Shown piece by piece: positions 1 through 64,000 of a DNA stretch of 64,000 bases (the first letter of the stretch is position 1; each line of letters begins with the position of its first letter). The stretch is taken from positions 32,001 through 96,000 of the forward strand of contig DAHWNL010000078.1 in NCBI GenBank assembly GCA_027339965.1, read 5' to 3'. The stretch is from Granulicella sp. (GTDB lineage Bacteria > Acidobacteriota > Terriglobia > Terriglobales > Acidobacteriaceae). The notes beneath the pieces were generated by a model. It saw only the letters and a list, made by a program, of their open reading frames with translations, was not told where the DNA came from and did not search any database. Position numbers and translations under genes: made by a program.

Positions 1-38
1 GCGTCTGTTCCTGGAGCCAACCTCGGCGATCTCGGCCG

Positions 39-75
39 GCAACCGGTCCGACAGCAACCGGTCCGACAGCAACCG
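39..75. repeat. 15-bp tandem repeat GCAACCGGTCCGACA x2.5
   Basis: Directly visible at 39-53 and 54-68, with a partial copy at 69-75. Confidence 0.85.
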
Positions 76-129
76 CTCCATCGAGGCGTGCGATCGCCGC
101 TGGCGGCAGAAGTTCTTCTCCGAATGGCC

Positions 130-438
130 TCAAACCAGCTTGGTGACTGAGCGCGCCGCCTTGTTCGCAGACTTCACCGCATCGGTAGCCACATCGATAG
201 CGTTCTCGAAGCGGTCCTTACTGGCGTCAATGAGCCTTTGCGCCTCCTTGCCCAGGTGCTCGGCCTGATCTTTCAGGTAGTCGCCGGCCTCTTCGAGATT
301 GTCACCCAGCTCTTCCAGGCCCCGTCTCAGGCGCCTGCGAGTGGCGGCGCCCGACTGCGGCGCATAGAGTAGCGCTACCGCGCCTCCAATCGCTGCTCCG
401 ATTCCCAAAGCAATCCAGAACTCCTTTGAAGAACGCAT
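130..438 (-). CDS. YtxH domain-containing protein
   Basis: GxxIGGAVALLYAPQSGAATRRRL motif followed by a coiled region; AGGAGGAG RBS. Confidence 0.85.
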   Translation of the reverse strand: MRSSKEFWIALGIGAAIGGAVALLYAPQSGAATRRRLRRGLEELGDNLEEAGDYLKDQAEHLGKEAQRLIDASKDRFENAIDVATDAVKSANKAARSVTKLV

Positions 439-587
439 AACTCCTCCTGTTCAAGCAAATCTACGTGCCAGATGAAGCTCGGAGCTGCTCCGTGAAGGGC
501 TCCTCCCTGGCAAGAACTCCCACCGCTTTCCAGGCTGCACGGCTCACTGCCCGGAAGACCTCACAACATGCTTCCTAGAACTAGGAT

Positions 588-1505
588 TCAGCCCGCAGGG
601 CTGGAGTTGCAATCAGTCCGTCGGCCAGACCTCGCCCGATTGTCTTTCTGTTTTCGCCTGCGGGCTTTGGCCTGCGCGCCGTCTCCATCGAGAGTCTCGA
701 GAGCACGAATGAAGATTCGGGCGAACATGGGACGGTCAAGACGGCCAGTGTTGGTATTGCGCCGCGAGGGGTGGTAGCTGCCGATAAGTTTGATGCCGTG
801 GGGAAGCAAGTACTCCACTCCGTGGCTGAAGACGAACTCCGCACGGCTCCGGATGATTCCCTGAGCCATTAGATGGAGCAGATAACCTTCCCAGGCGATC
901 CTGCCCAGGCAGACAACCACTTGGACCTTCGGCAGCGCGGCCAGCTCCGCCGCCAGGTGGGATGAGCAGTTGCGAATCTCCTGCGGTGCCGGCTTGTCGC
1001 CCGGAGGTGCGCAGCGAACCACAGAGCTGATCCACAGCTTGCGCAGCCTCATGCCGTCGGAGCGGTCGATGGCCTCCGGTTTGCTGACCAGCCCCAGATC
1101 AAAAAGCACCGGATACATGAAGGCGCCGGAGTCATCGCCGGTGAAGGGGCGGCCGGTACGGTTCGCACCGTGGGCCCCGGGAGCCAGACCCAGAACAAGA
1201 ATGCGGGCTTGGGGGTCCCCGAAACCGGGGACGGGCCTGGCCCAGTATTGCTGATCACGATACTTCCTGCGTCGGGTCTGGCCAATCCGGCGGCAGTATT
1301 CGATCAGACGGGGGCAAAGAGTACAGCCGACGATCTGCTTGGCTACCTGGTCCAGCACGGGGAGCGATCGTGACGGCGGACGCGTGTCGAGACGCAAAAT
1401 GCTTCCTTTCCGGTTCGTGGCTTGGCGTAGCTGTTCAAAGTGTGAATCTCCACCAGCCTTCGATACCTTGGAGCCAGTCAGGCTGTGGAGATCGCCGCCC
1501 TGCAA
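588..1505 (-). CDS. Uracil-DNA glycosylase, family 5 (UdgB-like, 4Fe-4S); true start probably near 1358
   Basis: CTLC plus two more Cys, GLAPGAHGANRTGRPF motif A, YHPS motif B. Confidence 0.88.
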   Translation of the reverse strand: MQGGDLHSLTGSKVSKAGGDSHFEQLRQATNRKGSILRLDTRPPSRSLPVLDQVAKQIVGCTLCPRLIEYCRRIGQTRRRKYRDQQYWARPVPGFGDPQARILVLGLAPGAHGANRTGRPFTGDDSGAFMYPVLFDLGLVSKPEAIDRSDGMRLRKLWISSVVRCAPPGDKPAPQEIRNCSSHLAAELAALPKVQVVVCLGRIAWEGYLLHLMAQGIIRSRAEFVFSHGVEYLLPHGIKLIGSYHPSRRNTNTGRLDRPMFARIFIRALETLDGDGAQAKARRRKQKDNRARSGRRTDCNSSPAG

Positions 1506-1586
1506 GCTTGTGGATAACTCTCTCCCCGGCCGCTGTTCATCCTTGCGACAGGTGATAACTTGGGTACTAATGAGGAAGTATAAGCA

Positions 1587-2870
1587 TTGAATGCAGGACG
1601 AAAATCAGAAAGTGGCGGGCCTTTTGCCGGAGGCCGGCACTATTCCACCCGTGGCTGGGTGACTCCCACTCTGGTTGCAGTGGTTTGCATGGTGTTGGTG
1701 GCGGCGGCCTACGAGCGGGGCCGTGGGAATCTCCACAGAATCAGAAGCCGCGTGGATCCCCAGCCCGCTCCAGAGGTACTTCCAACCGGTCCCGGGGGAC
1801 AGGAGCCCGTCCACCTCAGCCGCAGCACATCCTCCATCGGCCGCGATGTGGAGCTGGTATCTGCCACTTTTTTGCCGGGGCGCGGCATGAACGTCTTTCA
1901 GATCATAGCCTTGGTCCCCGGCCATGGAGAGGTCCCTCTGCTGCTTTCACCCCCTATCGCTTCGGCAACGGAGATCCTCAGCGGTCAGGACAGCGATGCC
2001 AACGGCTCGGCCAGCTCCTCGCTGGGAGGCGCAATTATGCTCCCCTGGGCTAGGAGGCTCGCGGGCAGCTCAACGGCTGCCGCAGGAATGCTGTCGACCG
2101 ACTGGAATGGCAGACGGTTAAGCTTTCCAGCCGAAGATGCTGGCAGCAACTTGTCGGTGGAGGGTTTGTTGCTGAACCGTGGTGCGGACAGTATCCAGAG
2201 CGATGTTTTGCCGGATGGGCAGTCGGTAGCAGCCACGTTTCATGCCGGAGATTTTTCAGGTAATTGGCCGTCAAATGTTGATGTGATCGTTGAAGCTCAG
2301 TTGACCGAGCACGACCTTGACTTGACGGTGACGGCGAAGAATACGGGTCAGCAGCCCACCCCCTTCGGTGTTGGCTGGAAGCCTTACTTTGCCATACCCA
2401 GCGGCAATCGGGCACAGACCTTGCTCAGAGTTCCGTCGCAGACGGTGATGGAGATGGATCGCCAGAAGAGATTGCCGACCGGAAGGATGATGGACGTGGG
2501 TGGTAAGGCGGAGGATCTCTCCCGTGCCGGCGGCGTCAGCCTGGGCACCACAGCGATCGATACAACCTACACTAATCTGATCTCCGGCAGCGATGGCAAG
2601 CCGGCTGCCGAGATCAGTTATCCCGCCTATAACCTCAGGATCAGCGTCATCCCTCTCACTCCCGACATCACCAGCATGCATGTGGTGGCGCCGGAGGATA
2701 AGCCCTGGATCTCGATCGAACCGAACACCAATCTGGATGATCCGTTTGGGCCGGAATGGAACAGTCCCGAGAACGCTGGAATCATTACCCTGGCGCCCGG
2801 AGCTACTTTGACTTGGAAGGTCCGGTTGGAGATCTCTGCGCTGAGCGCATCAGGCTCAGATTTGGATTAG
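1587..2870 (+). CDS. Aldose 1-epimerase-fold protein with N-terminal membrane anchor; catalytic His residues apparently substituted
   Basis: GGAIMLPWA, GNWPS, FGVGWKPYF, LPTG and SIEP motifs; start uncertain. Confidence 0.7.
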   Translation: MNAGRKSESGGPFAGGRHYSTRGWVTPTLVAVVCMVLVAAAYERGRGNLHRIRSRVDPQPAPEVLPTGPGGQEPVHLSRSTSSIGRDVELVSATFLPGRGMNVFQIIALVPGHGEVPLLLSPPIASATEILSGQDSDANGSASSSLGGAIMLPWARRLAGSSTAAAGMLSTDWNGRRLSFPAEDAGSNLSVEGLLLNRGADSIQSDVLPDGQSVAATFHAGDFSGNWPSNVDVIVEAQLTEHDLDLTVTAKNTGQQPTPFGVGWKPYFAIPSGNRAQTLLRVPSQTVMEMDRQKRLPTGRMMDVGGKAEDLSRAGGVSLGTTAIDTTYTNLISGSDGKPAAEISYPAYNLRISVIPLTPDITSMHVVAPEDKPWISIEPNTNLDDPFGPEWNSPENAGIITLAPGATLTWKVRLEISALSASGSDLD

Positions 2871-3022
2871 CTTCCTGAAGAGTTTGACCCCCACGCTTCG
2901 CCCCCGTATCCTTAGGGCTGGCGGACGATGTAGAGGGGTTGAAAACAGCTCCTGCGCTCTACCCCAGCATGGCTCCCGCTCAAAAATCAGGCATCCGCCA
3001 AAACCTTTCGGAAGGCATTGTT

Positions 3023-4471
3023 TTGACCCCCTCAGAGACGGCAACACCCACTGGCAGTTCCTTGGACATTCAGGATGAGACCCTCACGCCGAGCGCAACC
3101 CAAAGCTCGCTAGAGGGTCCCGGACAAGTTAACGAAGGTCACGAGGGCCACGATCACGCCCCCGCACCCACACTCCATCCGGAGCTGACCCGGACCATTG
3201 AGGTAGAGGCTTCGGTAGAGGAGGTTGACAAAGCCTTCCAGCAGGTGACCAAGCGCTTTGCACGGCTGGCCCGCATCCCCGGCTTCCGGGTGGGCAAGGT
3301 TCCACCCTCGATGATCAAGTCGCGCTTTGCCAAGGAGCTACGCCAGGAAGTTCTCGAGACACTGGTCGGCGAGCGCTTTCGCGCCGCGCTCTCCGAGCGG
3401 AAGATGCAGCCGATTTCGCAGCCGCAGATCAGCGAGATGTTGCTTGCCGAGGGATCGCCACTGAAGTTCACGGCTACCTTTGAGGTGCTGCCGGAGATCC
3501 ATTTGGACGGTTATGACTCCATCGCTGTCGAGCGGCCCAACGTGACGCTCGAAGAGGCCGAGTTTGAGGTGGAGCTGGAACAGATTCTCGATCAGCATGC
3601 AACCGTGGAGCCGGTAGAAGAGGATCGCGCCTTAGTGGATGGCGACTGGGCCGAGATCAGCTTTCAAGGCAAAGTGCAGGATCTGGCGCAGGTCGTCGGT
3701 GAAGAAGGCGCCGAGGGCAAAGAGCCGGCCCAGCCGATGAGCGGCGAGGGTGTCCTGATCGAGATTGGAGGCAAGAACACCGTCCGGGCATTCGACCAGG
3801 CGCTCCGCGGGGCCAAAGTAGGCCAGGAGGTCTCCTTCGAGCTCACCTATCCAGCGGACTTCGCCGATACCCGGCTGGCGAATCGGACTGTAAGCTATGA
3901 CGTGACGATCAAGGCGATCAAGAAGAAGATCTTCCCGGAACGCGATGAAGAGCTTGCCAAGCAGATGGGGCCTTATGCGAACTGGAGCGAGTTTGAGGCC
4001 AGGCTGCGCGAGCGTCTGCTGGAGCGAAAGAAGCAGTCCCTGGAGACCGAGGCTCGCGACCAGATGCTGGAAGCTTTGGTGGCGAGGTTCGATTTTCCGG
4101 TTCCGGAGACCTTTGTCCAGCAGCAGATCGATGTCCGGCTGGAGCGCGGCTTGCGCGCACTGGCCGCGCAGGGCATGGAAGCTGAGGCCATGCGCCAACT
4201 TGACTTTGAGCGGCTGCGCGCGGCTCAGCGCGACCAGGCCATCCATGAGGTGAGGATTTCGCTGATTCTGGACAACATCGCCCAGCGCGAGAACATAGAA
4301 GTCAGTGAAGAAGAGATGGAGCGGGAGTTGCTCATGCTCTCGCTTCGCTTGCGCGAACCCATGGAAGCCATGCGGAAGAGGCTGGCGGAGGACGGCTCCA
4401 TGGGGCGAATTCGCGAACAGCTGCTGCGCGAGAAGACGGGTACGGCGCTCTTTGAGAAACTGGCGCGATAA
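3023..4471 (+). CDS. tig: Trigger factor
   Basis: IPGFRVGKVP ribosome-binding signature and FKBP domain; upstream of clpP-clpX. TTG start after GGAAGG is inferred. Confidence 0.93.
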   Translation: MTPSETATPTGSSLDIQDETLTPSATQSSLEGPGQVNEGHEGHDHAPAPTLHPELTRTIEVEASVEEVDKAFQQVTKRFARLARIPGFRVGKVPPSMIKSRFAKELRQEVLETLVGERFRAALSERKMQPISQPQISEMLLAEGSPLKFTATFEVLPEIHLDGYDSIAVERPNVTLEEAEFEVELEQILDQHATVEPVEEDRALVDGDWAEISFQGKVQDLAQVVGEEGAEGKEPAQPMSGEGVLIEIGGKNTVRAFDQALRGAKVGQEVSFELTYPADFADTRLANRTVSYDVTIKAIKKKIFPERDEELAKQMGPYANWSEFEARLRERLLERKKQSLETEARDQMLEALVARFDFPVPETFVQQQIDVRLERGLRALAAQGMEAEAMRQLDFERLRAAQRDQAIHEVRISLILDNIAQRENIEVSEEEMERELLMLSLRLREPMEAMRKRLAEDGSMGRIREQLLREKTGTALFEKLAR

Positions 4472-4564
4472 GATCGACTCACCCAGGCCAGCCGGGGAGC
4501 GCAAGTCACGGGCGGCACAGGCCTTCAACCAGAGCACAGGTGTAGAAGCAAAGGAAAAACAGCT

Positions 4565-5158
4565 ATGGGACTCATACCGATGGTGCTGGAGCAGACGAGC
4601 CGGGGCGAGCGCTCCTACGACATCTACAGCCGTCTGCTGCGCGACAATATTATCTTTCTGGGCACGCCGATCGACGATAACATCGCCAATCTGATCATCG
4701 CCCAGCTACTGTTTCTCTCCGGAGAGGACCCGGAGAAGGATATACAGCTCTACATCAACTCGCCGGGCGGATCCATCTCAGCCGGGCTCGCAATCTATGA
4801 CACGATGCAGTACATCAAGAATGATGTGGTGACCTTTTGCATCGGTCAGGCTGCGTCCATGGGAGCCTTCCTGTTGATGGCGGGCAAGAAGGGCAAACGG
4901 TTTACCCTGCCCAACTCGCGGATCCTCATTCACCAGCCCTCTATGGGGGGCCTGGGGGGGCAGGCCACCGATATCGACATTCATGCGCGCGAGATACTGC
5001 GCATTCGGGAGCTGACCAACAAGCTGATGAGCCAGAATACCGGCCAGCCGCTGGAACGTATTGAGCGAGACGTGGAGCGCGACTTCATCATGACCGCCCA
5101 GCAGGCCAAGGAGTACGGAATCATCGACGACATCATCGACCGCCCCCGGAGCTCCTGA
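4565..5158 (+). CDS. clpP: ATP-dependent Clp protease proteolytic subunit
   Basis: [22 protein letters not shown] and IHQP motifs. Confidence 0.98.
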
Positions 5159-5658
5159 AGACACTGAAAAGAAGAAGCTTTCTACTCAAAGAAGCCCCTT
5201 TTGCCGCCAACATTCCTCCCGCCTCCCACGGTTTTAGCTGTTTGCCTGGCACGCGGCATATGGCAACGGAAGATTCCGCTCGGAATCAGGCCTGGGGATC
5301 TCCGCCGTGATGTCTTTCCGGCCAGGATGGCTGCTGGGCAGCCTGTATCCGTCCGGCCAACCGGAGAGATTCCCCAGCAGGAGCCCGCTTCCGAACGCTG
5401 CCTTTGCAGCAGCATGCTTTAAGATCGCTTTCTGGCGCAGCCACTTGAAGCGGATTGGGCGAGGAGAGCTTCACCCTTGCGGAGCGGATCTTCCCTTGCG
5501 GGTGGATCTTCTTCAGAGACGCGACCCATTCTGGTACATAGGAATCCAGATGGATATCTGGAGGGAGTGGCGGCTGGCTGAGAGATTCCGCTCCGGTGTA
5601 GACTGGTGGTTGATTTGGCGCACCTCGGCGGCGTGGGCGCGAAGGAGCTGATCCCCCT

Positions 5659-6951
5659 ATGAAAACGTCTCGTGGCGCGGAAGAGTCGCTACGCTGTTCC
5701 TTTTGCCATAAATCCCAGGACGCAGTCGCGAAACTGATCTCTTCCCCATCCGACTATCCGCGCGCTTACATCTGTGACGAGTGTGTCGCGGTATGCAACT
5801 CGATCCTGGAAGACGACAAGGGGGAGGCGCAGTCGGGAGCAACTCCAACGCATCTGCCCAAACCGGCTGAGGTAAAGGCCTTTTTGGACGAGTATGTGAT
5901 CGGCCAGGAGCAGACCAAGAAGAAGCTTGCGGTTGCCGTCTACAACCACTACAAGCGCATCCAGATGAACAAGACCCGCGGCAACGATGTGGAGATGCAG
6001 AAGTCCAACATCCTGCTGGTGGGGCCCACCGGCTCCGGCAAGACTCTATTGGCGCAGACCCTGGCCAAGATGCTGGATGTGCCCTTCGCCATCGTCGATG
6101 CCACCACGCTCACGGAGGCCGGCTACGTTGGCGAGGACGTTGAGAACATCATTCTGAAGCTGCTGCAGGCGGCCGACGGAGATGTGGCGCGCGCGCAACA
6201 GGGCATCATCTATATCGATGAGATCGACAAAATCGGACGCAAGGACGAGAATCCTTCGATCACCCGCGACGTCTCTGGCGAGGGCGTACAGCAGGCTCTG
6301 CTGAAGCTACTGGAGGGGACCGTGGCCAATGTTCCTCCCCAGGGCGGCCGCAAGCATCCGCACCAGGAGTTCACCATCGTCGATACCACGAATATCCTGT
6401 TCATCTGTGGGGGCGCATTTGTGGGCCTGGAAAAGGTGATCGGACGGCGCGTGGGCAAAAAGGCACTGGGCTTCAAGGCGATCGGAGATGTCGTGGAGAT
6501 GGAAGAGACTGAGCTCGTCACCCCGATCCGCGCCCAACGGGACTCTGATCTGCTGCGCCAGGCCGAGCCGCAGGATCTGCTGAAGTATGGTCTGATTCCG
6601 GAGTTTGTGGGGCGCCTGCCGGTACTGGGCATCCTGGATGAACTGGATGAAGCGGCTTTGATCGACATCCTGACTCGTCCCCGCAATGCGATCCTGAAGC
6701 AGTACGCCAGGCTCTTTGACTACGAGGGAGTCAAGATCACCTGGACCGACGAAGCCACCCGCGAGATTGCTCGCGAAGCCCTGTATCGCAAGGTAGGGGC
6801 GCGCGGCCTGCGCATGATCCTGGAAGAGCTGATGCTGGACCTGATGTACCACGTCCCCGGCAACAAGAAGGTGAAGGAAGTTGTGATCACCGATGAGATG
6901 GTCCGCTCGCGCGAGATCATGATCTCCGTCGCTCTGGAGAAAGCCGGCTAA
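5659..6951 (+). CDS. clpX: Clp protease ATP-binding subunit ClpX
   Basis: CSFC...CDEC zinc finger, [31 protein letters not shown]. Confidence 0.98.
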
Positions 6952-7036
6952 ACATTTTCAATGGTTGGATGGATATGCCGGAGATGGAATGCCCGGGACA
7001 ATACCACCATTGGACGAGCAAACAGGAGACGCGTTC

Positions 7037-7151
7037 TGTAGCATTTTCAGTGTTGACGGGTGTCCCGAAGAGGGCTTACAGTGGCGTTTTCATTGGGGAA
7101 AACGCCCATAGAAGTCGAGGCATTGGGTACACCTACACTGAAACTGCTTTA
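7037..7151 (+). mobile_element. MITE-like ~115-bp repeat, copy 1
   Basis: Imperfect 16-bp TIRs TGTAGCATTTTCAGTG / CACTGAAACTGCTTTA, internal hairpin GGCGTTTTC-N6-GAAAACGCC; three more copies in the window. Confidence 0.85.
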
Positions 7152-7397
7152 AGCCTGTCGCCAGTTCCCCGATGCAATGGGATCGCGGTGGTTATTATTT
7201 TGCGCTTGGATCTCTTCCACGTATAACTTCGTCGACCAGGCGGTAGGCACAGCCGGGGTGGGGGGCGAGACTGAGGTCGAGGGTGCAAGCGGCAATCGGA
7301 ACCGCTTGATGGTGGGCATCGCGCAACCTTTGGCCGGGGTGAAAGCGGGAGGAAACAGGCGCCTTAGCTATGGGCAGAACATACGAAATGAGGAATC

Positions 7398-8248
7398 GTG
7401 CGATCCGAGATCTCTATACCCCGGTTCAGGGAGCTGACGGTTCAGGGAGCTGACGGTTCAGGTTTCCGCCGCTTAAGCAATGCGCGGATGCCTTTGCGTC
7501 CACTCTCCGTCATGATCGGGGCCGCCGGCTCGGGTAAAACATCCGCCCTCAACGCACCTTCCCTGCGTGCAAAGTCCGCCCAGGGCAAGATGGCAGATGC
7601 AATCGCGGACTTGTCGGGCCTTACCAATGTTCTGAGTTCTGAGGTGCGATCGCGCGAACGAGCTGAGCCTCGGCATTTCGACGACTGTACCAGGTCACGA
7701 GCCTCTGGACTACAAAATTGGCCTTGGACCGCAGGGCATCGCCTACTTCATCACCGAGGATACGCTAAGCGAGCAACGGCAACCTCACCCGCGCCCATTT
7801 CTTCATATTGATTCCCACGGTTCTGACATCCGGAACTTCGAGACCGAGAAGAGCAAATTGGTTCGTCCGAATTGGAACCACCAGCTCCTTGAAACGTCTC
7901 TGGCGCAAATTCCCAAAATATTTCGCGTATCCCAAGTTCCACCCCCATGTTGCCCCATATGACTTCGAGGCCTGGTTCCTGCCATACTGGGGTGAGATTC
8001 AAAAGATCGCAGGTCATCGCCGGACGGCACCGCCGGGTCTTCCAGAGACGGTGAACTACCGCAAACCTCCCTCTTATCAGCTCAAGGAGATCTTTGAGAT
8101 CGGGTGCTGCCGGGACAGCTATACTAAGCTGAGAGATGCCAATCGAATCCTCAAAGGCAAGGATTTGTGCATAGCCGCCGCACAGTGCCCCGAACTGAAG
8201 GCATTCCTAAACACGATCCTCACGCTGAGCGACGGTCAGGGTCTTTGA
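7398..8248 (+). pseudogene. Decayed AAA (ABC-like) ATPase plus DUF4276-like gene pair
   Basis: N-terminal 'LTVQG..FRRL..LRPLSVMIGAAGSGKTS' Walker A, then frame breaks. The end 'FHPHVAPYDFEAWFLPYW...PETVN..KPPS...CPELKAFL' resembles a DUF4276 C-terminus. Total length is too short for two intact genes. Confidence 0.65.
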
Positions 8249-8429
8249 TCGCCCCTCGGATAGGGGCCTTCGGGAATCGAACGATTCCCATTACCATCCC
8301 TGCTTGCTGATTGGGCGGCCTCCAGGAGAGTCCGATTCCCGGGCCTCTGTGACCAGCCAACAAGCGTACAATTCCGATCAAGCCTGGCGAGCATCGTTTT
8401 CGCCGAAAGCCCGTCTAAACTGGAGGCCT

Positions 8430-10862
8430 ATGACCAACGACGAACGCGACCTTCTTACCGGCTCCCTGCGCAAGCTCCCGATGATGCCCATCCGCGAGAT
8501 GGTGATCTTCCCGCATATGATGACGCCTTTCGTGGTAGGCCGCGAGTCCAGCGTCCGCGCTCTGGAAGAGGCACTCAGCGGCGACCGCCGCATCTTCCTG
8601 GCCACGCAGCATGATGCCTCGGTAGACGATCCTGCCCCTGAGGACATCTACAACGTTGGCGTCATCGGCAACATCGTCCAATCCGTGCGCATGCCCGACG
8701 GAAACATCAAGGTGCTGGTGGAAGGTGTCGAGCGAGCTCGGGCAACCCAGATCAACGACAACGATGGATTCTTCGTCGCCACGGTAAAGACCTCCAACAC
8801 TGAACTGAAGTCAACGCCGGTCACCGAGCAACTGGTGTTTCGCGTCCACCAGCTCTTCGAGCAATACAGCAAGCTGCAGCAGTCTCTCAACCAGGAAGCA
8901 GCCTCTGCCTTGCGCATGGACGAGCCCGCCAAACTGGCTGACCTGATTGCGGCCAATCTTCCCCTGGCGATCGAGGAGAAGCAGCAACTGCTGGAAGTCT
9001 TCGATCCGGAGGTGCGGCTGACACGCATCGCCGACACGCTGGACATTGCCATCGAGAAGTTGAACATGGACCGCAGCATTCAGTCGCGCGTCAAGCGCCA
9101 GATGGAACGGGCTCAGAAAGAGTACTACCTCAACGAGAAGATCAAAGCCATCCAGAAGGAACTGGGGCGGGGGGAGAAGAGCGAGTTCGACGAGTTGAAG
9201 AAGCGGATTGAAGAAGCCGGCATGAGCAAGGAGGTTCAGGAGAAAGCCTTGCAGGAGTTGAAGAAGCTGGAAGCTATGCCTCCCATGTCCGCAGAATCCA
9301 CAGTCAGCCGTAACTATCTGGACTGGCTTCTGGCGGTGCCCTGGAAGAAGCGTTCCAAGGAGATTCGTTCCATTGAGAATGCCGAGAAAGTGCTCAACCA
9401 CGACCACTACGGTCTGGAGAAGATCAAGGAGCGCATCCTGGAATTTCTCGCCGTACGCCAGTTGGTCAAGAACCCCAAGGGTTCCATTCTCTGTTTTGTG
9501 GGACCTCCGGGGGTGGGCAAGACCTCGCTGGGCATGTCCATCGCCAAGGCTACGGGGCGAAAATTCGTGCGCTTGTCGCTGGGCGGAGTGCGTGATGAGG
9601 CGGAGATTCGCGGCCATCGCCGCACCTACATTGGAGCCTTGCCGGGGCAGATCATTCAATCCATGAAGAAGGCCGGCACAAAGAATCCGGTGATCATGCT
9701 GGACGAGATCGACAAGATGGCATCAGACTTCCGCGGCGACCCTGCCTCCGCTCTGCTCGAGGTGCTGGACCCGGAGCAAAACCACACCTTCCAGGACCAC
9801 TATCTGGACGTAGAATATGACCTCTCACAGGTGTTGTTCGTAGCCACGGCCAACGTCCTGCATACCATTCCCGGCCCGCTGCAGGACCGCATGGAGATCC
9901 TGCGGCTCACCGGCTACACGGAGATCGAGAAGATGGAGATCGCCCGCCAGTATCTGGTCAAGAAGCAGGTGGCGGCCACCGGGCTGACCGGTCGACAGAT
10001 CACCTTCAGCGACGATGCTCTGCGCGAGATCATCCGCTTCTACACGCGCGAGGCCGGCGTCCGCAACATGGAGCGGGAGATTGGCAACATCTGCCGCAAG
10101 GTAGCGCGCAAGGTGGTCAGCAGCCCGAAACACACGGAGCTGGTGACGCCGGAGTTGCTGGTCAATCTGCTGGGCCCGGCCAAGTACCGCGACTCTCTAC
10201 TGGAGGAAAGGTCCGAAGTAGGCCTGGTGACCGGACTTGCCTGGACCGAGATGGGCGGATCAATTCTGCAAACCGAAGTGCAGGTGATGGACGGCAAGGG
10301 CAAGATGACCGCCACCGGACAACTGGGAGATGTAATGCAGGAGTCCGCACAGGCGGCGCTCACTTACATCCGATCGAGATCGCACCAACTGGGACTGGCG
10401 CGCGACTTCTATCGCAATATCGACATTCATGTCCATGTGCCGGAGGGCGCAATTCCCAAGGACGGACCCTCGGCGGGCATTACCCTGGCGACCGCCCTGG
10501 CCAGCGCCCTTACCAAGATCGAAGTGCGGCGCGATCTTGCCATGACCGGCGAGATCACCCTTCGAGGTAAGGTGCTGCCCATTGGCGGGCTCAAGGAAAA
10601 GCTGCTAGCGGCTCACCGCGCCGGCATTCGCGAGGCGATTCTGCCCGCGGAAAACAAGAAGGATCTTGCCGATCTCCCTGATCTGATCAAGACCGAGATG
10701 AAGCTGCACTGGGTGGAGCAGATGGATGAGGTTCTGGAGATTGCGCTGGTGAGCAAGCCGGTGAAGGTCCCCGCCACACCTGCGGATGAAGCGGTGCTGA
10801 CTCCGGATGCGCCTCTTCCTCCACCCGCGCAGCATTCAACCGGAAGCGTCGCTCATCTATAG
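8430..10862 (+). CDS. lon: Lon protease (endopeptidase La)
   Basis: [27 protein letters not shown] catalytic Ser, IGGLKEK; GGAGG before ATG 8430. Confidence 0.98.
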
Positions 10863-10882
10863 CTCCGGCGCAAGGACCTCCC

Positions 10883-12136
10883 ATGCCCCCCGTCATCCCC
10901 TCTCCCGCCCTGCGTGAACCAGGCAACGGCCTTCCGCAGGGAGCTTTTGGCAAGCTACGCCTGAGTGACCTGGCTCCCAATCTCGTCCAGTCCGAGATAC
11001 GCGCCATGACCGTGGCCTGCGCCGAGGCCGGCGCCATCAATCTGGCTCAGGGCGTCTGCGACACCGACCCTCCCCACCCGGTCGTAGCTGCTGCCGTGGC
11101 GGCCATTCACTCCGGGCAGAACATTTACACGCGCTTGGATGGCATCGCTCCTCTGCGCGAGGCAATTGCGCACAAGCTCTCTCGCCCGGGCCACCCTCCT
11201 CTTGATCCACAATCGGAGGTGCTGGTGACCAGCGGCGCCACAGGCGCCTTGCACGCGGCCTTGCTGGCTCTGCTCAACGCCGGCGATGAGTGCGTGGTAC
11301 TCGAACCGTTCTATGGGTATCACGTCAGCACGCTGCGCGCCATGCGCGCCGTGCCGGTGATTGTGCCCCTGGCCAACTCTGCGCAGGGACCCTGGTTTGC
11401 CCTGGATGTCGACCGTCTGCGCCGTGCCCTTACGCCGCAAACCCGGGCGATTCTGCTCAACAGTCCCTCCAACCCCTCAGGCAAAGTCTTCTCATTATCA
11501 GAACTGGAGGCGATCGCAGCCATCGCTATCGAGCGTGACCTGTTCGTCTTTACCGATGAGATCTATGAGCACTTCGTCTACGATGGAACGCGCCACATCA
11601 GCATCCGCACTCTGTGTGGCATGGCCGAACGAACCATCACCATCTCAGGCTTCTCGAAGACCTTTTCTGTGACCGGCTGGCGCCTGGGATACCTGGTGGC
11701 CAGCCAACGTTGGTTGCCTGCGATCGGCTACTTTCATGATCTGATCTACGTCTGCGCCCCCTCGCCTCTGCAGCACGGAGCAGCGGCTGGGCTGCTCGAA
11801 CTGCCGGAGAGCTTTTACGCCCAGATCGCCCACGAGCATCAGGCCAAACGCGACCGGCTGTGCCAGTCGCTTGCTCATGCCGGGCTGGAGGCGTCCGTCC
11901 CTTCCGGGGCCTACTACGTGCTGGCCAACGCAGAGCGAATTGCCGGCGTCAACGCGCGGGCAAAGGCCCGACGGCTTCTGACCGATGCCGGCGTTGCTGC
12001 TGTGGCCGGTTCGGCCTTCTTCGCCGAAGATGCAAACGGCACAAACCCCGGGGAGAATCTGCTCCGCTTCTGCTTCGCCAAGAAGGATGAGGATCTCGCG
12101 GAGGCTTGCAAACGGCTGGAAGCTTATCACCCCTGA
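10883..12136 (+). CDS. PLP-dependent aminotransferase class I/II
   Basis: INLAQG, NSPSNPSG, DEIY, SGFSKTFSVTGWRLG, LRFCFAK. Confidence 0.93.
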   Translation: MPPVIPSPALREPGNGLPQGAFGKLRLSDLAPNLVQSEIRAMTVACAEAGAINLAQGVCDTDPPHPVVAAAVAAIHSGQNIYTRLDGIAPLREAIAHKLSRPGHPPLDPQSEVLVTSGATGALHAALLALLNAGDECVVLEPFYGYHVSTLRAMRAVPVIVPLANSAQGPWFALDVDRLRRALTPQTRAILLNSPSNPSGKVFSLSELEAIAAIAIERDLFVFTDEIYEHFVYDGTRHISIRTLCGMAERTITISGFSKTFSVTGWRLGYLVASQRWLPAIGYFHDLIYVCAPSPLQHGAAAGLLELPESFYAQIAHEHQAKRDRLCQSLAHAGLEASVPSGAYYVLANAERIAGVNARAKARRLLTDAGVAAVAGSAFFAEDANGTNPGENLLRFCFAKKDEDLAEACKRLEAYHP

Positions 12137-12281
12137 ATCCTCACTCGCTCCGCTCCTGCCCATCCTCAGGGCGAAGGTTCACGTTCACCAAACCTCATGG
12201 ATCCTCATCAGCGGTGCGAAGAAGGAGGCGGCTTCTCCGGTCATGGCGGTTCGCAATCCGCACCCTGCTTGCTCCATAGAC

Positions 12282-12317
12282 CCGAGTGTTGATCCGAGTG
12301 TTAATCCGAGTGTTGAA
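12282..12317. repeat. 12-bp tandem repeat CCGAGTGTT(G/A)A(T/A) x3
   Basis: Directly visible; intergenic. Confidence 0.8.
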
Positions 12318-12744
12318 AGTGTGGCCACCTTCAGAACCGGCAAATGCAGAAGGAAGACCTCAAGGCCGGTGTGCGGAGCCCCCGCCGTGGCGCATCTTTA
12401 GATGACTGCGACGAGACCGCATCCCAGGGCGGTAAAGGCCAGGGCCGGAGTCTGGGCCAGGGCAGCCGAGACTCGGCGGCAAAGGCCCAACTGCAAACAC
12501 AACGTGCTCCGTCAAGCTCAGCAGAGGGAGACACTTGGCAACGCCTTGGCCAGAAATGCCCTCCGAACGGAGTCGTCAGCCCCGATTTCCAGCGCATAAC
12601 ATCTGAGCTTAAGTTTCACTCAGATGATGCGGCTCAATAGCGCTATCGTAATGAACAAGTTGTCATCGATCTCAAGGCTAGCGCTGCTTGCGATGAAGCG
12701 TCGAAACAAGTGAAAGCCACTTCCCCCTCCAAGAGAGGCGAATC

Positions 12745-13605
12745 ATGCATCCAGCAGCAAAACTTCGGCAAGCGCTTAGCACCAATCAACTCGTCATCGC
12801 TCCCGGCGCCATGGACTGTGTCTCAGCCGCAGCCGTTGAACAGAACGGCTTTTCCGCTATTTATATGACCGGCATGGGCACGGCAGCCTGTCGGCTCGGT
12901 CTGCCCGATTACGGCCTCGCCACCATGACCGAGATGGTCGCTAACGCTTCGGCGATGAGCAAGGCGGTGCGCATCCCCATCATTGCGGATGCGGACACGG
13001 GCTACGGCAACGAACTCAACATGACGCGCACGGTCATGGAGTACGAACACGTCGGAGTAGCAGGAATTCATGTGGAGGATCAGGTCTCACCAAAAAAGTG
13101 CGGCCACCTGGATCGGAAGATGGTGATTCCGCGCAACGAGTTTGTCAGCAAGATCTCCGCCGCCGTCGCCGCGCGTTGCAATCCCGACTTCCTGATCATT
13201 GCTCGCACGGACTCCAATGCCGTTCTCGGATTTGATGAGGCGGTTGAGCGCGCGAATGCAGCATTGGATGTCGGGGCCGACATGGCGCTCGTTGAAGCTC
13301 CGGAATCAGCCGATCAGTTATTGAAAGTTCCGCAACTGGTTCACGGGCCCTGCGTCCTGAACATTCTTGTCGGCGGCAAGAGTCCGCTGCTCTCCTTCGC
13401 AGAGATTGAGCAGGCCGGCTACCGTCTGGCATTCCTCTCTGACGCGCTTCTGGGCTCTGCCTTTGCAGCCTACGATCATGCGTTGCGAGGCGTTCGCGAA
13501 GCCGTGGGCAGCGGAGGCAATCTGCACTTACCGCAGATTGCGCCGGCGCGGGAGATCTTCCGTCGCCTTGGCGCCGAGCGCTGGGATGCCTTGCGGACTA
13601 GCTGA
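12745..13605 (+). CDS. Isocitrate lyase/PEP mutase superfamily enzyme (PrpB/oxaloacetate hydrolase-like)
   Basis: GLPDYG, DADTGYG, EDQVSPKKCGH, IIARTD; GAGG RBS. Confidence 0.9.
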   Translation: MHPAAKLRQALSTNQLVIAPGAMDCVSAAAVEQNGFSAIYMTGMGTAACRLGLPDYGLATMTEMVANASAMSKAVRIPIIADADTGYGNELNMTRTVMEYEHVGVAGIHVEDQVSPKKCGHLDRKMVIPRNEFVSKISAAVAARCNPDFLIIARTDSNAVLGFDEAVERANAALDVGADMALVEAPESADQLLKVPQLVHGPCVLNILVGGKSPLLSFAEIEQAGYRLAFLSDALLGSAFAAYDHALRGVREAVGSGGNLHLPQIAPAREIFRRLGAERWDALRTS

Positions 13606-13941
13606 TCAACGGCGGATACCCGCATCAAAAATTATCGTGGAGTCGCACCGTCTTCAACGTCTGGTTTGCGTTCTGGACGCAGCCTGGAGCCTGTTAGACA
13701 GGCAAAATCTTTCCGAACCCGTGCGCTTCTCTTCCCTATCTCTTCAGAGCCTGAGCATTTTGCATGGTTCAACCTTGCGACGATCGTTGGGCTGCGCGGT
13801 CTCGGTCTGGCGGTGCCTGTTCTAACGCCCTGCTCGGCATCTCAGCGTAAACTGAAGATGCTCGAGCGCCGGAGGTTTGGGCCACGAAGCTTGAAATGCG
13901 TTCCGGATCGTCCGCAAGCGCGAGGCGAGGAGGCAGAATCG

Positions 13942-14625
13942 ATGCTCAGAGGCGGATGGAAGGCGGCTCTGCCGCTGGCGGGCTTGCTGGTGCTGGCCAA
14001 CTCAGCCTTGGCCCAGACGACTGTGGCAGCAGGCGTCTTTGGAGCATTCAGCCAGAGCACATCGTCGAGCAGCGATGGAATCACGCAAACTCCGGCGAAT
14101 GCTGCTGGGGTCATCGTCGAGTTACGACACCTATACAATCCGCTGCTTGGCTTTGATGCCGCCTACTCCTGGAATCGCGCCAACCAGACATTTACGCAGA
14201 CCACGCCGACGGTCTGCGGCCTGCAGTGTTCTGGATCTACCAGCTCTACGGAGCCGGTCCCCGCCAACGCGAACGAGATCTCCATAGCTTGGGTTGGGTC
14301 GTTCCGGTTGGCCGGCTTTACGCCTTTTGTGTTGGCTGGCGGCGGAGTTCTGTTCAACACCCCAACCACGAACGTCGCCACGGATACCATCTGCTCCAAT
14401 GTAGCCCCGCTTTGCGCAGTCAGCAGCAAGCCTACCAACAGTTCGACCACGGGAGTCTTTGTGTACGGGGCCGGCGTGGATTGGGAGATACTGCCGCACC
14501 TGGGACTGCGCGTGCAGTATCGGGGAAACGTGAATCGAGCTCCCGAGGTGGCACAGTCGTTCACAACGGCCCATGCGTTCCTGCAAACGACCGCGCCGAT
14601 GGTGGGCGCCTTTTTCCGATTCTGA
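13942..14625 (+). CDS. Outer-membrane beta-barrel protein
   Basis: Signal peptide ending ALAQ, PFVLAGGG, YGAGVDW, LRVQYRG, C-terminal FRF. Confidence 0.8.
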   Translation: MLRGGWKAALPLAGLLVLANSALAQTTVAAGVFGAFSQSTSSSSDGITQTPANAAGVIVELRHLYNPLLGFDAAYSWNRANQTFTQTTPTVCGLQCSGSTSSTEPVPANANEISIAWVGSFRLAGFTPFVLAGGGVLFNTPTTNVATDTICSNVAPLCAVSSKPTNSSTTGVFVYGAGVDWEILPHLGLRVQYRGNVNRAPEVAQSFTTAHAFLQTTAPMVGAFFRF

Positions 14626-14763
14626 AGATGGCACACCGGCGTGGATTTTTCTGCCGGGCTGATCCCAAGCCTCGATGGATTCAGCTGTTTGCAAAGGTGG
14701 CTGGGAGACGGAGACCTTGGAGGAGTGAGCCAGGCGTCGCTGCTGCGTGATACTCTGCCAGAC

Positions 14764-16515
14764 ATGTCGCAACATAACCACCGCCACAACGGCGGCTTTC
14801 ACGGCCAAGGATACATGCCGAGATTCTCTTCTCGGCTCGAGAAGTCTCCAGAAGAGAGCCCGCTGCAAGAATCGCGCGGGGAACCGAGCCATCTGAATCA
14901 TCATGCCGGACATGATGCCGAAGGGTTCGATCTGACGCGGGCTGCGCTGGAGGAGATGCACGCCGCAGGTTTTCGGCCCGAGTTCGGAGACGGGGTGGAT
15001 GCGCAGATGGCCGAGATCGAGCGGCTTGCGGCGCAGGTTGGGGTGAGTCAGGGCGAATTGGGGAGCCGGGCTGGAGTTCTGGATCTGCGCGCGTTGGGGT
15101 GGTCCTCCATTGACAACGATCTTTCCATGGACCTGGATCAGATCGAGGTTGCCGAGCGCGTAGCGGGCGGAATCCGGTTGCGCGTAGCGATTGGAGATGT
15201 CGCCTCCATGGTGACATTGGACTCCCCCATCGACCAGCACGCTCGCGCTCAGACACAGACGATCTATACGGCGGTGAAGAACTTTCCTATGCTTCCGCTA
15301 GCGCTATCCACGGGTTTGACCAGCTTGAACGAAGCCGGCGACCGGCAGGCTATCGTCATGACGTTTACGGTAGGGCCGGATGGAGAGACGAGCGATGAGA
15401 GCGTGTCCGTGGCTCTGGTAAGAAACCGAGCGCAATTGGCCTACTCCCGGGTGGGACCATGGCTGGAGAGATCGGTTGCCGGGGTGCAAGACCACGATGT
15501 AATGAGCCTGCGGTCAGACAGCGCGAGGATGCACTCGGCCGATGCCAGCCTGAGCGGCCCCTCCAGCTCTTCTCAAGGGGCCGAGTTGGGCACCAACTGG
15601 CTCGTGGAACAGTTGCGCTTGCAGGATGAGGCGGCGCAGGCGCTGCACGCCGCGCGGGTGAAGCGAGGGGCACTCGAGTTCCATCGCGCCGAGGCGGATC
15701 CCGTGGTGATAGACGGCCGAGTGATCGCTGTCCATGAGGTGATTCAGAATCGCGCCATGAATCTGATTGAAGACCTGATGGTCGCGGCCAATGGGGTGAT
15801 GGCCAGAGCCCTGCGCAAAGGCGGCCGGAGCGGCTTGCAGCGCGTGGTGAAGGTCCCGGAGCGGTGGGACCGGATTGTGGCCCTGGTGGCCGAACATGGA
15901 ACGCGCCTGCCGGCGGCGCCGGATTCAGTCGCACTCAACAGTTTTCTGCAAGAGCAGCGCGAGACCGACTCCCTTCACTATCCGGATCTGGCGGTGGCGG
16001 TGATCAAGCTGATGGGGCCTGGAGAGTACATGCTGATGAGGGCGGATGATGACCCGACCGGACATTTTGGGCTCGCGGCGCGCGACTACACCCACTCCAC
16101 AGCGCCCAACCGCAGGTTTCCGGATCTTGTGACGCAGCGGATTCTGCACGCAATGATGCGCTCCGAACCTGCGCCCTACCGCGATGATGACCTGGCTGCG
16201 ATTGCCGCGCATTGCAATGTGGCTGACAGCACACTGCGCAAGATTGAGCGAAGGATGCAGAAGCGCGTAGCTGCTGTGGCAATGGCTGGACGGATTGGCG
16301 AGGTCTTCAACGGAGTGGTGACCGGCAAGAGCGATAAGGGTGTCTTTGTGCGCGTGATTCACCCTCCGTTCGAGGGCCGCGTGATTCAGGGCGAAGATGG
16401 ACTTGATGTGGGAGACAAGGTGACGGTGAAGTTGCTGCACACCGATCCGGCACGAGCCTTTATCGACCTTGCCAAGGTGGGTATGCGAAGCGTGAATCGG
16501 AGTCCAAGAGGCTGA
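14764..16515 (+). CDS. RNB-domain exoribonuclease (RNase II/R family)
   Basis: SIDNDLSMDLDQ catalytic motif, HFGLA..YTHSTAPNRRFPDL, C-terminal S1 domain. Confidence 0.92.
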   Translation: MSQHNHRHNGGFHGQGYMPRFSSRLEKSPEESPLQESRGEPSHLNHHAGHDAEGFDLTRAALEEMHAAGFRPEFGDGVDAQMAEIERLAAQVGVSQGELGSRAGVLDLRALGWSSIDNDLSMDLDQIEVAERVAGGIRLRVAIGDVASMVTLDSPIDQHARAQTQTIYTAVKNFPMLPLALSTGLTSLNEAGDRQAIVMTFTVGPDGETSDESVSVALVRNRAQLAYSRVGPWLERSVAGVQDHDVMSLRSDSARMHSADASLSGPSSSSQGAELGTNWLVEQLRLQDEAAQALHAARVKRGALEFHRAEADPVVIDGRVIAVHEVIQNRAMNLIEDLMVAANGVMARALRKGGRSGLQRVVKVPERWDRIVALVAEHGTRLPAAPDSVALNSFLQEQRETDSLHYPDLAVAVIKLMGPGEYMLMRADDDPTGHFGLAARDYTHSTAPNRRFPDLVTQRILHAMMRSEPAPYRDDDLAAIAAHCNVADSTLRKIERRMQKRVAAVAMAGRIGEVFNGVVTGKSDKGVFVRVIHPPFEGRVIQGEDGLDVGDKVTVKLLHTDPARAFIDLAKVGMRSVNRSPRG

Positions 16516-16768
16516 GGGTAGCATGATCGTGCGCTGAGCGAGGGATGATGAGGCCGATCGCCGGAAGCAGGCTTGGCGACCATGGGAACCCGATTTGGGC
16601 TCAGAGCTTCACTTCCGTGCAGCCTTCCTCGCGCGGCAGCGGATCCTGGCAGTCTTCAGCGGATCTGGAACCTAATTGCGGGCCGTCCCATCCCCTCCCA
16701 AGTGGATAGGCTGCGCCACTTGCTCTGCGGGATACCCAAGAGGTCGGGAGATGCTATAACCTTTCCCT

Positions 16769-18058
16769 ATGAGTTCAGCTTCCTTCGCAGCTTCCGCGCC
16801 GTTTACCCTGCTTCCCTTTGAAAAGAAATTGGATCGCCTCGCGGAGATAGCCGTCCGCGTCGGGGTGGGTCTGCAACCGGAGCAGGAGTTGGTGATCACT
16901 GCGCCGATAGAAGCCCAACCGCTGGTCCGCCGCATCACCGAGCAAGCCTATAAGGCCGGCGCGAAGCTGGTGACTACCTTCTATGCTGACGACGCCGCGA
17001 GCCTTGCCCGCTACCAATACGCACCTGACACCAGCTTTGATTACGCACCTGCCTGGTACTTTGACGCCCTGGCGACCGCCTACCGCTCCAACGCCGCCCG
17101 CATGGGCATCACCGGGGCTGACCCGGCTCTGCTGGCCGGGCAGGATCCGGCTCTGGTCTCTCGCGCCAACGCCGCCGCATCCCGGGCCTATAAGCCGGCC
17201 ATGGACCTGATCACGCGCTTTGCCATCAACTGGACCATCGTCGCCGCGGCAACTCCCGCCTGGGCCTCCCTGGTCTTCCCCAATGATTCTCCGGAGCGTG
17301 CCCTGGCCAACCTGTGGGAGGCGATCTTCCATACCTCGCGAATCACCGGTGAAGATCCCATTGAGGACTGGAGAAGACATAACGCCAACATCAGCCGGCG
17401 CGTCGGCCTGCTGAATAGCAAGCGCTACCGCGCGTTACGCTTCTTTACCTCGGCAGATGCTCCCCATGGCGGAACCGATCTTACCGTTGGGCTGGCCGAT
17501 GATCATCTGTGGTGTGGCGGGGGAGCCACAGCCGCCAATGGTGTCTACTGCAACCCCAACATTCCTACCGAAGAGTGTTTCACCACGCCTCACAAAGACC
17601 GTGTTAACGGCCATGTGGCCGCTTCCAAGCCGCTCTCCCACCAGGGCACGCTGATCGAGGGCATCCACTGCACCTTTGAGGACGGTCGTATTGTGGCCGC
17701 CGGCGCCAGCGCCGGAGAAGAAGCACTCAAGAAGCTGATTGCAACCGACGAAGGAGCATCCCGGCTGGGCGAGGTCGCCCTGGTTCCCCACAACTCCCCC
17801 ATCGCCCAATCGGGCATTCTGTTCTGGAACACTCTGTTTGACGAAAACGCCGCCAGCCATATCGCACTGGGGCAGGCTTACTCCACCTGCCTGATCGGGG
17901 GTGAGTCGATGGACAAGCAGCAGCTCTCGGCGCTTGGAGCCAACCAGAGCTTGATTCACGTCGACTGGATGATCGGAGGAGCTGCCATGAACGTGGATGG
18001 CCTGAGCGTCAATGGCGCCGCGGAGCCCCTGATGCGCAACGGCGACTGGGTCTCCTGA
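16769..18058 (+). CDS. Aminopeptidase, peptidase M29 (AmpS/AmpT-like)
   Basis: PNIPTEECFTTP, LGEVALV, LFDENAASHIALGQAY, NQSLIHVDWMIG. Confidence 0.93.
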   Translation: MSSASFAASAPFTLLPFEKKLDRLAEIAVRVGVGLQPEQELVITAPIEAQPLVRRITEQAYKAGAKLVTTFYADDAASLARYQYAPDTSFDYAPAWYFDALATAYRSNAARMGITGADPALLAGQDPALVSRANAAASRAYKPAMDLITRFAINWTIVAAATPAWASLVFPNDSPERALANLWEAIFHTSRITGEDPIEDWRRHNANISRRVGLLNSKRYRALRFFTSADAPHGGTDLTVGLADDHLWCGGGATAANGVYCNPNIPTEECFTTPHKDRVNGHVAASKPLSHQGTLIEGIHCTFEDGRIVAAGASAGEEALKKLIATDEGASRLGEVALVPHNSPIAQSGILFWNTLFDENAASHIALGQAYSTCLIGGESMDKQQLSALGANQSLIHVDWMIGGAAMNVDGLSVNGAAEPLMRNGDWVS

Positions 18059-18072
18059 GCGTTCGATGAGCG

Positions 18073-18777
18073 TTAGAGTCTGCCGAAGATCTCCTGAATG
18101 TCATGGACGCCGACGTGTGTGGCCAGCCACTCCGCGGCGCGGATAGCCCCTTCCGCAAAGGGACGGCGGGAGTTCGACTCGTGGGTCAGGATGATTCGAT
18201 CGACGGCTCCCGTGGCGATGAGCGAGTGGATGCCCTCGACATCTCCGGTGCGGTGCGAGGCGATGGGAACCAGATTGTTCGTACTCGCCGGAAGGCCGTC
18301 AACGGCGCGGAGAACAGCGTCGCGCAGCGTGATCGCGGTGCCGCTGGGCGCGTCTAGCTTGCTGACGTGGTGGGTTTCGGAGATGCTGAAGCTATAGCCG
18401 GAGTCCTTGAGCAGGGAGGCCATCTCCCGCCCGAGCTTGAGCATCATCTGCATGCCGATGGAGAAGTTGGTACCGAAGACCAGAGGCGTGCCATGCTTCT
18501 CCGCCAGAGAGCGCATCTCAGGCAGGTGGTCGTACCATCCGGTGGTGCCCACCACCATGCGCAGGCCATGGGAGAGGCAGGCGCGCATGTTGGCCGCCAC
18601 TGCGTCTGGGGTGGTGAAGTCGATGGCGGCGTCAAAGCTTCGCAGAAGATCAGGAGTAAGGGCTCTGGCGCCCGCGTTTTCCGCCGCCGCCAGGACTCGG
18701 ACCGTGTGGTTTCGCTCTGCGGCCAGCTCGGCAACGAGCCTTCCCGTCTTTCCAGCACCTAGAACAAGGATGCGCAT
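18073..18777 (-). CDS. dapB: 4-hydroxy-tetrahydrodipicolinate reductase
   Basis: GAGKTG, DFTTP, VGTTGW, NFSIG, ETHHVSKLDAPSGTA. Confidence 0.93.
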   Translation of the reverse strand: MRILVLGAGKTGRLVAELAAERNHTVRVLAAAENAGARALTPDLLRSFDAAIDFTTPDAVAANMRACLSHGLRMVVGTTGWYDHLPEMRSLAEKHGTPLVFGTNFSIGMQMMLKLGREMASLLKDSGYSFSISETHHVSKLDAPSGTAITLRDAVLRAVDGLPASTNNLVPIASHRTGDVEGIHSLIATGAVDRIILTHESNSRRPFAEGAIRAAEWLATHVGVHDIQEIFGRL

Positions 18778-19311
18778 GGGGTTAGTGTAGACCGTCAGCG
18801 GATTGGACCGCTGACGTGGCCGGTGAGAATCAGGCTGCTGCGGGCGGATATCGCCAGTGGGGCACATTGCTATCAGGCGGCTTCCCGCCCGGGCGGGAAG
18901 GGACCGGCCCTCCTGCTAAGGCTTCGGTCGAAAAATAACGTAACCCCCGCCCTTGTCTGCTTCCCATCTGAGCCTGGCGGCTTTCAGCGAGCGCTCCGCG
19001 CTCCCTTGTTCTCGGAACTCCTCGGACTCTGTCCGCTCCCCGTTTGGAAAGTGCAAGTAGAACCAGTTCCCGTTTTCCCTTTGGCAAAGCGGCGAGGGTC
19101 AAGAAAAGTTACAAAAGGTGCTCATCAGACGAGGATAGATTGCTCTCGGCTTTTTCACCAAGTCCCGTCAGCACGGTATTCACGTCCCGACCTCCCTGCC
19201 CGACGGGCCGGGCTGTAGCCTCTCGTGTGGCTTCCCGAGAGGAGACCGGAGCTTTGGGGGTGTCTTTCGGATCGTCAAAAAACTGAGCCAGGCAAGCTGG
19301 GGTCGATGTCG

Positions 19312-20754
19312 CTAGGCGTTCGCAGACAGGGAGTGAGGTTCGACGTCGAAGATCATGGGATCGGGGTTGGAGAAAAACTTCCGGTGCAAGGAGCGGAGAG
19401 CTTCGTCCACATCTTCTTCATTGATCATGAAGCTCATATTGATCTCGCTGGCGCCCTGAGAAATCATGCGGACGTTGATGTGGGAGATCGAGGAGAAGAC
19501 TTGGCCGGAGATGCCCGCCTGACCGCGGATGTCTTCGCCTACCAGGCAGACCAGCGCCTTGTTGCCCTCATATTTGACGTCGGCGATCTTCCGCAACTCC
19601 GTGCAGATCGCCGGAAGAGCCTCGCGGGAGTCGACGGTGACGGAGACGGAGATCTCAGAGGTGGAGACCATGTCAATGGCGCACTGATGCTTGTCAAAAA
19701 CATCGAAGATAGATTTGAGGAAGCCATGGGCCAGGAGCATGCGGCTGGCCACGATGTCGATGATGGTGAGCTTCTTTTTGACCGCAATGGATTTGAAGGG
19801 GCTGCTGCAAGGGGGCGGCGTGGCCGTGATCCGGGTGCCCTCATTCTCGGCGTTGCGGCTGTTGAGAACGTGGACCGGAATGTTCTTCTGAACCGCAGGG
19901 AGAATGGTGGCCGGGTGCAGGACTTTGGCCCCGAAGTAGGCCAACTCGGCTGCCTCTTCAAAGCTGATGGTCTTCACGCGCAGGGCCTCGGGGACGATGC
20001 GCGGGTCGGCGGTCATGATGCCGTCGACATCGGTCCAGATCTCAATGGCGCCGGCGTGCAGTCCGCCGCCGACCAAGGCTCCGGTATAGTCTGAGCCGCC
20101 GCGGCCCAGCGTGGTGGTGATTCCATTGCAGGAGCCGATGAAGCCCCCCATGACGGGAACTTGCCGGCGTTCGACCAGGGGAAGGACGCGCTCAAGGAGC
20201 GCAACCCGGATCGCCTCCTCCTGCGGAGCCGCCTTACCGTGGTGGCTATCGGTGAAGATGACCGTCCGCGCATCAACGTGAACGCTGGGAAGCGACTGCT
20301 CTAAGAAGGCGGCCGAGACCAGTAGCGAGGAGATCCGTTCGCCAAAGCTGACCACGTTGTCCGAGGAGCGGGCCGTGAGCTCGCCAACCGCCGCGATGCC
20401 GCGGAGGAGGTCGTCCAGGGCATCAAACTCATGATGGATGTTGAGCTGCAGCAAATTGAGGCGGTCGCCATGGCCGCCGGAGTTGGTGAACAACTCCGCC
20501 GCGGTGTTGAGATGGCGCGTACGCAGACTGTCAGAGAGCTGCAGCGCCTCTTCCCGCGCGTTACGGCCGGAGGCGGCGGCGGCGGCCAGCAACGTGTCCG
20601 TAACCCTGGCCATGGCGGAGACGACCACGATCGGGCTCAGACCTTTGCGCCTGCGGCCGGCGACAATGGCGGTGGTGCGGCGGATGGCGTCCGCATCTTC
20701 CACTGAGGTGCCACCAAACTTCATGACGACGATTTGACGGCGCGGCGTGCTCAT
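19312..20754 (-). CDS. lysC: Aspartate kinase (lysine-sensitive type)
   Basis: VMKFGGTSV, TTTLGRGGSDY, WTDVDG, YFGAKVLHP, two ACT domains. Confidence 0.96.
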   Translation of the reverse strand: MSTPRRQIVVMKFGGTSVEDADAIRRTTAIVAGRRRKGLSPIVVVSAMARVTDTLLAAAAASGRNAREEALQLSDSLRTRHLNTAAELFTNSGGHGDRLNLLQLNIHHEFDALDDLLRGIAAVGELTARSSDNVVSFGERISSLLVSAAFLEQSLPSVHVDARTVIFTDSHHGKAAPQEEAIRVALLERVLPLVERRQVPVMGGFIGSCNGITTTLGRGGSDYTGALVGGGLHAGAIEIWTDVDGIMTADPRIVPEALRVKTISFEEAAELAYFGAKVLHPATILPAVQKNIPVHVLNSRNAENEGTRITATPPPCSSPFKSIAVKKKLTIIDIVASRMLLAHGFLKSIFDVFDKHQCAIDMVSTSEISVSVTVDSREALPAICTELRKIADVKYEGNKALVCLVGEDIRGQAGISGQVFSSISHINVRMISQGASEINMSFMINEEDVDEALRSLHRKFFSNPDPMIFDVEPHSLSANA

Positions 20755-20884
20755 GAAATCCGTCCTCTCGCAACTCCTCCAGAACAGGCACGCCGGCCTC
20801 CCTCAACGGGAAGCAAGCTGAGCAGCAAGACGAAGGCACAGCTCGGCGTCGAGCAGCGGCGGTCTGCAGAAAAGGCGTCGAGGC

Positions 20885-22042
20885 TCATACGGATATCAGC
20901 TCCGCGGAGGCATTTCCAGATCCGACAGGGGGAAAATCGCGAAAATCGAACTTGCCCAGGACGGCCAGAATCTCGGCGTTGAGAACGGCGGCGCCGGCGG
21001 CGCCGCGTATGGTGTTGTGCGAGAACAGGGTGAACTTCCAATCAAACAGGTTGCAGGGGCGGAGACGGCCGACCGTAGCGGTCATACCGTTGCCTCGCAT
21101 CAGGTCCAGGCGCGGCTGCGGGCGGGCGTCTTCAGGGGCGTATTCGACCGGGAAGAGAGGAGCGGAAGGAAGATGAAGCCCATTGAATCCTTTGCCGCTG
21201 AGCGGCTGAAACTCCCGCCAGGCCTCTAGAATCTGCTCCCGGGTAGCAGGCTTCCGCAGCTTGATGCTGACGCACTCGGTGTGGCCCTCCAACACGGGGA
21301 CACGGTTGCAGTGCGCAGAGACCGTGATGGGCGCGGGTTGGAAGCCTGAGCTGGTTGCCGAACCGAGCAGCTTGGCCACCTCCTCCTGTAGCTTCTCCTC
21401 CTCATTCTTGATATACGGAATGACATTGGCGAGGATATCCAGCGAGGGCACGCCGGGGTAGCCCGCGCCGCTGACGGCTTGCATGGTGGAGACAAAAAGC
21501 TTTTCGATGCCGAAGTGAGCCTCCAAGGGAGCCAGGGGAAGCACCAGACCGATGGCGCTGCAGTTCGGATTGGTGACGATGTAGCCGCCCGAAGGCCCGC
21601 CGTTTGTTTGGTCCTTTGACCTCCGGCGAGTAGGTTGCTGCTCAAGAATGGCCAGGTGCCCCAGATTGACCTCGGGAACGACGAGCGGTACGTCGGAAGC
21701 CATGCGGAAGGCAGAGGAGTTGGAGATGACGGCGCAGCCGGCGGCGGCAAAGAGCGGCTCCAGTTCTCGCGCGACAGGGGCGTCTACCGAGGAGAAGAGA
21801 ATGCGAGGAAGACCAGGACCTGCGGTCGAAGGAGTGTTGGGCTGCAGGACCATGTTGGCGATTCGTTGCGGCAGCGGGGTATCCAGACGCCAGGCGCAGG
21901 CCTCGCCATAGGTCTTGCCGGCGCTGCGGTCGCTGGCTGCCAGCCATGCGATATGAAACCAGGGATGATTCTCCAGAAGCTGGATGAAGCGCTGCCCCAC
22001 CATGCCGGTAGCGCCAAGAATTCCGACGTCTCTTCGTTCCAT
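20885..22042 (-). CDS. asd: Aspartate-semialdehyde dehydrogenase
   Basis: GATGMVGQRF, TNPNCS catalytic Cys, QAVSGAG, HNTIRGAAG. Confidence 0.96.
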   Translation of the reverse strand: MERRDVGILGATGMVGQRFIQLLENHPWFHIAWLAASDRSAGKTYGEACAWRLDTPLPQRIANMVLQPNTPSTAGPGLPRILFSSVDAPVARELEPLFAAAGCAVISNSSAFRMASDVPLVVPEVNLGHLAILEQQPTRRRSKDQTNGGPSGGYIVTNPNCSAIGLVLPLAPLEAHFGIEKLFVSTMQAVSGAGYPGVPSLDILANVIPYIKNEEEKLQEEVAKLLGSATSSGFQPAPITVSAHCNRVPVLEGHTECVSIKLRKPATREQILEAWREFQPLSGKGFNGLHLPSAPLFPVEYAPEDARPQPRLDLMRGNGMTATVGRLRPCNLFDWKFTLFSHNTIRGAAGAAVLNAEILAVLGKFDFRDFPPVGSGNASAELISV

Positions 22043-22249
22043 CTCTCAAGAATAACAAGACCGGGCAGTGGAAGATAACAGAACCGGAACAGTGCGAGGT
22101 CAAGGCTGGGATAGAAGGTACGGCTCGGCCGGGCGCGGGTTCTCCGGCTGGCTCGGGATGCGAGCCTTCCCTGCAGACAGAGGTCTAGCTGGCCGCGATG
22201 GAGCCAGGTCCGGGCAGGGCTACCGGGAGACACCCTGAGCGCCTGCATC

Positions 22250-22561
22250 TCACTCGGTGTAATTGACCCGGTGCCGGGTGTAAGCCTGGGAGCCGCCACC
22301 GCCCCAGGCGCAGACCAAAGCGACTGCGTGAATCAAGAACCAGAGGCTGATGCCTTGATCCGCATAGATCCAGAACAGGATGAGCAGACGCGGGACCAGT
22401 AGCATAACGATCACCGGGATGACGCCCACCACGGATGGAATGTAGCGCGCCATGTCATGTTGCATCCATGCAACGGCGATGCAGATGCGCGGTAGAAACA
22501 GAGACAGAATCAGAAACCAGAGAGGAATGGCGTGCGTCGCGAGGTTCAGATGGATGGTCAT
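22250..22561 (-). CDS. Small integral membrane protein, unknown function
   Basis: Three hydrophobic segments; clean ORF. Confidence 0.65.
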   Translation of the reverse strand: MTIHLNLATHAIPLWFLILSLFLPRICIAVAWMQHDMARYIPSVVGVIPVIVMLLVPRLLILFWIYADQGISLWFLIHAVALVCAWGGGGSQAYTRHRVNYTE

Positions 22562-22689
22562 GGAAGAAATAGCTCCGGAGCGTCAGACGCAGGCTGTGCC
22601 GCGCAGACGAATTTTCGAACTGCAAGAACGAGACCCGAATTCTCTTCGACCGAAGCGAAGCGGCGCTTGATCGACTTATGGAGCTGGGC

Positions 22690-23457
22690 TTACCTGGCGG
22701 AGAAGTTAAAGTTGGCTGTGCTGACGGCTCCTCGCGTGACCGTAATCTGGACGTCCTGTTCCCCCAGCTTTTCCTGCACTGCCGCCAGAGTATACCTACC
22801 TTCGGGAAGGTCCGTGATGTGGAAGGCCCCGTCGGAGCCGGTGACGTCAAACCATGGGTTTGGGGCTACGTTGATGAAGGCGCTCATCCATGGGTGGTAG
22901 CTGCAGCGGACCGGGATCATGACCTCGGGCGTTTTGAAGGTCTCTGTGCGAGGCGCGGAGTTGGCTAGCTCGGAGAAATTTACGGAGGGGTTGCCCGCCT
23001 GGGTGGGAACGGTGGTAATGTTGTGGACCGTGGCGTCAGAGTTGACAAACTCGACCGAGCCGCCCTGCTGTACTGCCACCACATGAGGAATGTAAGAGCA
23101 GCCTCTCTGATCAAGCACCACCGGTGGGGCGCCGGCGGATAAAACACGGTTCGGCACTCCGGATTTAACGTAAACGTAGACGTTGGCCAGACGATGGTGG
23201 TTGACGACCACCTGCTCGGTGTAAATGGGCAGGTTCGCCTGATAGCACCCTGGATCGGCAGATACGTTCAGGCCAATGCGCGGCGGTGCCTTGCCCGTAA
23301 AGGATATGACACCGGAGACTCCACCGGCCTCCGAGGCGGGTGTCAAGGGCGCCGGATGATGATCTCTGGCCGGCGCAGAGAGCGAGGAGCTTTGCCTGCA
23401 GCCGCCCAGCGCCAGAGCGAGCGGCCAGAAGAGAAGAAAAGTAGCGCGAAAAGTCAC
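22690..23457 (-). CDS. Lipoprotein with cupredoxin-like core and carboxypeptidase-regulatory-like domain
   Basis: Lipobox-like LGGC, LDQRGCSYIPHV, NSDATVHNI, RCSYHPWM; start overlaps the nrdR stop. Confidence 0.75.
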   Translation of the reverse strand: MTFRATFLLFWPLALALGGCRQSSSLSAPARDHHPAPLTPASEAGGVSGVISFTGKAPPRIGLNVSADPGCYQANLPIYTEQVVVNHHRLANVYVYVKSGVPNRVLSAGAPPVVLDQRGCSYIPHVVAVQQGGSVEFVNSDATVHNITTVPTQAGNPSVNFSELANSAPRTETFKTPEVMIPVRCSYHPWMSAFINVAPNPWFDVTGSDGAFHITDLPEGRYTLAAVQEKLGEQDVQITVTRGAVSTANFNFSAR

Positions 23458-23981
23458 GATGTTGATTTGGATGCTGCCGAGGAGTGGAGGGTGGTAGGAG
23501 CGCTTGAGGGAAACCTTTGGCGATGGCTTTTATTGCGAAGCAGATCCTCCAGTTCCATTTTGAACTCGTTGACGTCCTTGAAGTCCCGATAGACGCTGGC
23601 GAAGCGGATGTAAGCCACCGTGTCAATCTCCTTCAGGCGGGCCATGATTAGCTCGCCAATGGAAGCTGTGGAACGCTCTCGTTCGTTGGACTCGGCGACG
23701 AAGGCTTCGACAGCATCAACGATCTCCTGCATCTGCGAAACCGAGACCTTGCGCTTCTGGCAGGAGTGGAGCAAGCCGGTAAGAACCTTTTGGCGGTCAA
23801 AGTTTTCGCGGCGGCCATCTTTTTTCACCACCATATAGGGGATCTCGTCGAGGCGTTCGTAGGTCGTGAAGCGCTTGTGGCAACTTACACACTCACGGCG
23901 GCGGCGGATGGAGTCGGCATCCTTGCTCTCCCGGCTATCAATCACTCTATCTTCGATGAAGCCGCAGTAGGGGCATCTCAT
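23454..23981 (-). CDS. nrdR: Transcriptional repressor NrdR
   Basis: MRCPYC, IRRRREC..C..RFTTYE, ATP cone, VAYIRFASVY. Confidence 0.97.
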   Translation of the reverse strand: MRCPYCGFIEDRVIDSRESKDADSIRRRRECVSCHKRFTTYERLDEIPYMVVKKDGRRENFDRQKVLTGLLHSCQKRKVSVSQMQEIVDAVEAFVAESNERERSTASIGELIMARLKEIDTVAYIRFASVYRDFKDVNEFKMELEDLLRNKSHRQRFPSSAPTTLHSSAASKSTS

Positions 23982-24171
23982 GGCTGCCTTGATTCTAGTG
24001 CACCTTTCCCATGAATGGGCTCACGGAAACCGGCGCGGAGCGGCGTTCGGCCGGAAGACGCTGCGCGATCTGGGAGGTCTGGGGTGGGCCGGGAACCGAA
24101 ATGCCGTGTGCCGGGGAGGAGGTTCCCAAGGTAGAGGAATGGACAGCAGGAGTCGCGTCCGGCTGGCAGCG

Positions 24172-25269
24172 TCACTCCGCTCCGGGTGTCACGCCTTCCC
24201 GTCTCGCTTCCTTCAGGGAGATGCCTTGCATCTGGGCGGCCAGCAGGCCCGCGGGGATCACGGCAAGATTGCCAACCACCAGGATGACCGCGCCGCAGGC
24301 CGTTGCCGTCTCCAGCGGGACATTGAAAAAGCCGCGCAGGGCGGCGGCCAGAAGGGCGATCTGGGTAAACCAGCCCAGAATGGGAAGCTGCAGAAGTGAT
24401 CCTCCCAGACTGGTGGCCAGCAGCAGCATGGTGGCCGCAAAGCTCAGGTCGGCCAACTCCGGAGTGGCGCGGAACGCGTGGGCGGCGGATAGATACATCA
24501 CAGCAATGATGAGCCACATGAAAAGGGAGATTGCCAGGGCGGCGAAGAACTCGCTCAGGGTAGAAACAATGCGCAGGCCATGGCTGAACTCCAGAATTCG
24601 CTCTGAGCTCGTGTGGGCCAGGCTCCCCGAGATGGGGCGCAGCGCTCGCCGGGCCATGGAGGCTACATGACGGCCGGCCAGACGCAGGGAGGTCGCAAAG
24701 ACAGCCAGAAAAAGGGTGGCTGCAAGCGAGACGGCTCCGGCGCGGGCAAAGGCCTCATGGTGCGGCATGTTGCGGGGAGCCAGCGCCAGCGTGATGGAAA
24801 AGATCATCGCGGCTGAGGCCAGATCGAAGGCGCGCTCGATGGAGTAGACCGCAAGTTGCATAGCCACCGGGGTGTGAAGGCGGCGAGCGATCAGATACGG
24901 GCGTCCCAGGTCGGCAAAGCGGCCGAAGAGACCGACGATGGTAAAACCGATGAGCTGGGGCGCGAACATCTCTTGGGTCGATGTCTGGTGCAGCGGGGAG
25001 AGCAAAACTCTCCATCTCCAGGCGCGCAACCAATAGCCAAGGTAGGTGCAAGCGAAGGCCAGAAGGATCAACGGTAGAGAAACGAAGCGAAGCTGATGGA
25101 CCAGGGATCGCCAGCTAAAGTTGATGTGTCCGCGCGCCATCCAGACACAGAGTGCCAGCAGCGCCAGCAGCGCAGAAAGCAAGGTGCGTGGAGGAAATCC
25201 GCGTCTTCCGGATGTCGCCGGTTCAGAGTCAGGCTTGGCGATGTTGGGCGGCCTCCTGAGTGATTCCAT
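24172..25269 (-). CDS. Lysylphosphatidylglycerol synthase TM-domain (flippase-like) protein
   Basis: LRAWRWRVLL, GRFADLGRPYL, ERAFDL; multiple TM segments. Confidence 0.85.
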   Translation of the reverse strand: MESLRRPPNIAKPDSEPATSGRRGFPPRTLLSALLALLALCVWMARGHINFSWRSLVHQLRFVSLPLILLAFACTYLGYWLRAWRWRVLLSPLHQTSTQEMFAPQLIGFTIVGLFGRFADLGRPYLIARRLHTPVAMQLAVYSIERAFDLASAAMIFSITLALAPRNMPHHEAFARAGAVSLAATLFLAVFATSLRLAGRHVASMARRALRPISGSLAHTSSERILEFSHGLRIVSTLSEFFAALAISLFMWLIIAVMYLSAAHAFRATPELADLSFAATMLLLATSLGGSLLQLPILGWFTQIALLAAALRGFFNVPLETATACGAVILVVGNLAVIPAGLLAAQMQGISLKEARREGVTPGAE

Positions 25270-26219
25270 CAGGGCGCGCCATTTGCGGCAAAGGTGTTGG
25301 CCGATGGATCAGGGGCAGCGGCAGCCGCTTGGCCAGGCAAGACATCCCCGCCCGCATTCGGCAGAGCGGCAAATGAACCGGTTGTCGCGCCCTCCGCAGA
25401 GTTGTGGACCTGGCCTTCGCTGGGGCCGATTACGGGTGAAGCGGACAGCGCGCGTTGCAGAGCCAGCTTGCGTCGCATGAACTCTCTTAGGACGCGGTTG
25501 ACGTAAGCCCGGGTCTCAGGATACGGGGGCACGGCATGGTAACGGTCAACCGCGGCTGGTCCGGCGTTGTAGGCAGCTAAAGCAAGGGCGAGGCCATGTG
25601 CGTCGTTATGGGAATCGTAACGGTCCAGAAGCTGATCCAGATAGGCTGCGCCACCAGTGATGTTCTGATCGGGGCGAAAGGGGTCCTGGACGCCGAACTG
25701 TTTCGCGGTTCCAGGCATAAGCTGCATCAGACCCTCAGCCCCGGCTCGCGAGACCGCGTCGGCGCGGCCGTCGCTCTCCGCCTGGACGATGCTGGCCAGC
25801 AGCGCTGCATCGATGCGATGCTGCCTGCCGGCGGTTGAGAGGAGTTCAGGAATGTCGGCTGGAATCTGCCTGGCGTCGGTTGCAGATACTGCGCTGCGGG
25901 GCTGCGCCGATCTGGAGGGAGTTGCACCCGGCCGTGGAGGATCGGGCAGGGTTTGAATTCTGACGATCAAGCGGCTGGAGATATCGATGAAGTCGCCGGA
26001 GTGCGGAGCGAGAAAAAACAGACGAGTGCGGTTGCCATCCACCGACTCATATCTTGCGCAGTCATAGGAAAAACCATTGCTCAGCGTAATCCGCTGGAAG
26101 GCGTGCGCAGGGGTGCAGAGCTGCGCTCCCAACAGGGCAAGGAGAGCCGCGATCAGAGGGGAGGAATCTAAGCGGATACGGCTTGGTCGATGACGACGCA
26201 CTGAACTTGAGACTATCAT
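25269..26219 (-). CDS. Lytic transglycosylase (SLT domain)
   Basis: AES, AVSRAGAEGLMQLMPGTA, ALAAYNAG, PPYPET. Confidence 0.92.
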   Translation of the reverse strand: MIVSSSVRRHRPSRIRLDSSPLIAALLALLGAQLCTPAHAFQRITLSNGFSYDCARYESVDGNRTRLFFLAPHSGDFIDISSRLIVRIQTLPDPPRPGATPSRSAQPRSAVSATDARQIPADIPELLSTAGRQHRIDAALLASIVQAESDGRADAVSRAGAEGLMQLMPGTAKQFGVQDPFRPDQNITGGAAYLDQLLDRYDSHNDAHGLALALAAYNAGPAAVDRYHAVPPYPETRAYVNRVLREFMRRKLALQRALSASPVIGPSEGQVHNSAEGATTGSFAALPNAGGDVLPGQAAAAAPDPSANTFAANGAP

Positions 26220-26320
26220 TCAGAGTTTAAAGGCAGCAATGGGCCCAGGAATGGCAGCATCCGCAAGGGAACTAGTTTAGGAATCTAGTTCAGCCCGGCG
26301 GTCATCTTGTGTCAGGGAGC

Positions 26321-26506
26321 ATGGCAATGCGTTGTCCAACTTGCACAAAAGGCAGAATGTACCGGTCGAGACAGACGATGATTGACCGACTCCTTTTCAG
26401 CCGTTTCGGAATCTTTCCCTGGCGCTGCCATCGCTGCCGCGCAAGGGTGCGGCTGCGAGTTCGAGAGGAGTACCACAGCCGCCCCCAGCAGATCTGGATG
26501 GGCTGA
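26321..26506 (+). CDS. Small zinc-ribbon protein
   Basis: CPTC...PWRCHRC; GGGAG RBS. Confidence 0.6.
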   Translation: MAMRCPTCTKGRMYRSRQTMIDRLLFSRFGIFPWRCHRCRARVRLRVREEYHSRPQQIWMG

Positions 26507-26597
26507 TGGAGCCGTCTTTCGCCGCGCCTTGAGACCGAGTGAGAAGACCCGTCCTGATCTCCCCGCGCGCGGGAGGAAGATCCCATTCAAATCACTT

Positions 26598-27542
26598 TCA
26601 CGCAGGAGAGCCCGCGAAAGCTGCTTCAATGGCGGTGGCCACGCCGTCATCATCGTTGCTGGGAAGAAGGGTCCATCCGTTGGCGATCGCAAGAGATCGC
26701 AGGTCTTCGGGAGCGTTGCACATCAGGGCAGGTTCACCGGCAAGACGCAGCATCGCCAGGTCGTTCCAGTTGTCGCCGATTGCCATAATCTCTGCACAAC
26801 CAATGCCGCGAAGGTTGGCTAGGCGCTCAAGAGCGGAGGCCTTGGAGCATCCCGCGGGCAGGATGTCCAGAAGCGTCAGATCCGTCTCCGGGTAGGTGGT
26901 GCGGTGCAGCGCGGCTTCAGCGTCCTCGTGACCGGCGTGAGAAGCCTCCGAAGATAGCTCCTGGTCGCCAACCGCGATGACCCGGGGGTGGTGAACCAAA
27001 TGTGCCTCAGCCCGCTGCATAGGTTCGATAGGACCGCACAGCATCATCTGGATCGGCAACTCCCTGCCCGGTTGCAGCGCCGCTTCTATGGGATTTGCTT
27101 GCAGGATGTACTGTCGGTTGGCTCGCATCCAGCGACCGATGCTGGAGTGGATCTGGTCGATATTCTGGACGATGAGGGCGCCGCGGGAGTCGTTCCCATC
27201 TGGACCCGTCAGGTCAAAGGTGAGAACCAGACCGTTGCGGTAGTCGTTCAGGTAATCGCAGAGCCAAAGCGCCGTGGAGAGCTGCAGGTGCGAGCGGTGA
27301 ATGAGATCCGAGCTCAACGCTCGGATCACGGCGCCGTTGGAGCTGATAACAGCCGAGCCGGGCTTGAGTCCGAGATCGCGCAGCGCTTGCATTGCGAAGC
27401 TATGACGGCGGCCCGTGGAGATGACGATCTCCGCGCCCGAATTCTGGGCAAGCTCCAGCGCCGAGCGGTTGCGAGAGCTCACCTGGCCGGAAGAGTTCAG
27501 GAGCGTTCCATCGAGATCGAGGGCGATGAGGCGGGGCAGCAT
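26598..27542 (-). CDS. Cof-type HAD-IIB hydrolase
   Basis: DLDGTLL, STGRR, GCSKA, GDNWND, NDDDGVA. Confidence 0.93.
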   Translation of the reverse strand: MLPRLIALDLDGTLLNSSGQVSSRNRSALELAQNSGAEIVISTGRRHSFAMQALRDLGLKPGSAVISSNGAVIRALSSDLIHRSHLQLSTALWLCDYLNDYRNGLVLTFDLTGPDGNDSRGALIVQNIDQIHSSIGRWMRANRQYILQANPIEAALQPGRELPIQMMLCGPIEPMQRAEAHLVHHPRVIAVGDQELSSEASHAGHEDAEAALHRTTYPETDLTLLDILPAGCSKASALERLANLRGIGCAEIMAIGDNWNDLAMLRLAGEPALMCNAPEDLRSLAIANGWTLLPSNDDDGVATAIEAAFAGSPA

Positions 27543-27645
27543 CCACGTCTAGGGTAGCCCATAACCGGAGTTGAGAGCCTGGGGCTCGGGGAACGGGAGC
27601 ACTCTTGATGGGCGCCGGGCGCTGAAGTTGAGTAGGATGATGCGT

Positions 27646-28836
27646 ATGCCTTTGATGGCTCATCTGGAATGCATTCGCTGTCGGCATCAGGTCTCCATGC
27701 AGATGCCACCGGCGGTGGCAATTCCCCCGTCCGTCTGCCCTGTGGATGGCGGCACGCTGCTGGTCCGCTATGACATGCAGGCGTTGCGCATCTGGGCGCG
27801 TCGGGAGAAGTCCGCGGAGTTGGCTGCGCGGCCGGGTCACAGCCTGGGTATGTGGCGCTACGCTGAGGTGCTGCCGGAGGTGACGCCAATCTCCTTGGGC
27901 GAGGGTTGGACTCCCTTGCTGCAGAGTCGGCGCCATGCCCGATTGTTGATCAAGGATGAGGGCTTCAATCCCACAGGAACAGCCGAAGCCAGGGGAGTGG
28001 CCATGGCCGTCTCCCTGGCAGTGGGCTCTGCCGGCGGGCCGCAAGAGCGTCGGCCTCTGGCGGCTCTGTCCGTGGCGACGGCCGCCTACGCGGCCGCCGC
28101 GGGAAGGAAGGCCCATCTGTTTCTGCCCCGGGATCTGTCGCCCGAAAACGAACTGCACGCGGTGTTGTACGGCGCCCAGGCACACCTTGTGGATGGTCCA
28201 AGGGAGCAGTGCCAACGGCAGCTGGAGCAAGAGATGAACGTGCGGCGAACGGCGCGGGATGGGATGAAAGAGCTCTGGATTGACCTCTCCGCGCCACTCC
28301 ATCCGTTTCGAGTGGAGGGCGACAAGACCTTGGGCTATGAACTGGTGGAGCAGATGGGCTGGACGTACCCCGACGCGCTGCTCTGGCCCGCAGGCGATGC
28401 AATAAGCTTGATTGGCGTCTGGAAGGCATTTGAAGAGATGGAGGCGTTGGGATGGGTGGTTGGAAGACGTCCCCGCGTGTATGTGGGAGAGATCGCGGCG
28501 GGAAGGTTCGCGGCAGAGCTGGACAGTGGCTCCCTGGAGATCGTCGTGGCATCGGGCGGAAAAGTGGTGAAGCAGGACGAGCGGAAGATGCTGGCAGCGC
28601 TTTCGGATTTTGCCCGGCGGGATGGCGTTTTTCTTTCGCCGCAGGGAGCGGCGACTGCAGCCGCGTTTGAGTTGCTTGCCGGCAACCGCGAAATTCGATC
28701 GGACGAGCGCAGCGTGTTGGTGAATCCCTCCGCAGCCTGGAGGGATGACGATGCGTTACGCGCAGCAAGTCCTCTGCTCAGGCTGGGAAGACTCCCTACC
28801 TCTCTGCCGGTAGGTGGAATCATCACACCGGTTTAG
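27646..28836 (+). CDS. Threonine synthase-like fold-II protein lacking the PLP lysine
   Basis: N-terminal CxxC/CPVDGG, MWRY, SLGEGWTPLL, KDEGFNPTGTAEARG, RVEGDKTLGYE. Confidence 0.8.
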   Translation: MPLMAHLECIRCRHQVSMQMPPAVAIPPSVCPVDGGTLLVRYDMQALRIWARREKSAELAARPGHSLGMWRYAEVLPEVTPISLGEGWTPLLQSRRHARLLIKDEGFNPTGTAEARGVAMAVSLAVGSAGGPQERRPLAALSVATAAYAAAAGRKAHLFLPRDLSPENELHAVLYGAQAHLVDGPREQCQRQLEQEMNVRRTARDGMKELWIDLSAPLHPFRVEGDKTLGYELVEQMGWTYPDALLWPAGDAISLIGVWKAFEEMEALGWVVGRRPRVYVGEIAAGRFAAELDSGSLEIVVASGGKVVKQDERKMLAALSDFARRDGVFLSPQGAATAAAFELLAGNREIRSDERSVLVNPSAAWRDDDALRAASPLLRLGRLPTSLPVGGIITPV

Positions 28837-28949
28837 AGCGTTTTCAGTGTTGATGGGTACACCGGAGAGGGCGTGCAGTGCCGTTTTCATTGGGGAAAAC
28901 GCCCAGGGAAGTGGAAGTGTTTGCTTACACTTACACTGAAAATGCTCTA
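28834..28949 (+). mobile_element. MITE-like repeat, copy 2
   Basis: TIRs TAGAGCGTTTTCAGTG / CACTGAAAATGCTCTA; the first TAG is the stop codon of the upstream gene. Confidence 0.85.
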
Positions 28950-29143
28950 GCGGAGGCAGTACGTCGCAGCGGAGGATGACGATGGGTTCGCAAGCTGCTC
29001 CGGGATCAGCCGCAGCCGGGCACGGCGGCGGGCGCTGAAACTCGTTTCGAGAGCCTCCGACGAAACTGGGTGATTGAGGGCATGGGACTGTCCAGATTCG
29101 CGGAGAGCTTGGAGTCCAGGGTTCGCCGAGCGTGACCGTCGCG

Positions 29144-29458
29144 TTACTTATTGAAGCAACTCCTTCCGCGAGGACCGTGATCTCCAGCAGCCTTGGCCTC
29201 CACCTCGGTCATGTACTTTCCATTCCTCGTCCGGCCGTAGTAGCGGTCACCGGGACAGTGGTAGACATGGGTGGACAGGTTCACCCAAACCTTGTCCGGC
29301 GCTGCTCCAGGAGCCTGTTTTGCGGCCGGCTGAAATGGAGAGTGCTTTGTGCTTGAAGGATGGGCGTCGGCGCCGGCTGTTTGAGCGGAAAGCGTGAGTG
29401 AGCAAGCCACCAGGAAGGCGGACGAGAACAGCGCAGAGAACAGGAAACGAGGCTGCAT
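29144..29458 (-). CDS. Small secreted protein with VWVN..YHC..YYG motif
   Basis: Signal peptide; 'VWVNLSTHVYHCPGDRYYGRTRNGKYMTEVEAKAAG'; AGGAG RBS. Confidence 0.75.
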   Translation of the reverse strand: MQPRFLFSALFSSAFLVACSLTLSAQTAGADAHPSSTKHSPFQPAAKQAPGAAPDKVWVNLSTHVYHCPGDRYYGRTRNGKYMTEVEAKAAGDHGPRGRSCFNK

Positions 29459-29674
29459 GGATTCTCCTGGGAAAATGAAGTCTGGGGTGAATCCCCCGAA
29501 CATGCTGGTAAAAGCTGAGATGCCGGAGAACGCAACCGGATGTACCACGATATTGACCCGCTGCACTCCACGGTAACGGGAAGCCGGGATCTTTGCCGAG
29601 CACGCGCCGGCCTTCATTGGTGGACTCGCCTGAGACCGGATGCGGCCGCAAAGAGATGAAATAAACTTGTCTTG

Positions 29675-30721
29675 ATGCTGATCGACGGAATTCATATCCC
29701 TTTGACGGCGCCGTTTACCCGGGACGGCGGCTGCTATCTGCACAAGCTGGAGTATAACGTTCGGCGCTACTGCTTGACCCCAGCCTCGGGGCTGGTTGCT
29801 TTGAGCTCGGAGATGGAGGGAGCCGCGCTGAGCGATGCGGAGACCGCCGAGGCGCTGCGGGTGATCGGAGCGGTAGCCGATCCAGCCAAAGTGCTCGTGG
29901 CTGCGGTGGCCAAAGATAGCGTGCGCAGCGCGCTCTCTGTTGCAGAGATGGCGGCCCGGGAGGGGTTTGATCTGCTGCTGCTCGCCGCCCCGCCTCAGTG
30001 GGAGTGCCTGAGCGAGCAGGAAGTGATGCTCCATTTCCAGGCGATTGCGGACAGGTCGCCGCTTCCCATTGCTCTCGGCAGCGGGGCCCGGCGGCAAGGA
30101 TATCGGCTGAGCGTGGATGAGATTGCCGATCTGGCGCGGCACAACAATGTGCTGGGCCTCTACGACCATGGATTGACGGTGGAGCGCTTTCGCGCCATCG
30201 CAGCGGCCACAGGCGGGGTGCGAAGAGATGTGGTGGTGACGAACGTCTTTGCCCCTGTGACCCGGCGAATGGTGTGCAAAGGCGAGACGGAGGAGGCCGG
30301 GTTTGTAGCTGCGGCTTCGATCGGAAGCGCAGGCGCGGGGATGACTGCGCCCAAGCGTGTACTGAAAACGCGCACCAAGCCGGTTGGCTTCCAGGTGATG
30401 GCCACGGGCAGAACGGCCGGTTTTGCGGATCTGTTGACGTCGGGTTTGGCTGGTGCAATGCTCTCTCTGGCAGCCTGCTCCCCGCAGGCCTGCTATGAGG
30501 TTTATGCTGCGTTCAAGGATGGCGATCCGGCGCTTGCGGAGGAAAAGGTACGCCGACTGGCAGAGGCTGATGCAAGGCTTGATCGCCTGGGAGTCGGCGG
30601 GGTCAAGTACGGGTGCGATTACAACGGCTACTACGGTGGGGAGCCGCGTTTGCCGCGTCTGCCCCTGAATGCGGAGGAGCGAGCGAGCCTGGAGCGGGCG
30701 CTGTCAGGGATCCGGAATTAG
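29675..30721 (+). CDS. Dihydrodipicolinate synthase-family protein, catalytically degenerate
   Basis: GIHIPLTAPF..DG, FQAIADRSPLPI, GVKY, G.PRLPRLPL; GLYD at the GxKD position. Confidence 0.8.
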   Translation: MLIDGIHIPLTAPFTRDGGCYLHKLEYNVRRYCLTPASGLVALSSEMEGAALSDAETAEALRVIGAVADPAKVLVAAVAKDSVRSALSVAEMAAREGFDLLLLAAPPQWECLSEQEVMLHFQAIADRSPLPIALGSGARRQGYRLSVDEIADLARHNNVLGLYDHGLTVERFRAIAAATGGVRRDVVVTNVFAPVTRRMVCKGETEEAGFVAAASIGSAGAGMTAPKRVLKTRTKPVGFQVMATGRTAGFADLLTSGLAGAMLSLAACSPQACYEVYAAFKDGDPALAEEKVRRLAEADARLDRLGVGGVKYGCDYNGYYGGEPRLPRLPLNAEERASLERALSGIRN

Positions 30722-30940
30722 AACGACCGCGTGCTCGCAATGCGCGAACTCCAACCCAACTCGGCAACCACCTTGGCTGCCGAAATCCCGGGAACTCCGC
30801 GCAACCGGTGCGGGCCGTGGATCACCACCTGCATCGCCGGCTCCGCTCGGCTTGTGGCTCCGGACTCTGCTTCGCTCCTTCGGCTCACAGGGTCACCCAC
30901 GACCACCGCAGCGCAGCGGGGCCGATCACTCCATTTCGCA

Positions 30941-31333
30941 TTAGGGCGCGGCGAGCCATGCCGCTAACGCGGCCACTGCCTGTCCCAGGACGGCGATCCA
31001 GGCGATAAACCAGGTTCCGAGTAGAGGAGCCGCCAAAGGATACGCCCAAGCCAGAAAGGCGATCGGAGAGGCGATCCTATGGGCTCTGCGAACGGCTCCT
31101 GCCGGCGCTCGTTGCGCAAAATAAACGAAGGTCGCAAGCAGAAATAGCGCGATGGCGCCCACCGCGATCCAAGGGGAGAGTGCGGCGGGCGGCCTGGCGG
31201 CCACCAGGCTGTTGATCGTGATCGTGTACATGGCCACAATCTCGGCGGGGATGTACTTGGCCAGCCTTGTTCCAAAACCATCACCCCTCCCCTCGGAAGG
31301 ATCGGAATCTTTGGGAATGACGTAACGGCTCAT
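30941..31333 (-). CDS. Hypothetical membrane protein
   Basis: RLAKYIPAE followed by 3-4 TM segments; GGGAG RBS. Confidence 0.65.
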   Translation of the reverse strand: MSRYVIPKDSDPSEGRGDGFGTRLAKYIPAEIVAMYTITINSLVAARPPAALSPWIAVGAIALFLLATFVYFAQRAPAGAVRRAHRIASPIAFLAWAYPLAAPLLGTWFIAWIAVLGQAVAALAAWLAAP

Positions 31334-31459
31334 CGCTGTGCTCCCTGGAAAGGATAGATGCGAAGATAGATGCTTCAAAGGCCGCTTGCACCATCTTCTT
31401 GATTGTTTTTTTGAGAGCAGAAAAAACGGAGTGAGATTCTGACCTTGCCTATTTCCGCC

Positions 31460-32743
31460 TCAGCGCCGGGAGTGAAAGCCTTTGACCACGATGTCGTTAG
31501 CGTGGCCGCCCGAGGGCAGCATGGTAAACAGCGTCGGGCCGTTCTTCCCTTGCAGGCGAATCACCGCAACATCGGACGAACCCGTGTCGGCGATCAGCAG
31601 CAGTTGCTGGTCGGCAGAGAAGGCCAGAGTGTCCGGGTGCTCTCCCGTGCGGACACTACCCTCCACGCGGCCATCGTCGATGCTGTACAGGGCGGCTGAG
31701 TCCGCGCCGAAGTTGCTGACCCAGAGGCTGGAGTTGTCACTGCCGATGACCGCTCCGGAAGGCTTCGATCCGATGGGATAAGTTCCCAGTACCTCGTTGG
31801 TCCAGGTAGAGATCTCCGAGATGGTGTCCGAGCCGAAGTTGGTGCTGAAGACCTCATTGCCATTGGGCATGGCGGCGATTGTGGTCGGCGTGTCGCCAAC
31901 GTCTAGGAAGCAGAGCAGATGATCCTGCCGCAGGAAAGCATCCTGCTTGCCGCGCCAAGATCGGGGCGAGGCGGAAAGCCACACGACCATCACCCGATGA
32001 GCGGCCGAGCAGGCGACAAATGCCTTGGCGCCGGAGTCGGGCTCAGCGTTGGAGTCGGCAACTACGGCTACGTCGGTAGCTCCGGGGCAGCCGGAGAAGG
32101 AGCCGCGCAGCTTCAGAGGCTGCTGCGTGGAGTTGGTGATGGTGTAGACCGAGAGACTGCCGGAGATGCGATTGCTGACCACCAGGGTATGGTGATCAGG
32201 CGCCACCTTGGCCACACCTGGCCCCTCCCCAGTGGATGCATACCCAATCTGCCGGTGCTTCTCCAGATCCAGCACGCTGACGGTGTTGGATCCCGAGTTG
32301 GGCACGTAGCCACGCTTGCCATCCGGCGAGACAGCCAGGAAGTACGGCGTCCTTTGCACTCCGATGGTGGAGACCACGCGGTTGGTGGTGGCGTCGATGA
32401 CCGAGACGGAGTCGCTTCCGCTGTTCACTGCGTAGATCTCATTGCGCACCGGGTTGATCGCGAGGCCGGTGGGTTGGCGCCCTACCGGAATCACCCGGTC
32501 CTGGCGGAGGTAGACAAGATCCAGTGCCGTGACAGTGCCGCGTGCGCCGTTGGAGACGTAGGCAAACTCGTGATAGCTGGCAGGATAAGCGGGAAAGGGA
32601 GAACGGGAACAACTGCCGAGGGCCAGCGGCAAAAGTAGCACAATGCCGGGAGCCCAGCGCTTATGGAAGGGGCCGTCGGATTGGGCGCGCCGCGGTTCCA
32701 AGTCCTTTTGCCCCTGGCGCGCTTCGTTCTGTCCCTGGCTCAT
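31460..32743 (-). CDS. YncE/YVTN beta-propeller lipoprotein
   Basis: LGSC lipobox; repeated 'Y(A/V)xNSGS(D/N)(S/T)VSV(I/L)D' blades. Confidence 0.88.
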   Translation of the reverse strand: MSQGQNEARQGQKDLEPRRAQSDGPFHKRWAPGIVLLLPLALGSCSRSPFPAYPASYHEFAYVSNGARGTVTALDLVYLRQDRVIPVGRQPTGLAINPVRNEIYAVNSGSDSVSVIDATTNRVVSTIGVQRTPYFLAVSPDGKRGYVPNSGSNTVSVLDLEKHRQIGYASTGEGPGVAKVAPDHHTLVVSNRISGSLSVYTITNSTQQPLKLRGSFSGCPGATDVAVVADSNAEPDSGAKAFVACSAAHRVMVVWLSASPRSWRGKQDAFLRQDHLLCFLDVGDTPTTIAAMPNGNEVFSTNFGSDTISEISTWTNEVLGTYPIGSKPSGAVIGSDNSSLWVSNFGADSAALYSIDDGRVEGSVRTGEHPDTLAFSADQQLLLIADTGSSDVAVIRLQGKNGPTLFTMLPSGGHANDIVVKGFHSRR

Positions 32744-32859
32744 CGCTTGCTCTTGCGCCACTGCACTGCCAGCCAGCTGACGTATCCCAACTGAAGCAAC
32801 CATACGGCGCAGTAAGCGTATACCAAGTGCCGCTGGGAGAGTGTGTGAAACGGAATCAT
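32740..32859 (-). CDS. ccmD: CcmD-like heme exporter subunit (39 aa; absent from the ORF track)
   Basis: Manual translation MIPFHTLSQRHLVYAYCAVWLLQLGYVSWLAVQWRKSKR*; TGATG overlap with the ccmC stop, GGAGG upstream, ATGA overlap with the next gene. Confidence 0.75.
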   Translation of the reverse strand: MIPFHTLSQRHLVYAYCAVWLLQLGYVSWLAVQWRKSKR

Positions 32860-33596
32860 CAGGCCTCCTCCAAGCGGTGACGGAGCACTGCGTTGGTTTC
32901 TTCCCGGCTAAGAATACCAAGGGCCTCGGCATTGGCATCCTGCTGCCGGCGCCGCTCAATGGCATAGCGCACACCCACCAGAAAAGCCCCCCACATCGCC
33001 CAGGCAACCATGTTCCAGAGGACAGCGGGCAGCATGCTGGGGTCAATGCCGGAGTTGGCCCCGCCACCGAAGACGGCGGCCGGATGCTGCGTGCGCCACC
33101 AGCGGATCGACATGAAGCAGATCGGAATATCAATGGCGGCGAAGATCGCCAGCACGGCTGCGATCACCGCCGTCCGCCCCGTGGAGGAGAAGCTGCGCAC
33201 CAACAGATAGCAGACATAAAGCAGCCACAGCAGAAGATAGGTGGTCATGCGCGCATCCCAAGCCCACCAGATGCCCCAGGCTGCGCGCCCCCACAGCATG
33301 CCGGTTGCCAGCCCGATGGTGGCGTAGAGCACGGTGACCTCCGCGGAGGCTAGAGCAAAGGCATCCGCTGCAGCGGCGCGCTCCACGTTGCGATTGCGCC
33401 AGAAGAGGTACAGAAAAGATGCGGCCAGATTCAGATACGGAAAGACAAAGCTGAGAATGGCATGGGGCAGATGGTAGAAGAAGACCCGGTAAAGGTTGCC
33501 CATGGTTGCCTCTCGCGGTGCGGCCATGGCCCGGTAGAAGCCATAAATCAGCAACAAAACGGTAAGCGCAAGCCAACCCTTAGCCCACTTGGGCAT
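32859..33596 (-). CDS. ccmC: Heme ABC transporter/cytochrome c biogenesis protein CcmC
   Basis: FFYHLP, WGRAAWGIWWAWDAR (WWD domain), WWRTQHP. Confidence 0.92.
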   Translation of the reverse strand: MPKWAKGWLALTVLLLIYGFYRAMAAPREATMGNLYRVFFYHLPHAILSFVFPYLNLAASFLYLFWRNRNVERAAAADAFALASAEVTVLYATIGLATGMLWGRAAWGIWWAWDARMTTYLLLWLLYVCYLLVRSFSSTGRTAVIAAVLAIFAAIDIPICFMSIRWWRTQHPAAVFGGGANSGIDPSMLPAVLWNMVAWAMWGAFLVGVRYAIERRRQQDANAEALGILSREETNAVLRHRLEEA

Positions 33597-33829
33597 CGTT
33601 CGATTCGATCTAGGAATTTTAGTCACCCTCCGTGATTTTATCTCTTCGTTGAACCGGTCTGGAGAGTTCCGCCTGGCGGTCGAGTCGCCCTCTACACCCG
33701 CGGATCCTCGCCCCACAGCGCCCCGCAGCGGGGGAATCTTCCCCGCTGCGCCAGGGGGCGAATCAGCGCTTGGCGCCAGCTCCAGGGGTTGGCCGCGGCT
33801 TTGACCAGGACGAGCGCCTGCCGGCAGAT

Positions 33830-34510
33830 TCAATCCGCGCTCAGGACAGTTTCGAACAACAGGACGCAAGCGGTTGTGAAGACAATCACATAGGCCAAAA
33901 GCACCTTGATCCATAATGTCGGTTCAAACTGGCCGGTGAGCACGGCCGTGGTGGCCTGGATCATGGCCAGAAGCGCCGGCATGGAGATAGGCAGTAAAAC
34001 CAGCGGCAGCAGTGTCTCACGGTTGCGCGTGCGCAGGCTGAGCGCCGCAAAGAAAGTGCCGTTGACCACCAGGGCCCAGGTTCCGAGCGGCAGGATAAAC
34101 AACAGCTTCCACGCCTGGCCCAGTGGCTGCAAGTTGTAAAAAACAGTGAAGATGGGAGCCAGAACGATCTCCACGGCCGTGACGAAGAAAAAGTTGGCCA
34201 GGGCCTTGCCAATGAACAGAGCCGAAGCCGGGGCCTCCAATAGCCGATGCGCGTCCAGAACACTGTTGTTGGTCTCCCGAGCCCAGGACTGATTCAGCGC
34301 CGTCATGGCCGCAAACAGCAGGGCGACCCACAACAGACCACCGCTGATCTGGCGCGTCATGTCAGGATACGACGCCGGGTCAAAGGCCATGGCAAGCACC
34401 ACCACCACCAGCAGGGCGAAGAAGAGCATGCCGTTGATGGAGTCTTTCGTACGCCACTCCAGGCGCAGATCCTTGCGGAGGTGGGTGAGAACGTGCTGGG
34501 CGTAGTTCAT
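33830..34510 (-). CDS. ccmB: Heme exporter protein CcmB
   Basis: KDLRLEWR, GLLW, RETLLPLVLLP; multiple TM segments. Confidence 0.9.
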   Translation of the reverse strand: MNYAQHVLTHLRKDLRLEWRTKDSINGMLFFALLVVVVLAMAFDPASYPDMTRQISGGLLWVALLFAAMTALNQSWARETNNSVLDAHRLLEAPASALFIGKALANFFFVTAVEIVLAPIFTVFYNLQPLGQAWKLLFILPLGTWALVVNGTFFAALSLRTRNRETLLPLVLLPISMPALLAMIQATTAVLTGQFEPTLWIKVLLAYVIVFTTACVLLFETVLSAD

Positions 34511-35049
34511 GCTGGTCCTTGCGGGCCGTTGGTGGGGACAGCGCGGCTATCGGCTCTGGTGAGGTCGGCCAGAGCGGCTGAGGTGGCGCGCAGATAGTCC
34601 TGCGGCGACAACAGCAACTGCAGACCGCGCTGCCCGGCTGACACGGAGATCACGTCGAAGATCTCCAGGGTCTCATCGGCAAAGGCCGGGAAGGGCTTTT
34701 TGGCCGCCAGCACGGTGACGCCGCCGCGAATGTACCCGGTGAGCGGTTCAACATCCTTCAAAGCGGCCAACTCTACCTTGCGCATACCGGCAGCGGCTGC
34801 CAGCTTCTTCAAATCCAGCTCGGAGTTTCCCGGCGTCACGGCAAACAGATGTTCGCCCTCGTGCGTGCGAGTGAGAAGCGTTTTGAACACCTGTTCAGCG
34901 GGAAGGCCAACCTTATGCGCCACCGTGATCGCCGAAAGGTCGCTTGGATCCACCTCGTAGGCGCGCAGCTCGTAATGGATGCCAAGAGAGTCCAAGTATC
35001 GCGCCGCGTTCGTCTTGCCAACAGAGGACGCCTTAGCCAATGCCTTCAT
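34507..35049 (-). CDS. ybaK: Cys-tRNA(Pro) deacylase
   Basis: KTNAARYLD, QVFKTL, LDLKKLA, TGYIRGG, VSAGQRG. Confidence 0.93.
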   Translation of the reverse strand: MKALAKASSVGKTNAARYLDSLGIHYELRAYEVDPSDLSAITVAHKVGLPAEQVFKTLLTRTHEGEHLFAVTPGNSELDLKKLAAAAGMRKVELAALKDVEPLTGYIRGGVTVLAAKKPFPAFADETLEIFDVISVSAGQRGLQLLLSPQDYLRATSAALADLTRADSRAVPTNGPQGPA

Positions 35050-35909
35050 CGAACACCCTCCCTTTGCGCCGGCGTATCGCCATCTGCCTCCAGGGGCGAG
35101 GTCTGCTGCAGGGAAACCAAGCGGCCGGCGTTCATCGTCAGAGTGCTCTGCGCCAGGGGCCGCGCCAGCTCAGTCTGATGGGTGGTCAACAACAGCGTGC
35201 GCGCCAGGCCGCGGGGCGAAGGCTGAGCAAGATACGCCACAAGGCGAGCGATCATGCTGTGCGCGGAGCCTACATCGAGGTTGGAGAAGGGTTCGTCCAG
35301 CAGCAGAAGATCCGGTTCGGAGAGGAGGACGCGGGCCAGTGAGGCGCGTTGCCGCATGCCTTGCGAATATTCGCCTACCCGGCGAGGATTGGTCGGGTCC
35401 AAGCCCACTTCGCTGAGCGCCTGGGCAGCGCGGTCGCGCAGCCGAGCCTTTCGGGAACCGCTGGAATGGTTGGATCTCATGGACTGTGGACTGCTGTTTT
35501 GCAGGCCGGCAAAGTAGGTGAGGTTCTCCATGCCTGTCAGTTCGTCGTAAAGCATCGTGGCATGGCTCATATAAGCCACGGAGCCGCGTAGGTCTCGCGG
35601 AGATTCGCCGAAGATCGTCACCTCGCCATAGGTGGGCGCGTGCAGCCCGGCAACCACTTTGAGCAACGTCGACTTCCCTGCGCCATTTTCCCCTACAATG
35701 ACGACGCTCGATCCCGGGGCAAGTTGTAGCGAGACCTCACGCAGCGCCACGAAGCTGCCGTACAGCCGTGAGACCCGCTGCAGCTTGACCGCGGCGGAGG
35801 TTTCCGTGGCGGAAGACATCCTCGGCCGGGGCAAGGCCCCTGGTTTGGCAACCGCCGCACCTCCCAGCTCGATGGTGGGCGCAACCGTAGGATCCTTTCC
35901 GATGGTCAT
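35046..35909 (-). CDS. ccmA: Heme ABC exporter ATP-binding protein
   Basis: GENGAGKST, YSQGMRQR, LLLDEPF; ccmB/ccmC context. Confidence 0.82.
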   Translation of the reverse strand: MTIGKDPTVAPTIELGGAAVAKPGALPRPRMSSATETSAAVKLQRVSRLYGSFVALREVSLQLAPGSSVVIVGENGAGKSTLLKVVAGLHAPTYGEVTIFGESPRDLRGSVAYMSHATMLYDELTGMENLTYFAGLQNSSPQSMRSNHSSGSRKARLRDRAAQALSEVGLDPTNPRRVGEYSQGMRQRASLARVLLSEPDLLLLDEPFSNLDVGSAHSMIARLVAYLAQPSPRGLARTLLLTTHQTELARPLAQSTLTMNAGRLVSLQQTSPLEADGDTPAQREGVR

Positions 35910-36380
35910 ATCTGCAGCTCAGTATAAAACTTCGCCGTAAGCTGCCGTGTGATTTGGGCCGCTGTGCGTTGCCGGGGGGAAGAGCCGCATCCAGGAAGCG
36001 GTTTTGTCGCGGAGATGAAGCTATGGCCGCCGGCAGAAGAGGCGAAGGGAGCGGCGTCCGGCCACGGCTTCCAAGGCAGCATGGATCGCACGGAGCCTGC
36101 ACCGGGCTCCTGGCCCGCCGCCGAGCGCGGTACATGAACAAATTGGCATCGCGACGACCGGTAGACGGATGCGGACCGCACCTGAGATCTGGAGCAGGAA
36201 ACCTCGGACCGCGGCAAGCACTCGATGGCGAAACGGCCGGCACCGGCTTCGTGAAACGGAACCGAGGCATACCCCCCGGCCATGCGATAGAAAGATGCAC
36301 GCTCCACGATTGGTTGTGGAGATGCGAAAACCGGGAGCCAGATTCGCCGTCATCCTCAGCGTAGCTGTCAGCTTGCGCCT

Positions 36381-36496
36381 TATAGCATTTTCAGTGCTGC
36401 TGGGTACACCGGAGAGGGCGTGCACTGGCGTTTTCATTGGGGAAAACGCCCTTGGAGGTCAAGGCGTCGCGTTACACCGGCACTGAAAACGCTTTA
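36381..36496 (+). mobile_element. MITE-like repeat, copy 3
   Basis: TIRs TATAGCATTTTCAGTG / CACTGAAAACGCTTTA; same internal hairpin as copy 1. Confidence 0.85.
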
Positions 36497-36606
36497 GTGA
36501 CCATGGCTCTCTTTCCCAAACTTCCAAACTCGCAAGGCTCCGGGATCCTCATCGGGAAAGCGGGCGCAGCGACGGCGATGCCGGGCCGCTCCGGCGGCGA
36601 AGAGGT

Positions 36607-36915
36607 TCATCCCAACGAATCCAACATCTCCTGCATCTCTCTGGCGGCGTGGGCGTTTCCGGTGCGCTCGCAGGCCGCCAATCCGGCCCGCAGCCGTGTC
36701 CTGGCCTCTTCCGCCCGGCCCATCGTTAGCAGCGTCTGCGCCGACATCTGGAAGGCGGGCACGTAGTCCGGGTTATATTCCAGGACGAGCGCATACTCGC
36801 GCAGCGCTGCTTCGATCCTTCCCTCAGCCGCATACGCCATCGCCAGACCGTAGCGCGCAAACGCATCTTTCGGATTCTGTTCCAAGATCCCACTCAACAT
36901 CGCAATCCTGTCCAT
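36607..36915 (-). CDS. Tetratricopeptide repeat protein
   Basis: NPKDAFARYGLAMAY and NPDYVPAF TPR patterns. Confidence 0.85.
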   Translation of the reverse strand: MDRIAMLSGILEQNPKDAFARYGLAMAYAAEGRIEAALREYALVLEYNPDYVPAFQMSAQTLLTMGRAEEARTRLRAGLAACERTGNAHAAREMQEMLDSLG

Positions 36916-36974
36916 GTTGCTAGGATGCGGCACGTCGTCTGCCGATGCAAACAAGGAGCCATTACAATAAAGGA

Positions 36975-37496
36975 ATGGCCGTTCAACCTCCCTCGAAGCC
37001 GGTTCATGCCTCCCAATCGGAACGGAGCGAGATCATCTTCCCGGCCGACGCCAACGCATTGGGCAATCTCTTCGGTGGTCGCCTGATGCAGTTCATTGAC
37101 CTGGTAGGGGCTACGGCCGCAAGCCGCCACGCCCGCGCCTATACCGTCACCGCCTCCATGGATCATCTGGACTTCGTCGCCCCGGTCCACGTCGGCGACC
37201 TGTTGATCCTGAAAGCCAGCGTCAACCGCGCCTTTCGCACCTCCATGGAAATCGGAGTCAAAGCCATGGTGGAAGACGTCCGCGCCCAGACCTTGCGCCA
37301 TGTCTCCAGCGCTTATCTGACCTATGTTGCGGTCGATCTCGCGGGCAACCGTCTCGAAGTCCCGGAGGTCGTGCCGGAGACAGATCACCAGATTCGGCGT
37401 TTTGAAGCCGCTCTTCGCCGCCGCCAGTTGCGCTCCGAAGAGATGGCGCGCAAGAAGGAACACCACTCCAACTTGCCTCCGGAGTGGCTCATCTAG
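36975..37496 (+). CDS. Acyl-CoA thioesterase (hotdog fold, YciA-like)
   Basis: DANALGNLFGG, VTAS, VNRAFRTSMEIGV, YLTYVAVD. Confidence 0.92.
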   Translation: MAVQPPSKPVHASQSERSEIIFPADANALGNLFGGRLMQFIDLVGATAASRHARAYTVTASMDHLDFVAPVHVGDLLILKASVNRAFRTSMEIGVKAMVEDVRAQTLRHVSSAYLTYVAVDLAGNRLEVPEVVPETDHQIRRFEAALRRRQLRSEEMARKKEHHSNLPPEWLI

Positions 37497-37539
37497 TTCA
37501 CCATGAATTTATAAGCGAAGCACTCCAAAAGAGGATCTT

Positions 37540-38373
37540 ATGTCTCACTCTCATGCACCCGCAGCGCAAGCTCCACAGCGTCTCCCTGGGATCCGTCACA
37601 TTCTGGCGGTTGGTTCCGGAAAGGGAGGGGTTGGGAAAACCACGGTCGCCGTCAACCTTGCGGTGGCGTTGAACAAACTCGGCCACCGCGTCGGGCTGAT
37701 CGATGCCGACATCTACGGCCCAAACGTACCCACCATGCTTGGCGCCACCCGCTCGCCCAGCATCGTCGACGGAAACCTGATGGAACCGATCCTCGCCCAT
37801 GGCGTCCGGTTCATCTCCATTGGCTTGATCTCTCCCGGCGACAAGCCGATGATCATGCGTGGTCCGATGCTGCACCAGATTATCCGCCAGTTCCTTCAGC
37901 AGGTGGCTTGGGGAGAGCTGGATGACCTGATCATCGACCTCCCCCCCGGCACTGGCGACGTCGTGATCTCGCTCGTCCAGACCGTGCCGCTAAGCGGCGC
38001 CATCGTGGTATCCACCGGGTCTGCAGTAGCGCTAGAGGATGCCCGCAAGGCCCTCGAGATGTTCCATCAGGTCAACGTCCCTGTCATTGGCCTGGTAGAA
38101 AACATGTCGCAGATGACGCTGCCGGATGGCTCCGTGGTGGACGTCTTTGGCGCCGGCGCCACGGAACAGACGGCCCGCCAGTTCAACCTTCCCTTCCTTG
38201 GCTCAGTCGATCTGGATCCTCAGATCCGCACCGGAGGCGACAGTGGGCTTCCAGCTGCGCTCGCGGGCTCCGCCACGGCGCGGGGGAAAGAGTTCCTGGC
38301 CATCGCCGAAAAGGTCGCCACACGAACTCAGGCGCTGGCCGCCAAAGACAGCGTGGTTCTGGAGGTCTCCTAA
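37540..38373 (+). CDS. Mrp/NBP35 family ATP-binding protein
   Basis: SGKGGVGKTT, DADIYGP, RGPM, DLPPGTGD, GLVENMS. Confidence 0.93.
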   Translation: MSHSHAPAAQAPQRLPGIRHILAVGSGKGGVGKTTVAVNLAVALNKLGHRVGLIDADIYGPNVPTMLGATRSPSIVDGNLMEPILAHGVRFISIGLISPGDKPMIMRGPMLHQIIRQFLQQVAWGELDDLIIDLPPGTGDVVISLVQTVPLSGAIVVSTGSAVALEDARKALEMFHQVNVPVIGLVENMSQMTLPDGSVVDVFGAGATEQTARQFNLPFLGSVDLDPQIRTGGDSGLPAALAGSATARGKEFLAIAEKVATRTQALAAKDSVVLEVS

Positions 38374-38484
38374 AGCAGTTTCAGTGTAGGTGCACCCAAT
38401 GCCTTGGCTTCTATGGGCGTTTTTCCCAATGAAAACGCCACTGCAAGCCCTCTTCGGGACACCCATCAACACTGAAATGCTATA
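38371..38484 (-). mobile_element. MITE-like repeat, copy 4 (inverted)
   Basis: Reverse complement is nearly identical to copy 1; the terminal TAA is the mrp stop codon. Confidence 0.85.
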
Positions 38485-38612
38485 GCCACCGGGCCACCGG
38501 CCTGTGACCGCCAAGAAATGATCATTCCGCAGCGGTGGCAGCTCATGTTCCGAACCGCGCCAACTGCGACCTTTCGGGGTCACAGTTGGTCTAACCTGAT
38601 ATCAAACTTCTT

Positions 38613-39707
38613 ATGTCCAGGGCCCTCACAAACCGCCAGCGCGAGATCCTCACCGCGATCGTGGAGAGTTACATCTCCACCGGCGAGCCGGTAAGCTCCG
38701 GCACACTGGCGCAGTCGGCCTTTGCGAACGGTATCAGCTCGGCCACCATCCGCCACGAGATGGCCGAGCTGGCTGAAGCCGGCCTGCTGGAGCAACCGCA
38801 CACCTCGGCCGGGCGCATCCCTTCGGCGGAGGCCTTTCGGCTTTACGTAGGACAACTGACCAACGCTCAACAACTTTCCGGAACATCCCGCGCCGAGCTG
38901 CAGATGCACCGAGAAGCCCTCCAGGCAAAGATCGATACCAGTTTTGCCGGGGTCGCCGGAGCCTCCGCCCTGCTGGAGCGTACCTCGCACGTACTCGCCT
39001 CACTCTCCAGCGGGGTCGGGCTGGCCATTGGAGCGGCCGCTGCCTCCGACCTGTTGGAGCACATCCACTTTAGCCGTCTTGCCCCACGCCGTATCTTGGC
39101 GGTTCTGGTGACCCGCAGCGGCATGGTGCGTGATCGCGTCCTGTCCTTGGAGCCAGACTCGGGCGAGGTGCTCTCGCCGCTGCAGCTTGAGGCTGCGGCC
39201 AACTACCTGAACACCCACTTCCGCGCCTGGAACATCGATCAGATCCGGCGCGAGCTGTCCGCCCGTCTGGAGGTGGAGCGAAACGCCTACCGCCAGCTCT
39301 CCGACGCCAGCCAACTCTGGTCCCGCACCCTGCCCGAGGACTCTGTCCAGCAGCAGCCCGTCTATGTCGACGGCGTCGCCAACCTGCTTGCCCTTTCTGC
39401 TGACCGCGAGCGGCTTCGCGCCATGCTGTCTGCGTTAGAGGAGAAGCAGCGCCTCATCGACCTGCTCAACGCCTACCTGGATACCGCCGAACACTCCACC
39501 CGCGTGGTCTTCAATCTTGAGCGCCAGGATCCGAGCATGGCGGGTCTGGTTCTGATCGCTGCTCCGGCGCAATTCTCCGGGGAGAGCGCCGTCGCCATCC
39601 TCGGGCACAAGCGCATGGACTACGAGAGCGCCATCAACGCCGTCGGTTACGTTGCCCGCCTTTTGCAACGAATTGACACCGGTCAAGCCGCTCCACAGGC
39701 TCCTTAG
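38613..39707 (+). CDS. hrcA: Heat-inducible transcription repressor HrcA
   Basis: LTNRQREIL.AIVESYISTGEPVSS, SSATIR, QPHTSAGRIP, RMDY. Confidence 0.95.
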   Translation: MSRALTNRQREILTAIVESYISTGEPVSSGTLAQSAFANGISSATIRHEMAELAEAGLLEQPHTSAGRIPSAEAFRLYVGQLTNAQQLSGTSRAELQMHREALQAKIDTSFAGVAGASALLERTSHVLASLSSGVGLAIGAAAASDLLEHIHFSRLAPRRILAVLVTRSGMVRDRVLSLEPDSGEVLSPLQLEAAANYLNTHFRAWNIDQIRRELSARLEVERNAYRQLSDASQLWSRTLPEDSVQQQPVYVDGVANLLALSADRERLRAMLSALEEKQRLIDLLNAYLDTAEHSTRVVFNLERQDPSMAGLVLIAAPAQFSGESAVAILGHKRMDYESAINAVGYVARLLQRIDTGQAAPQAP

Positions 39708-39812
39708 CAGTTGAACGGTATCACCCGTCAGGACGAACTCATGAGTATCGTGAAAGATCGCTTGAAGCACTGGCCGCGAACTACCCTCCGCAAGAAGGAA
39801 GAAAACCAGAAG

Positions 39813-40397
39813 ATGAACACCGAACAGATGGAAACCACTGAAGCCAAGCACACGGAAGATGCAACGACCACCCTTCCTGCCGAGACCACCCTTCCTGCCG
39901 AGCCGTTGGAGCTTCCCAGCGAACTGGAACAGCTTCGCGCCGAGCGGGATCAGTTTGCCCAGATGCTGGCCCAATCGCAGGACCGTCTTGCTCGCCTGCA
40001 GGCAGAGTTCGACAACACCCGCAAGCGAGAAGCCAAGGAACGCCAGGATATGCGCGACTTCGCCATCCAGTCCGCCATTGAACCTTTTCTCGGGGTTCTG
40101 GACAACTTCGCCCTGGCCCTCAAGTCGGAGGGGGATGTGGCCCAGCTTCGGACCGGCGTGCAACTGATCGTGAGGCAGATGGAGGACGCCCTTCGCGGTC
40201 TGAACATTCAGCCGGTGGAGGCTGTCGGTGCCCAGTTTGATCCTAGAATCCACGAGGCTCTGGGCAGCATCGAAACCGTAGAGCATCCGGATCACCAGGT
40301 TCTCGAGGAGATCCGCCGTGGCTATAAGCTGCGCGACAAGCTGCTGCGTCCCGCGCTAGTCAAGATCGCCGTCAACTCGGCTCAAAAGAGCGAGTAA
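39813..40397 (+). CDS. grpE: Nucleotide exchange factor GrpE (start may be 39741)
   Basis: RLQAEFDN.RKR, FDPRIHEA, GYKLRDKLLRPA. Confidence 0.95.
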   Translation: MNTEQMETTEAKHTEDATTTLPAETTLPAEPLELPSELEQLRAERDQFAQMLAQSQDRLARLQAEFDNTRKREAKERQDMRDFAIQSAIEPFLGVLDNFALALKSEGDVAQLRTGVQLIVRQMEDALRGLNIQPVEAVGAQFDPRIHEALGSIETVEHPDHQVLEEIRRGYKLRDKLLRPALVKIAVNSAQKSE

Positions 40398-40589
40398 GGT
40401 GTATCACTTCCCTTTCGCCAGCCGCCTCTCGGGAACGGCTGCGAACCAGGCTCTGGGACTTGCCGTTGGAACGGCCCATACAGACGATCGATGGAACTGG
40501 GCTCGACCGAGCAAATCCCCTGATTCAACCGGCCGGCAGCACCCGAGCCTCTCCGCCGGCCTACTCAAAGCAAGCTTCAGGATCCAGGA

Positions 40590-41720
40590 ATGGCAACCTC
40601 AACCATGAAGACCGACTTTTACGAGATTCTCAGTGTCGAACGCACCGCCTCCGATGCCGAGATCAAGAGCGCCTATCGCAAACTCGCCATGCAGTACCAC
40701 CCCGACCGCAACCCCAACAACCCGGAGGCGGAAGAAAAGTTCAAGCAGTGCAGCGAGGCCTATCAGGTTCTCTCCGATCCCGACAAGCGCGCCGCCTACG
40801 ACCGCTATGGACACGCTGGGGTCAGCGGAGCCGGCGGCTTCCCGGGAGGCAACCCTTTCCAAGGCGGAGACCTGAACGATATCTTCGGCGACCTGTTCGG
40901 AGAGATGTTCAACATGGGCGGCGCAGGTCGCCGCGCCACCCGGCAGCAGCGCGGCCGCGACCTCAAATTTGACCTGAAGATCGAGTTTGAGGAGGCTGTC
41001 TTCGGCGTCGAACGAGAGATTTCCATCCGTCGCGCGGAAACCTGCCAAGACTGCCGCGGCACCGGCTCCGCCAGAGGCAAGCAACCGGAGACCTGCCAGC
41101 AATGTGGTGGGCGCGGTCAGATACGCTCCCAGCAGGGCTTCTTCGCAGTTGCCCGCACCTGCCCGGTGTGCAGCGGAACAGGCTCCGTGATCCGCACACC
41201 GTGCCCAACCTGCAAAGGCGACTGTCGAATCGCCCGCGAGCACAAGATCCTGGTCAAGGTACCCGCCGGGGTCGAGACAGATACCCGCATCCGTTACTCT
41301 GGTGAGGGCGAAGCCGGCCGATTCGGCGGGCCCAGCGGCGACCTCTATGTCGTGCTGGAGGTCAAACCCCACAAGTTCTTCGAGCGCGATGGCGATGACC
41401 TTCACTGCGTGATGCCGATCAGCTTCCCGCAGGCCGCTCTCGGCGCTGAACTTGAACTGGAGACCCTGGACGGGGTGGAGACGATCAAGGTTCCGGAAGG
41501 GGCACAGAGCGGCCGTGAGATCCGGCTGCGTGGCAAGGGCGTCCCACACCTGAACGCTCACGGCAAGGGCGATTTGATCGTCGAGCTCCGGGTGCAGACT
41601 CCCTCCCGGCTGACCAAGCAGCAAAAAGAGATCCTCAAGCAGTTCGCGGAGACCATCGATGTGGAAAACACTCCAACCTCCCGCGGCCTGTTCAGCAAGG
41701 TGAAAGAGATTTTCAGCTAA
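40590..41720 (+). CDS. dnaJ: Chaperone DnaJ
   Basis: HPD J-domain, G/F-rich region, four CxxCxGxG-type repeats. Confidence 0.97.
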
Positions 41721-41771
41721 TGCACGCCTCGATAGGATCCTGAACGGCTGATCCAAATCAGGCGCGCTCCT

Positions 41772-42551
41772 TCATCCAATCTGAACGGCCAGCATCGAGA
41801 TCGAACCCCCGTCGACACCTTCTACAGGAAATTGAATCCTTTCACCCTCCTGCTGGGCGCCCAGCACATATAGCATCGGCAAGTAATGGTCCGGCGTCGG
41901 AACCGCAAGCATAGCCTCCGCTCCAAGCCGCTCGTAGTTGATCAGCGATTTGTACTCGCCGGCCAGCATTCTCTGTTTTGCTTCAGTCTCAAAGCGAATG
42001 GCCCAGTCATATGGGTCAGGCATGTGCTTTCCCCACGCGTAGGCATGAAGGTTATGGACCAGATTGCCGCTGCCGACGATCAAAATACCTTCCTCCCTCA
42101 ACGGCGCGAGCTTTTTGCCGACCTCAAAGTGAAAGACGCTTGGCTGCCCCTCATCGATGCTGAGCTGCACCACCGGAACGTCGGCCTCGGGATAGACATG
42201 CGTCAAAACAGACCATGTACCGTGATCGAGCCCCCAGGAGTCATCCAGTTCAACCTGCAACGGAGATAGCATCTTCTGCACGCGGCGAGCCAGATCAGGA
42301 TCCCCGGGAGCGGGATATTGCACCTGGTACAACTCCCGTGGAAATCCCCCAAAGTCATGAATGGTCCTCGGCGACGTACTCACGGTGATGCCAGTTCCCG
42401 GCACAAACCAGTGAGCGGAGATGGAGAGGATGGCCTTTGGCCGCCTCATCTGTCCTCCTATCGTCCGCCATGCCTGCGTATAGCGGTTCTGCGTGACGGC
42501 ATTCATCGGATTGCCGTGCCCAAAGAAGATTGCGGGTAATCTCTCACTCAT
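41772..42551 (-). CDS. ygiD: 4,5-DOPA extradiol dioxygenase (LigB family)
   Basis: FFGHGNPM, SAHW, TIHDFGGFP, WGLDHGTW, GSGNLVHNL, PTPDHYLP. Confidence 0.92.
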   Translation of the reverse strand: MSERLPAIFFGHGNPMNAVTQNRYTQAWRTIGGQMRRPKAILSISAHWFVPGTGITVSTSPRTIHDFGGFPRELYQVQYPAPGDPDLARRVQKMLSPLQVELDDSWGLDHGTWSVLTHVYPEADVPVVQLSIDEGQPSVFHFEVGKKLAPLREEGILIVGSGNLVHNLHAYAWGKHMPDPYDWAIRFETEAKQRMLAGEYKSLINYERLGAEAMLAVPTPDHYLPMLYVLGAQQEGERIQFPVEGVDGGSISMLAVQIG

Positions 42552-43853
42552 CTCCAGTGCCTCTTTCAAGATCGGCATCGAGCCGACGTTCGCCCTTCCT
42601 GGCGTCAGGATGTATGCCTCTATGCTGCCGGAATCCATTTTGCAAGACGGAGCGAGTTTAACTGCAAGATCCACCTGTGCTTGGTAAATCGCCGACAGCG
42701 AATCCGTTCGGGCGCCATCCGAAGATCCGCTTGAAGAATCCGCTTGAGAGACAGACTTAGACAGTTCATATCCTCTTGTCCACCTCTTATGCTCTCCGGC
42801 GAACGCGCGCCCCTCCAGCCGAGCGGTCGAGTAGAAGTATCAGGTCTGATCCTCCGGAACCTTGGCCTCGCGTAGTGGCAAGCGGGTGGCTAGGAAGATA
42901 CCTTCCCAACGTTGGCTGCAATGCCCGATGAAGGATGAAACTTCGCCGATGCATCGGACCCATCCCTTTTCCTTTCTTCTGTTGGAAGCTGCGCTTCCCG
43001 AGTAACCACTTCACAAAATTCTACGTCTAATAAGACAAGTTGGGTGTGGGAGATATCCTGGGAAGGGTGTTCTATCCACACGCACAAGGAACAAGGAACA
43101 AAGCCCAAGAGGCGACAAGGAGAAGGTGGAGATGGTTTTGCCAGACCGGGATGTTGCAAAGCTTGTTGAGCGACGCATTGGCGCCGCTGTCGCAGCATCG
43201 TCGGCTGGAGCGCTAGAGACCGGTCTTTACGAGTCCATATCCGCCAAGGGTGCGGGCACCCTCACCGACGGTTCTCAAGCCAAAACCCGCATGAAGGGCG
43301 CGTTTCCCAATCAGGTTTCCCGCCTTCCTCTGGCCCGCACACTTGATACCATAACTGTAACCGTGGAGGTTTTGGCGCAACCAAGAGAGACCCTTGTCCA
43401 GAAGCGCATCCTCCCGTTAGGTCAATGGCCGGAAAGGCTTTTCACCCCAAGGCCATTCGCGCCATTGAGACGATCCACGGCCTACGAGCATAGTCGCGGC
43501 TTCAGGAGCGTATTCGCGGGTCTTTGTAGGCCATCCGACCGGGCATATTCATTCCAATGTAGTCGCGATGGATCATCTGGAGCCGATGCCAATCGCCATT
43601 TGCGCCTGGAAGAGAGTTGTCAGAGTTCCCCCCGGGCAGACCCCCCGGATTGAGATCGAAGGCAACTGTGGCAGTAGCAGCAGTGGATGTACCGCGGAAA
43701 GGTTTTTAGGACGAAGATTTGACGTTTCAACTTTAGTGACGCGATGCGTCTTTTGGCACCCTCGCAAGAGCCTTCGCAGACTTGGAGTCAGGGATGATAT
43801 ACCAGAGGTTCAGTCAGTCGGAACAAGAACGCTACAAGAAGCTTGGTTCTTCC

Positions 43854-44897
43854 ATGGCGGTATGGCGCACCTCCATCGTGGCCGGAGTCCTCGGACTTAG
43901 CGCAGCGGCAGTACAGGCGCAGGGCCCTGCGCTGCAAAACAGCTCTCAGCCCTTTACCAATACCCCGAGCGCGGCAGCGTTTTCCTCCTCGCTGGCATCT
44001 GCGGTTCCTTCGGTCGATTCGCTGTTTTCTTCCAGTTCCAGTTCCAGCTCAGATGCGGACTCCCCGCTGATGGAGGCCAAGCTGTTCCCGTCTTCTTCTT
44101 TGCCGACCGGGACCGGTCACCAGAACAGCAACCCCTGGGGCACTCAACAATACAAGCGCCCTCTGTATAACTCCGGAGGGAACAGGGACGGGTCAAGCCG
44201 GTGGATCATTTACGGCGGAGGTGGCATCACAGAGCCGATCGGAAACACCCACAACTATCTGACCGACAACTTTGCACTGCAAGCGGGAGCCGGCTATCAA
44301 TTCAGCAGACACTTCTCGCTCCCCATCGAGTTTGACTGGGACCAGTTCGGCATGACCAAGCAAAACCTTGACAACCAGATCCTGATCTACGACAACGTCT
44401 ATGGTAAGGGTGCGTTGAATGGAATTCTCAACGGAAACAGCCATATCTGGTCGTTCTCTCTGGAGCCACGGTATGCCTTCCGCACCGGCAGCGGATGGAA
44501 TCCATACGTCGTGGGCGGCGTTGGCTTCTATCACAAGGTGGCTAACTTTACCGTGCCCGCGGCTGCTCCGTGCTATGGGGGATACGGATACGGATACGGA
44601 TACGGGGGCGGTTACGGCTACGGCGGCTTCTATGGCTTCTGCGGCGCGAACCTCAACATTGATCACTACACCTCCAACGCTCCTGGATTCGATGGTGGAG
44701 CCGGCCTTGCCTACAACCTTTCCGATACGCGCTTTAGCTTTTACGCCCAGGCAGAGTATGTGTACATCGATAACTCACTGAGAAAAGGCATCACGATCGC
44801 TAACTACACAGATACTCCCTACAAGACCTACAACCTGTATCCACCGAACAGCTACCATACCAACTACATTCCGATCACGTTCGGTATTCGCTTCTAG
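43854..44897 (+). CDS. Outer-membrane beta-barrel protein with Gly/Tyr-rich loop
   Basis: Signal peptide, AGAGYQF, YVVGGVGFYHK, C-terminal PITFGIRF; start could be 43794. Confidence 0.8.
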   Translation: MAVWRTSIVAGVLGLSAAAVQAQGPALQNSSQPFTNTPSAAAFSSSLASAVPSVDSLFSSSSSSSSDADSPLMEAKLFPSSSLPTGTGHQNSNPWGTQQYKRPLYNSGGNRDGSSRWIIYGGGGITEPIGNTHNYLTDNFALQAGAGYQFSRHFSLPIEFDWDQFGMTKQNLDNQILIYDNVYGKGALNGILNGNSHIWSFSLEPRYAFRTGSGWNPYVVGGVGFYHKVANFTVPAAAPCYGGYGYGYGYGGGYGYGGFYGFCGANLNIDHYTSNAPGFDGGAGLAYNLSDTRFSFYAQAEYVYIDNSLRKGITIANYTDTPYKTYNLYPPNSYHTNYIPITFGIRF

Positions 44898-44917
44898 ACT
44901 CCACCGCCACAGAGGAC

Positions 44918-44956
44918 AAAAGGGGCAAGGTTGATGAACCTTACCCCTTTTTCTTT
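44918..44956 (+). terminator. Rho-independent terminator
   Basis: AAAAGGGGCAAGGTT-gatg-AACCTTACCCCTTTTT. Confidence 0.8.
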
Positions 44957-45092
44957 CCCTTATGGCAGTAATCGGGAGATGAACAAGATGATCTTGCTGA
45001 ATCTAGCAGAACTTGTTTCGGCTTCGCCTCCCCAACCCGGAGAAAGATCTCTGGCTCCAACCTGAAAATGAAAGCAAGGCAGCACGAAGCAA

Positions 45093-47111
45093 ATGACGAT
45101 CCCTGCGATGCAGCAAAGAAGATGGAAAGGCGCCCTGGCAGGATTCTTCTGGCTCCAGCTCGCATGGCTGCTTTTGTCGAGTTGCGGAGGCAACAAGTCG
45201 ATTCCGACGCCGTTCCAGCCCGCGCCTCAACCGGTCTTCGGGCAGAGCGGATCGGTGACGATTTCCCCGGAGTTTGTGGCTCTGGGGATAGGACAAACTC
45301 AGCAGTTCACCGCGACCGTTGCCGGCGGAGGAGGAGCCATCCAATGGTCTCTGACGTGCGCCAGCAACTCCAAAGTCGGATGTGGAACTCTCTCCTCAAA
45401 CGGACTTTACACGGCTCCGGCGATCCCGTTTCAATCCCAGAATGCGATGATTACGGCGCAGCTCGCAAGCTCGCCGCAGAACAATTATGCGCAGGCTCTG
45501 GCAGCGCTGGTGAACTCGGGCCTGGTCTCCCCTACTGCGAATCCTCAAGTGGCAAGCTATGCGCTGAATCTGCCTGATCCGGGATCGATGACAGTGAACT
45601 TCGGCAAAACCACAGCATATGGATTTCCTACTTCGGCCCAGACCATCTCCGCGGCAAACACAGTAACAGTGCTCGTCGCCGGCATGATCGGAAATACGCA
45701 ATACCACATGCAAGCCACAGCGGTCCTGACCGCGATTACGGCGAGTGGGCAGAGGTTGAGCGCGACTTTCACCGATAACGATCACCCGTTCACCACCGGC
45801 ACGCCGTTCGCAACCTCACCGGTAACCGCAGGTGCAGTAGGCGGAGCCACGCCGCAGCCGGGAATTGAACTCTTCGATACAGCGCAACCGCAAGCGCCCG
45901 CGATGGCGTTTGCCACCGACCTGAAAGGAAATGTGATCTGGACCTATAGTTACAAGCTGACGGGAACGGGTGGAACCGGCTCGGTAGCAGACCTGATACA
46001 GCCGATCTATCTGCTGCCGAACGGGAATTTCCTGGTGCAGATCTCGTATCTGTCGTCGCTCCCGGTACACAAAGCGCAGGTGCTGCCATCTGGCACGCTG
46101 GACGAGGTGCGCGAGGTGAATCTTGCCGGCACCACCGTTCAGGAATTCACAGCTTCGAGTGTGCGCGCCGCCGTTGCCGCGAACCCGGCGCTCTCCGGCC
46201 AGCTCAGTGGTGTGACGCTGGGCAGCCTTCATCACGATGTGCTGGCGGTACCCAAGACTGGGCACATGGTGCTGCTGTTTTCGGCCACCAAGACGGTGAA
46301 CATAAGCCCGGCGATCAAGGGAATCGGCGGAGTTACTTACAGCGGTCCCACACCTGTGCTGGGAGATGTACTCGTCGATCTGGATCAAAACGGCAGCCCG
46401 GATTGGGTGTGGAACGCGTTCGAGAATCTTGACGTGAACCGGGTTCCATGGCCACAGCAGTTTCCAGACTGGACGCACTCCAACGCCTTGCTCTACTCCC
46501 GCAGCGACCACAATCTTCTGCTCTCCATTCGTCACCAGAACTGGATCGTCAAAATCGATTACGAGAATGGCACTGGCAGTGGAAACGTCATGTGGCGATT
46601 GGGCGAGGGTGGAGACTTTACACTGCAAGGGGGCACGGACCCGACGGATTGGTTTTACGCCCAGCACGGACCCAATTTCTTCACCACCAACACAATCGGC
46701 AACTTCACGCTGGGCGTGATGGATAACGGAGATGACCGGGAGTTCCCCGGGGAGTTGGCGAATGGAGGTGCGAATTGTCCATCTGCGGGCGTCAGTACAG
46801 CGGCTACCAGCCAGTGCTACTCGACAATGCTGGTCCTGGATGTGAACGAAACCAGCAAGACAGCAACAATCACCGAACGTTACCAGCCAACGCCCGCCGT
46901 ATACAGCTTCTTCGGCGGCGATGTATCTGTGCTTCAGAACGGCGATCGACACGTGGATTTCTGCTCTCCAACAGGTGGAACGCAGGTCTATGAGCGAGGC
47001 GGTCCCGTTGGATCAGGACAGGTGGTGTGGCAGGCAGTGACGAAGGGAGTGAATCAGAATCAGTATCGAACCGACCGACTCCCAAGCCTCTATCCGGGGG
47101 TAACCTGGTGA
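45093..47111 (+). CDS. Aryl-sulfate sulfotransferase (ASST)-family lipoprotein with N-terminal Ig-like domains
   Basis: LSSC lipobox, LHHD, DWTHSNAL, SIRHQNW, YAQH, MDNG. Confidence 0.82.
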   Translation: MTIPAMQQRRWKGALAGFFWLQLAWLLLSSCGGNKSIPTPFQPAPQPVFGQSGSVTISPEFVALGIGQTQQFTATVAGGGGAIQWSLTCASNSKVGCGTLSSNGLYTAPAIPFQSQNAMITAQLASSPQNNYAQALAALVNSGLVSPTANPQVASYALNLPDPGSMTVNFGKTTAYGFPTSAQTISAANTVTVLVAGMIGNTQYHMQATAVLTAITASGQRLSATFTDNDHPFTTGTPFATSPVTAGAVGGATPQPGIELFDTAQPQAPAMAFATDLKGNVIWTYSYKLTGTGGTGSVADLIQPIYLLPNGNFLVQISYLSSLPVHKAQVLPSGTLDEVREVNLAGTTVQEFTASSVRAAVAANPALSGQLSGVTLGSLHHDVLAVPKTGHMVLLFSATKTVNISPAIKGIGGVTYSGPTPVLGDVLVDLDQNGSPDWVWNAFENLDVNRVPWPQQFPDWTHSNALLYSRSDHNLLLSIRHQNWIVKIDYENGTGSGNVMWRLGEGGDFTLQGGTDPTDWFYAQHGPNFFTTNTIGNFTLGVMDNGDDREFPGELANGGANCPSAGVSTAATSQCYSTMLVLDVNETSKTATITERYQPTPAVYSFFGGDVSVLQNGDRHVDFCSPTGGTQVYERGGPVGSGQVVWQAVTKGVNQNQYRTDRLPSLYPGVTW

Positions 47112-47257
47112 CGGGACCGCTGCTGACCTCAGCCAAGGATCCGCCTATTCCTCGGTACCATCCAGACACAGGCGAGGATGCCGGCCAGTGCGACCGATCT
47201 CTCTACCGGACCTTCGATCTCTAGCCGCTAAGTTTTTTGTGCTCTAATAGAGTTGTT

Positions 47258-47344
47258 GGCTTGATGGCGGAATCGGCATACGCGGTGGTCTCAAAAACCA
47301 TTGGGAGCAATCCCGTGTGGGTTCAAGTCCCACTCAAGCCACCA
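47258..47344 (+). tRNA. tRNA-Leu(CAA)
   Basis: Acceptor stem GGCTTGA/TCAAGCC, anticodon arm GTGGT-CTCAAAA-ACCAT, long variable arm GGGAGCAATCCC, GTTCAAGTC T-loop, encoded CCA. Confidence 0.95.
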
Positions 47345-47659
47345 CATCGATTCAACCTGCTTCCCTCCCAAAATCCTCATGCCGAGGGTTCTTCCGGCCA
47401 GCCCCCAAGCACCATGGCTCACTTGCCCTCGCCCCCGCAGAACGCGATATCTGGCAATTGGCTGGGATAACGGCACCGGTACCGGTGCCGAAACCGCAGA
47501 AGGCTGCGCCATGGAGGACAGACCGGACCACGCGGGGTCGGCACAATACTCCTCCCAATCTCCGGGAGCATGTGCTGTTGAGCCCCTGATCGACCAGCTC
47601 CTGTCCTTACCTGTCCTGTCCGCGGCGCATACCGTATACTCACTGCGGAGGGAAAGCCT

Positions 47660-48163
47660 TTGGAAATTCGTATCCCAACCGTACCCCCATCCGGGGCCTC
47701 GCCCGTCACGGGACGGACCGCAGCGCGTCTGCTTGGCGTGTTCTTCCTTTTTGCCTCTTCCCTTCTTGCAGCGCCGATTCCAGCCCGCGCACAAGATGCC
47801 GCGCTTCTGGCCAAAGCGAAGGCCGGCGATGAAGCATCTCAACTTCACCTCGGCGACTTCTATGCCGGTTTGAACACAGAGGACGGTTACACGCAGGCTG
47901 CTCTTTGGTACCGGAAAGCCGCCGATCAAGGTGATCCCAAGGCACAGTTTGCCCTAGGTAGCCTTTACTGCTGGCATCAGGGAGTCCCACTGGATTTCTC
48001 TACCGCCTACTTCTGGCTTGATCTGGCCGTTACTGCGGGTGTCCCTGACGACAATCACATGCGCAGCTACGCTTGGTCTCACCTGTCGGCAGATCAGGTA
48101 GCGGCAGCCCAGCAAAAGGTGAAAGCATGGCAGCATTCCCACAAGGAGAAGTCCGCCTCGTAG
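47660..48163 (+). CDS. Secreted Sel1-repeat protein
   Basis: Signal peptide, AKAGD..SQ.HLG, WYRKAADQGDPKAQFALG, AYFWL.LA. Confidence 0.8.
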   Translation: MEIRIPTVPPSGASPVTGRTAARLLGVFFLFASSLLAAPIPARAQDAALLAKAKAGDEASQLHLGDFYAGLNTEDGYTQAALWYRKAADQGDPKAQFALGSLYCWHQGVPLDFSTAYFWLDLAVTAGVPDDNHMRSYAWSHLSADQVAAAQQKVKAWQHSHKEKSAS

Positions 48164-48269
48164 AGGCTATGCGAGGAGGATCCAGGTCCAGCGGAGCTTT
48201 CCCCTGTTGAGCAACCGCCTTGGCCTACGGGCGTGCGGCCTCCGCAAGCGCTTTGGATACTTTGGATGA

Positions 48270-48435
48270 AGAAGACCGCTGTCACCAAGAGAGGCCCTCC
48301 GTCACCGCAGGAACGATCTTTGATCGCAGCCGTGTTCCGTTGGCGGACTGGTTTACGGCGATCTGTTCGATGACCAACCAGAAGTACGGCATCAGCACGC
48401 CCGCTTTGCAGCGGTTGCTGGGCTTGGGCAGCTAG
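48270..48435 (+). mobile_element. IS1595-family transposase fragment
   Basis: SVTAGTIFDRSRVPLADWFTAI..MTNQKYGIS..LQRLLGLGS then a stop; no DDE domain. Confidence 0.82.
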
Positions 48436-48657
48436 TAACCGCCCGGCAAAGCCGGAGGCTACTTGCCTTCATCCCCGAAAGTTTCAGGGTTCCTTGCGGC
48501 GAATGCTTGGGTAAACTGCTACAACACGCTCGTTGACCGTTGCTCCTGGGTATGTGCTCTGACGGGCTCCGCGGTGAGTCGTCGGGATGGATGACCCAGA
48601 ATGCCAAATGGCCACTGGCGCCCCCTCCTGGGCTTGCGTAACTCATGGAGATGGCGC

Positions 48658-50892
48658 CTACGACTCCATGATGACTGCCGCTGAACGCGGTGGAATTCGA
48701 AGCGAACCGCTGAAGGACTTGGCGTCTGGCTCCTCGGGTGTGGCAAAGACAAGCTTGCCCGCGTTGGGCAAGTCCAACGTAACGGTAACCGACTTTGTCT
48801 GTTCGAGACTGGCGACGACAACCGCGCGCTGGCCTCCTGAACGGCGAAAGACCGTGTAGCGGACCTTTCCGTCGGCAGGCACGTTGGCTCCAAGATTGTC
48901 GCGGAACTCGGCATCCCAGACCCATGCTTGATACCTTTTACGCAAAGCATCCACCTTTTTGCCGTACTCCAGCGTGAGCGGGAAATCTGTGATGTGTCCT
49001 TTGAAGTGATAAGGTTCGTACTCCATGATGTAGCGATAGAGCAGGCACAGGTTGATCTCATCCCGGGCGTTGAAGCCGCGGACAGCCGCCATGAGCGGGG
49101 CTTGCGGATCAATGTAGCGCAGAGCGTGAACCGTGCCCCAATTGATGCGGTAGTAGCCAAGCACATAGTATGGCATCAGCCAGTCGCCTGGTCCCTCCCC
49201 GGAGAAGAGAAAATCTTCGCCATTGGCGGCGCCGCCGGGCAGGAAGTAGTTGGAAGGGGTGTTGACTGCGGCCTGACGGAACTGCCTGGCGAGCGGGATA
49301 TCTGCATTGAAAAGATAGCCGGGCGGGTTATAGCCGTGATCGGCGCTGAAGTTATAGATCACGCCATTGTGTTGCATCACTTCGTCGAAAAGCCAGCCGG
49401 CAGCACCAAGCTTGACCGTCTTTTCAAACTCGTGCGTTGCAATGTCGCGGTACTCCTGGCAACAGACATCCATGATGGCCCTGCGGCGGTTGTTGATTCC
49501 AGCCAGTTGGACTGGCGTGGTGTAGCTGTAGCCACCCGCCTCGTACTTGTCGCCGTAAGGGTCCGTGCACTCGTACTTATAAAGAACTTCCTTGTACCAG
49601 GATCTGGAGATCGCGGCAAAGATGGGCTTGCCAAACAGGATGATCTTGACTCCCATGGCCTGAATCTTTGCAATCGCATCGTGAAGCTGCTCCCAGGTAC
49701 CGAGGCCAGGATCCGTGGAAAGATCGGGATCCCCTCCATCCTGGCCTCCGTAAGCCCAGCCGACGACTTGGATGGCGCGCACGCCGTTCTCTGCGCACTC
49801 CTTGCCGTAGTGCACAAGATCCGTATAGGGGACCAGGTAGTCCTGCTCCGCTCCATCCACGCGTAGTTGTTGCCAGGAGTGAACTTCTTTCACCCAGGCT
49901 GGAATAGGCGGCCTGCCGAACCATGTGGCGCGCCACTGCTTGTAAATGTCCAGGCCGGCGTGCCAGTCACCCGAATAGGGGCGCACCACGATGGGCGCGA
50001 GATGGAAGGAGGATTTAGGATGCGCAAAGACGAAGTGGCAGGGTCTGAATTCAAGATGCACCGGGATCCCGGAGATATCATCGGTGCGTGGAACGGCGTT
50101 GGCATTCGCATCCACCACGCCCGGAAGCTGGGAGAAGATAAATTGCAGGAAATAGCGGATCTCAGGGTCTTTCATGACCACGTACATGCCCTGCTGGGGT
50201 GACTGAATCAGGCAGAACTGGCTTTGAAATGCGCCCGTGTTGATGATCTTGGTGGGGTAACGATCGCCCCAATAGCCCAGGTTATTTGCAAAGCTGGGAT
50301 AAAGTTCCTGGGTCTGCAAAGCACCGACGAACATGGAATGCGCCAGCATCGCTGCGTTGGGCATGGGCGGAGTCAGATCCCCGAAGTAGGGATACTCGAC
50401 GGTATCAACGCTCAGATCCGACTGATTGTCAACCACACCATCAAACACAAGTTCCCCACTTTGCAGCGTCACGGTTGCTGTGAAGGTAATCGGTAGCACG
50501 CCTGCATGCTCACTGAGCAAATCTGTCCATTGGATCTGGACTCGGTTGTGAGCGATCTTCTCCACACGCTGGGCGCGTTGCTTGTGTCCGAGGACAAAGT
50601 TGTCGCTGCGTTCCGGCAGGGGAACCATCATGCGAAAAGAAGCACCGAGAGCAGGACGCCGCTCAATGGACCATTTGGTGGACTTGCGCTGCATCCGGGT
50701 GAGTGCGCCGGAGCGGGGATTGAATGCCAGGATCACCTCCGCGTCTTCGAGCACAACCTCGCCGCTGGCGGCAGCATCCTGCGCCACACTTGCGTTGTCA
50801 ACTTCGGCCAGAGCAGCCAGCGCGGTAAAGCCAGCCAGTTTATGAAACGCTCTACGATCCATTGCATTCTCCGTTTCGGGATGTCTATCCAT
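48658..50892 (-). CDS. Tat-exported glycoside-hydrolase-like protein (DUF6259-like TIM barrel)
   Basis: DRRAFHKL twin-arginine signal, beta-rich N-domain, GDW..G..IYKQW, QVVGW..GG.D, GAAGWLFDE, FSGE. Confidence 0.65.
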   Translation of the reverse strand: MDRHPETENAMDRRAFHKLAGFTALAALAEVDNASVAQDAAASGEVVLEDAEVILAFNPRSGALTRMQRKSTKWSIERRPALGASFRMMVPLPERSDNFVLGHKQRAQRVEKIAHNRVQIQWTDLLSEHAGVLPITFTATVTLQSGELVFDGVVDNQSDLSVDTVEYPYFGDLTPPMPNAAMLAHSMFVGALQTQELYPSFANNLGYWGDRYPTKIINTGAFQSQFCLIQSPQQGMYVVMKDPEIRYFLQFIFSQLPGVVDANANAVPRTDDISGIPVHLEFRPCHFVFAHPKSSFHLAPIVVRPYSGDWHAGLDIYKQWRATWFGRPPIPAWVKEVHSWQQLRVDGAEQDYLVPYTDLVHYGKECAENGVRAIQVVGWAYGGQDGGDPDLSTDPGLGTWEQLHDAIAKIQAMGVKIILFGKPIFAAISRSWYKEVLYKYECTDPYGDKYEAGGYSYTTPVQLAGINNRRRAIMDVCCQEYRDIATHEFEKTVKLGAAGWLFDEVMQHNGVIYNFSADHGYNPPGYLFNADIPLARQFRQAAVNTPSNYFLPGGAANGEDFLFSGEGPGDWLMPYYVLGYYRINWGTVHALRYIDPQAPLMAAVRGFNARDEINLCLLYRYIMEYEPYHFKGHITDFPLTLEYGKKVDALRKRYQAWVWDAEFRDNLGANVPADGKVRYTVFRRSGGQRAVVVASLEQTKSVTVTLDLPNAGKLVFATPEEPDAKSFSGSLRIPPRSAAVIMES

Positions 50893-51298
50893 GTCGGCGA
50901 CCCGCTGGGCGTTGCCTGCTCATTCAAGAGACCGGTTTTCTCAGGCTTGCTTGGCGTTCTGGTTGCACCACGTTGCACAGCTCGCAATCAAGCTTAGCCC
51001 AAGCAACCGCAACCTGATTTGAGCCCTGTTCAGGGGTCCGCAAACACCCTTCCAATGTCGAGGGAGCATGCCAGGCGCGGCGACGCAAAAAAGAGATGGC
51101 TGGTTGTGGATCGCGATGGAGAGAATCTCTGAAAATGGGCTCTCTGGAGAGAAACCTGTCGACACAGACCTCAAGAAGCATCTCTTGGAAGGCTTCCTGC
51201 GCTCCAGTGGACATCCAAACACGCACCCTCCAGCGTTCTTTGCTGAAAAGAGAAGCAGGCATAGGGCGCTGACCCGTGAGGTGGAGGAACAACTTGCA

Positions 51299-51320
51299 AT
51301 AATCGCTTCCAATCGATTAT
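51299..51320. promoter_or_regulatory. Putative operator ATAATCGCT-tc-CAATCGATTAT in the divergent glycosidase/MFS intergenic region
   Basis: Shares both words with 59821-59835 and the CAATCGAT core with 62551-62569; TTGCAA lies immediately upstream. Confidence 0.55.
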
Positions 51321-51518
51321 ACGTGGAGCAGGAATCTGTGATCGAGTGCAGGTCCAGCTACCGCCCGGGCACAAGTGCGAGCACGGCAAGAAGCCGAATC
51401 ACAACACGCCATGCCGCTTTTGACGTAACCTTCTCGAAACGACCAACCCGCCTGAACGGATGGCTTTTGCGACCGGAAGCATCCTGCGGGCAGATCAATC
51501 AGAACGGAAGCTCGCAAT

Positions 51519-52784
51519 TTGGCCACTAGAACCCCGGTTGAAGAACATACCGCGCCTCCTCCCCAGGCTCATGTCCAACGCTGGACGATTCTCTCGCTGC
51601 TCTTTGCGATCACGGTGATCAATATCATCGATCGTCAGACGGTGTCCGTATTGGCGCCCCTGATCAAGGCTGCCTTCCACCTCTCCGACGAAGCCTACGG
51701 GCGGATCGTCGCCGCTTTTCAATTCGGCATGATGAGCGGCGAACTGCCCATGGGACAATTGATGGACCAATGGGGATGCCGCATCGGCATGTGCGCCGCG
51801 GTTTGCTGGTGGTCGATGTGTACAGGCTCGCAGGCGTTCGTTCGCACTGGGATGCAGCTCGGCCTGTCACGGCTGGGAATGGGCGGAACCGAGTGCGGCA
51901 ATTTCTCCGGCGGGATGAAAGCCGTATCCGAGACCTTCCAAGAAAAGGAACGCACCTTCGCCATCGGCATCTTCAACAGTGGCAGTGTGGTTGGCGCCGT
52001 GATTGCCCCACCATTGATCGTCTTTCTGGTACAGCACTATGGGTTCCGCGCCGCATTTTTTGTTCCCGCATTGCTCGGGTTGATCTGGGTGGTGCTTTGG
52101 TGGTTCACCTACCCAAGCCATCGCGGCAAAGAGGTGCGGGAGAACGAGGCGCCAAAGACGCCCCTGAAGGCGCTGCTCGGCAACTCGTCTACATGGGCAG
52201 TGGTGCTCTGCCGAGCCTTCGTTGGCCCCGTGATTCAGTTTTACTGGTATTGGTTGCCCAGCTACCTTTACAGCGCGCGGCACATGACGATGACGCAGAT
52301 CGGCACCCTCTCCTGGATTCCCTTCTTCCTGGGCAGTGTCGGCGGCGTCGCCGGAGGGTGGGCAGCCGGTTGGCTGCAGCGGCGCGGAGCGACCCCACCC
52401 CTCGTTCGCAAACTCACCATGTACTTCAGCAGTATCCTTTGCCTGGCCAGTTTTCTCGTGCCGCTTGTGGCAGGGCCTATGCTGGCGCTCACTCTGATCA
52501 GCGTCGCCATCTTCGGACACAACTTTCTCTCGGTAAACATGTTTGGCGCAATTACGGATCTGTTTAGCGGCGCAGAAGTGGGACGGGCAACCGGAATGAG
52601 TGGCGTTGCAAGCGGACTGACCGGCCTGCTGTTTCCCCTACTCACCGGTTATCTCGTGGATCATGGCTCCTATCGGTCTGTCTTCATGATGGCGGCTCTG
52701 ATGCCGTTGATTGGAACCGTTGCGCTGTTTGTCCTGGCTCGGAAGTACCGGAGGATGACCGGAGATCAGAGAGTGCACGTCTGA
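51519..52784 (+). CDS. MFS transporter, ACS family (ExuT/hexuronate-like anionic-sugar importer)
   Basis: RW.IL.LLF..TVINIIDRQ, F..KER.FAIGIFNSG, WLPSYL; about 12 TM segments. Confidence 0.88.
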   Translation: MATRTPVEEHTAPPPQAHVQRWTILSLLFAITVINIIDRQTVSVLAPLIKAAFHLSDEAYGRIVAAFQFGMMSGELPMGQLMDQWGCRIGMCAAVCWWSMCTGSQAFVRTGMQLGLSRLGMGGTECGNFSGGMKAVSETFQEKERTFAIGIFNSGSVVGAVIAPPLIVFLVQHYGFRAAFFVPALLGLIWVVLWWFTYPSHRGKEVRENEAPKTPLKALLGNSSTWAVVLCRAFVGPVIQFYWYWLPSYLYSARHMTMTQIGTLSWIPFFLGSVGGVAGGWAAGWLQRRGATPPLVRKLTMYFSSILCLASFLVPLVAGPMLALTLISVAIFGHNFLSVNMFGAITDLFSGAEVGRATGMSGVASGLTGLLFPLLTGYLVDHGSYRSVFMMAALMPLIGTVALFVLARKYRRMTGDQRVHV

Positions 52785-52813
52785 GTTGGAAGACCTCCGG
52801 GGTGAGAGATGCT

Positions 52814-53857
52814 TCAACTGTGAGAGATGCTTTCAAGAACACGCGACGATCCGGCTGGCTTGACGCTGCACCTGTCTTGCCACGGAGTGGCGGCCTCAAG
52901 CACTTTGTTTACCTTGCTTATATTCTCCGCGCCCTCCGTTTCCAGCCATGCACGTAGCGCCGTAGGGCCTTGCTGCACAAAGATAGGAACGCCACCTTGC
53001 CAGGTGGCGCGGCCACACAGCACTCCGTGGAACTCAACGCCGCTTTCCAGCGCGAACTCCAACCCTTCAATGAAAGCGCTATTGGGCACGCCCGCCGAGA
53101 GATAAACGAACGGTTTGGTGGAGGCAGCCGCAGCTCGGCGGAAGTGTTCAGCCGCTTCGGCCCGCGAATAGGCTTGCTGACCCGTGTAGACCTGCATGCC
53201 AGGAACGGACTGCATGCGGACCGGGAACTCCAGCTTGAGCACGTCGGCCCCGTATCGATCCGCAGTGAACTCCTCGATGGAACGAATCACGATCTCCGGC
53301 TTGCGCCTTGCATAGCTTAGAGAGCTTTCTTCCTCGCCGACGCCATACGCGAGCAGCTCCAGAAACAGGGGCATATCCAGGGCACGGCACTCAGCGCCGA
53401 TTCGCTCGACCCAGGCCTTCTTCTGTTCATTCACCCAGCCATCCGCAAACGGCGAATAGAAGAGGAGGATCTTCACGGCGGCGGCACCTGCTTCGCGCAG
53501 ACGCAGCACCGACCATCCTTCTGTCAGACTAGGTAAAAAATCCGGGGCCGTAAAGTCATAGCCGGATTTCTCATAAGCCAGCATGGCTCCTTTCCCGTTG
53601 CGGTGCCCCAGTGCCGGCAAACCAAACTCTACATCCAGCAGGATGGCCGATGCGTGACGCGTAAGCGCCTCGGTGACAATCTCCTTGAACTCGGAGACCA
53701 TGGCATCGGTCGGTTCGCCGGCCTGCATTTCCTTAGCCATCATCTTTTTCAGCAATCCGCGCTGGTCGAGTGCAGCCGCCGCAATCACTCCTCGCGGATT
53801 GGCGACAGCCTTGAGGCCGGCAATCTTTCCCTGAGTCAAAACTGAGGTCATCACCAT
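52814..53857 (-). CDS. lacD: Class I tagatose-1,6-bisphosphate aldolase family protein (candidate sulfo-ketose-1-phosphate aldolase)
   Basis: ALDQRG, ILLD.EFG, LAYEKSGYD, VKILL, ERIG.EC, DVLKLE, YLSAGV, GVLCGRATW. Confidence 0.88.
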   Translation of the reverse strand: MVMTSVLTQGKIAGLKAVANPRGVIAAAALDQRGLLKKMMAKEMQAGEPTDAMVSEFKEIVTEALTRHASAILLDVEFGLPALGHRNGKGAMLAYEKSGYDFTAPDFLPSLTEGWSVLRLREAGAAAVKILLFYSPFADGWVNEQKKAWVERIGAECRALDMPLFLELLAYGVGEEESSLSYARRKPEIVIRSIEEFTADRYGADVLKLEFPVRMQSVPGMQVYTGQQAYSRAEAAEHFRRAAAASTKPFVYLSAGVPNSAFIEGLEFALESGVEFHGVLCGRATWQGGVPIFVQQGPTALRAWLETEGAENISKVNKVLEAATPWQDRCSVKPAGSSRVLESISHS

Positions 53858-53917
53858 CTTCTCTCCATTTTCTTAAGGACGCCTCGAGACGGCGAGACGC
53901 CTTGCTTTTAACGGTGC

Positions 53918-54895
53918 CTATCGCACGGGCAGGCGCTGGGGCGTCGCCTGATGGACCGAGCTCAGCGCCGGTCTACCCTCCAGCACTCGAGTGATGTCCT
54001 CGCAGATCGCAACCGTCACCCGACCTTGGGCCTCGTGTGTCCAGGCTCCAACATGTGGCATCAGAATCACATTTGGCATCGACTCCAGCTCTCCCTGCTG
54101 GGGCGGCTCAGTGGCCCGAACATCCAGCGCCGCGCCGGCTAATCTCCCGGATTTGAGTGCAGCCAGCAGATCCGGCTCCGATACGACCTTCCCGCGCGAT
54201 GTATTGATGAAGTAGGAGCCGGGCTTCATCCTTTCAAAGCAGGCGAAATTCACGAGCCCTGATGTCTGCGGCGAAGCGGGCAGATGGCAGGAGACAATAT
54301 CCGCCCGAGCAAACAACTCCTCCATCGCCACCAATTCGGCCTGAAGATCGGCCAGCAGAACATTGTCCGGGCTGAGGAATGGGTCGCAGGCCAGCACACT
54401 CATGCCGAAAGCCCGGGCGCGGCGAGCCGTGAGATAACCAATTTTCCCGGCGCCAACAATACCCAGCGTCTTGCCATAGAGCTCTGACCCGATAAAGCGG
54501 CGGCGATTCCAGTTTCCGGCCTTGGTGTCCCGGTCGGCAACGGGGATAAAGCGCACCAGGGAGAGCATCAGGCCGAGGGCCAGTTCGGCGACGCTGATTG
54601 CGTTCTGATCCGGCGTGAAGGCCACCACAATGCCGGCTTGACGGGCATACTCCACATCCACATTGTCCAGCCCCACTCCGGCACGCCCGATCACGAGTAG
54701 CTGGGGGGCTGCATCGATCAACTCGGCCGTCACCGGCGTCTGGTTGCGCACAAGGAGTGCATGGCAACCCCTGATCTTGTCAATCAGAAGCTGCGGCGAC
54801 TTCCATGCGTCCGGCAGATAGAGCACGTCAAATCGGCTGCGGAGTGCGTCTACAGCAGATCCTTCAATAGCCTCTGATATCAGAATGTCGGGCAT
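53918..54895 (-). CDS. D-2-hydroxyacid dehydrogenase, SlcC-like (S)-sulfolactate dehydrogenase candidate
   Basis: DILISE, ALLVRNQT, GRAGVGLDN, GAGKIG, INTSRG, PHVG; no ACT domain; adjacent to comC-like and suyAB genes. Confidence 0.8.
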   Translation of the reverse strand: MPDILISEAIEGSAVDALRSRFDVLYLPDAWKSPQLLIDKIRGCHALLVRNQTPVTAELIDAAPQLLVIGRAGVGLDNVDVEYARQAGIVVAFTPDQNAISVAELALGLMLSLVRFIPVADRDTKAGNWNRRRFIGSELYGKTLGIVGAGKIGYLTARRARAFGMSVLACDPFLSPDNVLLADLQAELVAMEELFARADIVSCHLPASPQTSGLVNFACFERMKPGSYFINTSRGKVVSEPDLLAALKSGRLAGAALDVRATEPPQQGELESMPNVILMPHVGAWTHEAQGRVTVAICEDITRVLEGRPALSSVHQATPQRLPVR

Positions 54896-55950
54896 GCGTT
54901 CACCTCGGGACAGTCGAATGCAACCTTCAGTTGCCGGCACCAGTGTTCCAATTCCGCAATCGTCTCCGGCGCAAGGGGAATGCCGTGCGACTGGTTTTGC
55001 TCAGCGATGCGCGCGGAGCGCTCTCCAGGAAGCAGAATTTCGCTCACTCCGTTGCGTCTCCTCGACGACTTGATCTGGCCAATGGTTTCGTCCATCCGCT
55101 GTAGATACTCCTCGTAGTCCAGGAAGGCGGAGATGTCGAACAGACAGAAAAAATGACCGACATTCTGTGGGCGATCCAGGTTCTTGTACATAGAGCCCAC
55201 CTGGGAACCAATCGCAGCTCCGGAGAGAACTCCGCTGAACATCTCCACCATCAAGGCCAGCGCATAGCCCTTGTGGCCGGCCATGGTAAGAACCGTGCCC
55301 AGCAAGGCTGCCTGGGCATCGGTGGTGGGCTCTCCCTGCGGGTCGAGCGCCCAGCCCTCTGGAATCGGTTGATTGCGCCTCTGAGCGGCAATGATGTTGC
55401 CGCGAGCCACGATCGAGGTAGCCAGATCAATCTTCACCGGAAAGCTCCGGCGCGTGGGGAAAGAGGCGGCGATGGGATTGGTGCCGAAGAAAGGCTCGTA
55501 GCCGCCTGCGGGCGACATGGCTGGCTCGCAGTTGGTCATCGCCAGCAGCACCATGCCATGCTCCGCCGCTGCATTGCAGTACCAGGAGAGCGCGCCGAAG
55601 TGCTGCGAGTTGCGGATGGTAGCCGCGGCTACCCCGTTCCGCCGCGCCAAAGGGATCAGGCGATCCAGCGCCTTCCGCGCCTGCACCTGCCCAAGTCCAT
55701 TACCTGCATTCAGCGCCAGCACACTTTCGGCTCCGCGATCTGCGGTGAGCGGCGCTGCGGGGTCAATCAATCCCTCCTGTATGCGACGCAAATAGATGCT
55801 GAGGCGCGAGACTCCATGCGTCGAAACGCCATGCAGATCGGCATCGACCAGCGCACTCGCAAACAAAGCTGCGTCCTGCGCCGGCACGCCGATGGCAACG
55901 GCAAGCTGCGCGACAAGGCGCTCCAGCGTTTCCTTTCGATATCGCTCCAT
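54880..55950 (-). CDS. Ldh_2-family oxidoreductase, ComC-like (R)-sulfolactate dehydrogenase candidate
   Basis: ADLHGVSTHG, NSQHFGA, GTNPIA, DLATS, GHKGYAL, LLPGE. Confidence 0.82.
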   Translation of the reverse strand: MERYRKETLERLVAQLAVAIGVPAQDAALFASALVDADLHGVSTHGVSRLSIYLRRIQEGLIDPAAPLTADRGAESVLALNAGNGLGQVQARKALDRLIPLARRNGVAAATIRNSQHFGALSWYCNAAAEHGMVLLAMTNCEPAMSPAGGYEPFFGTNPIAASFPTRRSFPVKIDLATSIVARGNIIAAQRRNQPIPEGWALDPQGEPTTDAQAALLGTVLTMAGHKGYALALMVEMFSGVLSGAAIGSQVGSMYKNLDRPQNVGHFFCLFDISAFLDYEEYLQRMDETIGQIKSSRRRNGVSEILLPGERSARIAEQNQSHGIPLAPETIAELEHWCRQLKVAFDCPEVNACPTF

Positions 55951-55970
55951 ACACTCCTGCCCGAGAACCT

Positions 55971-56007
55971 GCGCCGAGGCTCAGTTCAGTGAACTGAGCC
56001 TCGGCGC
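55971..56007. other. Perfect intra-operon hairpin with 18-bp arms
   Basis: GCGCCGAGGCTCAGTTCA-g-TGAACTGAGCCTCGGCGC; no U tract. Confidence 0.85.
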
Positions 56008-56020
56008 GTTGAAAGACGAA

Positions 56021-57184
56021 TCAGGCGCTGCGATAGAGCTTGGTCATCACAAACTCGCGATGGCCGAGCGCCTCCGCCGCCGTGAGCCTGCCGTTGGCCG
56101 TACGAACAATCATCTCGATGAGAGCGTCTCCGGCCTGGTCGAGCGTCATCTCTCCCTGCAAAATCGGAGCCACGTCCAGGTCGATGTGCTCCTTCATTGT
56201 GGCGACGGTCTTGGGATTCCCGGACAGCTTGATGACCGGTTCAATGGGATTGCCGATGACGTTGCCCTGACCGGTCGGGAAAAGGTGGACGACCGCGCCC
56301 GAAGCAGCCCACAGCGTCACCGCCTCCGCCGCAGCGCTGGAGGTGTCCATGAACCACATGCCGGCCTTGGTCGGGGCTTCTGCCGGCTTAAGACACCCAA
56401 TAAACTTGGTCTTCTTGCCCAGCTTTTCCACGTTACCCAGCGCCTTCTCTTCAATGGTCGAGAGTCCGCCGGCGATATTCCCCTTGGTCGGCTGCGACTC
56501 AGAAAGATCATCGGTCTTCTCACTGAACACCAGACGCGTGTAATCTTCGAAAGCCGCCATGAACTGCTTGCGCACCTCTTCATTGGCCGCTTTGGCGGCT
56601 ACGATGTGCTCTGCGCCGGTCAACTCGCTCGTTTCACCGAAAGAGGCCGTCCCGCCGAGCGCGCAGTGTTTGTCCAGAACATTGCCGACAGTGGGGCAAC
56701 TGGCCAGGCCGGTGGTGGTGTCGGACTCCCCGCACTTCACGCTGATATACAGTTCGCTCAGCCTGCACTCCGCGCGCTGCAGCTCGGAAGCCCACTGAAC
56801 AAACTCCTTTGCTTTGTAGGACGCATCGGCGATGGTGCGTATATCGCCCTGGCCTTCGATCCAGTATCCCTCCACCGGCTTGCCGGTCTTCGCAATGCCG
56901 TCCACGATGCGCTTGGTCCAACCCGCCTCAATGCCGATGACCACCACGGCTGCAACGTTCGGATTGCTGCCGATACCGATCATGGTGCGAAAGAATAACT
57001 CAAGATCTTCGCCAAACTGCAGCCGGCCGTAGGCGTGCGGCAGGGCGAGCGTTCCCTTGATATTGTTGGCAACTGCCTCGCAGGCGGCGTTGGAGATATC
57101 GTCCACCGGCAGGATGACGACATGGTTGCGGATTCCTACCCGCCCGTTTTCCCGTCGAAATGCGTGAATCTTTCGGTCTGTCAT
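56021..57184 (-). CDS. suyB: (2R)-sulfolactate sulfo-lyase beta subunit (UxaA family)
   Basis: [52 protein letters not shown] and [10 protein letters not shown] match SuyB as I recall it, rather than UxaA/GarD (CGGSD). Confidence 0.88.
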
Positions 57185-57187
57185 GAT

Positions 57188-57466
57188 CTACCACCTTTTC
57201 GTCTTCAGGTTATGCACGTGAACATGCTGCCCCGCACGGATGGGCTGCACCACTTTACCAATCTCGCAGCCATACTTGATGGCGGTATCGCCTACGGCAA
57301 AGTCCCGCAGCGCAAATTTGTGTCCGAGCGGAATCGCCTCGGCCGTCTTCGCGGTGAGCGTCTTGTTGGTCGAAAGATTCCGACCGGTACACTCGGCGCC
57401 GGCAGCAAGGTCGGTTACGGCTACCGCAACCGTATCCGCTGAATCGTGAATGAGGAAATGAATCAT
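57188..57466 (-). CDS. suyA: (2R)-sulfolactate sulfo-lyase alpha subunit (SAF domain)
   Basis: IPLGHKFAL, IKYG..IG, C-terminal HVHVHNLKTKRW; directly upstream of suyB. Confidence 0.88.
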   Translation of the reverse strand: MIHFLIHDSADTVAVAVTDLAAGAECTGRNLSTNKTLTAKTAEAIPLGHKFALRDFAVGDTAIKYGCEIGKVVQPIRAGQHVHVHNLKTKRW

Positions 57467-57496
57467 AGTGTTCGCCTTCTCCTTTCAAGAGCTTTA

Positions 57497-58939
57497 TTAA
57501 AAGACGCCAATCGAAACGTGTTTCGTTTCGAGAAACGCGTCCAGACCCTCGCTGCCCAGCTCACGGCCCCATCCGCTCTGCTTCACCCCACCGAAGGGGC
57601 TCTGGCTGGTGGTGGGCGCGCCGTCGTTGATGCCTAGCGTGCCTGCCTCGATCTGCTCAGCGAGCCGGAAGATGCGCGCCACATCTCTCGTCATGGCATA
57701 GGCGCTCAAGCCATACTCCGAGTGGTTAGCCAACGCAATGGCCTCCTCTTCGCTATCAAAAGCGGCAATCGGCGCGACCGGTGCGAACGTCTCCTCGCGC
57801 ATGCACATGGCGCCCGGGGGAGCGTTATCGATGACCGTCGGCTCCAAAAAGAACCCGGCCGCGCCGGCTGCTCGTTTCCCGCCACAGAGGAGCTCGCCAC
57901 CCAGGCTGACGGCGTTCTCAATCTGGCTGAGCGCGCCCTCCAACGCCTGCTGGTTGATCACCGGGCCGACATCCGCGCCGGACTCCAGTCCTGAACAGAC
58001 CTTCAGCTTCTTCACTCCATCCACAAAACGCTGGATAAACTTGTCGTGAATGGAACGTTGGACGTAGATGCGGTTCGCGGCAATGCAGGATTGACCGGTG
58101 TTGCGGAACTTGGCGATGAGCGTCTCGTGCACCGCTATGTCCAGGTCGCAGTCTTCGAAGACCAGGACAGGAGCCAGTCCGCCCAGTTCCAGAGAGAGCG
58201 GCTTGACCGTCTGCGCTGCGCCGGCAATCAGTTCCCTTCCAACCTCGGTGGAACCGGTGAAGGTGATCTTGCGGCAGATGGGGTTGGCCAGGAATTCCGC
58301 GGAGATCGCCTTTGCATTGCCCAGCACCAACTGGAAGACACCATGCGGAACGTCGGCGCTCTCCACGCACTCCGCAAAGGCGATCGCGCAAAGCGGAGTT
58401 TGCATCGAGGGCTTCAGGACCACCGGGCAGCCCACCGCCAGCGCGGGCGCCACCTTGCGCACGGCCAACACCAACGGAAAGTTCCACGGAGAGATGGCGC
58501 CAACGACGCCGATGGGAGTCCGCACCACCATGTTGCGGCGGCCATCCGTCTGATGAGGAATGATGCGTCCGTAGACGCGCTTTCCCTCTTCTGCGAACCA
58601 GCGCAGATGCTCCTCGGCCATGGCTACCTCTCCGCGGCTCTGCGCAAGCGGCTTGCCATTCTCCAGCGTGATCGTGCGGGCAATCTCTTCTCGCCGCCGA
58701 GCCAGTTCGTCTGCAACCCGGTTAAGGTAAGCCCCTCTTGCCTTCGCATTCAGAGCTCGCCATGAAGCCAGAACCCGATGCGCATCCTCCAAGGCCGCAG
58801 CCACCTGATCCTGCGTTATCCGCGATACCCGAGCAAACGCCTCGCCTGTCGCAGGATTGATCACGTCAGCGACATCTGCGGTGACTATCCAACGCCCATT
58901 CACATACGACCCGCGCACGTCGCCCGGCTTCTGCTCCAT
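57497..58939 (-). CDS. NAD(P)-dependent aldehyde dehydrogenase, GabD-like (candidate sulfolactaldehyde dehydrogenase)
   Basis: PWNFP, FTGSTEVG, LELGG, KFRNTGQSCIAANR, EETFAP, PFGGVKQSG. Confidence 0.9.
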   Translation of the reverse strand: MEQKPGDVRGSYVNGRWIVTADVADVINPATGEAFARVSRITQDQVAAALEDAHRVLASWRALNAKARGAYLNRVADELARRREEIARTITLENGKPLAQSRGEVAMAEEHLRWFAEEGKRVYGRIIPHQTDGRRNMVVRTPIGVVGAISPWNFPLVLAVRKVAPALAVGCPVVLKPSMQTPLCAIAFAECVESADVPHGVFQLVLGNAKAISAEFLANPICRKITFTGSTEVGRELIAGAAQTVKPLSLELGGLAPVLVFEDCDLDIAVHETLIAKFRNTGQSCIAANRIYVQRSIHDKFIQRFVDGVKKLKVCSGLESGADVGPVINQQALEGALSQIENAVSLGGELLCGGKRAAGAAGFFLEPTVIDNAPPGAMCMREETFAPVAPIAAFDSEEEAIALANHSEYGLSAYAMTRDVARIFRLAEQIEAGTLGINDGAPTTSQSPFGGVKQSGWGRELGSEGLDAFLETKHVSIGVF

Positions 58940-58955
58940 CTTGGCCCTCTCTTCT

Positions 58956-59609
58956 TCAGTCCACCCACTTGGGAACAAACTTTCCCTGACGCGCCTGCGA
59001 ATCGATCATCTTGGCCGCTTCCGCCACATGATGCCGGGCCAGCCGCTCCGCGCTATCGGGCTGATTTTTCTCAATTGCAGTGATAATCGCCAGGTGCTCA
59101 TCGTGGATCGTTCGCGGCTCGCGCGAAGCGCGCACCATCATGCCCAAAACTCGGTAGGTCTCCGCCAGACGCGTCAAGATCTTGTTTCGCGATAACTCCG
59201 TGATATGTAGATGAAAATCGCGATCAAGCCGGCCCATCGCTTCTTCCTTGCCCTTCTTGGCCAGCTGATAGATCTCATCGGCCATCTCTCGCAGGGTAGC
59301 GATGTCGGCAGGAGCCACGTTGCCACAACCCAGCCGGGCAGCCAATCCCTCCAGCGCTTCGCGAACCTGATAGGCCTGGCAGATGCGATTGGCATCCAGG
59401 CTCCCTACAAATACCCCCAACTGATCCACCGATTCGACCAGACCGAGCCTCTGCAGTTCAAACAGGGATTCGCGAACCGTACCCTGTGCGACCCCCAGCT
59501 CCCGAGCCAGACTCTGCTGGCTGAGACGCTCCCCGGGCTTCGATTCCCCGGACAGAATCCGGCGCTGGATCTCTTGACGAACGTGATGACGCGCTACACG
59601 TGCAGGCAT
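58956..59609 (-). CDS. GntR-family (FCD) transcriptional regulator
   Basis: PGERLSQQSLARELGVAQGTVRESL HTH; FCD domain DRDFH...EH. Confidence 0.92.
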   Translation of the reverse strand: MPARVARHHVRQEIQRRILSGESKPGERLSQQSLARELGVAQGTVRESLFELQRLGLVESVDQLGVFVGSLDANRICQAYQVREALEGLAARLGCGNVAPADIATLREMADEIYQLAKKGKEEAMGRLDRDFHLHITELSRNKILTRLAETYRVLGMMVRASREPRTIHDEHLAIITAIEKNQPDSAERLARHHVAEAAKMIDSQARQGKFVPKWVD

Positions 59610-59811
59610 TGGGTCTCCCTTTTCATTCGGCTGATTTTGGACCTGTGCAATAAAGAGAAGTCAGGCTCTGCTCTGGGAGGTTTGCCAACTCCACCAGGAC
59701 GCCACCCGGTCCATTGTGTAACTCTGTTTTGCGTAACTCCGTTTGCCACTCCATGATTCCGATGCGTCTTGCTGGTTGCTGCGGCCTATCTCCCCATCAG
59801 CTTCTGGTCAT

Positions 59812-59840
59812 AAACTATCACAATCGATAATCGCTATCAT
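59812..59840 (-). promoter_or_regulatory. Putative sigma70 promoter of the gntR-to-lacD operon with operator in the spacer
   Basis: ATGATA-N17-TAGTTT with TG extension; the spacer contains CAATCGATAATCGC on the + strand. Confidence 0.55.
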
Positions 59841-59864
59841 CTTGATTAATGCGCTGTTATCCCA

Positions 59865-61235
59865 TCACTCCCACCATGAAATTCTCAACAATCTGGCTAG
59901 CCGGCGTAAAGTTTCGCGATGGGTTCCAAAGGAGACCAGCACATGATGCGGCAAACCCACATGAAGCAAACGATCAAACCACGAGGGGACATCGACTTCC
60001 CGGATATGGACCAGGGCGGTATTGCCGGTAAGCTTACGGCGTGGCTCCACCGTACGGCCTGCCAACGCTGTCAAATGGTAGCGGTTCTCGCAGCGCCACA
60101 ACCGAAACATCGTTACAGGCTCGTTTGTTCGGATGCGGCCATCTACCACCAGCGGCTTGACGATATTGAAGTGGGGCGCCAGCGCGGGAGCCTCTTCGCA
60201 CCCCGGCCCGTCGCACATATCCATGGGAGCCATACCCGGGTGCCAAAAGAAGATCGACTCCCGGTCGTGCTCCAGCCAGTCGGTAAGAAATCCGGGACCC
60301 GCTCCAATCAAAAGGCTGATCAAACTGCTGAGAGCCCCATCCACATCGCCTTCGATCGCTACGGCGCGCCCCTCTGTGCTGAGCCGCGAAACGGCCAGAT
60401 ACGGCCACTGCCCAAGCAGATTCGGCAGCTCAGGCCAGCATTGGAGGGCCAAAGCGTCAAGCCTCTCCTCTTCCATTAAATCTCGCATGGCCAGGTAGTA
60501 GCGCGAGTTCATCGCCAGATCCTCTGCCACCACGCCGCGCAGAGGCAGCTTCATCTCCTGCACCTTCTGGACATCGCGAAGAACTGCTTGCTCAGGTAGC
60601 TCTCGGACGCGCTCAATAAACTGCGGCAGGCTGAGCGGACAAAGCTGGGAGCCAATCGCTTGACGCAGGAGAAACGGCTCTACCGCCAGATCAATGAAAC
60701 CCGGAACGTGCGTCCCCACCAGACCGACACGGCTGCGGCGGAGGCGGAAGGCGGCGCGCGCCAGCATGACCGCCCTTGCCAGATCCTCACGTACAGCGCC
60801 GTCATCGGGATCACCGTAAACGAACTCCAAGGGATGTCCTACCTGCCGCAGAGAAGACGCCCAGAGATGCTGCCCAACCAAAGAACAGGAGCTCACCTTC
60901 CCATCGCCAGGCCGCTCCGGCGTCGCCCAAAGAATCACCGGATCAGGCCACCGCTGGGACAGCGTAAGAGCCAGTTGTCCATGGGCAATCGAGGGCTGCA
61001 GCAGCAGAAGCACCTCACATCCGGCCCGCTGAACCTCCTCCAAAGCGGCAACGGTCGTCATCTCGTCCACGACCGGCTTCTCAATCCGCGTCAAGGAATA
61101 GCCCAGATGCTCCAAGATGTCCAGGCAGCGTGCCGTCATCATCTGATTCCACTCCTGGTCAAACCCAGGGCGCTTGCGGCCCACAGAGATGACCCCCAGA
61201 CGGATGAACTTTCGATCTTCAAGATTGGATGACAT
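59865..61235 (-). CDS. L-fucose/L-arabinose isomerase-fold sugar isomerase
   Basis: SCSLVG, VGLVG..PGF, LDALALQCWPEL, EGDVDGA, D..........WH.G, GLPHH. Confidence 0.8.
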   Translation of the reverse strand: MSSNLEDRKFIRLGVISVGRKRPGFDQEWNQMMTARCLDILEHLGYSLTRIEKPVVDEMTTVAALEEVQRAGCEVLLLLQPSIAHGQLALTLSQRWPDPVILWATPERPGDGKVSSCSLVGQHLWASSLRQVGHPLEFVYGDPDDGAVREDLARAVMLARAAFRLRRSRVGLVGTHVPGFIDLAVEPFLLRQAIGSQLCPLSLPQFIERVRELPEQAVLRDVQKVQEMKLPLRGVVAEDLAMNSRYYLAMRDLMEEERLDALALQCWPELPNLLGQWPYLAVSRLSTEGRAVAIEGDVDGALSSLISLLIGAGPGFLTDWLEHDRESIFFWHPGMAPMDMCDGPGCEEAPALAPHFNIVKPLVVDGRIRTNEPVTMFRLWRCENRYHLTALAGRTVEPRRKLTGNTALVHIREVDVPSWFDRLLHVGLPHHVLVSFGTHRETLRRLARLLRISWWE

Positions 61236-62460
61236 GTTTCCTCTCTTCTTCGGAATCGGTCTTCCGAGAGCTTGGCGGATAATCCGGCAATGTGATCTCA
61301 GGATGGGAGTCCAACTGTCCGATTAACGGCCGGATGTACTCGAAATATGGCTCCCCAAGTGGAACGTCGCCATCTCGAATCCACTCCTCAGGGATTGGAC
61401 GCTCGATGCCCGCAACCTCGATCAGCGGAACGAGATCGTATCTTCCGGTCTCGGTGCTCTGCAGCGGCCGCAGCGATACCATCCGCTCGGAGACTCCGGC
61501 AAGCACAGCCTGCACTCCCGCTCGGCCTACCAGCTCCGCATCCGCACGATCCTGGCTCGCAACATGTTGCATCGACGATCGCCCCAGCAGGCCGGGCTTT
61601 TCGCTTCGGCAGCGCAACTTGAGATGCTGGGCCACCCGATCGGCCAGGTACTGCGCAACTCCCCCCGTAATGGATCGCTTCAGTGCGTCAGCCTGAGCCG
61701 GATCCTCTACCTCATAGACCATGCGCCCCCGCGCGTCGCGAAGACCTTCCGCAGCTACGACCACACACCACCCGCTCCGCGTCACGCAGCCGTCCACCCG
61801 CGCCAAAAATTGATCCAGCACCAAAGGCCTTTCCGGCAGAAGAACGATATGCGGGGCTTCGTCCTCATCTTGCTTGGTTGCTGCAGCCGCAGCCGCCAGC
61901 CATCCTACGCTGCGTCCCATCGTCTCAAGGATTGAGACGGGCTGCGGCATGGAGCGAACGTCCGCCGCAAGGTCGCAGGTCGCCTGGGCGATGTACCGGG
62001 CGGCGCTTGCATAACCCGGGGAGCGGTTCGTCCTCTCCAGATCATTGTCCACCGTCTTCGGCACGCCAACAATCCGAATCACTCGGCCTGCCTTCCGGGC
62101 GCAATCGGCGAGCAGACCTGCGGCATGCATGGTTCCATTCCCTCCAATTACCAGAACGTCACTCACCCGCAGGCGTTCCAGGTGCCGTACGATCGCTGTA
62201 AGATCCTCTGCCTTCAACGGATAGCGAGATGCACCCAAGGTTGCTCCGGGCGAGCCTCGCAGGACGCGAAGATCTTGTAGGGAAAGACCGGTCAAGTCAG
62301 CCACTTGCCCCTGAGCTAGTCCTCTCATAGCCGAGCGGGCACCCAGGATTCGCCGGAAGGCCCCTGATCCGCGCGCTTCTTCCACAATGGATGCCAGTGT
62401 GGCATTCAGTACCGGCGTGGGTCCACCGGCCTGCACCACCAAGATGTTGCGCTCCGCCAT
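61219..62460 (-). CDS. PfkA-superfamily kinase (candidate sulfo-ketose 1-kinase)
   Basis: QAGGPTPVLN, LGASR, IGGNGT, PKTVDNDL, ETMGR..GWLA, AEG. Confidence 0.88.
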   Translation of the reverse strand: MAERNILVVQAGGPTPVLNATLASIVEEARGSGAFRRILGARSAMRGLAQGQVADLTGLSLQDLRVLRGSPGATLGASRYPLKAEDLTAIVRHLERLRVSDVLVIGGNGTMHAAGLLADCARKAGRVIRIVGVPKTVDNDLERTNRSPGYASAARYIAQATCDLAADVRSMPQPVSILETMGRSVGWLAAAAAATKQDEDEAPHIVLLPERPLVLDQFLARVDGCVTRSGWCVVVAAEGLRDARGRMVYEVEDPAQADALKRSITGGVAQYLADRVAQHLKLRCRSEKPGLLGRSSMQHVASQDRADAELVGRAGVQAVLAGVSERMVSLRPLQSTETGRYDLVPLIEVAGIERPIPEEWIRDGDVPLGEPYFEYIRPLIGQLDSHPEITLPDYPPSSRKTDSEEERKHVIQS

Positions 62461-62542
62461 GTGGGCTTTGCCTCCGCTGCGCTAAAGGCCCCTGATGTTA
62501 TCTTTAAAGAGCCGAAGAAAGTTGAAGTAGCACGTTTCGGCA

Positions 62543-62572
62543 AGACTATGATCGATTGTTATCGATTGTCAA
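62543..62572 (-). promoter_or_regulatory. sigma70 promoter TTGACA-N18-TAGTCT with tandem ACAATCGAT operator
   Basis: Minus strand reads TTGACAATCGATAACAATCGATCATAGTCT, about 80 bp upstream of the kinase ATG. Confidence 0.75.
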
Positions 62573-62982
62573 GCCAACAGCGCGCCGTGGCGAGATCGTC
62601 GAACTCACCACAGATGCTCAAGTAGCCGCATCTTACGGTCATTCTTCCCTGCCTCGCCTGACTCCTGCAGAACAGAGCAACCTCTACCAACTGGACGGAC
62701 CCGGAGTTCACTCCTCGCTCGCCTGAAACGACCTGCTGCTGACAGGGGATTACCCCGGCCACGCACTGCGGCCTTCGCAGGAGCAGAACCTGGCGACACC
62801 TCAAATACGACACCACGGCCCATAGATCGGCTCCTCCAGCGGGCTCCGTTCTCAGCCTACGGCCCGGCAGAAGCGGAACCTCCACTGTGGCGCAGGAACA
62901 TACAGGGACGTGAGCGCCACAAAGCCATTTCACACCCCCACCCTTGCGCCAGCCAAGGCAATACGACTTCGCGGCCTCTTGC

Positions 62983-64000
62983 TTACGGAGGACCGGCGAC
63001 CAGTCTACCGCCGACTCCACAACCACAGGATTGCCGAATCACCAGACGGGCCTGTAAAACGATCCTCCGGGAAGGCAAGGCGTGATCGCCCTTGAGTCGC
63101 TCAAAGAGCAGCCGCGCACTCTCCCTGCCCAGAGAGTCAGAAGGCTGCTGCACAACCGACAGTCCCGGCGTCAGCATCTCGCCCAGATCGAAATCGTCAA
63201 AGGAAATCAACGCGATGTCACGGCCAGCGGAGATCCCCAGATCGCGAAGGCCTCGCAGAACATGCTGCGTAGTGACCCAATTCAAGGAAAAGATGGCCTC
63301 CGCTGTTTCTCCTCGGAACATCTCCTCTTCCAGCCATTTTGCGGTCAACAAACTTTCATGCTTGACGAAGCACTCTCTCGCCTCTAAGCCCGATTGAGCC
63401 ATGCTCCTGCGATATCCCGCTACGCGTTCTTTCGAAGTGTAAAGATAGGGCCGCGTACCGACCGCGACAATCCTTCGATACCCGTGGGCAATCATATGCT
63501 TCGTCGCCTCAGAGGCGCTTTGGCGGTTGGTGATGATGACGGAGTCAAAGTCAGTGCCGCGGACAAGTTGGTCGAACGTCACGGTGGGGATATTCGCCGG
63601 CAACAGATGACTTGACAGTCTTGGACCGCTGCTCGCCGGGGCAATGATCAAGCCGTCAATTCTGCGCCGTACGAGACTTTCAATCTCAGCGCTCTCTACC
63701 TCCGGCTGGCCTTCTGAGCTTGTGATGATGAGGACATAGCCGTTCGCGCGCGCGACCTGCTGAACGGCTTTGATCACCTCGATCACAAATGGATTTGCAA
63801 GGTTGGCGACAATAATACCGATTGTGCCTGATTTACGCGTCATCAGGCTCCGAGCCAGCTCATTCGGGCGGTAGCCTAGCCGCGCCATAACGGCCTGGAC
63901 TTTGCTTACCTTTTCCTGGCGGACGTTCGATGCCCCATTCAGAACGCGCGAAGCGGTTTTGAGAGAGACGCGCGCCTCACGAGCAACATCTGCCAGGGTG
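62983..64000 (-). CDS. LacI-family transcriptional regulator (5' end beyond the window)
   Basis: TLADVAREARVSLKTASRVLN HTH at the window edge, LGYRPN..ARSL, ISFDD, LVIRQSCG. Confidence 0.93.
   Translation of the reverse strand, partial: TLADVAREARVSLKTASRVLNGASNVRQEKVSKVQAVMARLGYRPNELARSLMTRKSGTIGIIVANLANPFVIEVIKAVQQVARANGYVLIITSSEGQPEVESAEIESLVRRRIDGLIIAPASSGPRLSSHLLPANIPTVTFDQLVRGTDFDSVIITNRQSASEATKHMIAHGYRRIVAVGTRPYLYTSKERVAGYRRSMAQSGLEARECFVKHESLLTAKWLEEEMFRGETAEAIFSLNWVTTQHVLRGLRDLGISAGRDIALISFDDFDLGEMLTPGLSVVQQPSDSLGRESARLLFERLKGDHALPSRRIVLQARLVIRQSCGCGVGGRLVAGPP

Follow-up and report, generated by a model that had tools for sequence, protein, structure and literature searches.

A predicted exported sugar-cleaving enzyme with a DUF6259-like sequence is linked to a likely sulfosugar pathway in Granulicella sp.

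To our knowledge, described sulfoquinovosidases belong to GH31 and GH188 only. GH31 sulfoquinovosidases (YihQ, AtSQase, SqgH) are found beside sulfoglycolytic clusters and use an Asp/Asp dyad. Their sulfonate pocket is marked by a Q/E-R-W-Y motif (PMC12780224). The NAD+-dependent GH188 enzyme SqgA was found via clusters without GH31 (PMC10755693), and a 2025 paper reported that no sulfofucosidase had been identified (PMC12421959). The protein analyzed here, encoded in a 64,000-nt stretch of a Granulicella sp. contig (the window), was picked by the same logic as SqgA, as its neighboring cluster lacks a GH31 gene. The original prediction was of an enzyme belonging to neither family that releases a sulfosugar in the periplasm for import by an adjacent MFS transporter. 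With GH31 sulfoquinovosidases it shares a related barrel (6PNR, Foldseek rank 50, TM 0.50) and a position beside a sulfoglycolytic cluster, but it has a candidate Asp/Glu pair (D503/E566), a Tat-type signal and no GH31 sequence match, neither to PF01055 nor to any GH31 chain in PDB sequence searches. The GH31 nucleophile patterns WMAD, WxDMxE and DMNE were absent from a pattern scan, and no Q/E-R-W-Y pattern was recognized in the barrel by a sequence-level scan. Unlike SqgA, which has a Rossmann/Gfo-Idh-MocA fold, it showed neither domain by profile search, model or pattern scan (GxGxxG/GxGxxA). Its placement outside both families was thereby upheld.

The called open reading frame of 744 aa contains the RRAF (residues 13-16), WLFDE (500-504) and FSGE (563-566) motifs noted previously. 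Its first codon likely lies too far upstream: because homologues open with 'MDRR', a GGAG stands just 5' of the Met11 codon and the ESM Atlas record of the protein begins at residue 11, the true start is probably Met11, giving a 734-aa protein from 50862. The N-terminal sequence, with DRRAFHK followed by a moderately hydrophobic stretch and SVA, suggests export via a Tat-type signal, although a profile search found no match to the Tat-signal family PF10518; signal type varies across homologues, some being Sec-type and some having no signal. The gene is single-copy in a genome that is 98.9% complete, and a plasmid search returned no homologue. As described before, it is divergent from the MFS gene, which begins at 51519 (plus strand), 626 bp away. 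Over 48100-53000, a sigma-70 promoter scan gave no match and terminator-like sites occurred at chance level only. Immediately past the glycosidase gene are a tRNA-Leu and a scrap resembling an insertion sequence.

Table 1 Features of the glycosidase gene and the adjoining cluster (window positions; residues numbered from the called start).
Feature	Position	Strand	Basis or remark
DUF6259-like predicted glycoside hydrolase	48658..50892	minus	744 aa as called; probable start 50862 (734 aa)
Predicted twin-arginine signal, residues 11-37 (D-R-R-A-F-H-K, end SVA)	50782..50862	minus	read from sequence; low-pLDDT helix in model
N-terminal beta-sandwich, about residues 45-307, conserved GYWG loop 206-209	49972..50760	minus	model, structure comparison, alignment
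Arg211, N-terminal lid loop, candidate anion contact, post hoc	50260..50262	minus	alignment
(beta/alpha)8 barrel, about residues 330-660	48913..49905	minus	model, structural matches
Lys422, end of strand 3	49627..49629	minus	78/78 in broad set
Asp503, predicted nucleophile, end of strand 4	49384..49386	minus	kept in 102/105 and 78/78 distant
Glu566, predicted acid/base, end of strand 5	49195..49197	minus	kept in 100/105 and 78/78 distant
C-terminal beta domain, residues 661-744	48661..48912	minus	model, profile search
MFS transporter, best model D-galactonate (anion) transporter, below cut-off	51519..52784	plus	profile search
Class I aldolase, LacD-like (tagatose-bisphosphate aldolase, E about 1e-88); YihT distant (E about 1e-7)	52814..53857	minus	profile search
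D-2-hydroxyacid dehydrogenase, likely half of sulfolactate racemase	53918..54940	minus	profile search; role inferred
ComC-like dehydrogenase; best model L-sulfolactate dehydrogenase, 266 bits vs cut-off 500	54880..55950	minus	profile search
SuyB-like sulfolactate lyase beta subunit	56021..57184	minus	profile search
SuyA-like SAF protein, 92 aa	57188..57466	minus	profile search
Aldehyde dehydrogenase, likely sulfolactaldehyde dehydrogenase	57497..58978	minus	profile search; role inferred
GntR regulator	58956..59609	minus	profile search
SftI/SqvD-like isomerase, 145 bits vs cut-off 700	59865..61235	minus	profile search
PfkA-family kinase, PF00365 (SqiK's family)	61219..62460	minus	profile search

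Judged by its gene content, the adjoining cluster likely encodes a sulfosugar-to-sulfite pathway. It resembles sulfo-EMP2 (SqvD, SqiK, SqiA, SlaB) extended by ComC and SuyAB in having an SqvD-family isomerase, a PF00365 kinase, an aldehyde dehydrogenase and ComC-like and SuyAB-like proteins; the SuyB-like protein matches, at 69%, a Paracoccus plasmid gene that has a gene of SAF size on one side and a putative sulfate exporter on the other. In contrast to sulfo-EMP2, in which SqiA is a class II aldolase (PF01116), the window cluster has a class I LacD-like aldolase (domain PF01791); it also lacks YihQ, and its isomerase scores far under the SftI cut-off. Relatives use class II aldolases (found in L104, L106, L109 and L110) and a transaldolase/FSA, enzymes of the SqiA and SqvA families.

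Modeled with AlphaFold2 from 105 aligned sequences (pLDDT 94.5, pTM 0.91), the protein showed the (beta/alpha)8 barrel that had been suspected from TIM-barrel-like motifs. Its best structural matches were GH129 NagBb (5WZP; Z 26.7, rmsd 3.9, 537 residues aligned), a GH36 galactosaminidase (Z 26.5) and ZgGH129 (Z 25.7), predicting a fold of the GH129/GH36/GH101 alpha-glycosidase type. GH36 enzymes (Flavonifractor galactosaminidase 9AYU and the AgaA alpha-galactosidases, Z 24-26.5) share the three-domain plan. They carry an acidic pair on strand 2 and an Asp acid/base on strand 6, both lacking in the window protein, where strand 2 reads VVGW and strand 6 ends LGYYR; the protein also has no match to the GH36 Melibiase family PF02065. 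GH101 endo-alpha-GalNAc-ases have the same plan as well (Foldseek ranks 9-35), but the window protein is far shorter. GH129 members (NagBb alpha-N-acetylgalactosaminidase, 5WZN/5WZP; ZgGH129/DagB 3,6-anhydro-D-galactosidase, 5OPQ) share the beta-sandwich/barrel/C-terminal beta plan at Z 25-27, but are only 11-13% identical to the window protein, which has no PF11308 match at E<=1; hhalign against a GH129 member (from G833) gave 21% probability, aligned on the N-terminus only. The acidic residues singled out by the original prediction, D503 in WLFDE and E566 in FSGE, are conserved where barrel strands 4 and 5 end and constitute the predicted retaining catalytic pair. In GH129, too, an Asp precedes a Glu, and D503/E566 would correspond, judged by this order, to the DagB pair D486/E517 (PMC5698469); in DagB, N-terminal-domain residues line the active site.

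Sequence searches placed the protein in a large family: of 7995 candidates scored, 956 qualified as homologues at E<=0.001, and clustering at 50% gave 1049 representatives. DUF6259 (PF19773) was the sole Pfam family at E<=0.01 (E 1.7e-5), its 24.5 bits falling under the gathering cut-off of 28.7; among the homologues listed, 113 of 120 had a precomputed PF19773 match. The nearest ESM Atlas clusters were DUF6259 and the nearest named Atlas neighbors were GH36 clusters. A single-sequence search of the PDB gave no match and a profile search only weak GH13 and GH129 fragments. A search of one literature library found no paper on the family, and this never-studied protein is predicted to cleave sugars after export.

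The cluster isomerase (59865..61235) served as marker for the cluster. Within the host's taxonomic family, the glycosidase gene was present in 8 of 9 isomerase-bearing genomes versus 12 of 400 overall, and the isomerase was found in 52 of the 74 genomes carrying a close homologue, as against 1 of 400 sampled across the phylum. The gene-cluster link spans Acidobacteriota, Verrucomicrobiota and Planctomycetota, and cluster-adjacent copies occupy 4 distinct branches in the tree of the enzyme (FastTree, with 6 of 88 rows left out as fragmentary, frameshifted or very distant). At L054 and L055 the glycosidase gene directly follows the last dehydrogenase of the cluster on the same strand, and further cluster-adjacent copies were found in G653, G779, G807 and L158. 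The link between the glycosidase gene and the sulfosugar pathway is thus real, and the association with sulfonate genes on which the original prediction depended goes far beyond chance, although the hypergeometric P of 3e-13 overstates it as kin are not independent. That overstatement would fit a reading without any functional tie, in which both gene sets are shuffled within the glycan-utilization islands of one ecological guild. Such shuffling could also account for the transcription of the glycosidase gene away from the cluster, for the tRNA-Leu and insertion-sequence-like scrap, and for a relative, 89-91% identical, where other glycosidases and a TonB receptor come after the gene. We consider this reading very improbable given that the link crosses three phyla and that a control from the same loci, a GH42 variant, occurred in 44 of 150 genomes of the host's family (a tally that takes in the unpublished genome G421, on which no other result depends) with no cluster restriction; the GH42 variant was thereby also rejected as a specific partner.

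The co-occurrence and the tree pattern favor the proposal closest to the original prediction, that of a true sulfoglycosidase of a new family, which would set the sulfosugar free in the periplasm to be imported by the adjacent MFS transporter. In its support, none of the 44 cluster regions holds a YihQ-type GH31 enzyme, and orthologues of the other candidates linked to the cluster (3-keto redox system, DUF5054, a 950-aa unknown) are absent from the host genome. The two GH31 genes of the genome were rejected as the missing YihQ (PRK10426 scores of 170 and 90 versus 553; best PDB matches labelled alpha-xylosidase), although they could be of the SqgH type. The genome also has six Gfo/Idh/MocA genes, none in the cluster and none named SqgA by NCBIfam; one of the six, compared with the PDB, matched 8QC2 at E 2e-10. 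Against a sulfoglycosidase, 22 of 74 close-homologue carriers have no isomerase or SuyB orthologue, the examined stretch lacks a copy of the gene in 35 of 44 cluster regions, and other candidates flank these clusters, namely glycoside 3-dehydrogenase-type genes (at least 60%) in 10, DUF5054 in 11 and the GH42 variant in 8. Taken together, we regard a sulfoglycosidase as a possible but doubtful reading. Of its two forms, a retaining alpha-sulfofucosidase has in its favor that the nearest folds act on alpha-galacto sugars, that the aldolase is LacD-like and that no such enzyme is known (PMC12421959); we hold it to be unlikely. An alpha-sulfoquinovosidase, to which the SqiA- and SqvA-family enzymes in relatives would point, appears quite unlikely.

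Neighbors of the gene in 78 genome loci included TonB receptors (26), GH42 (24), a GH92-containing group (15), SSF (12) and GH38 (9). Because they comprise TonB receptors, galactosidases, mannosidases and rhamnosidases, the substrate would be a complex glycan, and SQDG or SQ-glycerol, named as possible sources in the original prediction, are unlikely. The distant homologues (33-54% identical; 80 loci, of which 33 reach 10 kb, with sulfo genes counted within loci) showed a different association. Pentose/L-xylulose genes adjoined 15 of the 80, versus a sulfo cluster in 1, and the commonest partners were a PMI-type cupin (15), ABC sugar permeases (11), a psicose-epimerase-like protein (9) and FucU (8). 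The cupin was paired with a free-ketose epimerase in 9 loci and with an L-ribulose-5-phosphate 3-epimerase in 3 (2 with an FGGY kinase), never with both in one distant locus, and at L177 a true FucI precedes the glycosidase gene. A single-sequence model of the cupin was discarded (pLDDT 32). The cupin module accompanies the sulfo cluster in 38 of 52 genomes (within the region in 8 of 44); the isomerase occurred without a close cupin in 14 of 74 genomes and the reverse in 3. W340, Q342, D385, K422, Y457, D503, E566, R582 and E626 are identical in the window protein and in 17 of 17 cupin-, epimerase- or FucU-linked rows, and this shared catalytic core beside pentulose genes is a further argument against a sulfoglycosidase. 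Of the original idea, the tie to the pathway therefore stood, but cleavage of the sulfosugar itself was disfavored, as members of the wider family pair with pentose or rare-aldose genes and 22 of 74 close carriers lack the pathway.

Overall, the enzyme likely helps to dismantle a glycan with a C-sulfonated sugar, its target being more likely the neighboring neutral sugar than the sulfosugar. The leading explanation, which we put a little short of an even chance, is a periplasmic exo-alpha-glycosidase taking a neutral rare sugar off a sulfosugar-bearing glycan. TonB receptors would import glycan oligomers to the periplasm, where the Tat-exported enzyme would act by retaining double displacement, with Asp503 as nucleophile and Glu566 as acid/base, on a complex glycan, likely with a C-sulfonated sugar. 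The product would be a neutral rare aldose of the pentose type, passing in many relatives through a mutarotase, the cupin isomerase and a C3-epimerase towards L-xylulose/L-ribulose; the host genome has no cupin, epimerase or FucU homologue, so the proposed product would be without that route there. Trimming would expose the sulfosugar, which the adjacent cluster could convert to DHAP, pyruvate and sulfite. Counting against this explanation are the missing route in the host, the excess of genomes with the isomerase but no close cupin over the reverse case, the position of the gene directly after the cluster at L054 and L055, and the fact that no glycan with the proposed sugar pair was identified. 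Among the papers listed, nothing relevant turned up on glycosidases for L-xylose, on sulfonated polysaccharides in soil or on sulfoquinovose in Acidobacteria. The literature consulted on the Thermoplasma glycan did not give the anomeric linkage of its sulfofucose. A neutral-sugar enzyme would found a new glycoside hydrolase family, and the co-inherited gene set would imply a natural glycan containing a C-sulfonated sugar.

Several likely pocket residues of the window protein depart from those of the broad family (R386G, W425F, D427A, Q/H/N344R and D211R), so a shift in specificity is possible, which also tells against the neutral-sugar explanation. Position 211 has Arg or Lys in 35 of 57 isomerase-positive rows versus 1 of 21 negative ones (post hoc, p 3.5e-6 for the top column of 127). 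None of 78 distant homologues has either residue there; 57 have Asp, 14 Asn and 4 Glu. Arg itself occurs in 35 rows, of which 34 come from isomerase-positive genomes. Arg344 (20 of 61 positive versus 1 of 23 negative rows, 7th of 127 columns) was rejected as a sulfo signature as it fails multiple-test correction. These enrichments favor a sulfoglycosidase, but they are post hoc and track clades. In a neutral-sugar enzyme, Arg211, which lies on the N-terminal lid loop, may bind the neighboring residue's sulfonate. More speculatively, the Arg211-bearing acidobacterial DUF6259 subfamily could be sulfofucosidases, the first of their kind, or form a third structural class among sulfoquinovosidases, as periplasmic retaining Asp/Glu enzymes cutting C-sulfonated sugars from microbial cell-surface glycans and feeding an EMP-type route to sulfite via a LacD-like aldolase; this is conceivable, though doubtful. 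Such a subfamily would point to an unrecognized sulfonated glycan pool in peat and soil, and any sulfoglycosidase here would give the sulfur cycle a new point of entry in Acidobacteria that abound in soil and peat.

Basic residues are conserved at strand ends and loops (K422, R470, R582, R610 and K631, with R386 in distant members), and the partner epimerase scores about equally against IolO 5-keto-L-gluconate epimerase and psicose epimerase. Both observations could indicate an alpha-glycosidase that acts on a different anionic sugar, be it sulfated or a uronic or ulosonic acid, in the same or an overlapping glycan. We hold this to be very unlikely, as no uronate catabolic genes recur among the neighbors and basic residues at such positions may bind neutral hydroxyls, as they do in GH27 and GH36. 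Lys422, kept throughout the broad set (78/78), is by alignment therefore not specific to sulfo-linked members.

The open reading frame lies where the original prediction had placed it, with its RRAF, WLFDE and FSGE motifs all found in the 744-aa protein, and a pattern scan confirmed that neither a GH31 nor a Rossmann motif is seen. Translation probably starts at Met11 (position 50862; residue numbers follow the 744-aa call), and the genome holds a single copy. Pfam matched DUF6259 alone (24.5 bits vs a cut-off of 28.7), a domain carried by 113/120 homologues among the matches listed, while NCBIfam models gave no match and the term "DUF6259" was absent from the full text of 8.1 million PMC papers and 0.36 million preprints. 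An AlphaFold2 model based on 105 sequences (pLDDT 94.5) consists of a beta-sandwich, a barrel of eight strands and, at the C-terminus, a further beta domain. The structure search proposed in the original prediction was carried out using Foldseek and VIA-align, which grouped the protein with GH129, GH36 and GH101 at 9-13% identity; the GH31 sulfoquinovosidase 6PNR ranked 50th among structure matches. Overall, the protein is a real, uncharacterised glycoside hydrolase, akin in fold to GH129, GH36 and GH101 but belonging to none of them, and it would found a new family whichever way its substrate turns out (neutral sugar or sulfosugar).

In the model, Asp503 and Glu566 sit at the ends of strands 4 and 5, respectively, and are conserved in 102/105 and 100/105 rows of the close alignment and in 78/78 distant rows. 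Their order is the same as that of the Asp and Glu reported as essential in ZgGH129 (PMC5698469). From this likeness and the chemistry of GH129, GH101 and GH13, we infer that the enzyme would use a retaining alpha mechanism. Position 425, Phe or Trp here with Lys422 beside it, aligns with the His of the GH13 strand-3 motif, which binds O6 in amylases; judged from sequence, this arrangement would suit any sugar that lacks a free 6-OH, be it a pentose, a 6-deoxy sugar or a 6-sulfo sugar.

Coordinates of the glycosidase gene and features around it (window positions unless a contig is named).
Feature	Position	Strand	Size	Remark
DUF6259-like ORF (glycosidase)	48658-50892	minus	744 aa	
Short transposase-like scrap	~48290-48440			just downstream of glycosidase
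tRNA-Leu(CAA)	47258-47344			just downstream of glycosidase
Arylsulfotransferase-family exported protein	45093-47111			1.5 kb from glycosidase
TonB receptor, GH3-like and GH78-like genes	G000:C70:96611-104860 (contig of this genome)			just beyond window, far side of cluster

The transposase-like scrap, which we take to be IS1595-like, and the tRNA gene possibly mark an island edge. The arylsulfotransferase-family gene is probably unrelated to the glycosidase, as it was absent from all 78 close-homologue loci. The TonB, GH3-like and GH78-like genes (the last 66% to glycosidase neighbours in relatives) extend the locus. In a relative at 89% identity, glycosidase and MFS are separated by an inserted gene for an FAD-dependent oxidoreductase (L003:1864-3396).

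The MFS gene is divergent from the glycosidase (626 bp between them), and the remaining cluster genes converge on it from the right: an SftI-like isomerase, PfkA-type kinase, LacD-like aldolase, aldehyde dehydrogenase, SuyA-like and SuyB-like proteins, a ComC-like dehydrogenase and a second dehydrogenase. On a Paracoccus plasmid, a gene whose product shares 69% identity with the SuyB-like protein is flanked by one of SAF size and one for a putative sulfate exporter. Of 44 regions around isomerase homologues, 36 had SuyB, 37 had ComC and 8 had a YeiH-like exporter. This gene content, kinship and recurrence indicate that the cluster is likely a sulfosugar-to-sulfite pathway for a gluco- or galacto-configured sugar. 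Verrucomicrobial and planctomycete versions carry class II aldolases and transaldolase/FSA, to which SqiA and SqvA belong (PMC9594981). Such clusters (L105-L110), with SftI-like isomerase, SlaB-, ComC- and SuyAB-like genes and YeiH in some, look from gene content like sulfo-EMP2/sulfo-TAL hybrids with full desulfonation. Near 5/44 clusters, a solute-binding protein and a TsdA/SoxA-type cytochrome c occur together (L209:1068-2030; L234:2250-3068), possibly handling freed sulfite or thiosulfate.

Proximity of homologues to suyAB, a check named in the original prediction, was rare, with SuyB within 10 kb of just 4/78, but whole-genome co-occurrence was tight. The 78 loci come from 74 distinct genomes, and 52 of these have the isomerase. 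When 400 genomes from the host's family were sampled, the isomerase occurred in 9, the glycosidase in 12 and both in 8, the ninth isomerase-bearing assembly being 81% complete. At phylum level, only 1/400 sampled genomes had the isomerase. The hypergeometric P value for the family sample (3e-13) overstates the co-occurrence, since kin genomes are not independent. The link is not general to glycan genes, as a GH42 variant from the glycosidase loci was present in 44/150 family genomes. In the tree of the enzyme, cluster-adjacent copies are spread over four branches, and the glycosidase lies inside 9/44 isomerase regions, four of them fetched via the glycosidase itself. No YihQ-type enzyme was found in the 44 regions; one held a GH31 gene, 38% to this genome's xylosidase-like gene. 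In Acidobacteria and some PVC bacteria, the glycosidase has a functional tie to the mineralisation of sulfosugars, and a lack of any such tie is improbable.

Several results speak against direct cleavage of the sulfosugar. Neither isomerase nor a SuyB orthologue was present in 22/74 close-homologue genomes, many of them Bryobacterales, or in four further glycosidase-bearing family genomes. When metagenomes were scanned for more distant homologues, 415 loci were confirmed; the best 80 (33-54% identity, 33 of them at least 10 kb long) showed pentose-type partners, namely a PMI-type cupin (15), psicose-epimerase-like proteins (9), FucU (8) and ABC sugar permeases (11), and a sulfo cluster in one locus. 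The cupin, a weak match to 1ZX5, was paired in these best 80 with a free-ketose epimerase (9 loci) or an L-ribulose-5-phosphate 3-epimerase (3 loci), never both; one locus (L162) also has AraD, and another (L177) FucI, a kinase and GH172. From these partners, we infer that the released sugar would be a pentose of the L-xylo/D-arabino series, or possibly L-arabinose. The catalytic core is identical to that of the window protein in 17 cupin-, epimerase- or FucU-linked distant rows. Because the cupin module co-travels with the isomerase (38/52 isomerase-bearing close-homologue genomes, 5/9 such family genomes, inside 8/44 cluster regions), the glycosidase appears to form, with the pentose module and the sulfo pathway, a single glycan system whose parts are dispersed, and we tentatively favour a glycosidase that uncaps a neutral sugar on a sulfosugar-bearing glycan.

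The original prediction of a sulfoglycosidase holds in its tie to sulfosugars (52/74; 8/9); cleavage of the sulfosugar itself is possible but less likely. In its favour, a genome search found no cupin, epimerase, FucU, DUF5054 or 3-keto system here, leaving the glycosidase as the only linked candidate, and 14 genomes have glycosidase and isomerase without a close cupin (the reverse in 3). Several substitutions also set the window protein apart from the broad family: R386G, W425F, D427A and changes at positions 344 and 211. The last of these positions lies in the N-terminal domain, on its conserved GYWG loop. It is Arg in 35 rows, 34 of them from isomerase-positive genomes; the Bryobacterales clade has Leu there, and 75/78 distant rows have Asp, Asn or Glu, with no Arg or Lys in any of the 78. 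Arg211 was the top-scoring column out of 127 and its distribution follows clades, which makes it a lead only. Since N-terminal residues 198-218 of ZgGH129 line its active site (PMC5698469), a contact of Arg211 with substrate at the -1 or +1 site is plausible by analogy; action on another anionic sugar seems quite unlikely. Against sulfosugar cleavage stand the carriers without pathway markers, the pentose-type partners of the distant loci, and other candidates for freeing the sulfosugar near clusters. These comprise a glycoside 3-dehydrogenase-type gene whose partners are IolE-like and 3-keto-disaccharide genes (10/44 regions, at least 60%), a candidate redox-elimination route; DUF5054 (~720 aa, Tat-like signal; L084:3644-5809), a candidate second uncharacterised glycosidase in 11/44 regions and 7/9 cluster-bearing family genomes; and GH27 (6/44). 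Possible substrates include archaeal N-glycans with C-sulfonated sugars: that of Thermoplasma has sulfofucose together with a heptose, and that of Sulfolobus has sulfoquinovose in beta linkage (PMC11407970, PMC12448462). No sulfofucosidase is known (PMC12421959).

The 3-dehydrogenase-type gene was seen with a 3-keto-disaccharide hydrolase partner at L091:15755-16936, L112:14836-16329 and L207-L222. An unnamed exported protein of ~900-950 aa, with a weak tectonin match and nothing else, recurs beside glycosidase and sulfo cluster (L057:2905-5757; L097:505-3234). The widespread unnamed cupin module (L083:8024-12397, L138, L162, L191:17741-19886) combines the cupin (~410 aa, no Pfam) with a transporter, a mutarotase of FucU or RhaM type, and one of two epimerase sets (a free-ketose 3-epimerase, or an L-ribulose-5-phosphate 3-epimerase plus kinase); it looks like an undescribed catabolic route for L-xylose or L-lyxose. 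Some distant homologues adjoin FucI, GH172 and DUF4185 (GH183-like) genes (L177:6596-14750, L134:12123-13433, L156), suggesting that glycans of D-arabinose are the targets in some branches.
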